IMG/VR virus record: IMGVR_UViG_3300042197_000966
Location: 1-64,000 of that record
From: a virus
Strand: one strand, 5' to 3'
DNA: 64,000 nucleotides
Shown here: positions 1 through 64,000 of the stretch, in pieces
How positions within the stretch are numbered: position 1 is the first letter of the stretch
Layout: every line of letters starts with the position of its first letter
Notes under the pieces: model-generated
Seen by the model: the letters and a program-made list of their open reading frames with translations, nothing else
What the model was told of the DNA's origin: nothing
Databases searched by the model: none
Made by a program: the position numbers and the translations under genes

Positions 1-690
1 GAAATTATCAAAGAACTTAAAAAGTATGTTATTGCATCGGTTGAACCAGTAATTGTAGATCCTTCAATTCTATACGTTGAAGTGAATAGCAAAATTTATT
101 ACAACTCTTCGATTACTTCAGATACTCCTTCTCAAATTAGAGATAAAGTAATAGGAGCATTACAAAACTATATTGAATTATCGGACATAGAAAAGTTCAA
201 TGGTAAATTTAGATATAGTAAAATTGTTGGTGTGATTGATGAAACGGATAAGTCAATCAACTCAAATATAACATCAGTTACAATGAGGAAAGATTTCTAT
301 CCTCAGCTCAATTCTACATTCTATTACGAGATCTGCTATCAGAATGCATTTGATAAAGAATGCGATACTTCAATTCTGTCTACGACTGGTTTTAGAGTTA
401 CAGAATACCCAAATTTTGATGTCTATCTTGAAGATAGGGATGGTCTAATTGTCCTATATACACTAGATGCTGTAACTGGTGAAAAGATTGTTCTGGACAA
501 AGAAGTTGGAACTATTGATTATGAAAAAGGTGAATTAAAAATGTATGATCTAACTATCATAAAAGGTAGTTATTTTGATAATAGAATTTCAGTTAGAGTA
601 AAACCACTGTATAATGATATTCAGGCATTCCGTGAGGTATACCTTGATGTTGATATTGCTAATTCATCCTTTAGTGCGTATAAAGAGTAA
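1..690 (+). CDS. gp6: Baseplate wedge subunit gp6, C-terminal part (5'-truncated by the window)
   Basis: Frame is open from base 1 (EIIKELKKYVIASVEPVIVDP...). FNGKFRYSK and GTIDYEKG segments are typical of T4-like gp6. Lies directly upstream of gp7/gp8. Confidence 0.85.
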   Translation, partial: EIIKELKKYVIASVEPVIVDPSILYVEVNSKIYYNSSITSDTPSQIRDKVIGALQNYIELSDIEKFNGKFRYSKIVGVIDETDKSINSNITSVTMRKDFYPQLNSTFYYEICYQNAFDKECDTSILSTTGFRVTEYPNFDVYLEDRDGLIVLYTLDAVTGEKIVLDKEVGTIDYEKGELKMYDLTIIKGSYFDNRISVRVKPLYNDIQAFREVYLDVDIANSSFSAYKE

Positions 691-694
691 GTAG

Positions 695-3600
695 ATGGCA
701 GTTAAGACCAAAAGAATTTCTACTCTAATTGAGTCACAACTTCCAGAGTTCATTTCTAATGAATATGAACTTTTTGGCAAGTTTGTAGAAAAATATTATG
801 AGGCTCAAGAGGTTCAAGGGGGACCGCTTGATATTCTTAGTAATCTGCAGAAATATCTAGATATTGATTACTATGAGAAGTCTTTACTTCAGCAAAATAC
901 TACTCTTGTTACATCAATTACTTCTTCATCTACAACCGTAGTATTAGAGGATGCTTCTGGATTTCCAGAAAAAAATGGATATGTGCAAATTGGAGATGAA
1001 ATTATTTTCTATGGCGAGAGAACTGGCAATACACTAACAAATTGTTCCAGGGGTGTTAGTGGCAATATTGCTTTGGGTGATTTGTATGAAAAATCTTCTT
1101 TTGTTGGAACAACATCGGTTGCTCATTCTTCTGGAGATTTAGTTCTTAACATTAGTAATTTGTTTTTGTATGCTATTGTTAAAAACTTTGAATCACAATA
1201 TCTAGGTTCTTTCCCAGAAAAATATTTGCGTGGGGAAGTTGACAAGAGAACTTTAATTAAAAATATACAAAAATTTTATAAGGCAAAAGGAACTGATAGT
1301 TCTATAAAATTTATTTTTAATACTATTGTTACTCAAGATAGCACTAACAAACCAGAAGTTTATAAACCAAGAGATTTTGTTTACAAATCTTCCGAATCTG
1401 ATTGGATTAGTGTCTATGCAATTAAAGCAAAGATTGTATCTGGAGATCCAAAAAATTTAATTGGAAAACAAATAGTTCAAATAGAGACAGAAGAATATCA
1501 ATATGCATCAGCAATTGTTGATAATGTTTTTCCAGAAGGAACTTCTGATAACGAACAAATTTGGAATATAGTAGTTGCTCCAGAAACAGTTAATGGATCT
1601 TTTGCAATTTCAACAAAAACCCGTCTAGAAAAACAATTACAATCAAACAGTGGTTTTGGAAAAAGAGTAAATGTTTTTTCTACAGTTGGATGGGATCTTG
1701 CTGGAGAAATATTAATTGGAAATGAAACAATTTCCTTTGATGATAAAAATGCAACTCAGTTTATTATCAAAAGTAGAGGATCTAATCCAGCAACGTATGA
1801 GATTGGAGATCCAGTATATAAACCAGTAATTCTTCAAGGATCTAACGTTAAACTACTAACACTCGGGGTTGTTTATAATTTTGTACCAGAAAATGCACAA
1901 CCATATTCATATACTGGAGATGAAGTACAAGTATCAGATCCTGGTTTTAAAACAATAGATCCAAAAATTGTTATTACTGGTTCAAATCAACCAAGATGGT
2001 TTTTATCTCAGGGATCATCTCCTGATGTACCAACAATACCATCAATCAATACGGAATTGAGTGAGATATCAACAGATATTTCTGCAATTTTTGAAGATGA
2101 TCAATATTATTACATTGCAAGCTCTAGTTATCCATCCCATAAAATTTTAGATGGTTCTGTTGTTACAGAAAAACTACTAGATCAAAAACTGCTGAGAATT
2201 ATTAGAAAAGAAGCAACAAGAACTACCGAAATATATAAAACTCCAAAAAGAGACGTTGGCATTCTATTAAATGGTGTACCCATTTTTGGTTACAAGGATG
2301 AAGAAAGTGTAAGATTTGGTTTATTGGAAGAAATTAAAATCAACACTCAAGGAACTGGTTATGCAAAACCACCATTTGTTTTATTGGATGGAGTTCCAAA
2401 TCAAGCAAGAGCTTTATTGAGTGGTCAAGTTGTAGAGAAAATTATTGTTGATACGAATACAATATTTCCAAGAACCCCAGAAGTTTTGATAACCTCTGGT
2501 CGTGGAGCGGTTGTACGTGCAGTAGTAACAAAAGGAAAGGTTACTAGTCTCATCATAGATAATCCAGGAGAATTTTATTCTTCTCCCCCAACTGTAAGAA
2601 TTAGAGATCGTGCTGGAAGAGGAAGATTTGCAGATTTTACAGCAGTTGTAAATACTGATGGCAAAATTACTGATTTCATAAAAAATGAAGAAGGTAATTT
2701 TTATGATCAAGCAACAGTAATAGTTGATATTATCCCAGTTGGTAATGGAGCATCTGCCACTCCATTTTTAAAGGAATGGAATAAAAATAGATTTGTCAAA
2801 TTATCCGATAATTTGGATACGGAATATGGACACGTTTTTAAAAATTATAATAACGTTTTAGAGTATGGATATGGTCAGGTAGCAAATCCAAAATCCCTCA
2901 GAATAAGTTTAAATGACAATCTAAATGCTACATTGGTAGAACCAGTAACAAAAACTCATTCTCCTATTATTGGATTTGCATATGATGGCAATCCAATTTA
3001 TGGTCCATTTGCATATGAAAATCCATTAGATCCTCAATCTTCGATTATAAGAATGACTTCTAGTTATTCTTTAAACGGCAGTCGTCCAGGCGGTCCAGGA
3101 CTTTCTGAATATCCAATTGGAACATTTGTAAATGATTTTAAGTATACACACAAGAGTGGAACTTTAGATGAAAACAATGGTAGATTTTGTGTTACTCCAG
3201 ATTTTCCTGCAGGAACATATGCATACTTTTTGACAATCGATAGTAATCAAATTCCACAATTTCCATATGTTATTGGAGAGAATTTTTATTCCCTTCCAGT
3301 TGATAGTAATTACAATTCAAACATCAGTCAAAATGATATTCCGAAGAAATCAAAAAGATTGTTTACTCCAGGAATGCCAGGAAATGGAGATGGTGTCATT
3401 GCTCAAATTTCTGATGTAAAACCAGGATTTGTTGATTCGATCGAATTACAAAATTCATCAAGCAATTTTTCAGTAAATTCAAAAGTATACTTTGATAATA
3501 GTAGAACAGAAGGTCAGGATGCTGAAGCTATTGTGTCTTCTGTTGTTGGAGAAAATGTAAATTATTTACAAAGTAAAGAAAATAAAGTAGTACAACTAAC

Positions 3601-6600
3601 AATTATTCAAAACGCATACTTATTTGCAAATGATACCCTCAGTCAACCAAATTCTGGTGCATACGGAGAAATTGTTGGAAATGTTGTAAGTGATAATGTT
3701 ATTGTATTAAAAAATGTTGTTGGTGTTTTCAATGGGACTGGAACATTCTCAGCAGCTATAAAAACTTTCTCTATTCTGGTTGATCAAGATAGTTCTTACA
3801 CTGCTGGCGCCATTTTATCTTTAACAGATGGCATTAATTTACCAATAGCAACAGCAGAAGTTTTAGAAACAACTTCTAGACAAAATGTTGTTAAGATTAA
3901 AGTTCTCAGTGGAACCTGGATTGTTGATGATGATTATTTCTTACAATCCAATAATTTGTTTAATACTTCTGGATCCAGAATTGTCAGTCTAACGTCTCTG
4001 AGTGATGGTCTCATACCATTTGATGTAAATCAAAATGTTGCATTGGTTGAGACAAGTAGTGAACATGGATTGGGTATTGATGATGAGGTAGTGATTAATA
4101 TTTTACCAGATGATGCAACTAAAACAAAGACATATTTTGTAAGAAAAAGATTATATCAAAAGGTAAAGTTTGTTTCTCCAAGATATTCTTCAACAATTGA
4201 TTATACTGGTATTGGAAGATTTGAAATTTTAAATGGTGGCGCATATTATACGCCAGGAACATATACAAATATACCATTGACTGGTGGATCTGGTACTGGC
4301 GCAAAAGCTAATATTACTGTTTCATCAGCTGGAATAGTTTCCTCAGTTGTTATTCAAGATGGAGGATCAGGTTATAAAAAATATGATTACTTAGGTGTTG
4401 ACGATGAATCTCTTTCTAGATCTGGATCTGCAAATGCTGGTAGTTCTAGATTAGTTGTATATCTAGATCATGTTGGATTTGCTGCATCTTCTACATCTTT
4501 AATTTTAGAGGATGCTTTGGGTCTTTCTTTAAATGATTATTTAATAATTGGAAAAGAAGTCATACGTGTTTCTGCTATCAATGGAAACAAATTGACAGTA
4601 TTGAGATCACAAAAAGGAACACAAGCAGCTGATCATTTTAATGGTCAAGTAGTCTCACTGTATGAAGAAAAATATAATTTTAGTAATAATTTTCAATTAT
4701 CATCTTCTCAGTATTCTGGATTTATCAAAACATATGACTACGAAACTCAAGAAGCAATAATTGTATTTAATTACACAACTACAAAATCAAACGCAGAAGA
4801 AGTTCAAATTAGTACAACTTTCTTTGATTCCAGTACTCCAAAAAAATTAGTTTCTGTTGTTTCTGCAGAAGATATTAGTTACAAATTTGAATTTTCTGAA
4901 GACAATTCTCTGTTCGTTCCAAATCCAACTATAAACATTCAAGAGTTCTACAAGTATAAATTTGATACATCACACTCGTCTCTGACTGGAACATACTTTG
5001 ATTTAAGTCCTAGTAAAACTTTTAATTTGATAACAGAAGAAAAAAATACGTCGTCTGTTTTACCTGGAAATCCTGGATCATTTACAGATGTAAAATTTGG
5101 ATTTGGACCAAGACTATCTTCAAATTCATATTTGAATAAAATAGGAACAAATTTTGCTAATTTTTATTATTTTGATAAAAATGGAATAGTCACATCTGAT
5201 GGTTCTTATTTGAAAATTATTCAAGATCCTCTTCAGGGAACCAAAAAAATTACATATGTAACTCCAACAAGATTTGTATATCAATTAGATTCAGTTCCTC
5301 TGTGGGATGGATCTGGATCAATATCTTATACAACTACTGGGCAATTTGCAATAGGTCAAATTAATTCATTTAAAGTTATTAACTTAGGATTAAATTATAA
5401 AAAAGCACCAATAATAGTTGGTTGTGATCCAAATACAAACTTTAAAGCAAAAGCAACAGTTCTATATGATTATTCTACAAATGTTGTTACTGGTGTCAGA
5501 ATAGATGACACTGGTTCAAATTATACAAATCCAAAAGTTTTTATAAAGAATGGAGATGGTGTTGATCTTTCTTTTAATGTTGTGGTAAGAGATGGTAAAA
5601 TATTCTCAATTACTGTAAGCAATCCAGGAAAAGGATATACATTTGCTCCAGAAATTGAAATCATTGAGGGTGATGTTGAAGCATATGTACAAAGTTCTAC
5701 AATTGGAGTTCCACAAAGCATCACGATTATAAAAAATGGAGGGGCATTCCATTTAGATAAAACAGTATCTTCATCATTTACATCAAAATATATTTTCTCG
5801 TTAGAAAATTTTTCGGGAGAATATCAAAAAGGAGAAGTCGTAGTCCAAGTAATAGATGGTGTTGAAGTTGCACGAGGAATTGTATCTGAATGGAGACGTG
5901 GTTCAAATTTATTAAAAATAGAAAAAATCACTGGTATTTTTAGGCAAGGATATCAAATTAAATCTATATTAAATTTTACTGTTGGTACAATAAAATCTGT
6001 ATTTGTAACTACGTTTGGCGCAGAAATTTCTAGTTTCTATGATAATCTTGGTTATTATACTTCTGATAGAGGAAAACTTGGAGTTGCAAATCAAAAACTT
6101 TTAGATAGTGATTTTTATCAGGACTATTCGTATGTTGTAAAATCAAAAACTCCAATTAATGTTTGGAGAGATTTAATTAAATCTACAACACACCCAGCTG
6201 GATTTAAATTATTTGGTCAAGTTGACATTGAAGGTATTGGAAGCACATCGATGCCTTCTCAACAAATTAATAAAAATGATCACTTTTCGATTATTCAACT
6301 CTGGGATCCAGCAAAAAATAAAGTTACTGTCGAAAATACGAGAAGAACAGTTACGCAAGTTATCCAAAAAATTGAAAACCAACGAATTAAGAGAGGATTT
6401 GGTTCTGCTGCACCATCAGAGTTTAATTTTAATGAATACATTTCTTTTGAAGTTAGTCTGGTGCAACCATTTAATGGATACTATGATAGTGATGGTAGAT
6501 TGCAAGGAAGAACGGTATTTGATCTAGAAGATAATAATGGCAACCCATTTACTCCATTCAATGCAAAATCTTTAATCATTACTTTGGATGGTATCTTACA

Positions 6601-9600
6601 AGAACCAGAAGTTGCATATACAGTTCAAGCAAATACTATTATTTTTTCAAAACCACCACTGGGACCAGGAGCAGAAAGAACAGGTAATAATTTAAACGAT
6701 ATTACTTCTTACAAGGGCGTAACTTTCTATGGTAAATATTTTTCTTTTAAAGATACTCAATACAATACAAGATATCTAAGAAAGATTAGAAATATTTTCC
6801 AAAGAAGTGGTAGATGGTTAGATGCTGCTAATCAAATAGAAAGAAACAAAACTTTCATTGTAGAGGAATCTATTGGATATGGAAAAAACAAATATCCGAC
6901 ATTGGATTGGAGCACAAAAACTGATGATTATCAAAGAGATATTGGTTATTTACTAGATGCTTATCAGCATGATGTTAGATTTGGTGGAAACACCAAAACT
7001 GTAGATTATGTTAATATCTTTAGGAATGATACTGATTATGATTACATTACGAAGAATAAAACAAAGTCTTTAGAAATATTTAAATATGCAACAAAACTTG
7101 CAAATCTTGCAGTAAGAAATTGGGATATTGTTGAGAATAATATTTCTTACACACAAGGTTCTTCTACTATCACAGTTGAAGATAGTGAGAGACTTGCAAT
7201 TGGAATGTATATTAGTTGCGGTAGAGCTTATCCAGCAAATACCAAGATTACTGCAATTAATAGCGCAACTCAAATTACAGTATCAAATAATGCCTTATCA
7301 ACTTCTGGTTCCGATCAGGCAACTTTCTATCTGAGTGGCATTAATAATGGAACTTTTTATGATGCATCAAATTTAATTCAAGCAAATAAAGAATTCCTGA
7401 TAGAATTTATTAGTGAATATATTTATACCAGCACCAATCTTCCGCAATCTGATAAAGAAAAATGTAAGAGAGATCTTGGATACTTAGTTGATGCTGTTGT
7501 TTATCATTTAAGATTTGGTGGAAATCAAAAGATAGTTGAATTTGCTCAATCTTATTATACATTTTCATCATATCCTTACGGAGAAGAACTTACTTATATT
7601 AATAGATCACCAGAAGAAACAAGCGCAGCAATACTTGCTTGGGATACTCTTAAAGATGGAATGATTCTCGCTATGAGAAATCAGCTGACTACTGGAGGAT
7701 CATATACTTCTATTCTACCAGTAACAGATAACACAATTTTAGTCGATCCAATTAATCCAGTTTGTCAAGAAGTTGCATCTAGTATCAATACAATGATCGA
7801 CATTGTAAAAGATATTATTGCGAGAGGATCTGGAGTAGTTTCAATTACTCCAATTAATACTAACAAATCTGGTCAATGGTCAACTACAACAACATATTCA
7901 AATTATAATTTAATACCAGATCCACTCATTCTTTCCTCAGAATGTGCTGATGTTGTTTCTTCTGTTAATTCTTTATATTCAAATGTAAAAAATATTTTAG
8001 ATAAGAAAACTGTCAAGAGAACATATCCAGATTATGTTGATGGCGAAAATAAAACTTTTGAATTATATTGGGATGACGGAAGTGAAGTTATAACTGAAGA
8101 AGATGAGGATCTATTTTTAACGATCAATGCTGTCTTACAGAGACCAAAATATACAGAGACATATCCAGGTTCTGATTCATATTACATCAATCGTGAAGTA
8201 ATACCTAATGAAATTGTATTTGATGTCGCACCAATATGGGATCAAGATTTTAGTGCAAAAAGCATTGGAGAACCAACAGCAGTTGAAAAAGTTGTTGGTA
8301 TAGGAGTTGGAAACTATAAAAGACTTACTATTGATACTAGTTTAGTCGATGGAATTAGTTCTGGTCCATTCTTGATACTTGATGTCGAAGACTTTACTGT
8401 ACAGAATATCGAAGAATCAACTTTCCTGTATGTATTTTTAGATGGTGTTTTACAGAGAGAAGGATATTCTTACATAGTTTCTGGTCCAAATATCTATTTT
8501 AATGTTCCTATTGTTAAGGAAATGAAAGTAGATATGAGATATTTGTATGGTCGTGATGTCGGTCAAGTTCTCAATATCTATGATTATAACCCAGACACAT
8601 ATTATGCGAAAGGAGCTGTAAGTTTAACTATTACAAGCGGTCTCTCTGATTTGTTGAAATATGAATGGGCTGGAAATAAAATTGGAGAACCAATACACGC
8701 ATATCAGATTAATGCAAATGGCACCTATAATATGATAGGTCAAATATCAGATGGATATGTTTCTGGTTCAAATATATTGAATTTTAATGTCTTTGGTGCA
8801 AAGGCATCTATTGACATCAGTAAACCAGTTTGGTTTGCCATACGTGGATTTTATAATACATTAAGAATAAGTGTAAATATCTCTGCTGCAGGTATTACAT
8901 ATGAATTAGATAGCACTGGTAAAACCATTCTTTCGGATAATGAGCAGATTTGGTCTGGAACATATCTAGGAAAAACATACAAGAGACCATTTATTTCTCT
9001 ATCAAATAATGATTTGATCAGAGTTGATGGGGAAGAAGGTTTTAGAAAAATCAAAAAATTACCAGGAAGAGTTACTAGTAAAGAGCAAAGACAATACGAA
9101 CAAGTTTCAAATTCATTCTATGGAACTGTTGATATTGAAACTTACAACGGTATTACAAGGGGAGAGGGATTAAGTGTAGTAGCTAAAGTTGAAAACGGAA
9201 AAGTTACAAAACTTGAATGGAATAGAAGAAGTTACGAACCATTAACTCAACCAACTGCATATCAATATTATACTCCTCCAATTCTTAATTTTATTCCAGT
9301 TGATGGAAATGGTGGAGGAGCAAGAGCAAATGTTCTTGTCAGCAAAGGTCAAGTTATCAGCATTGATATTATTGATGGCGGATCTGGATATACTCAAGCT
9401 CCAAAAGTTGTAGTAGCAAGAGGATATGATATTCTCACAGAAAGAGATATTGGTGTTTCATTAATTAATATTGGTGTCAATTCATTTGTTGAACATGGTG
9501 GGTATACAGCATTCTCATCTATTGATGTATTAGGAAATCAAGTTTCTGGAGTAAATTCGTTTACATCAATTTTCTTTGATAGTCCTATATCTACTGATAG

Positions 9601-11650
9601 AGTAATTACTGCTCAGATACAACTTTTAAGATCTGCTGGTAGTAACTTAACTAAGAAACAAACACAATTAATTGTTCAAGATGCCCCATTTGCAAGTGAT
9701 ATTAAAAAACTGGATGTATTTACAAATACAAATCAATATATTAGTGTCATTCGTGGAAGACTTGCTGATGTAATTACATCTTCTATTGTTACAACCAATA
9801 GACAAATTACAACCAGTTTTGAAAATCTAATACCAAATGATGCATTATCAAATGTAAATTACTATACTACTGGCGGATTTTTACAGGTTGATCTTGCTAT
9901 CGCTGATAAGGTTGTTTATGTTGCAGATACAAGCAAGTTTAAATCTAATGGATATCTACTAATCGGTAATGAAATTGTTAGATATTACAGAAAAATTAAT
10001 GATCGTTTCTTAAATGTAGAAAGAGGTCAGAGAAGCACAACTGCCCAATTCTGGGCAGCAGGAACAGTAATATTACAACTACCAGATCCAGCATCTAGCG
10101 TATTTGGTGGAGTTGTGATTGTAGAATCTGCATCTCAAACTGCTACTATCAAAGGTGGTTTGGGAACGGTTTCTGCTTCAACAACAAGAACAGAATACCA
10201 AGACATTACCCCACCAGTATCAATAGCGACTACAAGTAGAATTATTGAAATTGATATTGCTCCATCAGCAAAAGCAATAACAATGAGTAGTCTGGTAACA
10301 ACCAGAACTTCTAGATCTTATGAAACTACCTCATCTTCTATAAAGTCATTTGTAACCACAGGTTCCGTAAAACAATTAGAAGTTGATATTCAATCAATCA
10401 CTTCCAAAGTTTCTTCACTATTAACAAAATTTGAACTTTTACTGATACCACCACCAACTGGAGTTGTTGATGGATATGTAGAAAATCTGTACTGGACAGA
10501 TCCTATTTTACAAAGAAGTGGTTCTTTTGTTACTCTTGATAATTCAATTTATGGTAGACATGTAGTTCAAAGAAATAATTTGATTGTTCAAGTCAGAAAT
10601 CTTTCTACTACTGATGCAGAATATATTGGAACATACGAAGTTACCAATGCTGGTCATACAATAAATCATTTCAATATTCTAGCTGATGATGGTGTATCAA
10701 ATGTTTCTGGAATTACATTAGAAGAATTGGAAAGATATTATCCAACTTTATCAATAGAAGATTTTGAATTAAAAGGAAAATCTAGTTATACAACAGATGG
10801 ATTTTATTTTGTATTAATGCCACCTTCAATTCAAAATCCTGTAGTAGTTCCATTCTCAACTGGATCTATAGCATCAACTATTGAAGTCCCAACAACTACA
10901 TTCTTCCCAACAAGTGGTTATCTATTTACTGGATCAGGTGGTCTTATTCAATATACTGGTAAGACTTCTACATCATTTACTGGTTGCACATCGGTAAGGG
11001 GATCAACTACTTTAATTGGAAATTCTGTAAGTTTTGATGGAACTGGTTACTTAAATATTGCTTCAAATAATGCTTTCAATTATGGAACTGGAGATTTTAC
11101 CATAGAGTTTTATTGGAAACCAAATGCTCTTAGCGGAACGCAAGTTTTGATAGATCAAAGAACTGCATCAACAGATGTTTCAATTTATGTTGAAATGAAT
11201 TCTTCTGGAAATATCAGGGTATTTGTTAATGGAGCTTATAGGATTACATCTTCAAATACGTGTAGCACATCTCAAGACAACCATGTTGCCATATATAGAT
11301 CTTCTGGAATTACAAGAGTTGCTATCAACGGAACTGTAACTACCACATCAACATACACCGATACTAACAACTATGCTTCTAAACCATTTAGAATTGGAGC
11401 TTCTTGGACTGCCAGTTCCTTTATTTCTGGTAGAATTAACAGTTTGCGTGTTGTAAAAGGAACTTCATTGTATTCTAACACAAACTTTACTCTTCCATCT
11501 CAAATAACAAACATTTCTGGAACATCTTTACTAACATGTCAAGGAAACTCAATAAAAGATAGAAGTTCTAATAATCTATCTATTACAGTAAATGGAGGTG
11601 CTGTCGTTTCCAATACTGGAAAGGAAATCATTCCTTTTGAAATCACCTAA
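695..11650 (+). CDS. gp7: Giant baseplate wedge initiator gp7-like protein (3651 aa) with YHYH-like, phycobiliprotein-like and C-terminal LamG/ConA-like domains
   Basis: N-terminal ISTLIESQLPEFI...LIKNIQKFYKAKGT and internal DSDFYQDYSYVVKS...THPAGFKLFG motifs of cyanophage gp7. Positioned between gp6 and gp8. Confidence 0.8.
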   Translation: MAVKTKRISTLIESQLPEFISNEYELFGKFVEKYYEAQEVQGGPLDILSNLQKYLDIDYYEKSLLQQNTTLVTSITSSSTTVVLEDASGFPEKNGYVQIGDEIIFYGERTGNTLTNCSRGVSGNIALGDLYEKSSFVGTTSVAHSSGDLVLNISNLFLYAIVKNFESQYLGSFPEKYLRGEVDKRTLIKNIQKFYKAKGTDSSIKFIFNTIVTQDSTNKPEVYKPRDFVYKSSESDWISVYAIKAKIVSGDPKNLIGKQIVQIETEEYQYASAIVDNVFPEGTSDNEQIWNIVVAPETVNGSFAISTKTRLEKQLQSNSGFGKRVNVFSTVGWDLAGEILIGNETISFDDKNATQFIIKSRGSNPATYEIGDPVYKPVILQGSNVKLLTLGVVYNFVPENAQPYSYTGDEVQVSDPGFKTIDPKIVITGSNQPRWFLSQGSSPDVPTIPSINTELSEISTDISAIFEDDQYYYIASSSYPSHKILDGSVVTEKLLDQKLLRIIRKEATRTTEIYKTPKRDVGILLNGVPIFGYKDEESVRFGLLEEIKINTQGTGYAKPPFVLLDGVPNQARALLSGQVVEKIIVDTNTIFPRTPEVLITSGRGAVVRAVVTKGKVTSLIIDNPGEFYSSPPTVRIRDRAGRGRFADFTAVVNTDGKITDFIKNEEGNFYDQATVIVDIIPVGNGASATPFLKEWNKNRFVKLSDNLDTEYGHVFKNYNNVLEYGYGQVANPKSLRISLNDNLNATLVEPVTKTHSPIIGFAYDGNPIYGPFAYENPLDPQSSIIRMTSSYSLNGSRPGGPGLSEYPIGTFVNDFKYTHKSGTLDENNGRFCVTPDFPAGTYAYFLTIDSNQIPQFPYVIGENFYSLPVDSNYNSNISQNDIPKKSKRLFTPGMPGNGDGVIAQISDVKPGFVDSIELQNSSSNFSVNSKVYFDNSRTEGQDAEAIVSSVVGENVNYLQSKENKVVQLTIIQNAYLFANDTLSQPNSGAYGEIVGNVVSDNVIVLKNVVGVFNGTGTFSAAIKTFSILVDQDSSYTAGAILSLTDGINLPIATAEVLETTSRQNVVKIKVLSGTWIVDDDYFLQSNNLFNTSGSRIVSLTSLSDGLIPFDVNQNVALVETSSEHGLGIDDEVVINILPDDATKTKTYFVRKRLYQKVKFVSPRYSSTIDYTGIGRFEILNGGAYYTPGTYTNIPLTGGSGTGAKANITVSSAGIVSSVVIQDGGSGYKKYDYLGVDDESLSRSGSANAGSSRLVVYLDHVGFAASSTSLILEDALGLSLNDYLIIGKEVIRVSAINGNKLTVLRSQKGTQAADHFNGQVVSLYEEKYNFSNNFQLSSSQYSGFIKTYDYETQEAIIVFNYTTTKSNAEEVQISTTFFDSSTPKKLVSVVSAEDISYKFEFSEDNSLFVPNPTINIQEFYKYKFDTSHSSLTGTYFDLSPSKTFNLITEEKNTSSVLPGNPGSFTDVKFGFGPRLSSNSYLNKIGTNFANFYYFDKNGIVTSDGSYLKIIQDPLQGTKKITYVTPTRFVYQLDSVPLWDGSGSISYTTTGQFAIGQINSFKVINLGLNYKKAPIIVGCDPNTNFKAKATVLYDYSTNVVTGVRIDDTGSNYTNPKVFIKNGDGVDLSFNVVVRDGKIFSITVSNPGKGYTFAPEIEIIEGDVEAYVQSSTIGVPQSITIIKNGGAFHLDKTVSSSFTSKYIFSLENFSGEYQKGEVVVQVIDGVEVARGIVSEWRRGSNLLKIEKITGIFRQGYQIKSILNFTVGTIKSVFVTTFGAEISSFYDNLGYYTSDRGKLGVANQKLLDSDFYQDYSYVVKSKTPINVWRDLIKSTTHPAGFKLFGQVDIEGIGSTSMPSQQINKNDHFSIIQLWDPAKNKVTVENTRRTVTQVIQKIENQRIKRGFGSAAPSEFNFNEYISFEVSLVQPFNGYYDSDGRLQGRTVFDLEDNNGNPFTPFNAKSLIITLDGILQEPEVAYTVQANTIIFSKPPLGPGAERTGNNLNDITSYKGVTFYGKYFSFKDTQYNTRYLRKIRNIFQRSGRWLDAANQIERNKTFIVEESIGYGKNKYPTLDWSTKTDDYQRDIGYLLDAYQHDVRFGGNTKTVDYVNIFRNDTDYDYITKNKTKSLEIFKYATKLANLAVRNWDIVENNISYTQGSSTITVEDSERLAIGMYISCGRAYPANTKITAINSATQITVSNNALSTSGSDQATFYLSGINNGTFYDASNLIQANKEFLIEFISEYIYTSTNLPQSDKEKCKRDLGYLVDAVVYHLRFGGNQKIVEFAQSYYTFSSYPYGEELTYINRSPEETSAAILAWDTLKDGMILAMRNQLTTGGSYTSILPVTDNTILVDPINPVCQEVASSINTMIDIVKDIIARGSGVVSITPINTNKSGQWSTTTTYSNYNLIPDPLILSSECADVVSSVNSLYSNVKNILDKKTVKRTYPDYVDGENKTFELYWDDGSEVITEEDEDLFLTINAVLQRPKYTETYPGSDSYYINREVIPNEIVFDVAPIWDQDFSAKSIGEPTAVEKVVGIGVGNYKRLTIDTSLVDGISSGPFLILDVEDFTVQNIEESTFLYVFLDGVLQREGYSYIVSGPNIYFNVPIVKEMKVDMRYLYGRDVGQVLNIYDYNPDTYYAKGAVSLTITSGLSDLLKYEWAGNKIGEPIHAYQINANGTYNMIGQISDGYVSGSNILNFNVFGAKASIDISKPVWFAIRGFYNTLRISVNISAAGITYELDSTGKTILSDNEQIWSGTYLGKTYKRPFISLSNNDLIRVDGEEGFRKIKKLPGRVTSKEQRQYEQVSNSFYGTVDIETYNGITRGEGLSVVAKVENGKVTKLEWNRRSYEPLTQPTAYQYYTPPILNFIPVDGNGGGARANVLVSKGQVISIDIIDGGSGYTQAPKVVVARGYDILTERDIGVSLINIGVNSFVEHGGYTAFSSIDVLGNQVSGVNSFTSIFFDSPISTDRVITAQIQLLRSAGSNLTKKQTQLIVQDAPFASDIKKLDVFTNTNQYISVIRGRLADVITSSIVTTNRQITTSFENLIPNDALSNVNYYTTGGFLQVDLAIADKVVYVADTSKFKSNGYLLIGNEIVRYYRKINDRFLNVERGQRSTTAQFWAAGTVILQLPDPASSVFGGVVIVESASQTATIKGGLGTVSASTTRTEYQDITPPVSIATTSRIIEIDIAPSAKAITMSSLVTTRTSRSYETTSSSIKSFVTTGSVKQLEVDIQSITSKVSSLLTKFELLLIPPPTGVVDGYVENLYWTDPILQRSGSFVTLDNSIYGRHVVQRNNLIVQVRNLSTTDAEYIGTYEVTNAGHTINHFNILADDGVSNVSGITLEELERYYPTLSIEDFELKGKSSYTTDGFYFVLMPPSIQNPVVVPFSTGSIASTIEVPTTTFFPTSGYLFTGSGGLIQYTGKTSTSFTGCTSVRGSTTLIGNSVSFDGTGYLNIASNNAFNYGTGDFTIEFYWKPNALSGTQVLIDQRTASTDVSIYVEMNSSGNIRVFVNGAYRITSSNTCSTSQDNHVAIYRSSGITRVAINGTVTTTSTYTDTNNYASKPFRIGASWTASSFISGRINSLRVVKGTSLYSNTNFTLPSQITNISGTSLLTCQGNSIKDRSSNNLSITVNGGAVVSNTGKEIIPFEIT

Positions 11651-11671
11651 ATAAACACATAAATATAAATA
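11648..11671 (+). promoter_or_regulatory. Cluster of three T4-type late promoter boxes (TAAATA) upstream of gp8
   Basis: Sequence TAAATAAACACATAAATATAAATA contains three TAAATA boxes, one a full TATAAATA. Confidence 0.7.
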
Positions 11672-11705
11672 ACTTTGGCACAAATCTAGTCGGAACGAAA
11701 AAACC

Positions 11706-13553
11706 ATGCCTGCTATTATTTCTGATAAGTTTAGAATTTTTAATGCGAAGCAATTTCTGGAATCGCTAACTGAAGGTAGTACGGATACTGGTACGGAACG
11801 TACTAGAATGTACTTCTTTGTCGGAAGACCACAACCATGGAGAGCATACCTAGAGATTTATTCAAAAGGAACAGTCAACTTCACTGTTGGTAACAAAATT
11901 TTTGTTGGAACAACTGCTGGTCAATATGCAGCATCAGCATTTAAGGCAACGATTGCTGCAGTATATGATACTGCACTTCTACTTACAGATGTCTTTGGAA
12001 CAAATGGAGTAAATTCAGTTCCATCATTTGGAAGTACAATTTCTTCTACTGCTGATAACGGAACAACTATCGTTACCAACGCTACAGCAAAAACTGGTGT
12101 CTATCGTTATGCAACAGAGGATGTGCCACCTCTTCCCCTTGATAATCAAGATGAAAAGAATGCAGTTTACGACGAAATAATTGCTGCTAAGCGCATTACC
12201 GATACATTTGCTAGAGCAGTTATTCGTCGTTACAATTGGGATTTAGTTGCTAATCCTAAGTTTGATATGTGGAAACCAGATTATTCTGCCACACCAGCTG
12301 GTGGTGGTGGTATTGGTAAGTCTACAGCAACTGGTGCAACTTCAATTGCAGATGCTAAGTTCTATGTAATGAACTCTGCATATGAAGTATTCAAGTGTCT
12401 TTATAACGGTCAGAACCCAACAAACGCCACTGGTCAAAACGCAACAGAAGAACCAATTACAACTGGTGCTAATTATGCAGCAGGAACTGGTCTTTATACA
12501 GAAACAACTGGCGCTGGTTATATCTGGAAATATATGTACACCATCCCAACAGATGATGTACTAAGATTCCTATCATCAGATTTTCTACCTATTGTTCTTC
12601 CTGCAAACCCTTCTCGTACTGCAGTAAAGGCTTTAGCAGTTGATGGAGCTATCGATGCTGTTCTAATTAAAGATGCTGGTGCTGGTCTTCCTGCATCTTC
12701 AACACTATATTCTTCCATCAAAGGAGATGGAACTGGTGGTATTGTAAGAATTACTACTAATGGTTCTGGTAATATTACTGGTGCTTTTGTTCAAGCAAGA
12801 GGATCTGGATATACATACGCTAATGTAATCTTAGCAACTGGTACTGGTACTGGAGGAACTTCGTATGGTCTCTTCACTAATAGTGCTCTGACAACAGCAG
12901 CTACTGTTACTGCTGGGGCAACTGGATCTATAGAAGTAATTCTTCCTCCTCTTGGCGGTCATGGTTTTGACCATGAGCAAGAATTGAACGCTAAGAGAGT
13001 TATGACAAATATTCGTCTAACTTATTCCGAAGGATCTGGAGATTTCCCAGTTGATAATGACTTCCGCAGAATTGGTATTCTTGCTGATCCATATAACTAT
13101 GGAACAACTACTTTCTCAACTGCCGATACCCTTAGTGGTCTAAAAGCTGTTAAGATTAATAGTGCAACTGCTGACTTCATTCCAGACGAAAGAATTCAAC
13201 AAACCGTTTCTGGTGGAACAGCAATTGGTACTGTCGTTTCTTGGACACTTGATAGTGGATCAACTGTTAATGGAGTTCTTAAGTATATCCAAACTAATGA
13301 CGCTCATAGAGATACGACTGGAACAGTAAGAAGCTTCAGCAGCAGTGGCGCTATCACTGGATCACAATCAGCGGCGTCTGGAACACCTAATACTGCATAT
13401 AGTTCATCAAGTGGTGGTGTAACATTTACATCTGGTTATGCAAATCCAGAAATTCAAAATAATTCTGGTGAGGTCATTTACGTAGAAAATCGTAAACTGA
13501 TCACTCGTGCCCCTGATCAGATCGAAGATATCAAACTAGTTATTGAGTTCTGA
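11706..13553 (+). CDS. gp8: Baseplate wedge subunit gp8
   Basis: MPAIISDKFRIFNA start, YEVFKCLYNG, GYIWKYMYTI and a C-terminal SGEVIYVENRKLITRAPDQIEDIKLVIEF, all typical of gp8. Confidence 0.9.
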   Translation: MPAIISDKFRIFNAKQFLESLTEGSTDTGTERTRMYFFVGRPQPWRAYLEIYSKGTVNFTVGNKIFVGTTAGQYAASAFKATIAAVYDTALLLTDVFGTNGVNSVPSFGSTISSTADNGTTIVTNATAKTGVYRYATEDVPPLPLDNQDEKNAVYDEIIAAKRITDTFARAVIRRYNWDLVANPKFDMWKPDYSATPAGGGGIGKSTATGATSIADAKFYVMNSAYEVFKCLYNGQNPTNATGQNATEEPITTGANYAAGTGLYTETTGAGYIWKYMYTIPTDDVLRFLSSDFLPIVLPANPSRTAVKALAVDGAIDAVLIKDAGAGLPASSTLYSSIKGDGTGGIVRITTNGSGNITGAFVQARGSGYTYANVILATGTGTGGTSYGLFTNSALTTAATVTAGATGSIEVILPPLGGHGFDHEQELNAKRVMTNIRLTYSEGSGDFPVDNDFRRIGILADPYNYGTTTFSTADTLSGLKAVKINSATADFIPDERIQQTVSGGTAIGTVVSWTLDSGSTVNGVLKYIQTNDAHRDTTGTVRSFSSSGAITGSQSAASGTPNTAYSSSSGGVTFTSGYANPEIQNNSGEVIYVENRKLITRAPDQIEDIKLVIEF

Positions 13554-13562
13554 TTTATATTT

Positions 13563-13608
13563 TACTCCGCTAAATATTAACGACTAGATGTTTGTATTTG
13601 GCGGAGTA
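13563..13608 (+). promoter_or_regulatory. Late promoter (CTAAATA) within the 5' arm of an inverted repeat that pairs with the RBS of the next gene
   Basis: TACTCCGCTAAATA (13563-13576) pairs with TATTTGGCGGAGTA (13595-13608), one G-U pair. GGAG lies just upstream of the ATG at 13611. Confidence 0.65.
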
Positions 13609-13610
13609 CG

Positions 13611-16600
13611 ATGCCACAGAAGACCAATCTTAACGTAAATCCTTACTACGAGGACTTTGATGCGACAAAGAATTTTTATAAGATTCTTTTTCGCCCTGGT
13701 TACTCTATTCAAGGCAGAGAATTAACACAACTACAATCAATCTTACAAAATCAGATTGAAAGTTTTGGTAGATATGCCTTCAAGCAAGGGCAGATGGTTA
13801 TTCCTGGAGAGATAGGTCTTAATACAAAACTAGATTATGTAAAATTATCATCGGTAACAGAAGTAGCTGTTAGTGAAGGAGATGATATTGTTTATAAAAA
13901 ATATGATATTACACAGTTAATTGGTCAGCAAGTTATCGGTTTAACTTCTGGTGTTGTTGGAACTATAGTATCTGTAAAATTAGCAACAGAAGAAACTGCA
14001 GATACTCTTTATGTCAATTATATAACTAGTGGTAATTCAAATGAAGAACCAACTTTCAGACAAGGAGAAACTCTGGAAGTTGTTGATGGTGTCAATACTC
14101 CACTGTTAGTTGTTGGAACGGATGGGAGCGTACTTCCAACAAGTATTAGTATAACAAATCCAGATACTGGAGAAGTGACTTCTTTAGAAAGTCCAGCAAT
14201 GGGATATGCTTCTGCTGTGAAGGTATCGGAAGGAATTTATTTTGTAAACGGTTACTTTGTTCGTAATCAAGAAGATCTTTTGATCATTGAAGAATATTAT
14301 GATAAACCATCAGCAAAAGTTGGATTTGTTATTTCTGAAAATATTGTAACACCAGAGGAAGATGCATCTCTATATGATAATGCTATAGGATCTTCTAACT
14401 ATACCGCTCCTGGTGCTCATAGATTAAGTATTTCTTTATCTCTAAAAGAATTTGCATTAGATGCAATTACCGATAAAAACTTTATTCAATTATTGACAGT
14501 TTCTAGAGGAGTAATTCAGAAAAAAGTATCTCCAGCAGATTATACATTGCTAGAAGAAACTTTAGCAAGAAGAACTTTTGATGAAAGTGGAGATTATGTA
14601 GTAGATAATTTTTCTATTGATATCAGAGAATACGCCCAAAAAGAAACAAATAATGGAATATATTCTGAGGATGAATTCGGATTATATAATGGATTAACTT
14701 CTAGCGAAGCAGCAAGAAAAATGGTTGCTAGTGTTGGTCCTGGCAAAGCATACATTAAAGGATATGAAATTGTTAACAAGGAAATTAAATATCTTGATAT
14801 CAATAAATCAAGAGAAAGTCTAAGTAGTGACAATGTTAAATTAAAAACAAAAGGTCTGCCATCATTTACAATAACAAATGTATTTGGTAGTGTTCCTTTG
14901 AATAAAGAAGGAGCAGATCTAACAGCATATCCAGATGTATTTTTATACTCAACATTTAATGATGGTTCAATTGGTCTCAATAATACAGAATTACCTACAG
15001 ATCATAGGCAAACTTTAAACAGAAGAGGTCTGATTTTTAATTCAAATGATGCTATTAAAACTGTAACTATCCAAGTAAGCAGCGTTACAACTTTAATCGG
15101 TAGCATTACTGATGGAACATTCCAAAATTTAATAGGAACACTATATTTTATCAAATCAAGAAGTGATGTTGGATCTCCAACTTCTGTTGGCAGTGTAAAA
15201 TCATTATCATATGCAGTTGTAAATAAACCACTCATAAATCCATCTGTCTCTGTAAAATTCTTAGAGTTAACTGTAACTGGTCCAAAAAATGAACTAGAGT
15301 TTTTACTTCTTGAATATGATAATGGCGATTCCGAATATAAGAGAAGATTTTACCTTACTGAATCTGATGCTCAAAATCAAACTAATGAGTTTGGTTTTAT
15401 CGTAGATTATAGACAAACTCTAACTCCAGTTATTGGTAAAGTTAAGCCAAGTAATTTTTATCTACAGCAAAGAGGATCTGGATTTAACTCAGATTCAGAT
15501 ATTATCCTATCCAAAGGTCGTCTTTCTGGTGGATCGTCTGCATATAATTCATTCTTTGGTTTTTCTTATTTTGATCCTCAGTTCTTTACAAAGATTACCT
15601 TAGAAGCGTCTCCAGTAGGTGCTGATGCATTTTCTATAGGTAGATATGTTTTTGGTCTTGAAAGCAACGCATATGGCGTTGTAGAGGGCGCTGCTAATGG
15701 AGTATATTCTACTAACAATCTTTTATTCATCAAAACTTTGTCTGGTAGATTTTTATCGGGTGAAACAATCCGAGATGAAGTTGGCAACACTGTAAAAATT
15801 GCCAAAGAAAATACAATCTCTCACTTTGTTGTTCAAAATAGAGGTCTTGGTTATGCTACTGGATCAACAATCTTAATTAATGGATTAGAATATGATTCTT
15901 CAAAAATTCAATTATATTTGACTGGAGATGGAAAAGTTTATAAAGCTATTGTAAATAATAGATCTGCAGTTAATGTTGAATATTCACAACCTCCAGCAGT
16001 TAGTGTTAAAGTTCCAACTGGAGCTCCAACACCAAATTCTGGTGCAGCAATTGTTCCAGTTTTATTCAGAGATACTGTAATAACTTACACGCCACAAAAT
16101 GTAAAATCAATTGGTTGTAATTATGGATCTGGAAATGCAAATACTTTTAGTGCTGATGTTTTAGTAGATAGTAAAGAATATTCAGAGGTAAGATCTGTCA
16201 CAGATTTTACATTTTTTGGATCACAGGGTTCGGACTTTATTGAATCAACAAGTTTTAGTGCTGATGCAAGTTCTTTATTGGTGCAAGGAGACATAGTACA
16301 ATTTTCTGATGCTAACAATAATTTAATTCGTGCAATTGTCCAATATGCAACAAAACCATCTGGAGTAGAAAAAACTAGAATTTATCTAGATTCTGTTTTG
16401 TCTGGAAATGTAACTAATACTAGTATTGTTAGATTGAGACCAGTATTAAAAAATCCAAATGGTGGAACTCTCTTATATCCAACTGGTAGCAAACAGATTA
16501 GTCAAATTTCTAATGGAGGAGATGATACAAATATCAAATATTATTTCCGTAGAGATTTTGTAACTACTGCATCTTCAAGCGGTGGAACAATTACATTTGC

Positions 16601-19600
16601 AGCTCAATTGCCTTATGGAACTCAAAGATTTGCTGCATTCACAGAGAATAATTTTATTATTACCGTTTTAGATAAGGGAGATGCCTCTGATATTTCAAAC
16701 GGAGATATAATCTATGTTAATGAAGATTCCGTAGAGATTTCTTCAGCAACTGATACATCAAGTGGTCTAACATCTGGTAGTATCAGTCTACAATTACCAT
16801 CAACATATTTTGGAAGTATTCCCACAAATGGAACATTCCCAAAATTAAAATTAACTGCTACTTTGGAAGTAAGCAACGCAAAACCAAGATTAAAGACAGC
16901 AATCAAAAATAAAAGAATTATTGTAAATTCTTCTGGAGATAGAGTTCTTCCTTTTAGAGGAACAGATTATGATAATGAAGCTGTAAATATTTTATCTTAT
17001 TCGGATGCTTTTAAATTAAGATACGTTTATGAGGGAACTAGCACCCAACCACCAGAGGCAGATAGTGCTGGAAATCTTATTTCTGGAACTGATGTAACAT
17101 CAAAGTTTACATTTGATAATGGACAAAGAGATACCATTTACGATGTTTCTAGGATTGTATTAAAACCAGGATTTGAACCAACTACTGGTCAACTATTAAT
17201 TGCGTTTGATTATTTTGAACATTCGCAAGGAGATTTCTGTACGATTGATAGTTACTTACATGAGGCTGGTGTCGAAGAAGATGAAATTCCAACATTTAAT
17301 TCTTCAGTTCATGGAAATCTTGAACTAAAAAATGTTCTAGATTTTAGACCAAAAGTTGATGTAGATGCTATTATTGCAGGATTTCAGGATACATCTTCTC
17401 TTGCAATTACTACTGGTCAATTTTCTGGTCCTGGATCTGTAATTGCTGCTACACCAGCAGCAGATCAAGGAATAGAATATACATTCTCATTTAGTCAAGT
17501 TCAATATCTCGATAGAATTGATGGCATTTTCTTGAACAAAAAAGGAGAATTTTTTGTGAAGGAAGGAAATTCATCATTAAATCCTTCTAAACCAGATACA
17601 ATAGATGATGCTGTTCCTCTGTTCTATGTTTATATTCCTGCATATACAAAAACAAGTAAAGATGTAAGGATTACTCCAGTAGATAATCGTAGATATACGA
17701 TGCGTGATATTGGTAAGCTAGAAAAGCGTATTGAAAGACTTGAATATTATACTACTTTAAGTATTTTAGAGCAGCAAGCATTGAATATGCAAGTCAAGGA
17801 TGAGGTTGGTTTAGATAGATTTAAGAGTGGATTTTTTGTTGATAATTTTGAATCTCATAAAGTTGGAAACCTAACATCCTTAGATTATAGATGCGCTATT
17901 GATACTCAGCAATCAGTTTTGCGTCCTCAATCTAAAGAAGATTGTGTTCTCTTAAAAGAAGTGAATACTAGAGAAGATCAAAGATCGGTATCTGGTTATA
18001 AAAAATCTGGTGATATTATCACATTACCATATACTGACTTAAAACTTTTTGGAAATGAGTTTGCATCAAAAACAATAAATCCAAATCCTTTCGTTGTTAT
18101 TCAATATGTTGGGGATGTTGATGTTTCTCCAAATATTGATCATTGGTATGACCAGAATATCGATCCAGTTGTTGTCGATACAAATACAAGTTTGTTTAAT
18201 ATTTTCTTAGCAAAAGATGATTCTAAGGAAAGTTTTTCTGGATTATATAATTCATTTATTGTCAATTGGGTTGGCACTTCTCCAGCATTTACAACTATTA
18301 ATTCGCTTGGAGAAATCAATACTCAACAAGCAACATCTACAGTAACATCGGCATCAATTTCTAGTTCTTCAAATATCAGTCCAAGAAATAATGATATTGG
18401 AAAAGGTGTTCAAACAAAATCTGTAAATGGAAATCTTGTCTCAACAGCACTATCATTTTTTGCAAGAAGTGTTCCTGTGAAATTTGTTGTTAGAAGAATG
18501 AAGCCAAATACTACTATTAATGTATTTTTAGAAGGAAGAAATATTAATCGTTGGGTTAATCCTGATCTTAGATTTACTGGTGTTGCTGGGAATTCTCTTT
18601 CATCATTTAATGGAACTGTTACAACAGATGAAAATGGAAATGCTAGTGGATTGATTTTAGTTCCTGCTGGAGTTCCACCAAGAGAAAATGCTACTTGGAC
18701 TGGCGATGTAGCTACCGTTGATTATGATACATCGGGAGCAGCGATACGCTTGACAACTGGTGTTCTTACTTTCAGATTTACTTCTAGTCCAGTAGATGCA
18801 TCTAAGGACAGTGTAGATACTTATGCGGAAGTAAAATATTATGCTACTGGAATTTTACCAGAAAATCCATCAAGTATTGTTTCAACAAAACCATCTTACT
18901 TTAAATCAAATGAAGGGGTTCAAATTATTGATAACAATACAGATAACCCACTAAGACCAAATCCACTTGCTCAAACATTTAAAATTGAAAATTATGACGG
19001 TGGTTTATTTGCCACTGGAGTTGATCTATTTTTCTCCAAGAAGAGTAGTAATATTCCATTCAAAGTATACATTACAGATGTTGTCTCTGGGAAACCAGCA
19101 AAAAATATTGTTCCTGGATCAGAAAAAACTTTAAATCCAAATACGTATTTGAAGTGCTACTCCAATGGAAATATAAGTGTTACTATCGGTGAATATGTAA
19201 CTGGAACCAGTTCTTCAGCAAGTGGTCCTATTTTAAAAATATATGATAAAAATGGAGTTGAATTAGTAGCATCAACTGCTGGAAAATATTCATTAACAAA
19301 TGAGCAAGTTTATACTGTTGTTTTAGGCAACCATAATGGTAAGTCTTTCAAACAAAATGAAGATCTTTTAATTCCATCCGTAACTCTCGCAAATGCTACA
19401 GATGGCACTCAATTAAAACTAACTATTGCAAAAGATAGCGGAAAAGTTTCAGATATTAAAATTAAAAATACAGGTCAAAATTATGACAGTGCAATCTTAA
19501 CAATCGAAAGTCCACAACTTCCTGGTGGATCCTCTGCCACTGCCCGCATTGAAGTTTCTGAAGGAAAAATTTATAATGCAGAAATTTCTCTTTCTGGATT

Positions 19601-21707
19601 TGGTTATACTGAACCACCATCAGTTGTTGTGAAAGGAGTTGGAAATGGTGCTAGTGGATGTGAGATAGAAACATTTATTGAAATTGATACTCCAGCTGTA
19701 CAAATGGGTATTGCGGTAGATGTATCTGGTACAACCAAATCCACAGTTCCAACTAAATTTGCATTTGATTATCCAGTATATCTACAAAATAATACTGAAT
19801 ATGCTTTAGTTTTAGAAACAGATTCTGTAGAATATGAAGTATGGGCATCTAGACTTGGGGAAATTGATATTTCAACAAGTACTGTCATTACAACCCAACC
19901 TTCATTGGGATCTGTATATAGATCACAGAATGTTGATAATTGGACAGAAGATATTTTTGAAGATCTCAAATTTAATTTCTATCGTGCAGAATTTGATATC
20001 TCTCGCCCAGCAGAATTTTTAGCAACAAATAGAAAGCTTGGTTATGAATTATTGAATTCAAATCCCTTTGAAACTAATGCTAGTTCAAATACTAATGCTA
20101 CTTCTAAACTATTTAAAAATAATAATAGCATTATCAAAGTAAAACATAGAGATAATGGATTTGAAGATTCTGGCAAATCATATGTTTTCTATAGAAGTGC
20201 CGAGGAAACCGCTGGTATTACAGCAAATATTTTAAATAACACACTATTTAAAGTTACAAATTCTGGTATTGATATTTACAATATTACTTCTTCTTCAAAA
20301 GCTGCTGGAAATAATCTTGGTGGAGGAGATACAGTTTATGCAAGTTTCAATAGAAAATTTGAAATTTTGTATCCACAAATTCATTACTTAACTATGACAG
20401 GTACAAAACTTGAAACTTTTGTTAAAACAACAAATATTATCCCTACAGATTCTAAAACAACAAATTATACTTCATATTCACAAACCGATTACGAAAAGAC
20501 ATTTTTAAATGAACCTCACTATTTCACAAATCAAAAAGTAATTGCTTCAGAAATTAATGAAACACTGAACAGTGTTACTAGATCTCTTACATACAAAATG
20601 ATTTTATCATCAGAAAAATCATATTTATCTCCAGTAATTGATTTGTCGAGTGCTTCAGTAAAAACAGTTTCAAATAGAGTTGAATTTGCCTCTGGTCAAG
20701 AAAATAGATTTGGAAGAAGAGATCAAATTATTGAATTCTATCCAGTTTATCAATTCCAACTTGCTGGTAATGGATCTACTGCAATACAAGATAATCAAAC
20801 AATTACTGGAAAAACAACAAAAGCAACTGGAACGATATGTAAAGTGAGTGGAAATAATGTGTGGGTTCGTGTGAAGACTAGTCAATTCTTCCAAAAAGGA
20901 GAAGGAGTTACGTTAGGTAATCAACTTACATTAACAAGTGTTACTATCAATTCAAATCCAGCACAAGTCTTTGTTTCCATTGCAGATGCTGCGACGATTA
21001 TAGCTCGCAATCCATCCGCTCTCTTACAAACCTATGATAATATTATTACTGGTAAAACAGTGTTGTGGAATAATAAAACACAGGAATTGATTGTTTCTGT
21101 AGATATACAACCAATCAATAATGATTTTACTTCAAGAATAATTGACAATGCCGCATTTAATAGAAATGCTGTTGTTACTGCACAAATAGCAGATATTTTT
21201 AGAGTTGGAGATTTTGTAAAATACCCAAATCAACCAGACGATGAAAAAGCATTTTGGGAAGTTGGTAGAGTAACTTATAGAAACGGTATTGATTATGTAT
21301 CAGAAAATACATCCAAAAATAGTTCTGCCGTTGCTAAGTATGTAACAAAAGAAGTTTCAATTAATAATCCAGCAACTTCGATTGATGTTCGTTTAACAGC
21401 AAATGTTAAAGATGTAGAAAATATTCAAGTTCTGTATAGATATAAAAAGTCTTCAAGTCAAGAAAACTTTGAAGACATTGATTGGGTATATTTCAATGAA
21501 ACTGGATTGCCTGATACACTAGAAATTGCAAACAGTGAAAATACTATTTCGGGAACTGTGGAGAAGCAATCTTCATATCAAGAGTTTAAATACAGTGTAA
21601 CAAATCTTCCAGAATTTTCTTCTTTTGCTGTAAAAATTGTTATGAAGTCTGTTGATCCTGCTTACGTGCCTAAGATCCAAGACATTCGTGCTGTTGCTTC
21701 ATTCTGA
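13611..21707 (+). CDS. Large virion structural protein, VrlC-like / DUF4815-type (2698 aa)
   Basis: MPQKTNLNVNPYYEDFD...ILFRPGYSIQGRELTQLQSILQNQIE start, RYTMRDIGKLEKRIERLEYYTTLSILE and DRFKSGFFVDNF motifs. This family follows gp8 in cyanomyoviruses. Confidence 0.8.
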   Translation: MPQKTNLNVNPYYEDFDATKNFYKILFRPGYSIQGRELTQLQSILQNQIESFGRYAFKQGQMVIPGEIGLNTKLDYVKLSSVTEVAVSEGDDIVYKKYDITQLIGQQVIGLTSGVVGTIVSVKLATEETADTLYVNYITSGNSNEEPTFRQGETLEVVDGVNTPLLVVGTDGSVLPTSISITNPDTGEVTSLESPAMGYASAVKVSEGIYFVNGYFVRNQEDLLIIEEYYDKPSAKVGFVISENIVTPEEDASLYDNAIGSSNYTAPGAHRLSISLSLKEFALDAITDKNFIQLLTVSRGVIQKKVSPADYTLLEETLARRTFDESGDYVVDNFSIDIREYAQKETNNGIYSEDEFGLYNGLTSSEAARKMVASVGPGKAYIKGYEIVNKEIKYLDINKSRESLSSDNVKLKTKGLPSFTITNVFGSVPLNKEGADLTAYPDVFLYSTFNDGSIGLNNTELPTDHRQTLNRRGLIFNSNDAIKTVTIQVSSVTTLIGSITDGTFQNLIGTLYFIKSRSDVGSPTSVGSVKSLSYAVVNKPLINPSVSVKFLELTVTGPKNELEFLLLEYDNGDSEYKRRFYLTESDAQNQTNEFGFIVDYRQTLTPVIGKVKPSNFYLQQRGSGFNSDSDIILSKGRLSGGSSAYNSFFGFSYFDPQFFTKITLEASPVGADAFSIGRYVFGLESNAYGVVEGAANGVYSTNNLLFIKTLSGRFLSGETIRDEVGNTVKIAKENTISHFVVQNRGLGYATGSTILINGLEYDSSKIQLYLTGDGKVYKAIVNNRSAVNVEYSQPPAVSVKVPTGAPTPNSGAAIVPVLFRDTVITYTPQNVKSIGCNYGSGNANTFSADVLVDSKEYSEVRSVTDFTFFGSQGSDFIESTSFSADASSLLVQGDIVQFSDANNNLIRAIVQYATKPSGVEKTRIYLDSVLSGNVTNTSIVRLRPVLKNPNGGTLLYPTGSKQISQISNGGDDTNIKYYFRRDFVTTASSSGGTITFAAQLPYGTQRFAAFTENNFIITVLDKGDASDISNGDIIYVNEDSVEISSATDTSSGLTSGSISLQLPSTYFGSIPTNGTFPKLKLTATLEVSNAKPRLKTAIKNKRIIVNSSGDRVLPFRGTDYDNEAVNILSYSDAFKLRYVYEGTSTQPPEADSAGNLISGTDVTSKFTFDNGQRDTIYDVSRIVLKPGFEPTTGQLLIAFDYFEHSQGDFCTIDSYLHEAGVEEDEIPTFNSSVHGNLELKNVLDFRPKVDVDAIIAGFQDTSSLAITTGQFSGPGSVIAATPAADQGIEYTFSFSQVQYLDRIDGIFLNKKGEFFVKEGNSSLNPSKPDTIDDAVPLFYVYIPAYTKTSKDVRITPVDNRRYTMRDIGKLEKRIERLEYYTTLSILEQQALNMQVKDEVGLDRFKSGFFVDNFESHKVGNLTSLDYRCAIDTQQSVLRPQSKEDCVLLKEVNTREDQRSVSGYKKSGDIITLPYTDLKLFGNEFASKTINPNPFVVIQYVGDVDVSPNIDHWYDQNIDPVVVDTNTSLFNIFLAKDDSKESFSGLYNSFIVNWVGTSPAFTTINSLGEINTQQATSTVTSASISSSSNISPRNNDIGKGVQTKSVNGNLVSTALSFFARSVPVKFVVRRMKPNTTINVFLEGRNINRWVNPDLRFTGVAGNSLSSFNGTVTTDENGNASGLILVPAGVPPRENATWTGDVATVDYDTSGAAIRLTTGVLTFRFTSSPVDASKDSVDTYAEVKYYATGILPENPSSIVSTKPSYFKSNEGVQIIDNNTDNPLRPNPLAQTFKIENYDGGLFATGVDLFFSKKSSNIPFKVYITDVVSGKPAKNIVPGSEKTLNPNTYLKCYSNGNISVTIGEYVTGTSSSASGPILKIYDKNGVELVASTAGKYSLTNEQVYTVVLGNHNGKSFKQNEDLLIPSVTLANATDGTQLKLTIAKDSGKVSDIKIKNTGQNYDSAILTIESPQLPGGSSATARIEVSEGKIYNAEISLSGFGYTEPPSVVVKGVGNGASGCEIETFIEIDTPAVQMGIAVDVSGTTKSTVPTKFAFDYPVYLQNNTEYALVLETDSVEYEVWASRLGEIDISTSTVITTQPSLGSVYRSQNVDNWTEDIFEDLKFNFYRAEFDISRPAEFLATNRKLGYELLNSNPFETNASSNTNATSKLFKNNNSIIKVKHRDNGFEDSGKSYVFYRSAEETAGITANILNNTLFKVTNSGIDIYNITSSSKAAGNNLGGGDTVYASFNRKFEILYPQIHYLTMTGTKLETFVKTTNIIPTDSKTTNYTSYSQTDYEKTFLNEPHYFTNQKVIASEINETLNSVTRSLTYKMILSSEKSYLSPVIDLSSASVKTVSNRVEFASGQENRFGRRDQIIEFYPVYQFQLAGNGSTAIQDNQTITGKTTKATGTICKVSGNNVWVRVKTSQFFQKGEGVTLGNQLTLTSVTINSNPAQVFVSIADAATIIARNPSALLQTYDNIITGKTVLWNNKTQELIVSVDIQPINNDFTSRIIDNAAFNRNAVVTAQIADIFRVGDFVKYPNQPDDEKAFWEVGRVTYRNGIDYVSENTSKNSSAVAKYVTKEVSINNPATSIDVRLTANVKDVENIQVLYRYKKSSSQENFEDIDWVYFNETGLPDTLEIANSENTISGTVEKQSSYQEFKYSVTNLPEFSSFAVKIVMKSVDPAYVPKIQDIRAVASF

Positions 21708-21723
21708 TTTTTAATTTCCGCGT

Positions 21724-21930
21724 ATGGATTATATAAAAGTTGCTGGTCATGATGGTCTAGTGAGAGATGAAAATACAGGTGCCATCTTGAATTTGGATGA
21801 TTCTGCTATAGAAGCAAGAAGAAAATCAAAACACTTAAGTTCCGCATTGGAAGACATAAATATGTTGAAGAATGAAATCTCTGAGATCAAATCACTATTA
21901 CGAGAGTTATTAAGAAATGGCAATTCTTAG
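21724..21930 (+). CDS. Conserved small hypothetical phage protein (coiled-coil C-terminus)
   Basis: [19 protein letters not shown] motif, then a heptad-like tail. Overlaps the next gene. Confidence 0.7.
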
Positions 21931-24900
21931 ATCCGTTGCTAAAACAGATACCTTTGAATCTCAGAGGCAAAAAATTAATTTAATAGCGGCAGACTTATAC
22001 GACGTACAAACTTCTGTTGGAGAAGGCGCGTTTAGTATGAGTGATGGAACTCTCCAATCTCCAGCACTATATTTTACAAATGCTAACGATGTTGGTTTAT
22101 ATAGAAGATCATCAAAAGAACTATCAATAGTTTCTGACGGAAATGCTGTAGCTTCTTTTACTTCTACATATCTAACTTCATTGCAACCATTTAGAACTTT
22201 ATTATCATCAGTACAAACTGGAAGTGGTGGCACTACTGTATCAGCAGTTGGTTCTGGATATAATCTAGGAACAAATATAAAAATTCCATTAACTGGTGGC
22301 AGTGGTTCTGGTGCAGTAGCAACGATTACCACTAGCAATAGTGGAAATATTACGAATGCTGGAAGTTCATACGCTGGTGGTGTATATACTAACGTTCCAT
22401 TAACTGGCGGCACTGGAACAGGTGCGTTGGCATCTATTACAGTACTGGCATGGGCAGGTAGTGTAAGTGCTCCTGGAACTGGTGGAACCGCTGGTACTTA
22501 TAATAATGTTACTTTAACAAACGTCAGTGGTTCTGGTTCTGGTGCTACTGCCAACATATTAGTTGGTGGTGCTGGAGGAGTAGCTACAGTAACTGTTGTT
22601 AACAAAGGATCTGGATATAAACAAGGAGACGTTTTAACAGCGTCTTCTGGAAGTATTGGCGGAACAACAGGATTTCAATTTACTTTATCTGGTGGCGGAG
22701 AAGTTTCTAATGTTTTAATAACAACTGGTGGAACTGGTTATGCTGTTGGAAATGTACTATCCGCTTCAAATGCTAATTTGGGAAATGGCAGTCCAGCTGG
22801 ATCTGGTTTTCAATATACACTAACTTCTATTGGTGCTGTCACTGCAGTTAGTGTCACAAATGGTGGTGACAATTATGTTATTGGAGATATATTGAGTTTT
22901 GATAGTAATTTAATTGCTCCAGTAACAACATATCATGTGAAGATGGAGTTGTGCCAATTAGTAGAATTTTCATCTCCAAATCCAACTACAGGTTTTAATG
23001 TTGGTGACACTTTAACATACAATGGACAAACTTTTAATATTGTAAAAAGATTTACATCTGGATCAAATATTACTGCTGTTACTGTTCAAGTAACAGCATT
23101 TGATCAATTGAGTTTTTCTAATGGTCTTACTGCAACTTCTTCTGGAGGTGGAGGATCTCCTACAGTATCCGCCATTACAACAGCATTAAATTACTTTTTT
23201 TCATCAACTGGACCCGCTGGAACTTATACAAATATTCCAGATTTCACGTTTCAAAAAAATGTTCGTTATGTTTTTGAGCAATCAGATCCATCAAATATTG
23301 GACACCCATTAAGATTTAGTACAACAAGAGATGGATTTCATACAGTACTTAATTTATTTCCAACTACGTATGGAGTAAAATACGAAGGAGATGAGGTAGA
23401 TTATAATTATACATCAACATCTTTATCTATAGTTCCAAATGATAGCACCCCAACAACTCTTTATTACTACTGCGATGCAGGAACTCCTGGTGGAGCATCT
23501 CACTTAGATGAAGGTGGTTTTAATAATCGTGAAGGAGTAATTACAGTAAGTGGAACTGGAGCAATTTCTGGTAGCGGAGCACAGATTACTGTTTCCGATA
23601 TTGATGTTAGTTCAAATATAATTTTAGAAAAAGACGGCACTGCTACTCTTGGCAATACTACGGCATCAAATATTACAGCATCTGGCAATTTAAATATTAG
23701 TGGTATATCAACATTAAATAATGATCTGATTATTGGTTCAAACACTTTCACCGTAGATGCTCAAACGGGAGATACTGTTGTAGATGGAGATCTTACCATA
23801 AATGGAGAATTTTCAATAACAACAAGTGCCAATTTGGCAAATACATTATACATAGATGCCATCAATAATAGAGTTGGTATTAATAAAGATCCGTCAATTA
23901 CGCCACTAACAGAAGCATTTGAAATTACAGGAGGTATTGTAAATAGTGGAGATACTTATCTTTCATCAGATTTAAATAAAATAGTACGAATTGGAGATAC
24001 GACTAATCTTTCTGGAACATCAAGATTACAAGTTGACGGATCAGTTCTCTCTACTGGTGGTTATCAAGCAACTTCATCCGATGATATTAAAACTCCAGTA
24101 TACGCAATAAGAGGCAATACAAGATATGGACTTGCATTTAATACTGGATCGTTAGCACTATCTGTTGCAGTAGGAAGTGGAGAAGCATTAAAATTTACAA
24201 ATCTACTGACGACATCATATAGAAGTTTAAACTTTGATTATAAAACTATCACATCAACATCAATAACTGGTGGATCTGGATATACAGATGGTTCATACTC
24301 TGGAATACAACCATCAGGAGGATCTGGAACTGGTTTGACGTTAAACGCAACTGTTTCTGGAAACGCATTAACTTCAGTTACTGTAACCGATAATGGTATT
24401 GGTTATGAAGTTGGCGATGTATTGGTAATTCCTCTCCCTGGAACTTTAGGAGCAACTGGAGCAACACTAACAATAAACAACATAACAACGGCAACAACAA
24501 TTTCTACTGATGTTGCAACTGGTGTTATCACAGCAAGTGCTCTCAACACAACAGGATCTGGAATTACTGTTGATAATAAACTCAATATTGATGGTACTAC
24601 TATTACATCAACTCAAGATGAAGATATCACAATTGCTCCAGGAGCATCTTCTAGACTTCTTTCAGTTACTGGAACTGGTGGTGTAAAACTTCCAGTTGGA
24701 AATTCCACAAACAGACCATCTGCTACAACAGCTGGCATCATTAGATATAATACACAAACCTCACAGTATGAAGGATCAAATGGTGTTAATTTTATTTCCC
24801 TAGGTGGTGTCAGAGATGTTGATGGAAATACTTATATTATTGCTGAAGAAACTGTAGGTGCGAATGATAATATTTTATATTTCTTCAACGATGGATCTAA

Positions 24901-25771
24901 TTCAGCAAGATTGTCTAGAACAGAACTTGTTTTAACAACTGCAAATAAAATTACTTCGAGAGACACTGATGGAAAACAGTTGTGGAAACCAACGACTGCT
25001 TACACTCTGAATACATTTGTTTATTACTTAGATAACATTTATCAAGTAACCACGGCAGGAACTACTGGAACTGTAGCACCTACTCACACTACTGGAGCTG
25101 TTGCAAACGGAAGTGCAACTTTAACTTGGGTAAGCGATAGTTACGCAAATCTAGAAATACGTGGAGATGAAATTAAGTTAGGAGTAAGAGTTAATATTGA
25201 CGATAAATTGAGTGTATATGGTTATGCTACAAATAACTTAATTTTTGAAAGTGGATTGAACAACACCAAGTTCGCATTTGGAAATATCTTGGGAGTTCCA
25301 GATACTCTCTTAACTTTAAATGGAACAACTGGTTCTTTAGTAATTAATAGAAATTTTGATGTTTCTTCAACTGAAGATAATATTAGCATCTTAGATAAGA
25401 CCCTAAAATTCTTTGAACTGACTGATATTCGCAATGAAATGACATCAACAACTCTAGTCAAAGGAACCAGTAATGTCGCAAACGTGACTGTATACAGTCC
25501 AACAGTTCATGCATCTGCAAAGATTTTAGTATCTGCCGATAATCTAACAACTGGTGATAAACAGATTGTTGAATATAACGTCATACATAAAGGAACAGAT
25601 ATTGTTGCTGTTCAATATGGAAATATAAATACGGCTAACAGCGATCTGTTTGTTGGATCATTTGATTTTGATGTGTCTAATAATGTCAGATTTACTGCAA
25701 CTCTTGCAACTAGTGTTGCATCTGGTGATAATGTGAAAATAGTTGTTAATAAAACACAAATCAAGAAGTAA
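21917..25771 (+). CDS. Gly/Thr-rich virion fibre/structural protein with cupredoxin-like and CBM-like modules
   Basis: [15 protein letters not shown] start, GSGY/GGSGSGA repeats, [14 protein letters not shown] and [14 protein letters not shown] motifs of cyanophage fibres. Confidence 0.7.
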
Positions 25772-25777
25772 TCAACC

Positions 25778-26284
25778 ATGCCTACTACTATAAAAACTTT
25801 CAATTCCAGTGGTGGTTTTGGAATTAATCAAACTCCATTAATTACAGATACTCTAGACGTTAAAAACGTCAATACTCTGGAGTTGCAAAATTCAAACTTT
25901 ATTGATGCTTCTAGTAAGAGATATATTTTAAGAGGAGTTAGTACAACTATTCTTAGTCAAGACAATGGATCAACTCCAATACCAATTTCAAGCAGCACAA
26001 TTAATTTTATAACTGCTCACATCATTGGAGTTAATCCAACAGGATCTGGTCATTATTCATTTAAAAATGAAACTGTGATTTCTTGTGGTTCGGCAGGTGC
26101 CATTTCAATTTTATCTTCTCTGGATACAATTATAAAAGACAGCATTCCAACTGGAGAAACTTGGACTGCTACTCCATATTCTGCGATTGCAAATCAATTC
26201 AGTTATTCCAGTACAAGAACTGGAACAGCTGTTGCTATTAAATGGTTTGCAAACGTAGAAGTGGTAAAAGTTTTATGGACCTGA
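25778..26284 (+). CDS. Putative virion structural protein
   Basis: 168-aa beta-rich ORF tightly packed between fibre genes. Confidence 0.6.
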   Translation: MPTTIKTFNSSGGFGINQTPLITDTLDVKNVNTLELQNSNFIDASSKRYILRGVSTTILSQDNGSTPIPISSSTINFITAHIIGVNPTGSGHYSFKNETVISCGSAGAISILSSLDTIIKDSIPTGETWTATPYSAIANQFSYSSTRTGTAVAIKWFANVEVVKVLWT

Positions 26285-26285
26285 T

Positions 26286-26293
26286 GCTAAATA
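26286..26293 (+). promoter_or_regulatory. Late promoter box GCTAAATA
   Basis: TAAATA about 45 nt upstream of the large fibre ATG, followed by GGAG. Confidence 0.55.
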
Positions 26294-26335
26294 ATACAAG
26301 AATAGATACCAGAACTCTCGGAGCACCAAGGGCAA

Positions 26336-29300
26336 ATGAGTTTAGAATTTAATGCTGACAAACAGTATCTTAAGGGAACCAAACCTTACGTTCTAGGAAC
26401 AAGCGAATTTACGATACGTGCTGGAACAGGAGCAAGTGAAAAAGAGGTTATGCGTTGGCAGCTAGATGCAACGCAGCAACTTACCCGTGTAGGTATTAAC
26501 AGAAATGGTCAGCAAGTTGAAAAAATTACATTAACAAATACTGGTGGTGGTTATTCTTCTACTCCAACAGTTACGATCAGTGCTCCAAATTTAGCAACTG
26601 GAAGGCAAGCGACAGCAAGTGCCTTGATTAACTTAGGAACAGTTGCTGCAATTATTGTAGATGATCCTGGCAATGGATATACATCTACCCCAACTGTTAC
26701 TATTTCTGGCGGTGCTGGTAATGGAGCGACTGCTACAGCAACTCTTAATAGTATTGAATATGAATTAGATGTTAATGGTGCTATAAGAACTTCCACGTCC
26801 ATTATTTCTGATACAGCAAGAGTTATTAACCTAGATTTCGTTAATCTAACAACTGCTGATGGAACATTTCGTGCTCCATATTTAAAACTATATGCTAATA
26901 ATACTGGAACATCCTGGTTAGCATCTACGGTTGTTAGCAAAAATACTTTTAGATATTTTGGAGATAATATCTATCGTGTAAATCAAGATGGAACAACTGG
27001 AACAAATGCTCCAATTCATACAAGTGGTGAAGTCGCAAATGGAACTACAATACTGGAACATGTAGGATATAGAGTAAATAGTCCTTCTTTGCCTCATTAT
27101 GGAATAACGGGTGATGGAATATTCCCAAGATCTATTACTCCTCTTCAAGGTGATAGATCAAATAAAATTGCTACAACTGAATATGTTTTAAGTCTTGCTA
27201 CAAATGACGTTGGTGGTCGTATCTATGTTTCTGAACAAATTGGAGATGACGCAAACGATGGTCGTTCGGCAGTAAATCCAGTTAGAACAATTAAAAGAGC
27301 CTGTCAAATTGCTACTGGAACTGTTGGAGTAAGAGAAACTGTTATTATTTCTGGTGGCGATTATGTAGAAGATAATCCAATTTCAATTCCACCTGATTGT
27401 TCTATTGTAGGAGATTCACTTCGCATTGTTAATGTCAGACCCCTGAACGGTGGTAAGCACATGTTCAAGTTTGCCGACAAAAATTATATTACTGGTATTA
27501 CATTTAGAGATCGCCTAGATTCAGCTGGAAATCCCATACAGACATGGGACTATGCTTGTGCATTTGACGATAAGCAAAGAATTTACTATGATTCAAATAG
27601 TGGCGGTGACTATGGTAGGGATTTTCCTATTGGTTATCAAATATTTGGAAGACAAGAATACAGAATTACATTTTCAGAAAATACTGGTAATGCTCAAATA
27701 GCAGTTGGAGAAACTATTTGGGGAGAAACAAATAACGCAAATGCCACTGTAACTAATGTATTCTATAATGCAACAACTGGAGCATCTGCATATGATACAG
27801 GATATATCGATGTTGTTTTAAATCAAAATAGTAACCAGTTAAGCACTGGAGATAGATTTAGATATGGTGGTCCTGCTCCAAGTCTAGGAACTTTTACACA
27901 ACCTTGGTTAGCTAATACATCGTTTCCTGCTAATGTTTATCTATGGACTACTGGAACTAGTGGAAATCCTGGTCGCGTATATTTAACGACTGCGGCAGTT
28001 ACGACTGGAGCTGCTACTCCATCACATACATCTGGTACAGTTTCAAATCTTTTATATATCAGAGATCGTCTCCAATTTACTTCTTCAACAATTACTTCTA
28101 TTAGACCAGAAGGAGAAATTGTATCAAAGGGAGAAGATTTAATATCTCAACTTCCAATTACAAGAATTGATGCTTCGGTTGCAACATATAACACATATGG
28201 TGGTGTAGTAATTTACACCAATCCACTTGTAGGTGCATCTAACGTTCATAACTTCAAAGAAAATGAAGAGATTGAAATTTTTGGTTTGCCAACATCGTCA
28301 CCAGATCTTTCTTGGTTGAATGGAAAACAACGAGTTTATAAAATTATTGAAGATGCTGATGCTAGATCAAGAAGAATTGTTATTGCAAAGGAAGGAAATA
28401 GAGTAGGATTTACACAGAGCAACTATGCACCACTATCTGCTTATGTAAGATCATATTCATATTACTTTACTCTTTCCCTTCTCAATTCACCATATAAGTT
28501 TCCAATAACAGATTATGTAAGTAGAAGATATCAAGATGCTTGTAATTTAATTCGCAATAATCTTGAATTTATTAAAGATGAAACTTATCAAATTATCGAA
28601 GATGAATTTAGTCCCAATTTTACTATAAGTTCTATTGTACCAACAACTGGAACTGGTTTGGATCTAGGAAAAGTAATTGTAAGAATAACAACATCTGTTC
28701 CTCATGGGTTCTATGTTTCTGATAATGTCACCATTAAAAAGACAACATTTGCATCTGGTCTTTTAAATGGAAATTATATTGTTACAAATAGAGTAAGCTC
28801 TACAGTATTAGAAGTTCAATATACTGGCACAGTTGCAACATTAGGATTAACTTCTGGAACTACTTATAATAATGCAGCAATTGGAACATCTTCTTTTATA
28901 CAAAGAGGATTTGTAATTCCAAGCGAGACAAAGTGCCGTAGAGACATCGGGCATTTTGTCAATGCCATCATCATGGATCTTGAGTATGGCGGAAACTACC
29001 ATGTGGTAGAAGCTGCAAAGAGATACAGAAACAATGGTGTTCTTGGATATGTTGGTAACGAACTTGCATACACTGTAAGATCTCTTGAGGTTGCTAGGAG
29101 ATTGTGCATTTATGCAATGCGTAACTGGAGATTGGAAGATGGTAAATATTCTCAACCAACTTATACTCCAAAATTCTCATCATTAAGTCGTTACTTTGAT
29201 TTAACTGTAACAGAAGATACTTCTGGTGCAACCACAAATGGATTTACTTGTTCTGATGTAGCAAGTGCTATTACTACATTAGCATATCTTTATACTGATG

Positions 29301-32300
29301 TTTTATGCAATAAGACAGTAACCAATAGTCCTACCGTAGGAACTATGGAGGATGCTGGTTACCTCATCATGGCAAACGCGGACTTCATTGCTTCAGAAGC
29401 ATCTGAGTTTGCCTATGCACAGTTCCCAGTCGTTGCAGCGTCGCTTACAGATGACCAGAAGAGAAAGTGTAAGAGAGATATTCGTTATATCCTTTCTGGA
29501 CTGACAAGAGACCTTATTGGTGGTGGTAACAGTGGAATTGTTACGGCAGCAGAATCATATTTTACAGGAAATACTTTATCTGGCATTCCATCGAATGAAC
29601 TTGCTGCTACTCGTTCTGCATTTTCAAGAGCAAGAGATCTTTCAATTCAGGCAATTCGTAACTGGAGTAATGGAACTGTTACTACAAGGACCGCAACAAC
29701 TGCAACATATAACTCAACCAGTGGCGTTCTTACCGTAACATTCCCAACTCCAACCACTCCAGTCACAACTGCACATAAATTAGCATTCAAAGAACGTGCA
29801 TTAACATTTAGTTGTGCATCTGATGGTGGTGGAAACTTAGCAAGTCCTCAACCAACAGATAGAAACTATGGTAAGAGTTTATCAATTTCCAATGTAACAA
29901 CTGGTGGTGGAAATCAAACGGTTACTGTTAATGTTGGTGCTGCTGGAACGGCAGCTGGCGTTGCTCATACATTTGTAAGTGCATTGGCAAATGGAGTTAT
30001 CATTATCTACGATCCAGTAACTCCAACATACGAAACAAACATCACAAGAGTAGAAGATTGGAACATTGCTCTATATGGTTCAAATCCACTTTGCGCTAAC
30101 GTAGCATCTGCAATTACTACAGAATTTACAACTCTTGATAACATTCTAGGTGGCACTGTTCTTCCTGGAGCAACAACAAAAACATATGGAACTTTATATG
30201 ATCCAACGGTAACATATCCAACAGGTGTCATGATTGACAATGATGGATATTATATTACACCAAGAGGAAGATGGGATGATCTTCCAATCATTGAAGCTTC
30301 TCCATACATTCAAAATGCTTCAGTAATCTCATTTAAAGGTGGAGGTGGATGTGAGGTTGATGGATCTAAAGTCAAACAACCAAACTGTCCTTTCCCTGGA
30401 TTAGAAGCAGATGGTTCTGCAACTTATCCAAATCAAGGTAAATCAATGGTTGCGGCACAATTTACGATTGTGTCATTTGGTGGAACTGGTTACAAAATTG
30501 TAAAAGATGGATATACTCAGTTAGTTTCGGTATTCGTTCTCTTCTGTAAAGATGGAGTATTAGCAGAATCTGGTGGATATGTATCAATTACAAACGCCGC
30601 TACAAACTTTGGTATCTATGCTCTACGTGCTGTGGGTTATAGAGAAAATGCTTATTCTTTTGATACTGGAATAATTACAAACGTAAGTGAAACAGTAACT
30701 GGAAGAACTATTCTAACAGTAGGAAGTCTTGGTAGAAAACCATTAGAGCACTATGTTCTTAAAATCGATGGTTATACAAATCAAGGCGAATCAATCGAAT
30801 ACTTTATTGAAAAAGTAACATCCGCTTCTGTTGGACCTATTTTCACTGCAACGTTTGAAGTCAATGCTGCTATGTTATTAACGAGAACTTCCGATGGAGC
30901 TCTCTTTAATTCTCCACTATCTGGTGCAGAATTTACAGGAAAAACTATAAAACTACATAGACCATCTATTGTTAATTCCTCTGGTCATACTTGGGAATTT
31001 GCTGGAGCAGGAACAAATTATAAAGCTCTACCAGAAAATGGCGGTAAGAAGATCGAAGCATATGAGCAGGTATCGGAAAACTATGGTCGTGTTTATACAT
31101 CTGGTACTGATGAACTTGGTGACTTCAAAGTAGGTTATTTTGCTAAGATTGAGAACAGAACTGGTAACATTACATTTACTGGAACGGTTTCTATCTCAGA
31201 AGTTGAATTCCTCAAGCTAAAAGGTGGAGATGTTGTTGTTACTGGATTTACTTCTGATAACACCCTAGGCGGTGCTGCATCATCAAATAGTTTGCTTCCA
31301 ACCCAAAAAGCAGTTAAAGATTATATCACAACTAACCTAGGAACATATATTAATAAACCATATTCAACCAATGCTGTTCCAAGAGCACTTGTTGAACTAA
31401 CCGATAGCGGAAAGATTTCAATTGATCAAATCCCTGCCTTAAGACCATTCAGTGTGTATACTGTTGCCGACCAAGCAGAGAGATTAAAACTAGAAGGAGC
31501 ACTTGCTGGTGACATTGCAATCGAGCAAGACACATCAACATCGTATATTTTAAATAATGATTTAACAAGTCTATTCTTAGGATTTGCTGTCAATCAGGCA
31601 CTTCAATTTACAATAAACAATCTCTTTGTTGGAACGCCAGGTGGAGGTCAAATTCAAGCAAAAGAGTATAGGCAAGGTGTAGTTTATCAAATCAATATTA
31701 CAAATGGTGGAAGTGGTTATTCTAGTGCTCCTAGCGTAACGTTTAGTGCTCCACAGCAAGGTGGTGGTGTTACCGCTACTGCAGTAGCGACAGTTGCTAA
31801 TGGTCAGGTTACTACCATTACTATCACTGAGACTGGAGGATTGAAAGGTGGTAGAGGATATACTTCTGCCCCAACGATTACCATTGCTTCTCCTGGTGGA
31901 GCTGGAACAACTGCTACTGCAACATGTTTGATTGAGAGCAGATTGTATGGTAATATAACAAACAATATAAAGATAGTAGATATAGATACAATACAATCTT
32001 CCAATGGAACTCCAATAACTGTTGATATCAATCGTGTTGTAAATACTTCAGCATTTACAGCATCAAACTGGGTATCACTCTCCTCAAATCAAGTTGCGGC
32101 AGATCAAATTACTTCTGGTGTAATTGCCACAACAAGACTAGCAAGTAATTCTGGTGCTGCTAACTCAACAACCTTCTTAAGAGGTGATCAAACATATGCG
32201 CCAGTTATCCAGTCTATCAAAGGTGTTGAAACAAGATATTTTGTAAAGACTTCAAATCAGACAAATTCTGGTGGTCAGCAACTGTTCTTTACAGAAGCAC

Positions 32301-35179
32301 AGGCAGCTACAATCCTAAAAGGTCATTCAATTACTGCGGCGCCAGTTAATGCTGGAATTGCTCCAGGAACAACGGTTACTTCTGTAACATTAAATGCTGG
32401 TTTATACACTGTCAATATCAATAATCCAACAACTGCAAATATTCCTGTTGGAACAGTTATTGAATTTGGGAGAGCAGCATCTCCATTAGTTATTGATACT
32501 CCTGTCGCTCTTACAAATTACATTGCGAGCGTTATCATTGTTAATAGTGGAACAGGATATACAAATGGAACTTATACCAATGTAACTCTCCAAGGAGGAG
32601 ATGGTACTGGATGTAAAGCTGATATTGTTGTTTCTGGAAATGAAATCATTTCAGTTACAGTTACCGATGGTGGAACTGGTTATATTTCTGACTTCCTTGT
32701 TACTGGATTTTCGACAAGTCTTGGTGCTGGAAACTCGTTAGTTCTTTCCGCAAAAATTAATACAGTTCTTAAGTATTACGGTAATACTACTTTTGATGTC
32801 TCAAAGGTTTCAGATTCTGCAACTGATAGTTATTCCACAGTCGGTGCAGCAAGATTTTTAAGATATCAAAACACAACTGATTTGCAGGCAGGATTTAACA
32901 TCAATGCTGACGGTAATGGTTCTATTAGTCTTAAAACTGGGGCTTTAAGTGGATTGAATGCCGATAAATTGGATGGAGAACATGGTATTTTCTATCTAAC
33001 TGGTTCAAACTTCGTTGATGGTAGTATCACCCCATCCAAGTTACTTGGTGGTCAAGAATATAGTATTAATATCAGCGGTATTGCAAGATCTGCAAATAGA
33101 TTGAATTCCACTGATGAAGGATCGAATGATCCACTACCAATTAATTCTTCTGAAGGTGTAGTTGCACAATTAAGAAACAATTCTGCAAACGGATTGAATG
33201 ATGGTGGTACAAGAAACCTAGTTCTAAATCTCAGAAATGGTATTGATGCTACTTATGGTGGCGCAAGGCAATTAGCACTTACGGATAACAATAATCTTTG
33301 GATCCGTGGTTCTGGAACGGCACTAACACAATGGAGCACTTGGTATAAAGTATGGACATCTGGAAATGATGCTTCTGCTGGTCAAGGTTCTGGTCCAGAT
33401 GCTTTTAGATTGAACAATAAGGTACAAGAATATTATAACACTGCTTATAATATCAATTATGGAACTCTATCAGATAATAGAATTCCATATTATCAAACTG
33501 CAAAAGCATTTGACGATAATTTAACTATTCGTTGGCAGAAAACACAAGTTGTATATGAATTTTATATTCCTGGTGTTCTATTAACTGGTGGAAGTGGAAC
33601 ATATCAAATTGGAAATACTCTGAAGTTATTCCAATCAAACGGTGTTGAAAATGGTCAAGTTGTTGTTCTTGCAGTAACAAATAATTCAGCAACTGCAACA
33701 GATACAAGTCTTCGTTGGTCAATAATCAGAGGAAGATTAACGAGTGGTAGCATTAATGTTGGTGGAAATCCTTCCATCAAGATTGGATTGGATATTTCAA
33801 ATAGCTCTGTATTTACTGATTATACTGGTAATACTGAGAATACAATTGAAGTTGCTAAATTGCAATCTACATCTGGAACTGCTCTCCTAAAATTAGGCAG
33901 AACAGACGGTGTTGCTTCAAACCCAGCTATTCATTTTAACAGTAGTGCAACTACAGCAACAAACTACCACGTTGCAATGATTGCTTCTGGTGGAACTGCA
34001 ACTGATGGTAGTGGAAGTCTTAATATTATTGCTGGAACAAATAATGCTGTAACTATTAACAACAATGCTATTTGGAACGCTGGCAATATATCATTTAATA
34101 CTGGTTTTACTGGAGCTAATTATAACACTGGAGCAAATAGCACTGGTGTTATTAGAGATGCTAGCGGCAATGCTGCTTTCAACGGAATTACATTAGGAGC
34201 ATCTGGAACTGGTGTTCTAACTGGATCTGCTTCTCTCAACGTATTGAAGGCAGGCGATACGATGACAGGTCAGTTAAAGATTGCCTTCAATAGTGGTCTA
34301 GGTATTAGTGAAACTGGTGGAACTGGAGCAAGACTGACGATTACTTCATCTGCTTCTGGTTCTATTCTAAATGTTGTTGATAACTCAGCACTAATCTTCC
34401 AAACCGACAGTGGCGTAGAGCAAGGTAGATTTAGGAATAATGCTGCTGGTGGTGGATTGCTACTAACTACAAATCAAGCTGGTGGTGTTCCACTAACTCT
34501 CAATAGACAATGGGATGGTGGTAGATTACAATTCATTTACAATAGTGATGCCACCACCAGAGGTGAAATTGGCATGACCTATGCTGGTGCCAATGGCAAC
34601 ATGTATTTGTGGATGGGAAGCAACCTAAACTCGACTGGAAGCGGTCACACAAATGCTACGCAAGGCAATTCGGCGTATTCTTCTTGGGTAACATATCACC
34701 ATTCAAACTCTGATTACTATCAAGTTGGCAGAATTGCTAGTGGAACTTATACATCTGCTTTACATATCAATGGTAGCAGACAAGTTGGTATTAACACCAC
34801 AACCAATACAACTTATAACCTACAAGTTAATGGTTCCTTCGCTGCTACTACCAAGTCATTCCGCATTTCTCACCCAACCAAAGAGAACCATGACCTTGTT
34901 TATGGTTCGTTGGAAGGACCAGAGCATGGCGTATATGTTCGTGGCAAGTCATCTGACGTTATTGAGTTACCTGATTACTGGGTTGCTCTTGTCGATGAAA
35001 ACACCATCACCGTTCAACTCACTCCAATCGGCAATCATATGTCATGGGTAGAGAAGATTGAAGATAATAAGATCCTTATTGGTGGTGGCGAGGCATTCTA
35101 CTTCGTTCAGGCAATGCGTAAGGATATCGAGAAGTTAGAGGTTGAAGTTGAGTTGCCTGTTGAGGAGGAGCAAGAGTGA
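26336..35179 (+). CDS. Long tail fibre / host-recognition protein (2947 aa) with beta-helix-like, CBM-like and two phycobiliprotein-like domains
   Basis: IYVSEQIGDDANDGRS...VRTIKRA (beta-helix lead-in), GLNADKLDG fibre motif, and C-terminal KSFRISHP...SLEGPEHGVYVRG...IELPDYW...TVQLTPIG domain common at fibre ends. Confidence 0.75.
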   Translation: MSLEFNADKQYLKGTKPYVLGTSEFTIRAGTGASEKEVMRWQLDATQQLTRVGINRNGQQVEKITLTNTGGGYSSTPTVTISAPNLATGRQATASALINLGTVAAIIVDDPGNGYTSTPTVTISGGAGNGATATATLNSIEYELDVNGAIRTSTSIISDTARVINLDFVNLTTADGTFRAPYLKLYANNTGTSWLASTVVSKNTFRYFGDNIYRVNQDGTTGTNAPIHTSGEVANGTTILEHVGYRVNSPSLPHYGITGDGIFPRSITPLQGDRSNKIATTEYVLSLATNDVGGRIYVSEQIGDDANDGRSAVNPVRTIKRACQIATGTVGVRETVIISGGDYVEDNPISIPPDCSIVGDSLRIVNVRPLNGGKHMFKFADKNYITGITFRDRLDSAGNPIQTWDYACAFDDKQRIYYDSNSGGDYGRDFPIGYQIFGRQEYRITFSENTGNAQIAVGETIWGETNNANATVTNVFYNATTGASAYDTGYIDVVLNQNSNQLSTGDRFRYGGPAPSLGTFTQPWLANTSFPANVYLWTTGTSGNPGRVYLTTAAVTTGAATPSHTSGTVSNLLYIRDRLQFTSSTITSIRPEGEIVSKGEDLISQLPITRIDASVATYNTYGGVVIYTNPLVGASNVHNFKENEEIEIFGLPTSSPDLSWLNGKQRVYKIIEDADARSRRIVIAKEGNRVGFTQSNYAPLSAYVRSYSYYFTLSLLNSPYKFPITDYVSRRYQDACNLIRNNLEFIKDETYQIIEDEFSPNFTISSIVPTTGTGLDLGKVIVRITTSVPHGFYVSDNVTIKKTTFASGLLNGNYIVTNRVSSTVLEVQYTGTVATLGLTSGTTYNNAAIGTSSFIQRGFVIPSETKCRRDIGHFVNAIIMDLEYGGNYHVVEAAKRYRNNGVLGYVGNELAYTVRSLEVARRLCIYAMRNWRLEDGKYSQPTYTPKFSSLSRYFDLTVTEDTSGATTNGFTCSDVASAITTLAYLYTDVLCNKTVTNSPTVGTMEDAGYLIMANADFIASEASEFAYAQFPVVAASLTDDQKRKCKRDIRYILSGLTRDLIGGGNSGIVTAAESYFTGNTLSGIPSNELAATRSAFSRARDLSIQAIRNWSNGTVTTRTATTATYNSTSGVLTVTFPTPTTPVTTAHKLAFKERALTFSCASDGGGNLASPQPTDRNYGKSLSISNVTTGGGNQTVTVNVGAAGTAAGVAHTFVSALANGVIIIYDPVTPTYETNITRVEDWNIALYGSNPLCANVASAITTEFTTLDNILGGTVLPGATTKTYGTLYDPTVTYPTGVMIDNDGYYITPRGRWDDLPIIEASPYIQNASVISFKGGGGCEVDGSKVKQPNCPFPGLEADGSATYPNQGKSMVAAQFTIVSFGGTGYKIVKDGYTQLVSVFVLFCKDGVLAESGGYVSITNAATNFGIYALRAVGYRENAYSFDTGIITNVSETVTGRTILTVGSLGRKPLEHYVLKIDGYTNQGESIEYFIEKVTSASVGPIFTATFEVNAAMLLTRTSDGALFNSPLSGAEFTGKTIKLHRPSIVNSSGHTWEFAGAGTNYKALPENGGKKIEAYEQVSENYGRVYTSGTDELGDFKVGYFAKIENRTGNITFTGTVSISEVEFLKLKGGDVVVTGFTSDNTLGGAASSNSLLPTQKAVKDYITTNLGTYINKPYSTNAVPRALVELTDSGKISIDQIPALRPFSVYTVADQAERLKLEGALAGDIAIEQDTSTSYILNNDLTSLFLGFAVNQALQFTINNLFVGTPGGGQIQAKEYRQGVVYQINITNGGSGYSSAPSVTFSAPQQGGGVTATAVATVANGQVTTITITETGGLKGGRGYTSAPTITIASPGGAGTTATATCLIESRLYGNITNNIKIVDIDTIQSSNGTPITVDINRVVNTSAFTASNWVSLSSNQVAADQITSGVIATTRLASNSGAANSTTFLRGDQTYAPVIQSIKGVETRYFVKTSNQTNSGGQQLFFTEAQAATILKGHSITAAPVNAGIAPGTTVTSVTLNAGLYTVNINNPTTANIPVGTVIEFGRAASPLVIDTPVALTNYIASVIIVNSGTGYTNGTYTNVTLQGGDGTGCKADIVVSGNEIISVTVTDGGTGYISDFLVTGFSTSLGAGNSLVLSAKINTVLKYYGNTTFDVSKVSDSATDSYSTVGAARFLRYQNTTDLQAGFNINADGNGSISLKTGALSGLNADKLDGEHGIFYLTGSNFVDGSITPSKLLGGQEYSINISGIARSANRLNSTDEGSNDPLPINSSEGVVAQLRNNSANGLNDGGTRNLVLNLRNGIDATYGGARQLALTDNNNLWIRGSGTALTQWSTWYKVWTSGNDASAGQGSGPDAFRLNNKVQEYYNTAYNINYGTLSDNRIPYYQTAKAFDDNLTIRWQKTQVVYEFYIPGVLLTGGSGTYQIGNTLKLFQSNGVENGQVVVLAVTNNSATATDTSLRWSIIRGRLTSGSINVGGNPSIKIGLDISNSSVFTDYTGNTENTIEVAKLQSTSGTALLKLGRTDGVASNPAIHFNSSATTATNYHVAMIASGGTATDGSGSLNIIAGTNNAVTINNNAIWNAGNISFNTGFTGANYNTGANSTGVIRDASGNAAFNGITLGASGTGVLTGSASLNVLKAGDTMTGQLKIAFNSGLGISETGGTGARLTITSSASGSILNVVDNSALIFQTDSGVEQGRFRNNAAGGGLLLTTNQAGGVPLTLNRQWDGGRLQFIYNSDATTRGEIGMTYAGANGNMYLWMGSNLNSTGSGHTNATQGNSAYSSWVTYHHSNSDYYQVGRIASGTYTSALHINGSRQVGINTTTNTTYNLQVNGSFAATTKSFRISHPTKENHDLVYGSLEGPEHGVYVRGKSSDVIELPDYWVALVDENTITVQLTPIGNHMSWVEKIEDNKILIGGGEAFYFVQAMRKDIEKLEVEVELPVEEEQE

Positions 35180-35191
35180 TGTTACTGACTT

Positions 35192-35199
35192 ATAAATAC
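35192..35199 (+). promoter_or_regulatory. Consensus T4 late promoter TATAAATA
   Basis: Exact TATAAATA 22 nt upstream of the ATG at 35221. Confidence 0.75.
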
Positions 35200-35220
35200 T
35201 CAATAAAAGGCGTATAACAA

Positions 35221-37161
35221 ATGGCGAATTCTGATAAGGACATCCTTATAACGCCTAATATTGGTCAGGCGGCACTACCAGAAATTAAATTTGTTGGAAC
35301 TGGAAACAGTCCTCGTTATATACGAGTAAATGATGATAATAGCCTTGCGTTCCTGAACAACTCTGGAACGGAAAGATTTTCTATTAATGAAGATTTAGTA
35401 AGAACCAGTTTATCTGCCAGTGGTAACTATAGAGTTAGAAACAGTTCTGGAACAACATTATTTAATGTAACTAATAGTACAAATGCTATTGAAATAGGTG
35501 GTGCTGGAACTGGTATCGCAATGGTTGGTGGAACAACTACAGCAACCTCTCCAAAACTAGCAATTGTCCAAGCAAGTGCTGGTTCAAGATATTCTCTACA
35601 AATTCAAACCACTGGCGGTATTGCTGATGGACAGTATGATGGTATTGGATTTGTTCAAGGTGCTGCTGGTGCAACACCTTTGGGTGGTATTCGTTGTGAA
35701 TTTAGAAACAGTGGTAGTCCAGATTTTGGATGGTATACAAGGAGTGGCGGAAGCACTGAGAGTATAAAATTAAAATTATGGAACAGTGGTAACTTATCAA
35801 TTGGAACTGCAGATCAAACAGAATATACTAGATTAAGTGTTCTAGGAGGTTCTGGTATTACAATTAGACCAGATACTTCATCTGCAAATAATCGTCATAT
35901 CTATTTTAGACAAGCAGCTAATAATAATGGATTTGTCATAAATCAAGATGATGCTTCTGTTGGTATGCTCTTCTTCAGAGCAATCAATAATGGATCAGAA
36001 ACAAATCCTCTATTAACATTAGATAGACCAAATCAGAGAGTTGGTGTTGGAAATTTTAGCACAAGTTCTAGACCAGGATTTACACTAGATGTAAATGGAG
36101 ATATTAATACTACTGGTCAATTTAGAAGAAATGGAGTAATTTTTAATCCACTTCCCGCGCAAAGTGCATCAACAATTGGTGCTGCATTAAGATCAGATGG
36201 AACTAATGCATTCTGGGATATTGGCGGTGGTGGAAGCGGCGGAGGAACATCTGCTCTTCCATACGCCGCAGAAGACAGATATAGAGTTGGTTTCCAAATC
36301 ACTCGCGGTTATGCAATGGCGGGATATAAAGATAGTACATCATATAAAAATGTTTGTTCTATCAATCATGCCAATAATACTTTAACAAATCATGGAGATC
36401 TTTTAACAAATGGTCAAGGTTATTGTGCTGGAGCACAAAATCTTTCCATGTTTGCATATGTTATGATCGCCGTAAATGGTGTTGGTGGAACTGGATCAAC
36501 ATGTTCTAAAATTAATATGAACACCAATGCAAATGCTGGTACTACCTCCATTAATAATAATAGATCTGCAACAAGTATAATGAGAAGAGATTTCAGATAT
36601 GCATATGTATATGGAGGTGGAGATTCTAGACCAGATAGATTTAATTTAAGTAATGATACTTCAGCGTTAGCTCCAAATGGCAATCCATCTGGAGATGAAA
36701 ACAATCCAGCTGGAGGATATGGTGCTACTTATGGATGGTCTAAGAAGAATGGTGGGTATGCATATTCTTGGGCAAATGAGACATATGCTGCTTGGCCAAA
36801 TAATCCTGGAACTGATGGATCCAATAAAACTATGAACGCTAGACATGGTTATAATTATTGGAATACAGGAGGAGGATATAGGACATCAGCAAATTTCTCC
36901 AAGAGAAGTTCATTTACTGGATCTGAAGCTACTCAAGTTGGTAAGTTTGAATGTGGAGAAGAAACATTCCACACTGGTATGAATAGAGGTTATATGTGTG
37001 GTATGTATGATGGAGCACAGAAAAACACTGGAGCAGTTTTAAATTATGCTGCTGAAACATTTACAGCAGATGCAAATATAAACAGAGTAGGACCACCTGG
37101 ATCGGCATCTGGAGCTGGTGCTGAATTTGGCACGGTTCTAGCAGGTTACGACGGAGTATAA
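35221..37161 (+). CDS. Fibre-like structural protein with C-terminal Gly/Tyr-rich (possibly beta-propeller) domain
   Basis: MANSDKDILITPN start and RVGVG...FTLDVNGDIN fibre motif, then a Gly linker and a GYAMAGYKDS... domain. Confidence 0.65.
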   Translation: MANSDKDILITPNIGQAALPEIKFVGTGNSPRYIRVNDDNSLAFLNNSGTERFSINEDLVRTSLSASGNYRVRNSSGTTLFNVTNSTNAIEIGGAGTGIAMVGGTTTATSPKLAIVQASAGSRYSLQIQTTGGIADGQYDGIGFVQGAAGATPLGGIRCEFRNSGSPDFGWYTRSGGSTESIKLKLWNSGNLSIGTADQTEYTRLSVLGGSGITIRPDTSSANNRHIYFRQAANNNGFVINQDDASVGMLFFRAINNGSETNPLLTLDRPNQRVGVGNFSTSSRPGFTLDVNGDINTTGQFRRNGVIFNPLPAQSASTIGAALRSDGTNAFWDIGGGGSGGGTSALPYAAEDRYRVGFQITRGYAMAGYKDSTSYKNVCSINHANNTLTNHGDLLTNGQGYCAGAQNLSMFAYVMIAVNGVGGTGSTCSKINMNTNANAGTTSINNNRSATSIMRRDFRYAYVYGGGDSRPDRFNLSNDTSALAPNGNPSGDENNPAGGYGATYGWSKKNGGYAYSWANETYAAWPNNPGTDGSNKTMNARHGYNYWNTGGGYRTSANFSKRSSFTGSEATQVGKFECGEETFHTGMNRGYMCGMYDGAQKNTGAVLNYAAETFTADANINRVGPPGSASGAGAEFGTVLAGYDGV

Positions 37162-37163
37162 AA

Positions 37164-37916
37164 ATGAGAAAGTATTATCTAACAAATTCAAAAGAAGTAG
37201 CAAAATTATTTTCGTTTAAACCTCACGGCGAAATTTTAAATTGGCAGTTTTTCTCGGTAAATCAAATCGATAGTGAAAGAGTGAAAGAATTAGCTCCTCG
37301 TCATATTGAAGTAGAGAAAGACATTGCTGTCTGGGGAATGAGATCTTGGGGAGAAACCAGAGATGAAGTAACTGTATATAATACAGACATTGAAATTGTA
37401 AGTGAATTTGAGGGATTTGAAATCATTGCCACTGATCCAGAAAATTCACAAGGAAAAGTAAAAATTCCATTCACAGATAAAAGAAAAGATCTAGTAATAT
37501 CGGCAATGAAATTAGTTGCCAAGGTTATGATTGAAGAAGAGTATGATAATAAATATAGAAGATATCTTTCAAAAACTTCATTTTTAGAGAGAGAATGCTG
37601 GAAGTATCAACTCGAAGATGTATCGTTTAGAGATACCCTCGCAGAGTTAAAAGGAAAAGAAAAAGAAGAATTTGAAAATGTTGTAATTGCAAATAGTATT
37701 AGTTATGAAGACTATGTAAAAGGTTTATACATAGAGTGTCAGGCATTAAAGCAAGAATTTTACAATTGCGAAAATATTTCGGAATTGAGTATTCTATTTG
37801 AAGATAAATTTAATCTTCCAATGCAATCACATCTTGCTATCAAACTTGGTAGAGAGATTGTTAATGCCGATGAACCAAATACAAGAACAAATGTTGGAAT
37901 TGGTTTGAATTTTTAA
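37164..37916 (+). CDS. Hypothetical protein (250 aa)
   Basis: Long ORF starting 2 nt after the previous stop. No recognised motif. Confidence 0.7.
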   Translation: MRKYYLTNSKEVAKLFSFKPHGEILNWQFFSVNQIDSERVKELAPRHIEVEKDIAVWGMRSWGETRDEVTVYNTDIEIVSEFEGFEIIATDPENSQGKVKIPFTDKRKDLVISAMKLVAKVMIEEEYDNKYRRYLSKTSFLERECWKYQLEDVSFRDTLAELKGKEKEEFENVVIANSISYEDYVKGLYIECQALKQEFYNCENISELSILFEDKFNLPMQSHLAIKLGREIVNADEPNTRTNVGIGLNF

Positions 37917-37933
37917 GTTTATTTTAAATTGCC

Positions 37934-38731
37934 ATGTCAGATGAAAAAAAATTGGATGTAGAAACTATAAAAAATATTGCTCGTAGATGGGCGTCAGGAA
38001 TGTCTGATGAGCAATGTGATATGTATGTTATTCATTCTCAAGTTACAAAAGATAGACAAGTAAAACAGTGTCTATTGGAAATCGAAAATAGATGCCACAA
38101 TCTAGCAAAACTAGATATTGAAAAGAGAAGACATGATATAAACTATAAAAAACTTCAAGAAAAATTGGGCACAGAAAAAGATCCATATGAAAAAGATCTT
38201 CTTCAACTTGAATTGGATAGCATGGATTTAGATTATGATGTTTTTAATAGAAGAAAAATTACTCAAGAAAAAGAAATTCAATCATTTTTTAAATGGTTAA
38301 TTGAACAAGGATTTACAGCAGAAGAATTGGAGAAAAGATTGGAATATGATCCAGAAGAAGAAAGAAAATACTGGATTGCCAGAATGGGCAAACAAGCAGC
38401 TATGGATGTTGTATTCCAAGGAAGGATTGGAACTGGCAATCTAGACTCTATTGCTATGATGAAGGAGCAGGATCAGCAGGCAATTTTAGAAATTGCAATG
38501 CAGTATTCTGCATTATATAACGTTAGCGTCAATAAAATTCAACAGAAACTTGTTCCATATATTCAAGCATTAGAAGAAAGTTCTACAGGAGCATTACCAA
38601 CTTTTCATGGAATTGATGAAAACTTAGAAATAGGTTTGTTGAGTGAATTAAAAACTATTAAAGGTGAATTGAATGGAACCAAATCTTCATCCCCAAGTCT
38701 TCAGCTTACCTATAAACCCCAAGCTTCCTGA
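37934..38731 (+). CDS. Hypothetical coiled-coil protein (265 aa)
   Basis: Charged helical N-half and an EERKYWIARMGKQAAMD...GRIGTGNLDSI segment. Confidence 0.7.
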   Translation: MSDEKKLDVETIKNIARRWASGMSDEQCDMYVIHSQVTKDRQVKQCLLEIENRCHNLAKLDIEKRRHDINYKKLQEKLGTEKDPYEKDLLQLELDSMDLDYDVFNRRKITQEKEIQSFFKWLIEQGFTAEELEKRLEYDPEEERKYWIARMGKQAAMDVVFQGRIGTGNLDSIAMMKEQDQQAILEIAMQYSALYNVSVNKIQQKLVPYIQALEESSTGALPTFHGIDENLEIGLLSELKTIKGELNGTKSSSPSLQLTYKPQAS

Positions 38732-40376
38732 AGATTTTGTAGATAATATCTTTATTCCATTTTTACAAAAGCATAAAGATTACATTTTTGATTTATATTT
38801 TACTTGCAGAATGCCTCCATTTGAGCAGGATGCTATGGGTGATATTTTCAACAATCCAAAAGATACCACTTTCAGTGCTTTATACATTTCAAATAAAACT
38901 GGAATACCACTATCTGCAACATTTAATAATATTTTTGTGAGACCAGATCAAGAAAATTTAGATCTATTCATAAAGAATTTTAGATATGTTTATGAGAGAG
39001 GTGTAAGAATTGCTACAATTCCACACACTTCATGGTTACTTACTGGACAAATACAAAAAGAGTTTCCAAATCTCTTCATAAAGAATACAATTCTGAGAGA
39101 AGTTACTAGACCCAACGAAATTGTTTCTTTAGCAAAAGCAGGATTTCATTATATCAATCTTGATAGAGATTTAATGCGCGATAGAGATCAATTACTTGCT
39201 ATTAAAGAAGCAAAAGATTATTGCTCTTCTATTGGCAAACCAGTTAAATTGTCTTTATTAGCAAATGAAAATTGTTGGGGTGGATGTCCCATCATGCCAG
39301 AGCATTATCATTATAACAATACAAGAAAATTAAACAATCCAGAATATTTTGGAGATGCTATAAGTAGAATTTCATGTTCCTCTTGGGATATATTGGATTC
39401 TTCATCCTCGTTAAAAGCAGCGATATTACCACCATGGAAAGAAGATTGGATTGAATTTTTTAATTTGGGAATTGATGTATTTAAAATGCATGGCAGAGAG
39501 ACTGCTACCAGATTAAAAGAAAGTATGGACATCATTGAAAACTGGGCAAATAATAACGAATATTTGTTTCCAAATTTTGATGAATTTATTCATGATATAC
39601 ACATAGATGATAAACCTATTGATATTTGGAGAGAAAAAATTAAAACATGTAAATTTGATTGTTGGAAATGCAACTATTGTGAATCTGTAATCAAATCACG
39701 AGTTAGAAAATATGAAAAAGATCACCATCCTTATGTTTATCATGTTTTAAAATCTTTCGAAAAATCTGGTAGAAATGAATCTAGTTTTAATCCAGAAAAA
39801 TATGACATTGAAGGATTAACTTCTGATCGAGTAAGACATTTTTTAAATAATCTTTGTTCAATGGATGGAGCAAAATATTTGGAAATAGGATCTTATGCTG
39901 GAAGTACATTTTTTGCTGCTACCATGAATAACAATGTTCAAGCTTATGCAGTCGATAATTATGTTTGCAATGTTTCTCCTGCTAGATTGGATGTTAAATG
40001 GAATGGATATTCAAAACCCAAAAGAGACTTTTTAAAAAATAGATCAAAATATGAAATAGGAAAATTAATTGATAAGCATGTAAATGCCATCAACCTAATG
40101 GATTTGGATAATACAAAAGTCAATATCATTTTTTATGATGCTAGTCATGAATATAAAGATCAAAAAAAGGCATTATCTACTCTCCTTCCATTAGCAGAAG
40201 ATACCTTTATTTTGGTTATTGATGACATTAATTTCAAAGATGTGTTAGAATCTGCAAAAGAATTTATATCCGATAATAATTTGACTTCATTATATGAAAA
40301 ACAATTATTCACCACGGTCTTTGAAGATTCTAATAGTTGGTGGAATGGATTATTTGTAGCAGTTTTACGAAAATGA
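38673..40376 (+). CDS. Fusion of a peptidase-U32-like (Fe-S) domain and a class I SAM-dependent methyltransferase
   Basis: INLDRDLMRD, LLANENCWGGCP, GIDVFKMHGRE and CKFDCWKCNYC resemble U32-family proteins. The C-terminal YLEIGSYAGST, AVDNY, IFYDASHEY and ILVIDD are class I MTase motifs. Confidence 0.65.
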   Translation: MEPNLHPQVFSLPINPKLPEDFVDNIFIPFLQKHKDYIFDLYFTCRMPPFEQDAMGDIFNNPKDTTFSALYISNKTGIPLSATFNNIFVRPDQENLDLFIKNFRYVYERGVRIATIPHTSWLLTGQIQKEFPNLFIKNTILREVTRPNEIVSLAKAGFHYINLDRDLMRDRDQLLAIKEAKDYCSSIGKPVKLSLLANENCWGGCPIMPEHYHYNNTRKLNNPEYFGDAISRISCSSWDILDSSSSLKAAILPPWKEDWIEFFNLGIDVFKMHGRETATRLKESMDIIENWANNNEYLFPNFDEFIHDIHIDDKPIDIWREKIKTCKFDCWKCNYCESVIKSRVRKYEKDHHPYVYHVLKSFEKSGRNESSFNPEKYDIEGLTSDRVRHFLNNLCSMDGAKYLEIGSYAGSTFFAATMNNNVQAYAVDNYVCNVSPARLDVKWNGYSKPKRDFLKNRSKYEIGKLIDKHVNAINLMDLDNTKVNIIFYDASHEYKDQKKALSTLLPLAEDTFILVIDDINFKDVLESAKEFISDNNLTSLYEKQLFTTVFEDSNSWWNGLFVAVLRK

Positions 40377-41023
40377 AATTATATGATTTATTTCCAAATC
40401 CAATATTTGGAATTGATTATCCAGAGCACGATAAATTAAAAAAAATTATTCTTCAAATTATGGAAGAGTGCAAAGATGATTTTGAATTTAATGGTCAATC
40501 ATCTAATTTATCACACTTAAAAAATAAATTGAACGAATCAATTTTGCATGAAGAGCAATTAAAAGAATTTAAAGACTGGGTTGAAGAAACATGCTCTGAT
40601 TATGTTACAGATTGCTTGGGTTATAATCTCCAAGAAAAAATGATGGTTACAGATAGTTGGTTAAATAAATGCGACAAAGGAGGATCACAACATCCTCATT
40701 ATCATTCAAACTCATATGTTTCTGGAACATATTATGTAAATTTTCAAGATGGTCATGCTCCTTTAATGTTTAACAAAAGATCTGCATTATTATTTCCAAA
40801 TCATGCATCGATAGTTTTACCAGAGAATGATAATTTTATAACCAAGTACAATACAGATTCTGCTGTATATCCAGAGGAAGGTGAGTTATACCTTTGGCAA
40901 TCTCAAATGACGCATAGTGTTCCAGAAAATGGACTTGATAATCGAATTAGTTTGTCTATGAATTTTATGCCAACTGTTGTAAGCAATACAAGATATGGAT
41001 TTAGAGTAGAGTATTTATCATGA
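40373..41023 (+). CDS. Putative 2OG-Fe(II) oxygenase (TIGR02466-like)
   Basis: LFPNPI start, SWLN...HPHYHSNSYVSGTYY, PEEGELYLWQSQMTHSV and RISLSMN motifs. The ATG at 40373 overlaps the previous stop (ATGA). Confidence 0.8.
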   Translation: MKLYDLFPNPIFGIDYPEHDKLKKIILQIMEECKDDFEFNGQSSNLSHLKNKLNESILHEEQLKEFKDWVEETCSDYVTDCLGYNLQEKMMVTDSWLNKCDKGGSQHPHYHSNSYVSGTYYVNFQDGHAPLMFNKRSALLFPNHASIVLPENDNFITKYNTDSAVYPEEGELYLWQSQMTHSVPENGLDNRISLSMNFMPTVVSNTRYGFRVEYLS

Positions 41024-41805
41024 TAGATTTTAATGATATATTGAAACTTTTTCCCCAGGATGTGTGGGATATTGGATTGTTGAAGGGCGTTGAGTATAAA
41101 AAAGTATTGAATTCTCCAGTAAAGGCAGCATGTCATTTTAAAGGTGAAATGCTGACCAACAGATTGCAGGCTCCATATCAGTCAAGTAATACTCTGGTAT
41201 TTGCTAGAATGTCTGAACATGCTGCTGACTATTCTTTATATGAAGAAGCAACAAATTACTTATCCGAATACATAAAAGAAAATAAATGTGTTCAGGTATA
41301 TTTAAATTTTAAAGAGGCGGCTATACAATCTGGATTGGGAGTGAGAGCAAAAAATTCATTGATATATAATAAAAAATTTGGATTTCAATGTAAGATATGT
41401 GCCTTTACATTTTTAGAAGATCTGATTAATGCCCCAGAACCACATATAAACAATGGACAGTTAGATCTTTGTGATGGATGTAATGATTGCATAAAAAATT
41501 GTCCAGCTAATGCAATCCATGAAGATTTTATTGATGGCAATGCATGTGACACTTTTGTTGGTGTTGGTAATAGTTCCGAACAGTTATCAATTAAATGGTT
41601 CTGGTATGAATTGGTAAAACCAGATATATCAAGAGAAGTTGTAGAATCTTGGAATACACTAGAAGATTTTCAAAATATTGTATGGACAAATGGATATGAA
41701 ATGACACCAAATGGTTTGATGAAAGATGGTGAAGTAATTCCAATGCCTCTTTGTAGAGTGTGTCAGCAACAACCAAAATGTAGTAAAGTTCCTATAATGT
41801 TATGA
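41020..41805 (+). CDS. Two-[4Fe-4S] protein of the epoxyqueuosine reductase (QueG) / reductive dehalogenase superfamily
   Basis: FKEAAIQSGLGVRAKNSLIYNKKFG resembles the corrinoid-binding segment. CDGCNDCIKNCPANAI...ACD...CRVCQQQPKC supplies eight Cys. Confidence 0.65.
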   Translation: MIDFNDILKLFPQDVWDIGLLKGVEYKKVLNSPVKAACHFKGEMLTNRLQAPYQSSNTLVFARMSEHAADYSLYEEATNYLSEYIKENKCVQVYLNFKEAAIQSGLGVRAKNSLIYNKKFGFQCKICAFTFLEDLINAPEPHINNGQLDLCDGCNDCIKNCPANAIHEDFIDGNACDTFVGVGNSSEQLSIKWFWYELVKPDISREVVESWNTLEDFQNIVWTNGYEMTPNGLMKDGEVIPMPLCRVCQQQPKCSKVPIML

Positions 41806-42422
41806 TTTTAAATGTCGGACCATGGGAAATTAATCCATGTTTTTCCATGCCAGTATCATCTAAAAACATAGATCCAAGCATTAGTTTTCTTCTTAAAACT
41901 ATGTGCAAACGTGTTGAATGGATTGAAGATAATACATATACTGGAGTAAATGGATTTTATTCTAAAGATAGAAATGTTTTAGATTGTGATCAAGAAATTA
42001 AAAATGGATTTGTTTCTATATGCAAGGATTATATTGTTAATGCTCTTTGTTATGATACAGAGATACAGATAACAACTTCTTGGTTTACAAAAACTATAAA
42101 GGGAGGACATTGTGTTGATCACACACACTGCAATTCTTGGTTTAGTGCAGTTGTCTATTTTGGTGAATATGATGAAAATTCTTCGCCACTAGTATTTTCC
42201 ACAAATCCTCCACAAATAATGGTTGGATCAAAAAATTCAAATTTCTTAAACTCTTATAATTTGACAATAGAACCAATAAAGAATAAAATAATTATATTTC
42301 CTAGTAATCTGCGGCATAAAGTTATGCCGCACAAATCAGATATTCCAAGATATTCACTGTCTTTTAATATCATGCCACTAGGATTAGTTGGAGAAGGAGA
42401 TTCTTCTTATCAATATAAATAA
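41802..42422 (+). CDS. Putative 2OG-Fe(II) oxygenase (TIGR02466-like)
   Basis: SWFT...HTHCNSWFSAVVY, IIIFPSNLRHKV and RYSLSFN motifs. Confidence 0.8.
   Translation: MILNVGPWEINPCFSMPVSSKNIDPSISFLLKTMCKRVEWIEDNTYTGVNGFYSKDRNVLDCDQEIKNGFVSICKDYIVNALCYDTEIQITTSWFTKTIKGGHCVDHTHCNSWFSAVVYFGEYDENSSPLVFSTNPPQIMVGSKNSNFLNSYNLTIEPIKNKIIIFPSNLRHKVMPHKSDIPRYSLSFNIMPLGLVGEGDSSYQYK
42414..42421 (+). promoter_or_regulatory. Consensus late promoter TATAAATA
   Basis: Exact match overlapping the end of the oxygenase gene, upstream of the small coiled-coil gene. Confidence 0.65.
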
Positions 42423-42449
42423 CATTACACACTATCATTTGTGATAACC

Positions 42450-42632
42450 ATGGATACCGCAACACTTAAAAAGAATTTTGAAGAGCAGCTTGCTACTGCA
42501 GACAAGCAGATTGCTGAACTAGAAACAAATCTTGTTAAAGCAAGAGAATACAAACTCAAGCTTGAAGGTGGTCTAGAAACACTAGGACTTCTGGAACAAG
42601 AAGAAGCACCTGCCGAAGAAGCAGCAGAATAA
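42450..42632 (+). CDS. Small coiled-coil hypothetical protein
   Basis: MDTATLKKNFEEQL...KLEGGLETL. ATG at 42450, alternative GTG at 42441. Confidence 0.7.
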   Translation: MDTATLKKNFEEQLATADKQIAELETNLVKAREYKLKLEGGLETLGLLEQEEAPAEEAAE

Positions 42633-42638
42633 TCCCAG

Positions 42639-42674
42639 ATCCCTTCTTACTAAATATGTAAGAAGGGATTTTTT
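42639..42674 (+). terminator. Intrinsic terminator whose loop carries a late promoter box
   Basis: Perfect 12-bp stem ATCCCTTCTTAC / GTAAGAAGGGAT, loop TAAATAT, followed by a T-run. Confidence 0.8.
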
Positions 42675-42681
42675 GTGTCTA

Positions 42682-43482
42682 ATGGCATCTCCAAATAGTA
42701 GAGCCTCTCTTATCACATATTGTAAAAGACAACTGGGCGAACCAGTTCTTCAAATCAATATTGATGACGAGCAGGTAAGCAACGTTATTGATGATACTAT
42801 TCAGTTCTTCCAAGAGAACTGCTATAACGGTATGGAGCGTTGCTATCTACGCCATGAAATGAATGCTGCCGATAAAGCAAGATTAGAAGGAAAAGTTACA
42901 ACCACGAATGGAACTACAAACTGGGAAGAAGCAACAAATTATATTCCAATTCCAGATCATGTCGTGGGTGTTAGCAGAGTGTTTGGAGTGGTTGGAAACA
43001 GCATTCGCAGTAATCTATTTGGTATCGAATATCAGATCTTCCTCAATGATCTCTACGCTTTCGGATCACTTGATATTCTCAACTACTTTATGACAAAGCA
43101 GTATCTAGAAACTCTGGATATGGTTTTGAATAATGGATCATTCCAGCAGTTCAGATACACGATGCGTCGTGATCGTCTGTATCTAGATATTGACAAGGAC
43201 TTCCTACAAGAAGGTCAGTGGCTATTGATTGAGGCACACCGTCTCGTCAATCCAAATGATGCCACTGAAATGTATAATGATATGTTTGTAAAGCGTTATG
43301 CTACTGCTCTCATGAAGAAGCAGTGGGGACAAAACCTTATCAAGTATAACAATGTTCAACTGCCTGGCGGTATCTCACTGAATGGCAGACAGTTATATGA
43401 AGATGCGCTTGGTGAAATTGAAAAGATAGAAAGTGAAGTCCTCAGTAAGTATGCAGAACCACCTATGGATATGATCGGATAA
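42682..43482 (+). CDS. gp13: Neck protein gp13
   Basis: YCKRQLGEPVLQINIDDEQ and KKQWGQNLIKYNNVQLPGGISLNG motifs. Start at ATG 42682. Confidence 0.92.
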   Translation: MASPNSRASLITYCKRQLGEPVLQINIDDEQVSNVIDDTIQFFQENCYNGMERCYLRHEMNAADKARLEGKVTTTNGTTNWEEATNYIPIPDHVVGVSRVFGVVGNSIRSNLFGIEYQIFLNDLYAFGSLDILNYFMTKQYLETLDMVLNNGSFQQFRYTMRRDRLYLDIDKDFLQEGQWLLIEAHRLVNPNDATEMYNDMFVKRYATALMKKQWGQNLIKYNNVQLPGGISLNGRQLYEDALGEIEKIESEVLSKYAEPPMDMIG

Positions 43483-43483
43483 G

Positions 43484-44614
43484 ATGCCTACCAGTCCTTA
43501 TTTTCCTACCTACTACCAAGGTCATCCTGGGGAGCAAAACCTCGCTCAGGATCTTGCTGACGAACAGATCAAACTGTTTGGAACAGATATCTATTATCTA
43601 CCAAGAACCATTCTAAAAGATAATACATTAGATGATATCATCTATTCAAAGTATCAAGAGCAATTCCAAATTGAAATGCTTCTACAGAACGTTGAAGGTT
43701 TTGGTGAGCAGTCAGAATTCATCAGTAAGTTTGGTGTCAAGATTACTGACGAAGTGAAGTTTATTGTTTCGTCTAGAAGATGGGATCAAGCAGAGGCACA
43801 GTATAATCCAACGCTTACTGTTCCTGGAAGACCAAACGATGGAGATCTATTATACTTTCCTCTCACTACAGATATCTACGAAATCAAATTTGTAGAAAGA
43901 GAGACACCATTCTACCAGTTTGGTAAAATTCAATTCTTTATTCTAACTGCTGAAATCTATGATGTTGGCAACGACAATCTTGAAACTGGAGTTCCAGCAA
44001 TTGATGAGATTGAACAACTCTTCTCTAGTGCGTTCAAGCTTGTCATGGATCCTGGTGGTATTGGCAACTTTACAGTTGGAGAAGAGATCGTTGGAGATGA
44101 GTTCCTAGCAAAAGCAACATCAGCAATTACTGGTGGTGCTATAAGTGGAACAACAATCAGCGATGGTGGGGCATTCTACAATCCAGCAATTCCTCCAACT
44201 GTTACATTCTCGGCACCTCCAACAGGTGGCACTCAAGCTACTGGAACTGCTACGGTATCTTCAAACGGTATCGTGACTGGTATTTTCATTACCAATCCTG
44301 GAAGTGGTTACACATCTGCCCCTACAGTAACGATTGACTACTCACCAAAAGATAACAGAGCAGAAGTCAAGTCTTGGAACCAAGCAACTCGCACTCTAGA
44401 AGTTATCAACAGAACTGGCACATTCACAACTGCTGAGACAATTACTGGTCTTACATCTGGCGCCAAGTGGAGCCCATTCACTTTTGACACTCTAAATAAT
44501 ACCAACAGCGCCTACGATCAAAATAGAGAGATTGAGGATACCGCTGACGATATTGTGGATTGGACTGAAAGAAACCCATTTGGTGAGTTTGGAAATTATA
44601 CAGGTAGCGTCTGA
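43484..44614 (+). CDS. gp14: Neck protein gp14
   Basis: EQIKLFGTDIYYLPR, PNDGDLLYFPL, EIKFVERETPFYQFGK and DWTERNPFG motifs. Confidence 0.92.
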   Translation: MPTSPYFPTYYQGHPGEQNLAQDLADEQIKLFGTDIYYLPRTILKDNTLDDIIYSKYQEQFQIEMLLQNVEGFGEQSEFISKFGVKITDEVKFIVSSRRWDQAEAQYNPTLTVPGRPNDGDLLYFPLTTDIYEIKFVERETPFYQFGKIQFFILTAEIYDVGNDNLETGVPAIDEIEQLFSSAFKLVMDPGGIGNFTVGEEIVGDEFLAKATSAITGGAISGTTISDGGAFYNPAIPPTVTFSAPPTGGTQATGTATVSSNGIVTGIFITNPGSGYTSAPTVTIDYSPKDNRAEVKSWNQATRTLEVINRTGTFTTAETITGLTSGAKWSPFTFDTLNNTNSAYDQNREIEDTADDIVDWTERNPFGEFGNYTGSV

Positions 44615-45417
44615 TGTTAGGATCACATTTTTATAACGAAATTACTCGTAAGAATATTATTGCTTTCGGCACACTCTTCAACAATATCACGTTGAGAAAA
44701 AAAGATCCGAATACTGGTGCTGTATTGGAAGAGGAGAAGGTCCAATTAGCATACGGTCCCAAGCAAAAGTTTCTTGCTCGCCTAGAACAAAACCCAGATG
44801 TGGGTAGAAAGGTTGGCATTACTTTGCCACGTATTTACTTTGAGATGACTGGAATTGATTACGATGCTACCCGTAAGACATCACCAATTCAAAAATACAA
44901 AACGATCATTGCTGATAATGGTAATGAAGTCAGAGTTCAGTATGTTCCTGTTCCTTATAATATGAGTTTTGAATTGGGGATCATATCAAAATCACAAGAC
45001 GATGCTCTACAGATTATTGAGCAGATCCTACCATACTTTCAACCATCATTCTCAATCACTCTGAATATGATCCCAGAGATGGATGAGAAAAAAGACGTTG
45101 CGATTGTTCTCAACGATATCAACTACGAAGATGAATGGGAAGATGACTATATGCAGCGTAGATACGTTGTCTATACTCTAAGATTTACTGCTAAGACATA
45201 CTTCTACGGTCCTTACAGTCAGTCTGATATCATCAAGAAAGCAATTGTTTATGAAACAGTTGGTGATGCTGCTGTCAATAGGAGAACGATCAAGAGAACA
45301 TATACTCCCGTTGCTGTTCAAGATCAAGATGGTGATGGTGATGTAGATACTCAGGATACAGTCATCCTAACAGCAGATGATAATTTTGGTTTCAACGAAG
45401 GTATAGAATTCTATTGA
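44614..45417 (+). CDS. gp15: Tail sheath stabiliser / completion protein gp15
   Basis: FYNEITRKNIIAFGTLFNNI, LAYGPKQKFLARL and QIIEQILPYFQP motifs. Confidence 0.92.
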   Translation: MLGSHFYNEITRKNIIAFGTLFNNITLRKKDPNTGAVLEEEKVQLAYGPKQKFLARLEQNPDVGRKVGITLPRIYFEMTGIDYDATRKTSPIQKYKTIIADNGNEVRVQYVPVPYNMSFELGIISKSQDDALQIIEQILPYFQPSFSITLNMIPEMDEKKDVAIVLNDINYEDEWEDDYMQRRYVVYTLRFTAKTYFYGPYSQSDIIKKAIVYETVGDAAVNRRTIKRTYTPVAVQDQDGDGDVDTQDTVILTADDNFGFNEGIEFY

Positions 45418-45418
45418 T

Positions 45419-45820
45419 ATGAGCTTAGAGGAAAATATGGAAGAACTACTGAATATTGAGGCGGAGGTTGTTGATGAACCAAAGCCCGTGAAAGTTTCTG
45501 GTGAGAAGGAAGACAAGATAGAAGACTACGAATATACCAGGGCAGAGTTATACACCCTCATCAGCAAGGGTCAGGAGGCGGTGCAAGGCGCCTTAGAGGT
45601 TGCCCAGGAGAGCGGACACCCTAGAGCATACGAAGTCGCTGTGAATGCCATGAAGCAGGTAGCAGACATGACTGACAAACTTGTAGATCTTCAGAAGAAG
45701 ATGAAGGATCTAGATGCCGAGAATAAAAAAGTCACAAACGTTACAAACAACGCCATGTTTGTTGGTAGCACAACTGAGCTTCAGAAGATGCTGAAGCAGA
45801 TGGGAGGAGGCAAACGATAA
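45419..45820 (+). CDS. gp16: Terminase small subunit gp16
   Basis: DYEYTRAELY, HPRAYEVA and NNAMFVGSTTELQKML motifs. Confidence 0.92.
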   Translation: MSLEENMEELLNIEAEVVDEPKPVKVSGEKEDKIEDYEYTRAELYTLISKGQEAVQGALEVAQESGHPRAYEVAVNAMKQVADMTDKLVDLQKKMKDLDAENKKVTNVTNNAMFVGSTTELQKMLKQMGGGKR

Positions 45821-45847
45821 ATATTTTATTGTCTCTCAGTTCAACAA

Positions 45848-45952
45848 ATGGCAAAGTCAGCTAACAAAGGCAAGAAAGGATCTAACGGATCCAAGCAAAA
45901 CCAAGGTAATGCCACTGCCAAGAAAGCAAAGAATGGGGGCAAGAAAAAATGA
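45848..45952 (+). CDS. 34-aa Lys/Gly-rich basic peptide (below the ORF-track cutoff)
   Basis: MAKSANKGKKGSNGSKQNQGNATAKKAKNGGKKK. Follows a GATAAATA box at 45816-45823 and overlaps the next ORF by ATGA. Confidence 0.6.
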   Translation: MAKSANKGKKGSNGSKQNQGNATAKKAKNGGKKK

Positions 45953-46131
45953 CTTTGATAGCATTTGCGATCATAGGAATAGTTGAGGTTGGACCCAACG
46001 TTTGCCAGATTGATTATATGAGATACGTGGATGTTGCGAGTGTAAAACTTCCTTGCGACATCGTGAAACTAAATACTATTGATATGAAGTCGGAAAATGC
46101 CAGTTCCAGCAACCAACTTAAATTACGTTAG
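45949..46131 (+). CDS. Small hypothetical protein
   Basis: IIGIVEVGPNVCQIDY segment. Translationally coupled start. Confidence 0.55.
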   Translation: MTLIAFAIIGIVEVGPNVCQIDYMRYVDVASVKLPCDIVKLNTIDMKSENASSSNQLKLR

Positions 46132-46375
46132 AAATGACATAAATTGTGATCCATTAGTGACACAACCTGCTTCGGTAACGGTTGATGTATTCAACGGAAC
46201 AGAAGGTTGGACGGCATTTCAATACAAGGACTTCAATGGTGATTATGTCCCAAGAAATTCTAACAATACTATAAGAACTCCTGGGACATTTCAAGCAAGG
46301 AACTACGACAACACAACTAGAACTCCTGCTAATTATCAACGTCATGATACTAGCAACAATCCGATATTAGCATAA
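46097..46375 (+). CDS. Small hypothetical protein with short internal repeats
   Basis: Preceded by CTAAATA (about 46069). Contains RNSNNTIRTP / RNYDNTTRTP repeats. Confidence 0.6.
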   Translation: MPVPATNLNYVRNDINCDPLVTQPASVTVDVFNGTEGWTAFQYKDFNGDYVPRNSNNTIRTPGTFQARNYDNTTRTPANYQRHDTSNNPILA

Positions 46376-47652
46376 TGGCACAGTATAACAGAAATACCCG
46401 AGAGTTCTTAAATCAAGAAAGAACGTTATTCGAAGTCATGATGCTTTCGGATAACTGGGGAACTCGTGCCGATTTTCGCCCAGACTTCACGAGTAAGAAT
46501 AGATTAAAGACATCTCCATACGAAACATCATTCTTCAATACATTTCAGTTTGGTAAGGAAACTGATGTATGGGATGAGACCACAGCAAATGGTGGAACAG
46601 CAACGCATGATCCAAACCGTTCTGGTGTTGTAATGGCAGTAACTAGCACTACTGGTTCTGAGGTGATCCGCCAGACGAAACATGTGATGAGGTATATTCC
46701 TGGCAGAACATCCACAGTAAGCTTTGCTATTCGCTTACAAACACCAGTAGCAGGTGTTCGTAGAAGATTTGGTTTGTTTGATGAGAACAACGGCGTCTTC
46801 TTTGAGGATGGTGGAGATGGAAATTACTATTGTGTATTGAGAAGTAAGACGACTGGTTCCGTAGTTGAAACCAGAGTTGCCAGAGCAGATTGGAATGGAG
46901 ACAAGTTAGATGGAAATGGCAGAAGTAAAATTACTGCTGATCCAAATGCCCAGCATATGATCAATATTGAATATGAGTGGTATGGTGCTGGTCAAGTGAA
47001 ATTCTCTTACATTATTGGCGGCGAAACTCACACTATTCATACATTCAATACTGGAAATGTATTGAGCACAGTTTGGTCAGCAACACCATTCTTACCCATT
47101 CGTTTGGAACTAAAGAATGTAACTGGTGCTGCTGGAACTCATTATCTTTATCAAGGTTCTAACTCAATCATTAGTGAGGGTGTGCCAGAGAAGTTGGGAA
47201 CAGGTCAGAATATTCTGACGCCATTAGCAGGTAGAACGATGACGCTTGCTAATACTTTTTATCCAATAGTTAGCATTCGTTTGAAAAGCACAGCACTTCA
47301 AGGTATTGCTCTCCCAACAGCATTCCAAGCAGGAACAACAGATAACACCAACATCTTTTATAAATTAATTTTGAACCCAGCTTTAACTGGTGCTTCCTGG
47401 GTTGATATGGCAGATCCAAATTCATTCACTCAATATGATATGTCTGCTACTGCTCTGACTGGAGGAACTGATTTAGATGCTGGATTTATTGTTTCTGGTG
47501 CGAGTTCAACCATCCAAATTAACTCCAAAACAGCAAACCAAATAGGTAGAAGTTCCATGGGGACTGTTTCAGATATACTCACTCTTGCTATTGCTTGCGT
47601 CAACGCAAACAAAAGTGCTATCGCTTCGATGACCTGGATAGAACAACGATGA
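46375..47652 (+). CDS. Putative virion structural protein (425 aa, beta-rich)
   Basis: RQTKHVMRYIPG, WNGDKLDGNG and EYEWYGAG segments recalled from cyanophage virion-associated proteins. Confidence 0.55.
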   Translation: MAQYNRNTREFLNQERTLFEVMMLSDNWGTRADFRPDFTSKNRLKTSPYETSFFNTFQFGKETDVWDETTANGGTATHDPNRSGVVMAVTSTTGSEVIRQTKHVMRYIPGRTSTVSFAIRLQTPVAGVRRRFGLFDENNGVFFEDGGDGNYYCVLRSKTTGSVVETRVARADWNGDKLDGNGRSKITADPNAQHMINIEYEWYGAGQVKFSYIIGGETHTIHTFNTGNVLSTVWSATPFLPIRLELKNVTGAAGTHYLYQGSNSIISEGVPEKLGTGQNILTPLAGRTMTLANTFYPIVSIRLKSTALQGIALPTAFQAGTTDNTNIFYKLILNPALTGASWVDMADPNSFTQYDMSATALTGGTDLDAGFIVSGASSTIQINSKTANQIGRSSMGTVSDILTLAIACVNANKSAIASMTWIEQR

Positions 47653-48080
47653 AAAACTACAAAGAAATCAAACACCTTGCTGAAGAAGCAAAGAAGAAAG
47701 AGAAAGAAGAGAAAAAGTTTTGTAGGCTCTGTCAGAAACCAGAGACCAGAGATGAATGTTCCTATGGCGAGAAAGCATGGGATCGTTTCGCTGTTCCCAT
47801 CAAGTCAGTCAAGAAAGAAGAACTAGAATTAGACGAAGCTGCTTGGACACGAAAGGAGGGTCAAAACAAGAATGGTGGTCTCAACGAGAAAGGTAGAAAA
47901 TCCTACGAAAGAGCTAATCCTGGAAGCGACCTTAAGGCACCTTCAAAGAAAGTTGGAAATCCCCGCAGGGCGTCATTTTGTGCCAGAATGAAGGGCATGA
48001 AATCAAAGCTCACTAGTAAGAAAACTGCCAGAGATCCAGACAGTAGGATCAACAAATCGCTTCGTGCGTGGAATTGCTGA
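47649..48080 (+). CDS. Basic protein with DUF6321-like C-terminal domain (possible internal head protein)
   Basis: EAAWTRKEGQNKNGGLNEKGRKSY...RRASFCARMKGMK...SRINKSLRAWNC. The ATG at 47649 overlaps the previous TGA. Confidence 0.65.
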   Translation: MKNYKEIKHLAEEAKKKEKEEKKFCRLCQKPETRDECSYGEKAWDRFAVPIKSVKKEELELDEAAWTRKEGQNKNGGLNEKGRKSYERANPGSDLKAPSKKVGNPRRASFCARMKGMKSKLTSKKTARDPDSRINKSLRAWNC

Positions 48081-48140
48081 CATAAAACTGCCAAAAAATT
48101 TACTATCGTTATAATTAGTTTTGAGGTTTCCATTATGATA

Positions 48141-48293
48141 ATGAGACTGAAAGAAGAAGACATCACACGACTTATTCTTGCCTGCGAACTCTATAAGAAT
48201 TCTACTGGATCAGAGTATATCTGGGACCAGTATAACGAACTTATAAAGACACTCAAAACTTACCTTGAACAATACTCGACAGATGATGACTAA
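48141..48293 (+). CDS. 50-aa hypothetical protein (not in ORF track)
   Basis: MRLKEEDITRLILACELYKNSTGSEYIWDQYNELIKTLKTYLEQYSTDDD. GAGG upstream, alternative ATG at 48135. Confidence 0.65.
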   Translation: MRLKEEDITRLILACELYKNSTGSEYIWDQYNELIKTLKTYLEQYSTDDD

Positions 48294-48375
48294 TACACTT
48301 ATCAGTGCTATGCTAATTTTTTCTAGCATAGCACTTTTCATTTATTGGGGGCTCACACATGCTTACCCTAGTTGA
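48283..48375 (+). CDS. 30-aa single-TM peptide
   Basis: MMTNTLISAMLIFSSIALFIYWGLTHAYPS. Overlaps both neighbours. Confidence 0.55.
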   Translation: MMTNTLISAMLIFSSIALFIYWGLTHAYPS

Positions 48376-48484
48376 GCATTTAGCAGCAAGTCAAATTTGG
48401 TTAGGACTTTGTGGATTTGGTGTAATTGTCCTACCGATCATGGGCATACAATACATCCACAGCAAGCACAAAAATGATACATGA
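48359..48484 (+). CDS. 41-aa single-TM peptide
   Basis: MLTLVEHLAASQIWLGLCGFGVIVLPIMGIQYIHSKHKNDT. Confidence 0.55.
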   Translation: MLTLVEHLAASQIWLGLCGFGVIVLPIMGIQYIHSKHKNDT

Positions 48485-48599
48485 CTTTCCCTGGGGAGTA
48501 TTCATAATTCTCAGTTGTGGTCTTTCTTTTACTTTGTATATCATCTACTACATATTACGGATGGCAAACGAGGAAATGAAAGACCATGACAGACACTAA
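48474..48599 (+). CDS. 41-aa single-TM peptide
   Basis: MIHDFPWGVFIILSCGLSFTLYIIYYILRMANEEMKDHDRH. Confidence 0.55.
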   Translation: MIHDFPWGVFIILSCGLSFTLYIIYYILRMANEEMKDHDRH

Positions 48600-49023
48600 A
48601 GATCCATATATTTACCGCATTCGTTCAGTACATAAAGTAGTAGATGGTGACACCATTGATGCTGATATTGACTTAGGTTTTGATATCAGCCTCACTAAAA
48701 GAATTCGCCTTGCTGGTATTGATACCCCCGAAAGTCGCACGGCAGATCCATACGAAAAGAAACTCGGACTTCAAGCAAAAGATTGGTTGAAGCACAGACT
48801 AGAATTTGCCAAAGATATTATCATCAAGACTGAACTTCCAGACAGCACAGAGAAGTATGGTCGCATCATCGGACATCTGTATATCAACGGGGAAGAAACA
48901 TCGCTGAATAACCAGATGATCGCTGAAGGATATGCGTGGAACTATGATGGTGGAACCAAAGCTAAGGATTTTAACATTCTAAAGGAAATCAGAATTGCTA
49001 AAGGAACCTGGACAGAAGCATAA
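48586..49023 (+). CDS. Thermonuclease (SNase-like) family protein
   Basis: KVVDGDTID, RIRLAGIDTPE, EKYGRIIG and LNNQMIAEGYA motifs. Confidence 0.9.
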   Translation: MTDTKDPYIYRIRSVHKVVDGDTIDADIDLGFDISLTKRIRLAGIDTPESRTADPYEKKLGLQAKDWLKHRLEFAKDIIIKTELPDSTEKYGRIIGHLYINGEETSLNNQMIAEGYAWNYDGGTKAKDFNILKEIRIAKGTWTEA

Positions 49024-49053
49024 TTTATAAGCATGTAAAGACATACTTATCAA

Positions 49054-49110
49054 ATCGTAACATAATGTAACACTTTTTTCTGCTACATAGCTTATAATAA
49101 ATGTAGCAGA
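49054..49110. promoter_or_regulatory. Putative regulatory region: HLR1-like direct repeat plus an inverted repeat enclosing TATAAT
   Basis: The minus strand of 49054-49071 reads GTTACATT-AT-GTTACGAT. TCTGCTACAT / ATGTAGCAGA flank TATAAT at 49093-49098. Confidence 0.4.
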
Positions 49111-49119
49111 GAGTTACAT

Positions 49120-49350
49120 ATGTACGGGACTTATTTTATCGTTGTGTTTTTTGCGATCCTAGTAGCATATGCTGGGGTTGAGGAAACTATGAAACTCTTT
49201 GCTTATGCTGATCTTCAACTACGCTATGCGTTTGTAAGAGTTCAGATGAGATGGATGGGTTGGAAACTCAAGAGGCAACTTGTGAGAGATACAACCGATT
49301 TCAAAAAGTTCCTCGCAAATTACGAAAATGAACACGAAGACCTGCCCTAA
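49120..49350 (+). CDS. Small membrane-anchored hypothetical protein
   Basis: Hydrophobic N-terminus, 76 aa. Confidence 0.65.
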   Translation: MYGTYFIVVFFAILVAYAGVEETMKLFAYADLQLRYAFVRVQMRWMGWKLKRQLVRDTTDFKKFLANYENEHEDLP

Positions 49351-49540
49351 GTGTGGTGCTAATTGGATCAACGAACAGCACTACTGGACGGGAACAAACA
49401 AGCCAGGTAATGAACTTGACCTGGCGGGGTTAGTATGTAACAAGTTGGGAGATGATACTTGTATCAATCCTTGCCGTGGCAAAGAAGGTGGTGTTACATG
49501 GGAGAAGAGATTGAAAGAGTTGGAAGAAGACCACCCCTAA
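49328..49540 (+). CDS. Small Cys-rich hypothetical protein
   Basis: CPKCGA...DLAGLVCN...CINPC, immediately upstream of gp17. Confidence 0.7.
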   Translation: MNTKTCPKCGANWINEQHYWTGTNKPGNELDLAGLVCNKLGDDTCINPCRGKEGGVTWEKRLKELEEDHP

Positions 49541-49565
49541 ATACCAGTAGTGACTAGGTTTTATT

Positions 49566-51218
49566 GTGGCAGCTGGTACTGATGTATATTTGGGTAATCC
49601 TAATCTAAAGAAAGCAGGAACCCAAATATCATTTACAAAAAAGCAAATCAACGAATGGATCAAGTGTAAAAATGATCCAGTCTATTTTGCTGAAAATTAT
49701 ATTAAGATTATCTCACTAGACGAAGGATTGGTGCCTTTTGAGATGTATGATTTCCAAAAGAAGATTTTACAGGACTTCCATGAAAACCGATTCAACATCG
49801 CAAAACTCCCAAGACAAACTGGAAAATCCACTACGGTTGTTGCTTATCTGCTTTATTACGCAATATTCTTTGATAGCGTTAATATTGGCATTCTGGCTAA
49901 CAAAGCTTCCACATCCAGGGAACTCCTAAGCAGACTTCAACTTGCTTATGAGAACCTTCCCAGGTGGATGCAGCATGGTGTAGTTGTTTGGAACAAAGGT
50001 AATGTCGAACTTGAAAACGGATCAAAAATTCTGGCATCTTCTACATCTGCGTCTGCTGTCCGAGGCATGTCGTTTAATATCTTGTTCCTCGACGAATTCG
50101 CTTTCGTTCCAAACCATGTTGCGGAGCAATTCTTTGCCTCTGTTTATCCTACTATTACTTCTGGTAAGAGCACAAAAGTCATAATCATTTCAACGCCGAA
50201 TGGCATGAACCACTTCTACAAGATGTGGATTGATGCTAAGAACGGAAAGAATGGTTATGTGATGAATGAGGTTCATTGGTCTCAAGTTCCTGGCAGAGAC
50301 GCTAAGTGGAAAGAAGAGACACTCAAAAATACATCTGCCAGACAGTTCGCACAAGAGTTTGAATGCGACTTTCTTGGTTCTGCTGATACATTGATCAGTC
50401 CAGCCAAGCTTCAAAACATACCATTTTCTGACCCAATTACATCCAATGCAGGACTTGATATACACGAAAGAGTACAAAAAGATCACGAATACATTATTAC
50501 TGTTGATGTTGCCAGAGGAATTGGTGGCGACTATAGTGCTTTCATCGTGTTTGATATCACCACACTGCCGTATAAGGTCGTGGCAAAGTACAGAAATAAT
50601 GAAATTAAACCTGTATTGTTTCCCTCGGTCATCCTACAAGTAGCCAAGGAATATAATTTACCATACATCCTAGTAGAAGTAAATGATATTGGTGACAGCA
50701 TTGCTGCTACATTGAACTATGATTTGGAGTATCCTAATGTTCTGATGTGTGCCATGAGAGGTAGGGCAGGGCAAATTGTCGGCACTGGTTTCTCTGGCAT
50801 GAAAACTCAACTTGGTGTAAAGATGAGTGTGACGGTTAAGAAATTGGGTTGCGCTAATCTCAAAGCAATCATCGAAGAAGATAAATTGATGTTTGGTGAT
50901 TTTGAGATCCTACAGGAGCTCACTACATTCATCCAGAAGAAGATGGCATGGGAAGCAGATGAAGGATATCACGATGACCTTGTAATGTGTCTGGTTCTTT
51001 TTGCGTGGTTAGTCATGCAGGAATACTTCAAAGAAATGACAGATCAAGATGTTCGTCGTCGTATCTATGAAGAACAAAGAAATCAGATTGAGCAAGACAT
51101 GGCGCCATTCGGATTTGTTGATGATGGTCTTGGTGATGATAGTTTTGTAGATGCTGATGGATCTCTGTGGGAGTATGGAAATACTCAAGAAGAAGTAAGT
51201 TACATGTGGAACTATTAA
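49566..51218 (+). CDS. gp17: Terminase large subunit gp17
   Basis: YLGNPNLKK, Walker A PRQTGKST, Walker B FLDEFAF and nuclease DVARG / HDDLVM motifs. GTG start, with a CTAAATA late box at about 49537. Confidence 0.97.
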   Translation: MAAGTDVYLGNPNLKKAGTQISFTKKQINEWIKCKNDPVYFAENYIKIISLDEGLVPFEMYDFQKKILQDFHENRFNIAKLPRQTGKSTTVVAYLLYYAIFFDSVNIGILANKASTSRELLSRLQLAYENLPRWMQHGVVVWNKGNVELENGSKILASSTSASAVRGMSFNILFLDEFAFVPNHVAEQFFASVYPTITSGKSTKVIIISTPNGMNHFYKMWIDAKNGKNGYVMNEVHWSQVPGRDAKWKEETLKNTSARQFAQEFECDFLGSADTLISPAKLQNIPFSDPITSNAGLDIHERVQKDHEYIITVDVARGIGGDYSAFIVFDITTLPYKVVAKYRNNEIKPVLFPSVILQVAKEYNLPYILVEVNDIGDSIAATLNYDLEYPNVLMCAMRGRAGQIVGTGFSGMKTQLGVKMSVTVKKLGCANLKAIIEEDKLMFGDFEILQELTTFIQKKMAWEADEGYHDDLVMCLVLFAWLVMQEYFKEMTDQDVRRRIYEEQRNQIEQDMAPFGFVDDGLGDDSFVDADGSLWEYGNTQEEVSYMWNY

Positions 51219-51442
51219 TGGACTTAGAAGATCAGTTTTCTCTAGAGCATCTCATTTTCAAGGAGAGAAAATGTAGAACTTGTAACAAAGAAAAAGATCT
51301 CCTTACAGATTTTTATTTGATCAGAAAAAATAAAAGACCATTTCCATCAGCATATTCATACGAATGTAAAGCATGTACAGTCAAAAGAATTATTGAAGCA
51401 AGGAAGAAAGATCCTGGCACATGGTTATATCCTGACTGGTAG
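51218..51442 (+). CDS. Small Zn-finger protein (CxxC...CxxC)
   Basis: RKCRTCNKEK...YECKAC. ATG at 51218 overlaps the gp17 stop. Confidence 0.7.
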   Translation: MDLEDQFSLEHLIFKERKCRTCNKEKDLLTDFYLIRKNKRPFPSAYSYECKACTVKRIIEARKKDPGTWLYPDW

Positions 51443-51525
51443 AGTGTTCATGCGTTGTTTCCCCCTCTGAACATTACTAATTTCTAAATAGATTTAGATA
51501 AATTTGATATCTAAGAGGTAAACAA

Positions 51526-53439
51526 ATGGCAAGTCAAGTCTCGCCTGGTGTTGTTATTAAGGAACGTGATTTATCCAATGCTGTAGTAACTGGAGCACTC
51601 GCTATTCGTGCTGCTTTTGCCACTACATTTCGCACTGGACCAGTAGGCAAAGTAATCAATGTCAATTCAGAAAGAGAACTAATTGACACCTTCGGAACAC
51701 CAGCTGAGGCAAATGCTTCCGATTGGTTAGTAGGAGCAGAATTCCTCCGCTACGGTGGACAACTAGCAGTTCTTCGCGCAGCAACAACTGTAAAGAACGC
51801 AACCAAGAGTGGCACTGGAGTTCTAATCTCAACAAAAGAAGCATTTGATGCTGGTGTTACAACAGAAAAATTTGCTGCTCGTTACGCAGGAACAGAGGGT
51901 AACTACTATCGTGTAGTTATTCTTGATCGTGGTGCTGATTATAAAGTAACCAAAACTGCTCATGGACTGACAGTTGGTGGAACTTTTACAGCAGCAAACA
52001 CCACAACTCATGAAGTATACAAGGTAATTGATGCTGATAATTTCCTAATCGTTAAAGGTTCTGGAGTTCCAAACAGTGGTGGTGGAGCAACAGTTGCTGC
52101 TTACACAAATTCCGATTGGAATGCTGAGGCAATTGGATCAACTGGTTTGACCTTTAAGGCAATCGGTCCTCGTCCTGGCACTTCACCTTGGGCAGCAGAG
52201 CGTTATCTTTCATATGACGAAGTTCATCTTGCTGTAATTGATGAGAGAGACAACACAGTTGTTGAGCGTTTCACATATCTTTCAAAGATCTCTGATGCTA
52301 AGTCACCAGAAGGAAATTCAACATACTGGAAGTCAGCAATCAATGAATTTTCAAACTACATCTATGCTGGTCAAGATTTAAGTTCTGCTGAGATCACCAC
52401 TGCTGGTGAAAATCCTGGTGGAACTGCTGCTTCCTATGGTGCTACATCTGGCGCTCCTCTAGAGTTATCAAGAATTCTCCAGAGTGCTGGTGGAGCTCTA
52501 TCAGGTGGTGTTGATGATTACGCATACACTGCTGGAGAAATTCAAGCAGCATACGATGCTTTCCTTGATACAGAAGAGACCCAAATTGACTTTGTTCTAA
52601 TGGGCGGTTCAATGAGCAACGAAACCGATACCGTTGCCAAGGCACAAGCAGTTGCTGCTATCGCAAATAGCAGAAAAGATTGTGTTGCTTTCCTCTCACC
52701 ATACGTTGGTAATCAGGTAGCTACTTCTGGTGGTGCTGCTATTACGGCATCTACTCAACTAGCAAATACTATCGCATTCTTTGACAACATTGCTTCAAGC
52801 TCATATGTTGTTCTTGATAGTGGTGTCAAGTATACCTACGATCGTTTCAACGATAAGTATCGTTACATCGGTTGTAACGGTGATGTTGCTGGACTTTGTG
52901 TTTCAACCTCGGCAATTCTAGATGACTGGTTCTCACCAGCAGGTCTAAATCGTGGTGGTGTTCAGAATGTTGTGAAGCTTGCTTTCAATCCAAACAAAGC
53001 AGCAAGAGATGATCTCTACAGCAACAGAATTAACCCAATCGTTTCACTTCCTGGTTCTGGTCCTGTTCTCTTTGGAGACAAGACTGGTCTTGCTTCACCT
53101 TCCGCATTTGATAGAATTAACGTTCGTCGTTTGTTCCTCAATGTTGAGAAGAGAGCAAAGGCACTTGCTGAAGCAGTGCTCTTTGAGCAAAATGATAGCA
53201 CCACTCGTTCAAACTTCAGTGCTTCAATTTCGTCATATCTTTCTGAAGTTCAAGCACGTAGAGGTGTCACTGACTTCCTAGTTGTTTGCGATGAAACAAA
53301 TAACACTCCAGAAGTCATTGACAGAAATGAGTTTGTGGCTGAACTCTACCTCAAGCCAACCCGCTCAATCAACTATGTAACGGTTACCGTAACGGCAACC
53401 AGAACGGGCGTTTCCTTCTCGGAAGTCGTTGGTAGATAA
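51526..53439 (+). CDS. gp18: Tail sheath protein gp18
   Basis: SPGVVIKERD, WFSPAGLNRG and FDRINVRRLF motifs. CTAAATA box at about 51484 and a GAGG RBS. Confidence 0.97.
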   Translation: MASQVSPGVVIKERDLSNAVVTGALAIRAAFATTFRTGPVGKVINVNSERELIDTFGTPAEANASDWLVGAEFLRYGGQLAVLRAATTVKNATKSGTGVLISTKEAFDAGVTTEKFAARYAGTEGNYYRVVILDRGADYKVTKTAHGLTVGGTFTAANTTTHEVYKVIDADNFLIVKGSGVPNSGGGATVAAYTNSDWNAEAIGSTGLTFKAIGPRPGTSPWAAERYLSYDEVHLAVIDERDNTVVERFTYLSKISDAKSPEGNSTYWKSAINEFSNYIYAGQDLSSAEITTAGENPGGTAASYGATSGAPLELSRILQSAGGALSGGVDDYAYTAGEIQAAYDAFLDTEETQIDFVLMGGSMSNETDTVAKAQAVAAIANSRKDCVAFLSPYVGNQVATSGGAAITASTQLANTIAFFDNIASSSYVVLDSGVKYTYDRFNDKYRYIGCNGDVAGLCVSTSAILDDWFSPAGLNRGGVQNVVKLAFNPNKAARDDLYSNRINPIVSLPGSGPVLFGDKTGLASPSAFDRINVRRLFLNVEKRAKALAEAVLFEQNDSTTRSNFSASISSYLSEVQARRGVTDFLVVCDETNNTPEVIDRNEFVAELYLKPTRSINYVTVTVTATRTGVSFSEVVGR

Positions 53440-53476
53440 TTAGTAGTATAAGAAAAAATCACAGAGGTAACCACTA

Positions 53477-54064
53477 ATGGCATCGTCAAACGTAAGTCAG
53501 TTCCTACAAACTATCGGTCAGGGCGTGAAGCCCAACATGTTCCTGATTGATGTTCAGTTTCCTGCCACGCTATCAAAGCAGTCAGAAGATCAAAATCTTA
53601 CAAATCTACTTTGTAAGTCAGCAGCACTTCCAGGTTCAAACCTAGGTGTTATTGAAGTTCCTTTCCGTGGAAGAACAGTTAAGATCGCAGGTGATCGCAC
53701 CTTTGATACTTGGACTACCACATTCTTCAACGATAAGGATTTCAAACTACGCTCATTCTTTGAGCAGTGGGCAAATAGCATCAATACTCATGAGGGCAAT
53801 ACTGCTCCTCTATTTGTTCCTAACAATTCTTCAGGTTACATGGCTGACCTTGGAGTTAAGCAACTAGAGAAAGATGCTAGCGAAGAAGGTGCTATCTTAA
53901 GAGCATACACTCTTAAGTATTGCTTCCCAACTAATGTTTCTCAAATTGACGTTGCTTATGATAGCAATGATCAGATTGAAGAGTTCACAGTTGAGTGGCA
54001 GTATTCATACTTCACCGCTGAGGCAGGAACCAGACAGGGCGTATCTTCACTTCCAGTAGTCTGA
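53477..54064 (+). CDS. gp19: Tail tube protein gp19
   Basis: CKSAALPGS...VPFRGRTVKIAGDRTFDTW and IEEFTVEWQY motifs. Confidence 0.97.
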   Translation: MASSNVSQFLQTIGQGVKPNMFLIDVQFPATLSKQSEDQNLTNLLCKSAALPGSNLGVIEVPFRGRTVKIAGDRTFDTWTTTFFNDKDFKLRSFFEQWANSINTHEGNTAPLFVPNNSSGYMADLGVKQLEKDASEEGAILRAYTLKYCFPTNVSQIDVAYDSNDQIEEFTVEWQYSYFTAEAGTRQGVSSLPVV

Positions 54065-54099
54065 TAAATAGTTGGAAGCAGTAATTTGAATAACTAATC

Positions 54100-55809
54100 A
54101 TGAGTCAACTATTTGGCTTCCAAATTAATCGCAAGGAGGCACAGAAGGGTCAGTCCCCTGTGCCTCCTTCTGCTGACGAACCAATTGCGGTTGCGGCTGG
54201 CGGTTATTATGGAACATATGTAGAAACGGATAATGCTTCTCAAGCTCGCAATGAGTTTGAGTTGATCCGTCGTTATCGTGACATGGCACTTCATCCAGAG
54301 GTTGATAGTGCTGTTGATGAAGTTGTAAATGAATTTGTAGTTAGCGATGCCAATGACAGTCCAGTAGAAATCAACTTAGATAACTTAGAAGTTGGATCTG
54401 GAGTAAAAAATAAAATTAGAAATGAATTTGATTATATTAAACGTCTTTTAAATTTTGATAATCGCGCACATGAGATTGTGCGTAACTGGTATATTGACGG
54501 TAGAGTATTCTACCACAAAGTAATTGATCTAGACAATCCAAAGAAAGGTATTACGGAACTTCGTTACATTGATCCAATGAAGATCAAGAAGGTCCGCCAA
54601 AAGATTGACGATAAACCAAAAGATTCTCTTGCTCGTGCTGCTATCAAAGGAACAGCACTTGAGTATGAGTATGGAACATTCGTAGATTATTATTTGTTTA
54701 ATCCAAAAGGTTTTTATCAAGGTGGTGTCCTAGGACCAATTGGTGACATGTCACTTTCACAAGGAGTGAAGATGGCAGTTGATAGTGTCACATTTATTCC
54801 TTCTGGATTACAAGATCTTAATAAGCGCATGACGCTGAGCTTTCTCCATAAAGCAATCAAGTCTCTCAATCAATTGAGAATGATTGAAGATAGTTTGGTA
54901 ATCTACAGATTGTCACGCGCACCAGAACGTAGAATTTTTTACATTGATGTAGGCAATCTTCCGAAGGTAAAAGCAGAACAATACCTCCGCGATGTAATGT
55001 CTCGTTACAGAAACAAACTTGTTTATGATTCATCAACTGGAGAGATGCGTGATGATAAAAAGCATATGTCAATGCTTGAAGATTTCTGGTTACCTCGTCG
55101 TGAAGGTGGTAGAGGAACTGAGATCACTACACTACCAGGCGGTCAAAACCTTGGTGAGCTCAAGGATGTTGAGTATTTCAAAAAGAAACTTTACAACTCA
55201 CTCAACCTACCACCTTCCCGCCTTACGGATGACAACAAGGGGTTTAATCTTGGTAAGACCACAGAGGTTCTCAGGGATGAACTCAAGTTTGCTAAGTTCA
55301 TCGGTCGTCTCCGCAAGCGTTTCAGCGAACTATTCCAAGATATTCTCAAGACACAACTAATCCTCAAGGGTATCATCTCACCAGAAGATTGGGATGATAT
55401 GAAAGAGCATATCCAATACGACTTCTTATTTGATAATCATTTCAACGAACTGAAAGAAATTGAAATGATGACCCAGCGTATTGCCATTGTTACACAGATG
55501 GATCCTTTTGTTGGCAAATACTACTCAGTAGAATATATACGCAAGCATATTCTCAATCAAACTGAAAAAGAATTCAAGGAGATTGATAAACAGATGAAGG
55601 GAGAGATCGCATCTGGTCTTGCGATTGATCCAGTCCAGACAAATATGATGGATACAATGTCACAACAAAATACTGCGTTCGGTCCAGAATTACAAGGTAT
55701 TCAAGCAGATGATAGTGCTGCCAGAGAACAAGAAGCTGCTGACGCAAACATGGACAGAGAGATGGAAAAGATGAAGGCACAACCTACACCTGCGCCAAAG
55801 TCTAAATAA
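54100..55809 (+). CDS. gp20: Portal vertex protein gp20
   Basis: IYRLSRAPERRIFYIDVGNLPKVKAEQY and EDFWLPRREGGRGTEITTLPGGQN motifs. GATAAATA box at 54063. Confidence 0.98.
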   Translation: MSQLFGFQINRKEAQKGQSPVPPSADEPIAVAAGGYYGTYVETDNASQARNEFELIRRYRDMALHPEVDSAVDEVVNEFVVSDANDSPVEINLDNLEVGSGVKNKIRNEFDYIKRLLNFDNRAHEIVRNWYIDGRVFYHKVIDLDNPKKGITELRYIDPMKIKKVRQKIDDKPKDSLARAAIKGTALEYEYGTFVDYYLFNPKGFYQGGVLGPIGDMSLSQGVKMAVDSVTFIPSGLQDLNKRMTLSFLHKAIKSLNQLRMIEDSLVIYRLSRAPERRIFYIDVGNLPKVKAEQYLRDVMSRYRNKLVYDSSTGEMRDDKKHMSMLEDFWLPRREGGRGTEITTLPGGQNLGELKDVEYFKKKLYNSLNLPPSRLTDDNKGFNLGKTTEVLRDELKFAKFIGRLRKRFSELFQDILKTQLILKGIISPEDWDDMKEHIQYDFLFDNHFNELKEIEMMTQRIAIVTQMDPFVGKYYSVEYIRKHILNQTEKEFKEIDKQMKGEIASGLAIDPVQTNMMDTMSQQNTAFGPELQGIQADDSAAREQEAADANMDREMEKMKAQPTPAPKSK

Positions 55810-55830
55810 ATTATATATTGTTATCTTATC

Positions 55831-56040
55831 ATGACTGAAACTAATAACGAAATGGGCGCCGTTGATATTGTTGGCAAGATCAGCGATAACGACAGAGCAT
55901 CCGCTATTGACGCAATCCATGACATGTTATTTGCTAAAGCATCTGATGCTATGGCAACTTACAAGCAAGTGGTAGCGAAAACTTTCTTTGACGAACCAAC
56001 CGAGACCGAAACCGATGAAACTGATAACGGAACAGATTGA
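55831..56040 (+). CDS. Small prohead core protein (gp67/gp68 position)
   Basis: Acidic 69-aa ORF between gp20 and gp21, preceded by CTAAATA. Confidence 0.55.
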   Translation: MTETNNEMGAVDIVGKISDNDRASAIDAIHDMLFAKASDAMATYKQVVAKTFFDEPTETETDETDNGTD

Positions 56041-56659
56041 GGACGTAAAAGTTCTCACAGAAGAAAAGAATGGAAAGAAACTTCTTTACATTGAAGGTAT
56101 CTTTCTTCAATCCGAACTCAAGAACCGCAATGGTCGCATGTATCCATTCGATGTTCTCAACCGTGAGGTAGAGAGATACAACGAAGAATATGTAAAGTCA
56201 AAGAGAGCTCTTGGAGAACTAGGACACCCAGATGGTCCTACTATCAATCTTGATAGAGTGTCACATAGAATTGTTGAACTCCGCGCAGAAGGACACAACT
56301 TCTATGGAAAGGCACAAATTCTAGATACCCCCATGGGACAGATTGCTAAGTCACTTCTTGGTGAAGGAGTACAACTTGGTGTTTCATCTCGTGGTATGGG
56401 TAGCATTGACAAGAGAGAAGATATCTCAATTGTCCGCGACGATTTCTTCCTCACCACCGCTGCTGATATTGTAGCAGATCCTTCCGCACCAGATGCTTTT
56501 GTCAATGGCATCATGGAAGGCAAAGAGTGGATTTGGGAAAACGGAATTCTCAAGGAAGCGAAAGTAGATAAATACCGCAAGTATATTGATGAGGCAACTC
56601 GTCAAAATATGGAAGCGAGAACGCTCAAAGTCTTTGAGCATTTCCTCTCAAATCTTTGA
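56015..56659 (+). CDS. gp21: Prohead protease gp21
   Basis: MKLITE start, ALGELGHP, GVSSRGMGS and DIVADPSAPDAFV motifs. Confidence 0.96.
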   Translation: MKLITEQIEDVKVLTEEKNGKKLLYIEGIFLQSELKNRNGRMYPFDVLNREVERYNEEYVKSKRALGELGHPDGPTINLDRVSHRIVELRAEGHNFYGKAQILDTPMGQIAKSLLGEGVQLGVSSRGMGSIDKREDISIVRDDFFLTTAADIVADPSAPDAFVNGIMEGKEWIWENGILKEAKVDKYRKYIDEATRQNMEARTLKVFEHFLSNL

Positions 56660-56710
56660 TTTCATAAATAAACTTAGAATAATTATACGGAAATTACGAG
56701 GTAAACTCAA

Positions 56711-57871
56711 ATGTCAGATATGCTAAACGAAAAGTTTGAAGAGTTTGTTGCTGAGCAAAAAGTTATTCTGGAAGCTGGCGATCCAATGCCGACTGTTCAA
56801 GCTTCTGTGATCCCTGGTGCTGGCAGCGACCCTTCACAGGTTTCTGACGTTCAGACTGCGAAGGCTGGCGGAAAGGATCCACAACCAACCGTCCAACCTT
56901 CGGTTGCGATCGGTCAATCAGCTCCTGCTGATCTTGGCGGTTCAACTTCCGCGCCACTTCATTCCAACGATGAAGATGGTGAAGAGAACCCAGGTGCGAA
57001 AGCAGCAGCACCTATCTCGCAAATTTCTGGTGATCCTCAGTTCGCAGCAAAGAAAGATGCTGGCGATCAAGGAACTCAACCAACAGTAAATGTTGCCGCA
57101 GCATACGGCATCACTAAGATGGGCGGAAATGTCACATATCCAATCAAAGCTGGATTTGAAATTGACATGACCGACGACGTAAATGCTCTCCTTGAGGGCA
57201 CTGAACTCTCTGAAGAGTTTGCTGAGAAAGCAAAGACAATCTTTGAAGCAGCAGTAACAGCAAAACTCAACGCAGAGTATGACAAGCTTGTAGAGCACTT
57301 TGCCAATGAACTAGATAAGCAAGTTGAAGAAATCAAGAACGAACTTGCTGAAGAAGTTAATGGCACTGTGACCTACGCCATTGGTCAGTGGATGGAAGAA
57401 AATCAAGTTGCCATTGACCGTGGTATCAGAAATGAGATTACCGAAGACTTCATCGCAGGTCTCAAGGGTCTCTTTGAAGAGCACTACATTTCGATCCCCG
57501 ACGATAAAGTTGATGTGGTCGAAGGTATGGCTGAATCAATTCGTGAAATGGAAGAGCGCCTCGACGAACAGGTTAAGGCTAATGTGAAACTACAAAATCG
57601 TCTGAATGAGACTGCCAAAATCAACATTCTGAACATTGTTTCGGAAGGACTAGCAGATACTCAGAAAGAAAAACTTGCAGCACTTGCTGAAGGTTTAGAT
57701 TTCGTTTCGGAAGAAGATTTCTCCAGAAAGGTGAAAACCATTAAGGAGTCATACTTCAAAGAATCAATCGCAACTCCAGCAGAAACTGTAGATGAAACAC
57801 CAGTGGAAGGTCAGGAAGTATCACCAGCAATGGCAGCATACCTCCAGGCACTAAACCGCTGGGGTAACTGA
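56711..57871 (+). CDS. gp22: Prohead core scaffold protein gp22
   Basis: LSEEFAEKAKTIFEAAV and GLKGLFEEHYI motifs. CATAAATA box at about 56663 and a GAGG RBS. Confidence 0.93.
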   Translation: MSDMLNEKFEEFVAEQKVILEAGDPMPTVQASVIPGAGSDPSQVSDVQTAKAGGKDPQPTVQPSVAIGQSAPADLGGSTSAPLHSNDEDGEENPGAKAAAPISQISGDPQFAAKKDAGDQGTQPTVNVAAAYGITKMGGNVTYPIKAGFEIDMTDDVNALLEGTELSEEFAEKAKTIFEAAVTAKLNAEYDKLVEHFANELDKQVEEIKNELAEEVNGTVTYAIGQWMEENQVAIDRGIRNEITEDFIAGLKGLFEEHYISIPDDKVDVVEGMAESIREMEERLDEQVKANVKLQNRLNETAKINILNIVSEGLADTQKEKLAALAEGLDFVSEEDFSRKVKTIKESYFKESIATPAETVDETPVEGQEVSPAMAAYLQALNRWGN

Positions 57872-57909
57872 TAATTTATTAATCCCTCAATTTTCAACGG
57901 AGCAAACCA

Positions 57910-59334
57910 ATGTTTAACGCACAAGCTCTAACCGAAAAGTGGGCACCTGTTCTAGGTCATGAAGGCGCTGGCGCTATCAAGGACAATTATAGAAAGGCTG
58001 TTACCGCTGTTCTGTTAGAAAACACAGAAAAAGCACTACGCGAAGAGCGTGGTATGATCAACGAAGCATCCAACACTGTTGGTGCTATCGGTTCTAACGC
58101 ACTTTCGGGTAGCGCACTAGGAACCCAAACTGGTGGTCTCGCAGGTTTCGATCCTGTCATGATCTCCCTAATCCGCAGAGCAATGCCTAACCTCGTTGCT
58201 TATGATATCTGCGGTGTTCAACCAATGAGCGGTCCTACTGGACTAATCTTCGCAATGAAGTATCACTATCAGGAAAATGGTTCAGCTCTTCGTGCTGGTC
58301 CAGAAGCTCTCTACAACGAGCCTGATAGCAACTTCTCTGCTTCTTCAGCAGGTTCTGCTGTTTATAACCAGACCAACGCTGCTGGTGGCGACGACACTCA
58401 CCCAAGAGGTGATGGTGGTACTACCGATGCTAACCCTGGTCTTCTAAACGACAGCGGCACCTACGAGCGTGGCGCAACCGCTATTCCTCGTGAAACCGCA
58501 GAAGTTCTAGGTTCTGGCGCTACTCTCTTCAACGAGATGAGCTTCAGCATCGAGAAGACTTCGGTACAAGCACGTACCAGAGCACTCAAGGCAGAATACA
58601 CCCTAGAACTAGCACAAGACCTCAAGGCAATCCATGGTCTTGATGCTGAGCAAGAGCTCGCTAACCTACTCTCCAGCGAAATCCTCGCTGAGATCAACCG
58701 TGAAGTTGTAAGAACAGTTTACACCGTTGCTAAGCCTGGTGCTCAGAACAACGTTGCTAACGCTGGTATCTTCGACCTCGACGTTGACTCAAACGGTCGT
58801 TGGTCAGTTGAGAAGTTCAAGGGTCTTATGTTCCAAGTTGAGCGCGATGCTAACGCTATTGCTCAGCAAACCCGTCGTGGTAAGGGCAACTTCATCATCA
58901 CTTCTGCTGATGTTGCTTCTGCTCTCGCTATGAGCGGCACCCTAGACTATACCTCTGGTCTCTCTGGCGCTGGTGGTCCTTCCATCGGTGAAGTAGATGA
59001 CACTGGTAACCTCCTTGTCGGAACCATGAACGGCAGAATTAAGGTCTATGTTGATCCTTATTCAGCAAACGTTTCCAGCAACCACTACTATGTTGTTGGT
59101 TACAAGGGTTCTTCACCATATGACGCAGGTCTATTCTACTGCCCATATGTTCCCCTCCAGATGCTCCGTTCGATTGATCCTAACACCTTCCAGCCTAAGA
59201 TTGGCTTCAAGACCCGTTACGGAATGGTTGCTAACCCATTCGTCGTTCAGTCGAATGGCACCCCAGATGCAGAGACCCTCACTGCTAACCGCAACCAGTA
59301 CTACAGAAGAGTACTCGTTAAGAACCTCATGTGA
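57910..59334 (+). CDS. gp23: Major capsid protein gp23
   Basis: LIRRAMPNLVAYDICGVQPMSGPTGLIFA, ELAQDLKAIHGLDAE and FQPKIGFKTRYG motifs. Confidence 0.99.
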   Translation: MFNAQALTEKWAPVLGHEGAGAIKDNYRKAVTAVLLENTEKALREERGMINEASNTVGAIGSNALSGSALGTQTGGLAGFDPVMISLIRRAMPNLVAYDICGVQPMSGPTGLIFAMKYHYQENGSALRAGPEALYNEPDSNFSASSAGSAVYNQTNAAGGDDTHPRGDGGTTDANPGLLNDSGTYERGATAIPRETAEVLGSGATLFNEMSFSIEKTSVQARTRALKAEYTLELAQDLKAIHGLDAEQELANLLSSEILAEINREVVRTVYTVAKPGAQNNVANAGIFDLDVDSNGRWSVEKFKGLMFQVERDANAIAQQTRRGKGNFIITSADVASALAMSGTLDYTSGLSGAGGPSIGEVDDTGNLLVGTMNGRIKVYVDPYSANVSSNHYYVVGYKGSSPYDAGLFYCPYVPLQMLRSIDPNTFQPKIGFKTRYGMVANPFVVQSNGTPDAETLTANRNQYYRRVLVKNLM

Positions 59335-59356
59335 TCCATTCACAATTCAACACACA

Positions 59357-59382
59357 GGGGACCCGAAAGGGTCCCTTTTTTT
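59357..59382 (+). terminator. Intrinsic terminator after gp23
   Basis: GGGACCC-GAAA-GGGTCCC followed by seven T's. Confidence 0.9.
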
Positions 59383-59413
59383 GTAAATAGTAAATAGCAT
59401 TTTTTATTAAGTT

Positions 59414-59578
59414 ATGCCAAGAGGAATGATGAGTAAGGTTGACATGCTAGCAAGAGTATATAAAATGAAAACAGCATTACATGATGGAATTTTTATCAGC
59501 AAAGGTAAAGATTGGAATGATGGTGCTAATTATACTCTGGACAGAATACTAGATATTCTAAACGAATACTACACATGA
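59414..59578 (+). CDS. 54-aa hypothetical protein (not in ORF track)
   Basis: MPRGMMSKVDMLARVYKMKTALHDG...LDILNEYYT. Tandem GTAAATA boxes upstream and an ATGA overlap with the next ORF. Confidence 0.65.
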   Translation: MPRGMMSKVDMLARVYKMKTALHDGIFISKGKDWNDGANYTLDRILDILNEYYT

Positions 59579-59760
59579 ACCAATCGTCACTCATTTTATT
59601 GTTATGTCTGTCGCCACTAGCGATGGTTTTTATTGTAATGAAGATGGCATTGTGGTTAGGTGAGACAGCATCATTTGCTGCCAAGACAAAAGAACTTGAA
59701 AGGATGCAGCATGGTCCATATATTGTTTGGGACGAAGAGGAGGAAGATGAATGGTCTTAG
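59575..59760 (+). CDS. Small membrane protein with acidic tail
   Basis: Hydrophobic N-terminus, C-terminal DEEEEDEW. Confidence 0.6.
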   Translation: MNQSSLILLLCLSPLAMVFIVMKMALWLGETASFAAKTKELERMQHGPYIVWDEEEEDEWS

Positions 59761-59921
59761 ATGATTTGTACAGAAGAGTAGAAAGAGCAAGGATCAATCT
59801 TTTGATGGAAGAACCATGCCCAATGTATGAACCAGAATGGGAAAACAATTATGGCACATCGTATGAAAGAAATATCACCAGAAAGATTAATAACACACAA
59901 AGAATGTCAGGAGATGATTGA
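59751..59921 (+). CDS. Possible 56-aa hypothetical protein
   Basis: MVLDDLYRRVERARINLLMEEPCPMYEPEW... with a GAGGAGG RBS. Overlaps the next ORF by about 70 nt. Confidence 0.4.
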   Translation: MVLDDLYRRVERARINLLMEEPCPMYEPEWENNYGTSYERNITRKINNTQRMSGDD

Positions 59922-60069
59922 TGCTGCTATACGACAGCACAATCGGAATGCTTCCATTATTTCTATGTGCGTTGGTTGGGTTGTCCTTGCTCTATTTGCT
60001 GAAGGATTGCTAAGACTTATTGGAGTTATACCACCAGTACTACCATGGCTCAACATTACCCTGAAATAA
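59851..60069 (+). CDS. Small membrane protein
   Basis: ECQEMIDAAIRQHNRNASIISMCVGWVVLALFAEGLLRL. Start codon uncertain. Confidence 0.6.
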   Translation: MAHRMKEISPERLITHKECQEMIDAAIRQHNRNASIISMCVGWVVLALFAEGLLRLIGVIPPVLPWLNITLK

Positions 60070-60224
60070 TCGGAATTGTTTTCCTATTAGTATTTGCTGC
60101 CACGATGTTCTATCAAGGAACATGTATTCTCAGAGGACAGCGCGGATACTCACTCAGAGATTATCTAAAGCAGGATAGCACTAATATGCGCCGCAGAATG
60201 GAGGAACTACTCAAAGATAAATAA
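60045..60224 (+). CDS. 59-aa membrane-anchored protein (not in ORF track)
   Basis: MAQHYPEIIGIVFLLVFAATMFYQG...RRRMEELLKDK. Confidence 0.6.
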   Translation: MAQHYPEIIGIVFLLVFAATMFYQGTCILRGQRGYSLRDYLKQDSTNMRRRMEELLKDK

Positions 60225-60245
60225 CTAGTAGCTTGGGAAGTTGAC

Positions 60246-60764
60246 ATGGCCGCTGAGTGGTACAAAGAGCAACCAAGGAATAGAAATTTTCTAAATCCAG
60301 TTGGTTATCTTTTGAAATTGGATAAATTTGAAGGAACGGATTTCTTTTGTCAAAGAGCAAACGTTCCTGATATCACTATGCCAACAACAGAGTTTGCGAC
60401 AAGATTTCGCAACCTACCTATTATCCCTGGAGGTGGTGTCACTTTCGGGGATTTTACTGTTCAATTTATTGTTGATGAAGATCTAAAGAATTATTATTCA
60501 ATTCATAAATGGATGCGCGAGAACGGCAGAGCAGATGATGACGCCGATACTCCACCAAAAGAAGAATATAGTAATGCTCAACTACACATTGTAACTTCAT
60601 CATACAATCCCGCATTCATTGTATCGTTTGAGAATATTTTTCCAGTGTCATTGTCTGGTCTAGAATTCAATGCTACAATGACAGATGTAGAATACATTAC
60701 TGCTGAAGTTACATTCAAGCATCAGCGATTTTTTATCCTCAATAAAAACATGAAACCTTTATGA
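60246..60764 (+). CDS. gp3: Tail completion / tube terminator protein gp3
   Basis: NRNFLNPVG, FFCQRANVP, FIVDEDLKNY and FPVSLSGLEF motifs. GATAAATA late box at about 60216. Confidence 0.88.
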   Translation: MAAEWYKEQPRNRNFLNPVGYLLKLDKFEGTDFFCQRANVPDITMPTTEFATRFRNLPIIPGGGVTFGDFTVQFIVDEDLKNYYSIHKWMRENGRADDDADTPPKEEYSNAQLHIVTSSYNPAFIVSFENIFPVSLSGLEFNATMTDVEYITAEVTFKHQRFFILNKNMKPL

Positions 60765-61234
60765 ATTTTGAAACTCTTCGTAATAAATTTGATCAACTAC
60801 GTGAAGAATGGGCAGAGGATAGCGCAGTAGATTTTCAGTTCAAGAACAAACAGTATACCACAGATCTTGGACAACTTGCGTTAGACATCCCTTTCCAACA
60901 CAATAAATACTTAAACCATTACACTGATATCTCACAGATCAAAACTTCTCTGGAGTTTGAAATCAGAAAGCTTGTAAAAGAAAAACGCGAATACTACAGT
61001 GGTGAAGCTGATGCTCGTGTTTACGCAGAAAAACCTTTTGGCGGAAGAATTCAAACTTCCGAAAAAATGAAGACTTACCTAGAGAGTGATGATGAGATTA
61101 TCAATCTTGAGGCGAAGATCAAGTATCTAGACCAGATGTTATACTGGTTAGATCAGGTTATGAGGCAGATTTCAAACAGAGGGTTTCAGATCAAGAGTGC
61201 CATTGAGTGGGAGAAATTTATTAATGGACAATAA
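60761..61234 (+). CDS. uvsY: Recombination mediator UvsY
   Basis: YYSGEADARVYAEKPF and RGFQIKSAIEWEKF motifs. Syntenic gp3-uvsY-uvsW order. Confidence 0.9.
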   Translation: MNFETLRNKFDQLREEWAEDSAVDFQFKNKQYTTDLGQLALDIPFQHNKYLNHYTDISQIKTSLEFEIRKLVKEKREYYSGEADARVYAEKPFGGRIQTSEKMKTYLESDDEIINLEAKIKYLDQMLYWLDQVMRQISNRGFQIKSAIEWEKFINGQ

Positions 61235-62703
61235 TGACCCTCCTATCTGTAAAGAAGAAGAACGAAGTATACGTTACTATCCAATCCACAGAGCCCCATG
61301 TTCATATGGAGCTCTCGGATTATTTTACATTTGAAGTTCCAGAAGCAAAGTTCCTAAAGAAAAATCCTCGTTACAAATATTGGGATGGAACTATTCGTTT
61401 GTATTCTCCTGGAACTGGAGAACTATATGGTGGGTTGATGAAGCACCTTGAGGTGTGGGCAGCGGAGCGTCAATACACTATACAGTACGAAAAGAATGAT
61501 TGGTATGGAGATGTTCAAGAAACTAATGACTTTGTTTCTCCTGCTGGTATCAAAACCTTTATGGACAAGATCACCAGAGAAGGAATTACTCCAAGAGAGT
61601 ATCAATACCGTGCTGTCTATGAGGCGATAAAAAACAACCGTAAGTTACTTCTTTCTCCTACTGGCAGTGGAAAATCTTTGATGATCTATTCCCTCGTCAG
61701 ATACTATACTGCTACCAACAAGCAAACGCTCATCATCGTCCCTACTACGTCCCTCGTAGAACAGATGGTCAATGACTTTAAGGACTATGGGTGGAATGCT
61801 GATGATCATGTTCATAAGATTTACTCTGGTAAAGATAAGAATACTGATAAACCAATTATTATTTCCACTTGGCAATCAATCTATAAGTTTCCTAAGAGAT
61901 ACTTTGATGATTTTGATTGTGTGATTGGTGATGAGGCACACCTGTTCAAATCTAAATCACTCACTGGTATTATGACGAAGCTTCATAATGCGAAGTATAG
62001 ATTTGGTTTCACTGGAACACTTGATGGTAGCAAGACACACAAGTGGGTATTGGAAGGTTTGTTTGGTGATTGTGAGCGTGTGACTAAAACTGATGATCTA
62101 ATCAGAGAGGGTCACCTTTCTAAATTTAGGATCAAAGTGTTACTTTGTAAACATGCTCCTCAATATTTTGACACATACCACGATGAAATTGAGTATCTAA
62201 TACAACATCGTGGAAGAAATAATCTAATCAAAAATCTTGTCAAAGATATAGAAGGTAATACCCTTGTATTGTTCAACTATGTTGAGAAGCATGGGGAACC
62301 ACTTTTTGATTTGATAAATAGCACCATAGATCCCACCAGGAAAATATTTTTTGTTCATGGTGGAACTGATGTTGAGGACAGAGAGGAAGTCCGTCAAATT
62401 ACTGAAACTGAAAACAATGCTGTGATCATCGCTTCATACGGCACGTTCTCAACTGGTATCAACATCAAAAGACTACACAATATTATATTCGCCTCACCAA
62501 GTAAATCGCGGATCAGAAATTTACAATCTATTGGACGTGTATTGCGTAAGGGAGAAGGAAAAGATATCGCAACCTTGTATGACATTGCTGATGATATAGG
62601 TGGTCAAAATTATACACTGAAGCATCTAAACGAAAGAGTTAATATTTACAACGAAGAAAACTTTAAGTATGAGGTCATAAGAGTAAATTTACGAGCAAGT
62701 TAA
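61234..62703 (+). CDS. uvsW: RNA-DNA / DNA helicase UvsW
   Basis: SPTGSGKS, DEAH, GFTGT and QSIGRVLR SF2 helicase motifs. Confidence 0.96.
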   Translation: MTLLSVKKKNEVYVTIQSTEPHVHMELSDYFTFEVPEAKFLKKNPRYKYWDGTIRLYSPGTGELYGGLMKHLEVWAAERQYTIQYEKNDWYGDVQETNDFVSPAGIKTFMDKITREGITPREYQYRAVYEAIKNNRKLLLSPTGSGKSLMIYSLVRYYTATNKQTLIIVPTTSLVEQMVNDFKDYGWNADDHVHKIYSGKDKNTDKPIIISTWQSIYKFPKRYFDDFDCVIGDEAHLFKSKSLTGIMTKLHNAKYRFGFTGTLDGSKTHKWVLEGLFGDCERVTKTDDLIREGHLSKFRIKVLLCKHAPQYFDTYHDEIEYLIQHRGRNNLIKNLVKDIEGNTLVLFNYVEKHGEPLFDLINSTIDPTRKIFFVHGGTDVEDREEVRQITETENNAVIIASYGTFSTGINIKRLHNIIFASPSKSRIRNLQSIGRVLRKGEGKDIATLYDIADDIGGQNYTLKHLNERVNIYNEENFKYEVIRVNLRAS

Positions 62704-62704
62704 T

Positions 62705-63103
62705 ATGGAAGAAGAATTTTATGCGACACTCAAATTAGTTTCTGGGGAAGAAGTAGTAGCAAGAGTTTGCTATCTTCCCGATGAAGACAAAGTTATGTTG
62801 GATAAACCACTAGCAGTTGAAACTGCCAAACAAAAGAAAGGTCACATGGAAGTGACAGGATTTACTTTAAAAGAATGGATCTCAGCTACATTTGATGATA
62901 TGTTTATTATCAAACGAGATCACATCCTCACCATGACTGAACTGGATGAAACTATTGAAGAGTTTTATTTAAAGACAGTTCAGAAAATTGAAAGCGCCAA
63001 AACGCTAGTTGGTAAAGGATCAAAACTTCCTAGAAGATCTGGTTATCTGGGGTCTATCAAAGAAGTTAAAAAATCTCTAGAAGATATATTTAATAAAAGC
63101 TAA
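62705..63103 (+). CDS. Conserved hypothetical protein (possibly Sm-like fold)
   Basis: FYATLKLVSGEEVVA start. Usual position between uvsW and gp55. Confidence 0.7.
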   Translation: MEEEFYATLKLVSGEEVVARVCYLPDEDKVMLDKPLAVETAKQKKGHMEVTGFTLKEWISATFDDMFIIKRDHILTMTELDETIEEFYLKTVQKIESAKTLVGKGSKLPRRSGYLGSIKEVKKSLEDIFNKS

Positions 63104-63130
63104 TATCAACCTTGAACCCTTGACAGAGTT

Positions 63131-63159
63131 ATTGTACTAAGTTTCTGAGGTTCTGTCAA
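63131..63159 (-). promoter_or_regulatory. Near-consensus sigma70 promoter on the minus strand
   Basis: Minus strand reads TTGACA-gaacctcagaaacttag (17 nt)-TACAAT. Confidence 0.6.
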
Positions 63160-63165
63160 GCCCCC

Positions 63166-63194
63166 TTTACATTTGAGTATTGCTATGCTACACT
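63166..63194 (+). promoter_or_regulatory. Sigma70-type early/middle promoter for gp55
   Basis: TTTACA-17 nt-TACACT with an extended -10 TG. Confidence 0.6.
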
Positions 63195-63218
63195 TGATAC
63201 AAATGATGTGAGAACACC

Positions 63219-63728
63219 GTGACATTCGCAGTAATGACAAGAAAAAAACAAACCGAAAATTACGTTAATAACAAAGAGTTTCTTGCTGCGATCAGTGAGT
63301 ACCGATCTAAGGTCATTGCTGCGAAAGAAGCGGGAAAACCACGACCACGAGTAACAAATTATTTGGGTGAATGTTTCTTGAAGATCGCCACACATCTATC
63401 ATACAAACCAAACTTTGTCAATTACATGTTCCGTGAGGACATGATCTGTGATGGCATTGAAAACTGTCTACAGTATATTGATAACTTTGATCCAGAGAAA
63501 TCAACAAACCCGTTTGCTTACTTCACTCAAATCATTTACTACGCTTTCCTTCGTCGTATTCAGAAAGAAAAGAAACAACTTGAGATCAAAGGAAAGATCC
63601 TTGAGCGTTCAGGATATGACGAAGTAATGCACACTGACACATTTGATGGTACAATGTCTGGTATGAACGCATCCTATTCCGACATGGGTACGATCAAAGA
63701 AAGTATTGAAACACGAATGAACCGATGA
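63219..63728 (+). CDS. gp55: Late transcription sigma factor gp55
   Basis: YVNNKEFL, LSYKPNFVNY and NPFAYFTQIIYYAFLRRIQKEKKQ motifs. Start could be GTG 63219 or ATG 63234. Confidence 0.96.
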   Translation: MTFAVMTRKKQTENYVNNKEFLAAISEYRSKVIAAKEAGKPRPRVTNYLGECFLKIATHLSYKPNFVNYMFREDMICDGIENCLQYIDNFDPEKSTNPFAYFTQIIYYAFLRRIQKEKKQLEIKGKILERSGYDEVMHTDTFDGTMSGMNASYSDMGTIKESIETRMNR

Positions 63729-63937
63729 GTGATTATGAATGGATTGATGAATGTTTCCGTGTCGAACAGAAACGCTTTGGAACTTGGACTAGCTACGATA
63801 AAGAAGATAAGGGCATCCTCACCACACTTAGTAAGGAACACCTTATTGATGCGACCCGTTGGTATCTACGAGCAAAACAAGAAGGGTTCTCTGAACCAAC
63901 TACTCAATACGATGGAACAGTTGGAGGTAAATTATGA
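63725..63937 (+). CDS. Conserved small hypothetical protein
   Basis: WIDECFRVEQKRFGTW...YDGTVGGKL. ATGA overlaps on both sides. Confidence 0.7.
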   Translation: MSDYEWIDECFRVEQKRFGTWTSYDKEDKGILTTLSKEHLIDATRWYLRAKQEGFSEPTTQYDGTVGGKL

Positions 63938-64000
63938 AAGTAGCACTAATCACTGATCAACACCTTGATGGACGCAAAGGATCTTTATCATTCTGGAATT
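63934..64000 (+). CDS. gp47: Recombination endonuclease subunit gp47 (3'-truncated by the window)
   Basis: MKVALITDQHLDGRK metallophosphoesterase DxH motif, GGAGG RBS and synteny after gp55. Confidence 0.8.
   Translation, partial: MKVALITDQHLDGRKGSLSFWN

What the first reader, a model, noticed from the sequence alone, without database searches (positions are those of the whole stretch)
6821..8000. The same phycobiliprotein-like module occurs twice, apparently nested, in baseplate protein gp7
Seen in sequence: copy A is DAANQIERNKTFIVEESIGYGKNKYP...DDYQRDIGYLLDAYQHDVRFGGN...AVRNW, with Tyr in place of the Cys84-like residue. Copy B is DASNLIQANKEFLIEFISEYIY...DKEKCKRDLGYLVDAVVYHLRFGGN...AMRNQ (Cys codon 7463). 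Two closing helices follow in succession: VCQEVASSINTM (7763) and ECADVVSSVNSL (7943). Inference: copy B is inserted within copy A before its last helix. The module is therefore present in two different tail proteins, four copies in total. The last-helix Cys is kept in all four and the CxRD Cys in three. Retention of the last-helix Cys where the other is lost argues against a simple disulfide pair and fits a beta-155-like site, the class of site served by T-type lyases. A location in the baseplate, which triggers sheath contraction, would suit a light-gated switch.
Basis: partly seen in the sequence, partly recalled or inferred. Interest (0 to 1): 0.85.

Follow-up and report, generated by a model that had tools for sequence, protein, structure and literature searches.

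The report
Nested phycobiliprotein-like modules in cyanophage baseplate
The giant baseplate protein of this marine cyanobacterial virus holds two domains, one inserted inside the other, that are true relatives of the host's light-harvesting pigment proteins and keep the pigment-attachment residues, so it can now be tested whether the virus particle carries pigment; pigment binding itself is not shown.

Summary
ORF 695-11650 (3651 aa) sits at the gp7 position of a T4-like Synechococcus myovirus. It holds two copies of a helical module, and ORF 26336-35179 (tail-fibre type) holds two more.

A 22-sequence profile of the module hits only phycobiliproteins in the PDB (best E 4e-5). In 304 cyanobacterial genomes its only hits lie in ORFs of PBP-subunit size; all nine loci examined were PBP alpha-subunit genes. 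hhalign gives 94-97% probability, against 1.1% or less for shuffled controls. AlphaFold models superpose on phycocyanin and phycoerythrin beta chains (Z about 16, 130 residues at 2.0 A).

The nesting is supported. Copy A's helices A-G plus the distal helix (aa 2414-2435) form one globin-like domain. Copy B, with its own helix H, sits in copy A's G-H loop.

The C-x-R-D cysteine is kept in 3 of 4 copies. The last-helix cysteine is kept in 4 of 4 and aligns with the beta-153/155 site.

The module was found only in cyanophages among 50,697 phage records. It co-occurs perfectly with a CpeT-like lyase gene in 17 genomes, but one evolutionary event can explain that.

Bilin binding and light gating remain untested. 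This scan has already noted the same module on at least 24 other genomes.

The parts
695..11650 (+). Giant virion protein (3651 aa) at the gp7 position. It lies between a gp6-like ORF (phrog_219) and a gp8-like ORF (phrog_438), both baseplate wedge genes.
   Evidence: phrog_4406 matches over aa 3-3440. phrog_2885 and phrog_708 (baseplate wedge subunit) also match. The P-HM2 orthologue is annotated gp7.
6806..7141 (+). Copy A, helices A-G (aa 2038-2149). Tyr2079 (nt 6929-6931) replaces the Cys84-type Cys; the Arg-Asp pair is kept (YQRD).
   Evidence: E 3.3e-42 to profile A1. AF2 helices 10-112 of model m09e0babc5978. Pfam PF00502 match at E 8.3e-5, 23.0 bits, on the 500-aa piece.
7127..7333 (+). 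Beta-rich inserted domain (aa 2145-2213), the first part of the insertion in copy A's G-H loop.
   Evidence: AF2 strands 116-184. It resembles Ig-like domains of phage tail and head proteins 8eci, 9n71 and 9jlf, Z 7-8.7 over 68-70 residues. Orthologues carry a further Gly/Ser-rich insert of about 50 aa here.
7343..7702 (+). Copy B, helices A-G (aa 2217-2336), with Cys2257-Lys-Arg-Asp (Cys codon 7463-7465).
   Evidence: E 1.9e-40. phmmer aligns KEKCKRDLGYLVDAVVYHLRFGG with phycocyanin alpha residues 77-110.
7727..7825 (+). Copy B's G-H loop and helix H (aa 2345-2377), with Cys2357 (codon 7763-7765).
   Evidence: It fits the family's G-H loop and helix H consensus (H-helix profile score 37.3). 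AF2 helix 329-348. PBP beta chains align to model residues 189..347.
7934..7999 (+). Distal helix (aa 2414-2435) that closes copy A as its helix H, with Cys2417 (codon 7943-7945).
   Evidence: AF2 helix 385-406 has pLDDT about 88. CpcB residues 34..172 align to model residues 9..407 with 130 residues at 2.0 A, Z 15.8-15.9. 8imk_G aligns to 8..407 at 2.0 A. The upstream TYSNYNLIPDPLILSSEC fits the G-H loop consensus.
26336..35179 (+). Second module-bearing protein (2947 aa), of tail-fibre type (phrog_5342).
28520..29305 (+). Copy C. Helices A-B (nt 28520-28624), a beta insert, helices E-G with Cys-Arg-Arg-Asp (nt 28922-29140), and helix H with Cys (aa 965-990, nt 29228-29305).
   Evidence: The fold of copy C was not shown separately by structure search.
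29336..30148 (+). Copy D. Helices A-G with Cys-Lys-Arg-Asp (nt 29336-29683), a beta insert of about 140 aa in the G-H loop, and helix H with Cys (aa 1244-1271, nt 30065-30148).
   Evidence: CpcB residues 32..172 align to model residues 279..552, 131-133 residues at 1.8-2.2 A, Z about 16.

Best explanation
SHOWN (confidence about 0.9)
- The region encodes two members of a cyanomyovirus-specific branch of the phycobiliprotein (PBP) family. Each is a globin-like core of helices A, B, E, F, G and H, without the N-terminal X-Y hairpin.
- Copy B, preceded by an Ig-like beta domain, is inserted in the G-H loop of copy A. Copy A is therefore closed by a helix about 265 residues downstream of its helix G.
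- Two further copies sit in a tail-fibre-type protein.
- The family keeps the residues that hold bilin in PBPs. These are the Cys84-type Cys and Asp87-type Asp on helix E, and in cultured phages a second Cys at the start of helix H that aligns with beta-153/155.

INFERRED (my most likely mechanism, about 0.4)
- During assembly in the infected cell, at least some modules are covalently loaded with a bilin.
- The helix-E site would be served by host S/U-type lyases or by autocatalysis. The helix-H site would be served by the phage or host T-type lyase (CpeT/CpcT).
- The baseplate and fibres would then carry a few dozen chromophores.
- Copy A, which has lost its helix-E Cys, could carry pigment only at Cys2417.
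- What the pigment would do (light sensing, photoprotection or simply stabilising the fold) is open.
For: Homology
- Profile A1 against the PDB: all 60 listed hits are PBPs, best E 4e-5, covering PC-alpha residues 37-103 including K-C-x-R-D-I-G-Y.
- Pfam PF00502 is the only marginal family hit.
- In six-frame searches of 3 + 301 cyanobacterial genomes, every hit lies in an ORF of 163-220 aa at the same profile positions, E 7.5e-6 to 8e-3 per genome. In all nine loci examined the hit is a PBP alpha-subunit gene next to a beta-subunit gene, and four ORFs checked in Pfam are PF00502.
- hhalign of the module against a PBP alignment gives probability 94.2-96.6%, E 6e-10 to 1e-7. Reversed or column-shuffled controls give 1.1% or less.

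Fold
- VIA-align gives Z up to 16.5 to PBP beta chains, and 130 residues at 2.0 A to CpcB (Z 15.8-15.9).
- In a search independent of Foldseek, the top seven chains are all PBP or ApcE, Z 12.5-14.7.

Nesting
-.

Site conservation
- In 243 metagenomic modules: Cys1 91%, Arg 86%, Asp 99%.
- 160 modules have Cys1 only, 62 have both, 13 have Cys2 only.
- In 14 isolates plus the window: Cys1 58/67, Asp 63/67, Cys2 53/53.
- The extended hhalign alignment places Cys2 on the beta-subunit 'GDC'.

Distribution
- tblastn finds the module only in cyanophages, in 155 and 150 of 50,697 phage records.

Lyase
- A CpeT-like ORF is present in 14/14 module-bearing genomes and 0/3 module-less genomes (Table 3 of PMC3037559).
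- cpeT lies within about 3 kb upstream of a module protein in S-PM2, Syn1 and S-RSM4.
- The role of phage cpeT is described as unresolved (PMC3037559).

Phenotype
- P-HM1 and P-HM2 (modules and cpeT) do not adsorb in the dark. P-SSM2 and P-SSP7 (neither) do (PMC6628666).
Against: - No chromophore has been observed, so every step of loading is inference.
- Arg of C-x-R-D is kept in only 35/67 sites of cultured phages, with 16 'CxDD' and 9 'CKTD' variants. That does not fit a classical bilin pocket for those copies.
- Copy A has lost Cys1, and in some orthologues also Arg.
- Metagenomic arrays of up to 36 modules, many of them without a helix H (as in L020), look like rod-building repeats.
- The X-Y hairpin is missing, so alpha-beta pairing as in PBPs is not expected.
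- The three module-less, cpeT-less phages form one clade (100/100). The co-occurrence is therefore one event and carries little statistical weight.
- P-SSM2 carries bilin-synthesis genes but no module.
- No cpeT lies in this 76-kb record (the record is 39% complete).
- At whole-database scale the PBP match is not significant. No PBP appears at E <= 1 among 5.8 billion sequences, and Foldseek gives E 0.03 or worse.
- The AF2 models have mean pLDDT of only 66-67.
Confidence: 0.4

Rival explanations
1. Pigment-free scaffold. The module descends from a captured host PBP gene but now serves only as a rigid helical building block and insertion platform of baseplate and fibre proteins. The conserved Cys and Asp would serve folding, helix packing, or inter-chain or inter-module disulfides in oxidising seawater.
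For: - Tandem arrays of up to 36 units occur in giant proteins.
- Many units lack helix H.
- Large domains are inserted in the B-E and G-H loops.
- Arg is replaced in about half of the sites in isolates.
- Copy A tolerates Tyr at the Cys site.
- The P-SSM2/S-SM2/S-SSM7 clade lacks the module altogether, so it is dispensable for a working T4-like cyanophage tail.
Against: - Cys is kept at 87-91% and Asp at 94-99% in copies that otherwise share only 20-35% identity.
- Replacements of that Cys are bulky residues in degenerate copies, not Ala, Ser or Gly as pure packing would allow.
- 130 of 243 modules have a single Cys and so no intramodule partner.
- It is unclear why a cytoplasmic antenna protein would be the scaffold of choice in cyanophages only.
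Confidence: 0.35
2. The old bilin pocket now holds something else. This could be a metal, a different tetrapyrrole or cofactor, or a host-surface ligand, with Cys and Asp as ligating residues.
For: - The Cys and Asp spacing (i, i+3) is conserved even where Arg has become Asp or Thr.
- Other positions are strongly conserved: Asn on helix A at 94%, GGN at 82-87%, and an invariant Tyr. The GGN and Tyr positions are not obviously conserved in PBPs.
- Sensor globins that bind haem are the next-best structural neighbours, Z about 12.
Against: There is no positive evidence for any particular ligand. No His or second Cys is conserved as typical metal sites would need.
Confidence: 0.1
3. Chance or convergent resemblance. 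The module would be an unrelated helical bundle that happens to carry a C-x-R-D motif.
For: - The Foldseek E-values (0.03 and worse) and the single-sequence Pfam score are marginal.
- Helical bundles often give Z of 12-14 (note).
Against: - The profile finds PBPs and nothing else in the PDB (all 60 listed hits).
- In 304 genomes every hit lies in an ORF of PBP-subunit size, and all nine loci examined are PBP alpha genes.
- hhalign gives 94-97% against 1.1% or less for shuffled controls.
- The order of helices, the Cys84-type site and the beta-153/155-type site all coincide.
Confidence: 0.04

Closest known systems
Phycobiliprotein beta subunits (CpcB, CpeB, cryptophyte beta chains; Pfam PF00502)
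   Same: - Globin-like helices A-H superpose: Z up to 16.5, and 130 residues at 2.0 A on CpcB.
- Cys-x-Arg-Asp sits at the start of helix E.
- A second Cys lies at the G-H loop/helix H boundary, as at beta-153/155.
- By sequence profile, phycocyanin alpha is the best match.
   Different: - No X-Y hairpin.
- Embedded in 3000-aa virion proteins, not free 17-20 kDa subunits.
- Tolerates whole-domain insertions in the B-E and G-H loops, including another copy of itself.
- Arg is often replaced in other phages.
- No evidence of bilin or of disc or rod assembly.
- Found in phages only; no true module turned up in 304 cyanobacterial genomes sampled.
PBP-like domain of the phycobilisome core-membrane linker ApcE (4xxi, 7sc7, 7eyd, 9wg7)
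   Same: A PBP domain built into a large multidomain protein and interrupted by a loop insertion. It is among the best structural matches (TM 0.65; Z 12.5-13.5).
   Different: ApcE is a host antenna component. From my own knowledge, it attaches its bilin autocatalytically at a different Cys. The phage module has the canonical Cys84-type position.
Globin-coupled sensor and stressosome-type sensor globins (4uiq, 3pmc, 4zva, 2bnl)
   Same: The same fold class. These are the next structural neighbours, Z 9-12. They are sensory domains fused to other modules.
   Different: No sequence-profile match. They bind haem or no ligand and lack the C-x-R-D site.
T4 gp7 baseplate wedge protein
   Same: Gene position between gp6-like and gp8-like genes. 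PHROG baseplate-wedge families match the N-terminal third.
   Different: From my own knowledge, T4 gp7 is about 1000 aa. No non-cyanophage record among 50,697 carries the module.

Membership tests
Phycobiliprotein family (Pfam PF00502) | Match to the Pfam model above its gathering score (22.2 bits) | tested here: inconclusive
   Copy A scores 23.0 bits (E 8.3e-5) within the 500-aa piece but 16.4 bits within the whole protein. Only 4 of 22 module sequences match at E <= 1, best 0.0034.
Phycobiliprotein family (Pfam PF00502) | Specific, reciprocal profile similarity to bona fide PBPs | tested here: met
   All 60 listed PDB hits are PBPs, best E 4e-5. In 304 cyanobacterial genomes every hit lies in an ORF of PBP-subunit size, and all nine loci examined are PBP alpha genes. 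hhalign gives 94-97% probability against 1.1% or less for controls. The match is not significant at the scale of 5.8 billion sequences.
Phycobiliprotein family (Pfam PF00502) | Globin-like fold with helices A, B, E, F, G and H in PBP topology | tested here: met
   AF2 models (pLDDT 66-67) superpose on PBP beta chains: Z up to 16.5, and 130-133 residues at 1.8-2.2 A on CpcB. PBPs top the search that does not rely on Foldseek. These are predicted, not solved, structures.
Phycobiliprotein family (Pfam PF00502) | N-terminal X-Y helix hairpin that makes the alpha-beta monomer | tested here: not met
   The tightest structural alignments start at residue 32-34 of the beta chains. Profile matches start at residue 35-38. 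Nothing resembling the hairpin precedes helix A in the sequence.
Phycobiliprotein family (Pfam PF00502) | Cys84-type Cys followed by Arg-Asp on helix E | tested here: met
   Present in copies B, C and D. Copy A has Tyr-Gln-Arg-Asp. Family-wide frequencies are Cys 87-91% and Asp 94-99%; Arg is 86% in metagenomic modules and 52% in isolates.
Phycobiliprotein family (Pfam PF00502) | Beta-subunit second site (Cys153/155 in the G-H region) | tested here: inconclusive
   A Cys precedes helix H in all four copies. It falls on the beta 'GDC' Cys in the extended hhalign alignment, but that part has low posterior confidence. The 53/53 count in isolates comes from a profile anchored on that Cys and is biased.
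Phycobiliprotein family (Pfam PF00502) | Covalently bound bilin chromophore | not testable with these tools
   This needs spectroscopy or MS of virions or recombinant modules.
T4-type gp7 baseplate wedge protein | Gene between gp6 and gp8 homologues, and similarity to baseplate wedge families | tested here: met
   phrog_219 lies upstream and phrog_438 downstream. phrog_2885 and phrog_708 match within the ORF. The P-HM2 orthologue is annotated gp7. Presence in the virion was not checked for this phage.

The most novel reading that the evidence does not exclude
The modules are the missing substrate of the cyanophage T-type lyase CpeT. Loaded with bilin, they would make the baseplate and fibres a virion-borne photoreceptor that permits adsorption or baseplate triggering only in the light. 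This would explain the light-dependent adsorption of phages such as P-HM1, P-HM2 and S-PM2.
Probability: 0.15. Interest if true: 0.95.

Novelty: new variant of a known kind. Interest (0 to 1): 0.75.

Why it matters
Three puzzles about marine cyanophages are unresolved.
- Most T4-like cyanophages carry a lone cpeT lyase gene without a known substrate (PMC3037559).
- Some carry bilin-synthesis genes even when the host has no phycobilisome.
- Some need light merely to adsorb (PMC6628666).

A host antenna domain sits in the baseplate and fibres with its chromophore-site residues under selection. It is restricted to cyanophages and always accompanied by cpeT. That gives all three puzzles one concrete, cheap test: look for bilin on virion proteins.

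If no pigment is found, the module is still a clear case of a cytoplasmic host protein being turned into a tail building block. It is also a clean example of one domain nested inside its own paralogue.

Tried and rejected
Searches that gave nothing usable
- Foldseek against the PDB gave no match at E <= 0.001, although almost all of the listed top rows were PBPs.
- The search for homologous proteins with the profile at near lengths returned only module fragments. No PBP appeared at E <= 1 for 5.8 billion sequences.
- The representatives search listed only giant repeat proteins in its top 150, so it could not show PBPs.
- Gasper et al. 2017 (PMC5336146) is not held. What I say about phage CpeT lacking a substrate rests on PMC3037559 and my own memory.
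- No paper describing PBP-like domains in phage tails was found with four searches. That is not proof that none exists.

Readings considered and dropped
- An intramodule disulfide between the two cysteines was rejected as the general explanation. 160 of 243 modules have only Cys1 and 130 have a single Cys.
- A Fisher test of module against cpeT (1/680) was rejected, because the three double-negative phages are one clade.
- cpeT was sought in this record and not found, which is uninformative because the record is 39% complete.

Limits of what was done
- Nesting rests on aligned ranges and sequence consensus.
Full report
WHAT IS THERE

The window comes from a T4-like Synechococcus myovirus. Nucleotide matches are to S-RSM4, the ACG-2014 phages and S-CAM4 at about 70%. 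The portal-like protein is 88% identical to that of S-RSM4. The record is a 76-kb fragment, 39% complete.

ORF 695-11650 encodes 3651 aa. It lies between a gp6-like gene (phrog_219) and a gp8-like gene (phrog_438), and it matches baseplate-wedge and virion-structural PHROGs. Calling it gp7 is therefore reasonable by position.

- Asp2043 is at nt 6821.
- Tyr2079 stands in place of Cys.
- Cys2257 is at nt 7463, Cys2357 at nt 7763 and Cys2417 at nt 7943.

Copies A and B align at 29.6% identity over 115 aa, E 6e-11. Both also match two stretches of ORF 26336-35179, a 2947-aa tail-fibre-type protein (phrog_5342). A profile search of the whole record finds exactly these four modules.

WHAT THE MODULE IS

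I built a 22-sequence alignment (A1) from the window's copies and from related viral contigs. Sequence evidence:
- Against all PDB sequences, all 60 listed hits are phycobiliproteins. The best E is 4e-5, covering residues 37-103 of phycocyanin alpha, which is helix A through helix E with K-C-x-R-D-I-G-Y.
- Pfam finds only PF00502, at marginal scores.
- I searched six-frame over three, then 301, genomes of the cyanobacterial phylum. Every hit lies in an ORF of 163-220 aa at the same profile positions. In all nine loci examined the hit is a PBP alpha-subunit gene lying beside a beta-subunit gene, and four ORFs checked in Pfam are PF00502. No genome holds a true module.
- I took PBP alpha and beta sequences from cyanobacterial loci fetched with a short motif pattern. 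Profile-profile comparison gives probability 94.2-96.6%, E 6e-10 to 1e-7. The reversed or column-shuffled PBP profile gives 1.1% or less.

Structural evidence:
- An AlphaFold model of aa 2030-2445 (13 orthologues, mean pLDDT 66.5) has PBPs as almost all of its listed Foldseek hits, but only at E 0.03-0.15.
- VIA-align gives Z up to 16.5 to PBP beta chains, with CpcB superposing over 130 residues at 2.0 A, Z 15.8-15.9.
- In a search that does not depend on Foldseek, the top seven of 48,161 chains are PBPs or ApcE, Z 12.5-14.7. Sensor globins follow at Z about 12.

Structure alone says a globin-like fold, with PBPs best. Sequence says PBP specifically. I take homology with the PBP family as about 90% likely. 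The X-Y hairpin of PBPs is absent.

NESTING

In other phages the module is one contiguous unit of about 150 aa. Helices A-G are followed by a loop of the type TY..TD.TI..DP and a helix that begins C-[AS]-[DN]-V..[ST][AS]I. P-HM2 gp7 and S-ShM2 show this.

In this window:
- Copy B has exactly that loop and helix directly after its helix G (aa 2345-2377).
- Copy A's helix G is followed instead by a beta domain and then the whole of copy B.
- After copy B's helix H comes TYSNYNLIPDPLILSSEC-ADVVSSVNSL, a second loop and helix of the same type.

In the model, PBP beta chains align in two ways:
- To residues 9..407, with 130 residues at 2.0 A. This is copy A plus the distal helix.
- To residues 189..347. 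This is copy B plus its own helix.

The fibre protein shows the same insertion site. In copy D a 140-aa beta domain separates helix G from helix H, and CpcB residues 32-172 align across it (model 279..552, 131-133 residues at 1.8-2.2 A, Z about 16). Copy C carries an insert between helices B and E.

Model coordinates cannot be inspected, so this rests on aligned ranges and on sequence consensus.

THE CYSTEINES

The family is large. It has 1560 cluster representatives at E <= 0.001, including giants with up to 36 modules.

In 243 full-length modules from these proteins:
- The helix-E Cys is kept in 91%, Arg in 86% and Asp in 99%.
- The last-helix Cys is present in 31%.
- 160 modules have only the first Cys, 62 have both and 13 have only the second.
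- 130 modules have a single Cys.

In 14 cultured cyanomyoviruses plus this window:
- 58 of 67 helix-E sites have Cys and 63 have Asp.
- Only 35 have Arg. 16 are CxDD and 9 are CKTD.
- All 53 detected last helices have the Cys. My helix profile was anchored on that Cys, so this last count is biased.

An extended profile alignment puts the last-helix Cys on the 'GDC' Cys of beta subunits (beta-153/155). That part of the alignment has low confidence.

In 13 orthologues of this gp7, copy A always has Tyr, sometimes without the Arg, while Cys2257, Cys2357 and Cys2417 are invariant.

DISTRIBUTION AND THE LYASE

tblastn with module stretches against 50,697 phage records finds only cyanophages, in 155 and 150 records.

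I searched 17 complete T4-like cyanophage genomes for the module and for CpeT (PF06206):
- 14 genomes have modules, and all 14 have a CpeT-like ORF. Two of these (P-SSM7 and S-ShM2) pass only by summed score. This agrees with Table 3 of PMC3037559, read with the column order from its supplement.
- P-SSM2, S-SM2 and S-SSM7 have neither.
- Those three form one clade with 100/100 support in a portal-protein tree. One event explains the pattern, so no p-value should be attached.

In S-PM2, Syn1 and S-RSM4, the clade that holds this window, a full-length cpeT lies within about 3 kb upstream of a third module protein. This record holds no cpeT, but it is incomplete.

PMC3037559 calls the role of phage cpeT unresolved and the role of phage bilin-synthesis genes a mystery.

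PMC6628666 reports that P-HM1 and P-HM2 do not adsorb in the dark, while P-SSM2 and the podovirus P-SSP7 do. The first two have modules and cpeT and the last two have neither. This is suggestive, but it is two lineages against two.

HOW IT MOST LIKELY WORKS

Shown: PBP-family modules, nested, sit in proteins of the host-recognition apparatus, with selection on the chromophore-site residues.

Inferred, about 0.4: some modules are loaded with bilin in the infected cell.
- Cys1 would be served by host S/U-type lyases or by autocatalysis.
- Cys2 would be served by the phage or host T-type lyase.

Main rival, about 0.35: a pigment-free scaffold whose Cys and Asp serve folding or cross-links. The Arg replacements, the long tandem arrays and the module-free clade speak for this rival.

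A light-gated switch in the baseplate is a further step, which I put at about 0.15.

The lack of any report of coloured virions is not evidence against pigment. My own estimate assumes 6 copies of gp7 as in T4 and perhaps 18 fibre chains. That gives at most about 90 sites per virion, or an absorbance near 0.015 at 1e12 particles per ml.

NOVELTY

Four literature searches found no description of PBP-like domains in phage tails.

This scan has already noted the same module in at least 24 other genomes. Its follow-ups reached the same reading: true relatives, pigment not shown. It also noted the fibre copies of this window.

What is specific here:
- The nested arrangement, and copy A's loss of the first site with retention of the second.
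- The clade-level co-occurrence with cpeT, and the caveat that goes with it.

I class the finding as a new variant of a known kind.

Noticed in passing
window 2768-3256 and 11036-11458: The same giant protein carries a YHYH domain (PF14240, E 3.8e-31, aa 692-854) and a C-terminal concanavalin/Laminin_G_3 domain (PF13385, E 3.5e-16, aa 3448-3588). These may be binding modules.
   Followed up: no
window 7127-7333: The beta domain inserted with copy B resembles Ig-like domains of phage virion proteins (8eci Arthrobacter phage Bridgette, 9n71 tail tube, 9jlf head-to-tail interface), Z 7-8.7 over about 70 residues. Orthologues add a Gly/Ser-rich stretch of about 50 aa here.
   Followed up: partly
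L020:1-5016 (IMGVR_UViG_3300008120_000384): A giant protein with at least 10 tandem modules of about 115 aa, most of them apparently without a helix H. It also has a run of five tandem 'last-helix'-like units without Cys (SSSF..I..II.NG). This is a different architecture of the same family.
   Followed up: partly
loci L197-L216 (module regions of 14 cultured cyanomyoviruses): Two recurrent variants of the site motif occur: C-x-D-D (for example NCEDDIRDI) and C-K-T-D (RCKTDLGLI). They keep Cys and Asp but not Arg. They recur across genera, as if they were distinct module subtypes.
   Followed up: partly
L183 (S-PM2 151000-168500): In S-PM2, cpeT sits inside a tRNA island. It is followed by a 2OG-Fe(II) oxygenase gene and then the 3779-aa module protein S-PM2d218 and a short-tail-fibre gene.
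   Followed up: no
W16 (P-SSM4) 16642-17064; W15 (P-SSM7) 13416-13832; W05 (S-ShM2) 15536-15958: Short, divergent CpeT-like ORFs (145-149 aa) pass PF06206 only when the two stretches are summed. A 2010 review says P-SSM4 lacks cpeT (PMC2984593), but the profile finds a 148-aa ORF there.
   Followed up: partly
window 13611-21707: Another giant ORF (2698 aa) directly after the gp8-like gene matches only PHROGs of unknown function (phrog_358, phrog_877). It holds no PBP-like module.
   Followed up: no

Follow-up and report, generated by a model that had tools for sequence, protein, structure and literature searches.

What is a relative of light-harvesting proteins doing in the tail fibre of a virus? 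In the stretch of viral DNA analysed here (64,000 nt of IMG/VR record IMGVR_UViG_3300042197_000966; hereafter, the window), an initial annotation reported two phycobiliprotein-like domains with bilin-attachment-type cysteines in a long fibre gene. All of the peptides on which it relied were found in ORF 26336..35179 (+) at the positions given. We asked what carries these domains, whether they are related to phycobiliproteins, and what they might do on a virus particle.

The fibre protein and its two helical units

The ORF product, P0001, matches PHROG 5342 ('tail fiber protein', E 0) and is similar along its full length to annotated cyanomyovirus tail fibres. It has 336 relatives of 1,600-5,200 aa, some labelled tail fibre in Synechococcus phages ACG-2014e/i, S-RIM44 and S-PM2. 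Genes for baseplate wedge, tail sheath, portal and major head proteins adjoin it, and the closest isolate to its virus is the cyanomyovirus S-RSM4. Judged by sequence, P0001 is a tail-fibre protein of a T4-like marine cyanobacterial virus, encoded inside the virion structural block.

P0001 carries two helical units of ~150 aa (aa 729-996 and 1003-1272), each split by one insert. A family HMM delimited copy 1 as aa 729-759 plus 859-996 and copy 2 as aa 1003-1131 plus 1226-1272, near the limits first proposed (730-990 and 1005-1275). The two inserts showed no detectable similarity in direct comparison. Relatives L002, L013 and L025 lack an insert at copy 2's insertion site, and the copy 2 insert has weak fold matches (Z 6.5-7.1) to beta domains of the N4 tail, the Sf11 tail and the phi92 endosialidase. 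Two further units of this family lie in another giant ORF of the window, 695..11650 (Table 1).

Table 1. Positions of the fibre gene, the parts of its two units, and the additional units in the window
Feature	Position (nt)	Strand	Basis	Residues and remarks
Tail-fibre-like giant protein P0001, 2947 aa	26336..35179	+	Single open frame	
Copy 1 N-terminal helices (~phycobiliprotein helix B region), aa 729-759	28520..28612	+	HMM A3 positions 3-33, E 7e-8	DACNLIRNN, from aa 734 (nt 28535)
Copy 1 insert, aa 760-858, loop between helix B and CxRD helix	28613..28909	+	Between HMM segments	Missing from compact units
Copy 1 CxRD helix through last helix, aa 859-996	28910..29323	+	HMM A3 positions 35-170, E 1e-42	Cys867-x-Arg869-Asp870 in ETKCRRDIG (Cys867 at nt 28934); second Cys972 (nt 29249) in TCSDVASAITTL
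Copy 2 helical core, aa 1003-1113	29342..29674	+	HMM A3 positions 5-129, E 6e-40	DAGYLIMAN, from aa 1006 (nt 29351); Cys1045-x-Arg1047-Asp1048 in RKCKRDIRY (Cys1045 at nt 29468), Asp1059, GGN, Tyr1075; AlphaFold helices at model residues 3-108; aligns with phycocyanin alpha residues 39-105
Copy 2 insert, beta-rich domain before last helix, aa 1114-1225	29675..30010	+	AlphaFold strands, model residues 115-226	
Copy 2 last helix (~phycobiliprotein helix H), aa 1226-1272	30011..30151	+	HMM A3 positions 117-165, E 1.6e-5	Starts at Cys1253 (nt 30092) in LCANVASAITTE; AlphaFold helix, model residues 253-272; covered by the superposition on phycoerythrin beta, which extends to chain residue 184
Unit with Tyr replacing Cys, aa 2037-2158 of 3651-aa ORF 695..11650	6803..7168	+	HMM E 1.7e-25	DDYQRDIGY
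Second unit of ORF 695..11650, aa 2218-2378	7346..7828	+	HMM A3 positions 3-167, E 1.3e-39	KCKRD plus second Cys helix PVCQEVASSINT

A virion family related to phycobiliproteins

The resemblance to phycocyanin on which the initial annotation was built goes beyond chance. A phmmer search of the PDB with aa 721-1277 returned 25 matches, all phycocyanin or phycoerythrin alpha chains (E 0.03-0.9). With family profiles the best E-value improved to 1.2e-4 and then to 6e-7, and the PDB matches (149 sequences) were exclusively phycobiliproteins. Alignment by hhalign gave a probability of 96% against 29 CpcA sequences (E 1e-9 to 5e-9) and 58-78% against CpcB (E 1e-5). PF00502 was the sole Pfam family matched by the window domains, below its gathering threshold of 22.2 bits (copy 2, 13.1 bits, E 0.098; two-copy stretch, 13.6 bits), and copy 1 alone gave no match to it; 10 of 23 related units matched PF00502 individually (best E 1.5e-4). 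Identity of the units to phycobiliproteins is ~15-25%.

Template-free AlphaFold models of one compact unit and of window copy 2 (pLDDT 88.7 and 87.8) were searched against 48,161 chains. The top match was a phycobiliprotein for both the compact unit (Z 15.5, rmsd 2.1 A, 139 residues) and copy 2 (Z 16.4, rmsd 2.2 A, 148 residues), and for each model the best 8 of the 48,161 chains were all phycobiliproteins (Z 13.2-16.4, rmsd 1.6-2.7 A, 116-148 residues). The best matches were phycoerythrin, allophycocyanin and ApcE, the latter two at Z 14-15, while photocobilin and haem globin sensors scored lower (Z 11-12). Foldseek top matches were likewise mostly phycobiliproteins (probability 1.00); the two best E-values for the window model belonged to flavohaemoglobins, with poor overlap (TM 0.24, rmsd 16-19 A). 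Profiles and fold search together thus bear out the suggested phycobiliprotein-type globin fold, which consists of helices B, E, F, G and H.

An unrelated helical bundle that happens to contain, or has converged on, a K-C-x-R-D...GG string might be entertained from the window sequences alone, which reach E 0.03-0.1, under the Pfam threshold, and from a confident alignment to phycobiliproteins that spans just ~60 residues. We consider this extremely unlikely, because significance climbs with independent profiles and hhalign to the values given above, a single family accounts for every PDB match, and all ~140 residues of the core can be overlaid on phycobiliproteins with an rmsd of ~2 A, ahead of all other globins. 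Profiles and predicted structures instead identify both domains as true, diverged relatives of the host light-harvesting phycobiliproteins.

One part of the phycobiliprotein chain is missing. The models align only from phycobiliprotein residue ~31-34 onwards and the hhalign alignments begin at CpcA 27-39; moreover, compact units are spaced every 140-180 aa, leaving no room for the N-terminal X-Y helices. As aligned and modelled, the module is the phycobiliprotein globin core (~residues 32-164) minus the dimer-forming X-Y helices, so no alpha/beta heterodimer or disc would be expected.

About 1,600-1,800 copies of the unit, spread over 269 proteins, make up the family; a single protein has as many as 35, and mutual identity is just 20-35%. 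The units are embedded, often in tandem arrays, in virion proteins of 1,000-7,000 aa. These globin-fold modules of phycobiliprotein descent form a large family that had no name before, and they are arranged like beads in fibre and baseplate proteins. Carriers numbered 310 and 251 of 50,697 phage records, all of them Synechococcus, Prochlorococcus or marine cyanophage records; BFVD matches came only from cyanophages or uncultured phages, and some uncultured freshwater phages also carry modules. The restriction to phages of phototrophs, which the initial annotation had made a check of its proposal, thus holds among these 50,697 phages, where every unit-bearing isolate is a cyanophage. Our literature searches found no paper describing a phycobiliprotein-like domain in cyanophage fibres.

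The CxRD site and possible roles of the module

The bilin-attachment-type cysteines singled out by the initial annotation sit in a CxRD motif that, in alignment, matches phycocyanin alpha residue for residue: Cys867/Arg869/Asp870 and Cys1045/Arg1047/Asp1048 align with Cys84/Arg86/Asp87. Bilins are known to be attached at CXRD both in phycobiliproteins and in BBAG-1/3, globins that need no lyase (PMC10151467). Across ~1,670 aligned units Cys is kept in 97%, Arg in 92% and Asp in ~100%, and the CxRD Cys is the only Cys in 233 of 300 compact units. Among 37 sequences aligned to the copy 2 core, C46, R48, D49, D60 and Y76 are invariant. In the 45 units that lack the CxRD Cys, Arg falls to 44%, Asp to 76%, Asp+14 to 69% and Tyr+30 to 47%, while a control Asn is not reduced; this joint fall points to one coupled site. 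Asp+14, the Asn after GG, Tyr+30 and a Thr are invariant here and absent in phycobiliproteins, which suggests that the cleft may be remodelled or filled by side chains in place of a bilin.

We tentatively favour, at slightly less than an even chance, an account in which these phycobiliprotein-derived virion modules carry a covalent bilin on the CxRD Cys and serve, most likely, light-gated adsorption. For the uptake of bilin in the infected cell by itself, we consider the odds about even. The module would take up phycoerythrobilin or phycocyanobilin, made by host or phage, and the bilin would join the CxRD Cys through a thioether, either autocatalytically, as in ApcE and BBAG globins, or by means of host lyases. 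Units of the fibre clade might receive another bilin on the last-helix Cys (beta-153/155-type), for which phage CpeT would be the natural candidate lyase. The chromophores on the fibres and baseplate of one virion would then number in the tens to hundreds, and a light-driven conformational change of fibre or baseplate could gate adsorption; alternatively, the bound bilin could provide photoprotection or pure stabilisation.

The second Cys begins the last helix of copy 1 (Cys972) and of copy 2 (Cys1253). In global or extended hhalign alignments it pairs with CpcB Cys153 (GDCSsL.SEI), in a low-confidence stretch. Its motif occurs in 85% of fibre-clade units (206 of 241 have both Cys) and in 5% of others. 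The presence of both Cys in most fibre-clade units, together with the near absence of the second Cys from units without the first (2 of 66 have it), would also fit a disulfide within each domain (867/972 and 1045/1253) that stabilises an extracellular fibre, the outcome that the initial annotation had named as fatal to its proposal. However, the second Cys is missing from 1,243 of the 1,521 units (82%) that have the first, so a disulfide is not the reason for the conservation of the first Cys. The two positions also appear to match two distinct chromophore sites of beta subunits, 84-type and 153/155-type, which lie far apart in known phycobiliprotein structures. A disulfide is thus highly improbable.

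The cleft might have been put to another use, as a host-surface adhesin, as a pocket for a non-covalently held bilin or other tetrapyrrole, or through a Cys cross-link between fibre subunits. The modules do sit in host-recognition organelles (fibres and baseplate), globin folds accommodate diverse ligands (matches to haem sensors and photocobilin reach Z ~12), and the Tyr and Phe that often stand in for the CxRD Cys suggest room beside it. Yet we know of no precedent in the relatives of phycobiliproteins, the Arg and Asp that accompany the Cys are precisely the two residues that contact bilin, and there is no positive evidence for another ligand; we regard such a use as rather improbable.

Hints in favour of bilin binding come from the bilin genes of some phages and from published adsorption data. 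T-type lyases serve the beta-153-type cysteine (PMC10452541), and phage CpeT is described as a T-type bilin lyase of cyanomyoviruses (Gasper et al. 2017, as cited in PMC10452541). Among 21 cyanomyoviruses, CpeT is present in 13 of 15 module-bearing and 0 of 6 module-free genomes, a strong raw count that is confounded by phylogeny; on the portal tree it amounts to 2-3 independent contrasts and, once ancestry is counted, is not significant and indistinguishable from inheritance. The distribution of phage FDBR (bilin reductase) did not track the modules. S-T4 and ACG-2014f carry modules without CpeT, the nearest isolates S-RSM4 and ACG-2014e have CpeT and lack FDBR, and a search for CpeT found no match on the window's 76-kb, 39%-complete contig. 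One 270-kb uncultured phage encodes at least 13 units, an operon of adjacent HO and FDBR genes, and CpeT, and neither psbA nor hli.

P-HM2 and S-PM2 adsorb in light only, and P-SSM2 and P-SSP7 adsorb in the dark (PMC6628666). Modules are present in the first two and absent from the other two, an agreement of 4/4 that covers two clades only. In its strongest form, the favoured account would make virions biliproteins, CpeT a dedicated second-site lyase and the modules a photoreceptor that permits adsorption only in light. This would explain light-dependent adsorption and the bilin synthesis and lyase genes, even in phages without photosystem genes; we nevertheless think it unlikely as a whole. 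To our knowledge, cyanophage particles have not been reported to be coloured or fluorescent, and literature searches turned up nothing either way.

The modules may instead be structural relics, in which a captured phycobiliprotein now acts as a rigid helical spacer or bead, and Cys-Arg-Asp, Asp+14 and Tyr+30 form a buried, chromophore-free folding network. The non-phycobiliprotein residues (Asp+14, Asn, Tyr+30 and Thr) vanish with the Cys, which fits an internal network too; the very high copy number resembles that of a structural repeat; and the absence of X-Y helices, the domains inserted in the loops, the lack of significance of the CpeT link after correction for phylogeny and the two phages with modules and no CpeT all fit a relic. 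Against it, a lone Cys kept in 97% of such divergent repeats is unusual for a purely structural extracellular residue, the retained triad is the bilin-contacting one in every relative of known function (PMC10151467), and the family is limited to phages of bilin-making hosts or bilin-making phages. We view a relic as doubtful, if a serious contender.

Significance and comparison with known proteins

These findings make it testable whether virions contain pigment and respond to light. Also open to test are why adsorption by some cyanomyoviruses depends on light even apart from host photosynthesis, on which substrate the CpeT lyase of phages naturally acts, and why phages, presumed non-phototroph phages included, carry haem oxygenase and bilin reductase genes, a matter on which earlier authors 'can only speculate' (PMC11480375). 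The modules extend the phycobiliprotein/BBAG superfamily, which is of unresolved origin (PMC10151467), by a large viral branch of great diversity, and as small, lyase-independent candidate bilin-binding domains they could serve as fluorescent tags. If bilin-free, they would still be a clear case of a captured host light-harvesting protein reused as a virion building block.

Among known proteins, phycobiliproteins (PF00502) are closest, CpcA by sequence and phycoerythrin beta, allophycocyanin and the ApcE bilin domain by fold. The modules share their globin-type core with identical helix order, and on the E helix of the modules K-C-x-R-D-[IV]-G-Y...G-G lines up exactly with Cys84, Arg86 and Asp87. 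The fibre-clade second Cys starts the last helix and may correspond to beta-153/155, with which it pairs in a low-confidence alignment. Inserts occupy two loop sites, B-E and G-H, where ApcE and phycoerythrin beta, respectively, also carry insertions. Unlike phycobiliproteins, the modules are embedded in virion proteins and have the extra invariant Asp+14, Asn, Tyr+30 and Thr. BBAG globins, compared here by description (Rockwell, Martin and Lagarias 2023, PMC10151467), are stand-alone phycobiliprotein paralogues beyond light harvesting; BBAG-1/3 have CXRD and lyase-free attachment, and their genomic link to HO/FDBR recalls the 270-kb phage, but BBAGs are small, cytoplasmic, bacterial and non-virion. 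Photocobilin/photoglobin and globin-coupled sensors also use a globin-like fold for sensing, although they match more weakly, lack CxRD and bind biliverdin plus B12, or haem. Phage CpeT, finally, is a different protein, a possible partner of the modules in the phages that carry them rather than a relative.

Homology of the fibre domains to phycobiliproteins

The fibre ORF sits in a T4-like virion block that also encodes a baseplate wedge, more giant structural proteins, head closure, tail sheath, portal and the major head protein, and it has 336 long relatives, among them annotated tail fibres of Synechococcus phages ACG-2014e/i, S-RIM44 and S-PM2. The parent viral contig of the window is 76 kb (~39% complete), and its nearest isolates by portal protein are S-RSM4 (87% identity) and ACG-2014e. 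The peptides and Cys codons from which the initial annotation had proposed two phycobiliprotein-like domains were all located in this ORF (26336-35179), where it had placed them.

Searched alone against the PDB, the fibre stretch gave 25 matches, all phycocyanin or phycoerythrin alpha chains (E 0.03-0.9), and aligned to alpha-chain residues 39-105 with the pattern F-P...K-C-x-R-D-I-x-Y...G-G. PF00502 was its sole Pfam family, at a sub-threshold score (13 vs 22.2 bits). We then used two profiles: A1, built from 23 divergent compact units of metagenomic giant proteins, and A3, built from 23 two-Cys units. The top 32 PDB matches of A1 were all phycocyanin alpha (best E 1.2e-4), while A3 gave 149 matches (best E 6e-7), with phycobiliproteins accounting for 60/60 among the matches listed; 10/23 A3 units matched PF00502 individually. 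Against alignments of CpcA and CpcB from 120 cyanobacterial cpc loci, found with the cpcA motif from the alignment, hhalign placed A3 with CpcA at 96% probability (E 1e-9 global, 5e-9 local) and with CpcB at 58-78% (E about 1e-5).

Template-free AlphaFold models of one compact unit (pLDDT 88.7, pTM 0.83) and of fibre copy 2 (pLDDT 87.8, pTM 0.79) corroborated these results. In a structural search of 48,161 chains, phycobiliproteins made up the top eight for either model. The compact unit matched phycoerythrin beta (Z 15.5, rmsd 2.1 A, 139 residues), far-red allophycocyanin (Z 15.2, 1.6 A, 119 residues) and ApcE (Z 14.2); copy 2 matched phycoerythrin beta (Z 16.4, 2.2 A, 148 residues, model 1-273 corresponding to chain 31-184), allophycocyanin (Z 14.8) and ApcE (Z 14.5). 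Foldseek agreed with the phycobiliprotein match. Profile, hhalign and copy 2 model thus bear out the phycobiliprotein-like fold initially proposed for both fibre domains, and we regard the homology of the units to phycobiliproteins as established.

Unit architecture and distribution

A whole-library HMMER search with fibre aa 721-1277 matched 503 protein clusters, many of them giants of 2,000-7,000 aa in which as many as 36 stretches matched. An iterated local HMM resolved about 1,800 units in 269 collected proteins, most often spaced 140-180 aa apart and numbering at most 35 per protein. Compact units are all-helical and span about 150-175 aa. Both fibre copies are complete units interrupted by inserts with no detectable likeness to each other; that of copy 2 carries its strands at model residues 115-226 (AlphaFold) and is missing from some relatives. 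By HMM, no phycobiliprotein-like unit was found in the two large structural ORFs that precede the fibre.

Coordinates of the fibre, its units and related features (nucleotides of the window unless another sequence is named)
Feature	Location	Strand	Description
Second giant virion protein, 3651 aa	695-11650	+	Two further units; upstream of baseplate wedge gene phrog_438
First unit of ORF 695-11650	6803-7168	+	Tyr replaces attachment Cys (DDYQRDIGY); last Cys-helix seemingly missing
Second unit of ORF 695-11650	7346-7828	+	KCKRD and second Cys helix
Large structural ORF, 2698 aa	13611-21707	+	Between baseplate wedge gene and fibre
Large structural ORF, 1284 aa	21917-25771	+	Between baseplate wedge gene and fibre; PHROGs: virion structural protein, baseplate wedge subunit
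Tail-fibre-like giant protein, 2947 aa	26336-35179	+	Single open frame; phrog_5342 tail fibre protein, E 0
Copy 1, complete unit (family HMM)	fibre aa 729-759 and 859-996		Insert between first helices and CxRD helix
Copy 2, complete unit (family HMM)	fibre aa 1003-1131 and 1226-1272		Beta-rich insert before last helix
First-helices-only tandem matches, S-PM2	NC_006820.1 56047-56400
First-helices-only tandem matches, S-RSM4	NC_013085.1 172615-172971
First-helices-only tandem matches, S-CAM1	HQ634177.1 73254-73616
Overlapping HO-FDBR pair of 270,865-bp phage	L204 (piece of this phage) 7147-8288	-

Among otherwise collinear fibre homologues (P0018, P0023, P0039, P0040, P0053 and others), unit number (two or three) and insert presence differ; very long insertions may separate the first helices from the CxRD helix, and copy 2 may have no insert. 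The unit loops are therefore hotspots for domain insertion. Just upstream of complete units we also observed runs of tandem matches to only the first ~35 unit positions (i.e., the first helices), which resemble a series of repeats that are truncated or consist of helices alone. Elsewhere in the fibre, a short motif, G-G-G-Y-S-S-x-P-T-V-T-I-S, is repeated at 26336-26800 and ~32480-32700 (fibre aa ~60-140 and ~2050-2120). These repeats were placed at both ends of the N-terminal half of the fibre, and ORF 43484-44614 is a further location; PHROG matches of the motif recur in the head-closure gene (Hc2) as well as in further virion giants. The C-terminal ~150 aa (34709-35152; aa 2792-2939), which could be an assembly or chaperone domain, match PHROGs 28536 and 17490, both of unknown function, and the C-terminus bears an acidic tail, EVEVELPVEEEQE. 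PF13884 is present in one relative.

In tblastn searches of 50,697 phage records, fibre copy 2 matched 310 records and a 9-unit metagenomic protein matched 251. Every matched record bore the name Synechococcus phage, Prochlorococcus phage, Cyanophage or 'Marine virus AG-345', and gene annotations at the matches were tail fibre, short tail fibre, baseplate wedge initiator gp7 or structural protein; phages of identified heterotrophs were absent from the matches. The initial annotation had held that equal frequency in phages of non-phototrophs would count against its proposal; across these records, isolate matches were of cyanophage type only. Fold matches in BFVD likewise came from cyanophages or uncultured phages. 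A full-text search of the literature found no description of phycobiliprotein-like domains in phage structural proteins.

Conservation of attachment-type cysteines

Cys-x-Arg-Asp (the putative bilin-attachment triad, CxRD), Asp+14 and Tyr+30 were invariant in all alignments built here. Across 1,673 aligned units the first Cys was present in 97%, and Cys-bearing units had Arg in 92%, Asp in 100%, Asp+14 in 98.5% and Tyr+30 in 99.6%. The CxRD Cys was the sole Cys in 233/300 compact units, so disulfide pairing does not explain its conservation; a disulfide between the two Cys of a unit was rejected as a general explanation. In the 45 Cys-less units these frequencies fell (Arg 44%, Asp 76%, Asp+14 69%, Tyr+30 47%, Thr 36%), while a conserved first-helix Asn, used as a control, did not decay (84% vs 66%). 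Fisher p-values for this joint loss are inflated because the units are related to one another. Loss of the invariants together with the Cys, with the control Asn kept, would be expected for a single functional site and not for general decay.

The second Cys (Cys972 and Cys1253) lies in the motif C-x-x-V-x-S-x-I where the last helix begins. It is characteristic of the fibre clade, where 206/241 units carry it (vs 74/1,346 other units). HMMER alignments to the PDB stop short of the last helix and leave this Cys unplaced; global and extended local hhalign set it opposite CpcB Cys153 (GDCSsL.SEI), in a stretch of low confidence. If the structural alignment to phycoerythrin beta is ungapped across the last helix (273 = 184), Cys1253 (model residue 254) would fall on position 165 of the C-phycoerythrin beta chain (184 residues), the site served by the bilin lyase CpeT.

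Rockwell et al. (PMC10151467) describe CXRD as the phycobiliprotein motif for covalent attachment and hydrogen bonding, and show that bilin biosynthesis-associated globins (BBAG) of types 1 and 3 that bear it bind bilins lyase-independently. Bilin attachment to the units is well motivated, and we judge its chances to be about even. The main rival is that the units are a chromophore-free structural relic.

Bilin genes, light-dependent adsorption and relation to known globins

One uncultured jumbo phage (IMGVR_UViG_3300034050_000451; 270,865 bp, CheckV 100%) encodes at least 13 units in a protein of 2,778 aa and one in a protein of 292 aa, together with an overlapping haem oxygenase-bilin reductase (HO-FDBR) pair, a CpeT-family gene, GroEL and thymidylate synthase; psbA and hli were not found in it. 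Several contigs share its bilin genes, all of one lineage by reverse search from its FDBR. We also searched 46 further unit-bearing viral contigs for FDBR, nearly all of them 7-50% fragments.

The initial annotation had raised a link between the units and cpeT or pebS, which stood only in the raw counts for CpeT. In 21 complete cyanomyovirus genomes, units and CpeT occurred together in 13, units without CpeT in two (ACG-2014f, S-T4), CpeT without units in none, and neither in six (P-SSM2, P-SSM5, S-SRM01, S-PRM1, S-CAM9, RN05-S), i.e., 13/15 vs 0/6 (raw Fisher about 5e-4, phylogeny ignored). On a portal tree, one major clade has both throughout, and three unit changes and two CpeT changes leave 2-3 independent contrasts, so the association is inseparable from shared ancestry. 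FDBR does not track the units in these genomes. P-SSM2 (GU071092.1), P-SSM5 (HQ632825.1) and S-PRM1 (MH629685.1) encode a bilin reductase, and neither units nor a CpeT-family gene was found in these three by the searches used. Phage HO, FDBR and CpeT have been treated as host-directed auxiliary genes carried by myoviruses only (PMC10452541); for phages of presumed non-phototrophs, authors 'can only speculate' on the role of bilin genes and name BBAG-type globins as one possibility (PMC11480375).

Published adsorption phenotypes provide a lead, rather than a test. Adsorption in the dark is seen with P-SSM2 and the podovirus P-SSP7 but not with P-HM2 or P-HM1; that of S-PM2 depends on light, regardless of host photosynthesis (PMC6628666). 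P-HM2 and S-PM2 had 6 and 13 unit matches, respectively, both also with CpeT, and neither units nor CpeT were found in P-SSM2 or P-SSP7. Unit presence therefore agrees with phenotype in 4/4 phages.

The units are new, virion-embedded members of the phycobiliprotein superfamily, for which direct, cheap experimental tests are possible. They belong to the phycobiliprotein/BBAG globin superfamily, but their divergence and different build set them too far apart to count as ordinary PF00502 members. Photocobilin and haem globin sensors ranked below phycobiliproteins as fold matches (Z about 12). Both models begin at phycobiliprotein residue ~31-34, and the units therefore lack the X-Y helices that are present in ordinary PF00502 phycobiliproteins.
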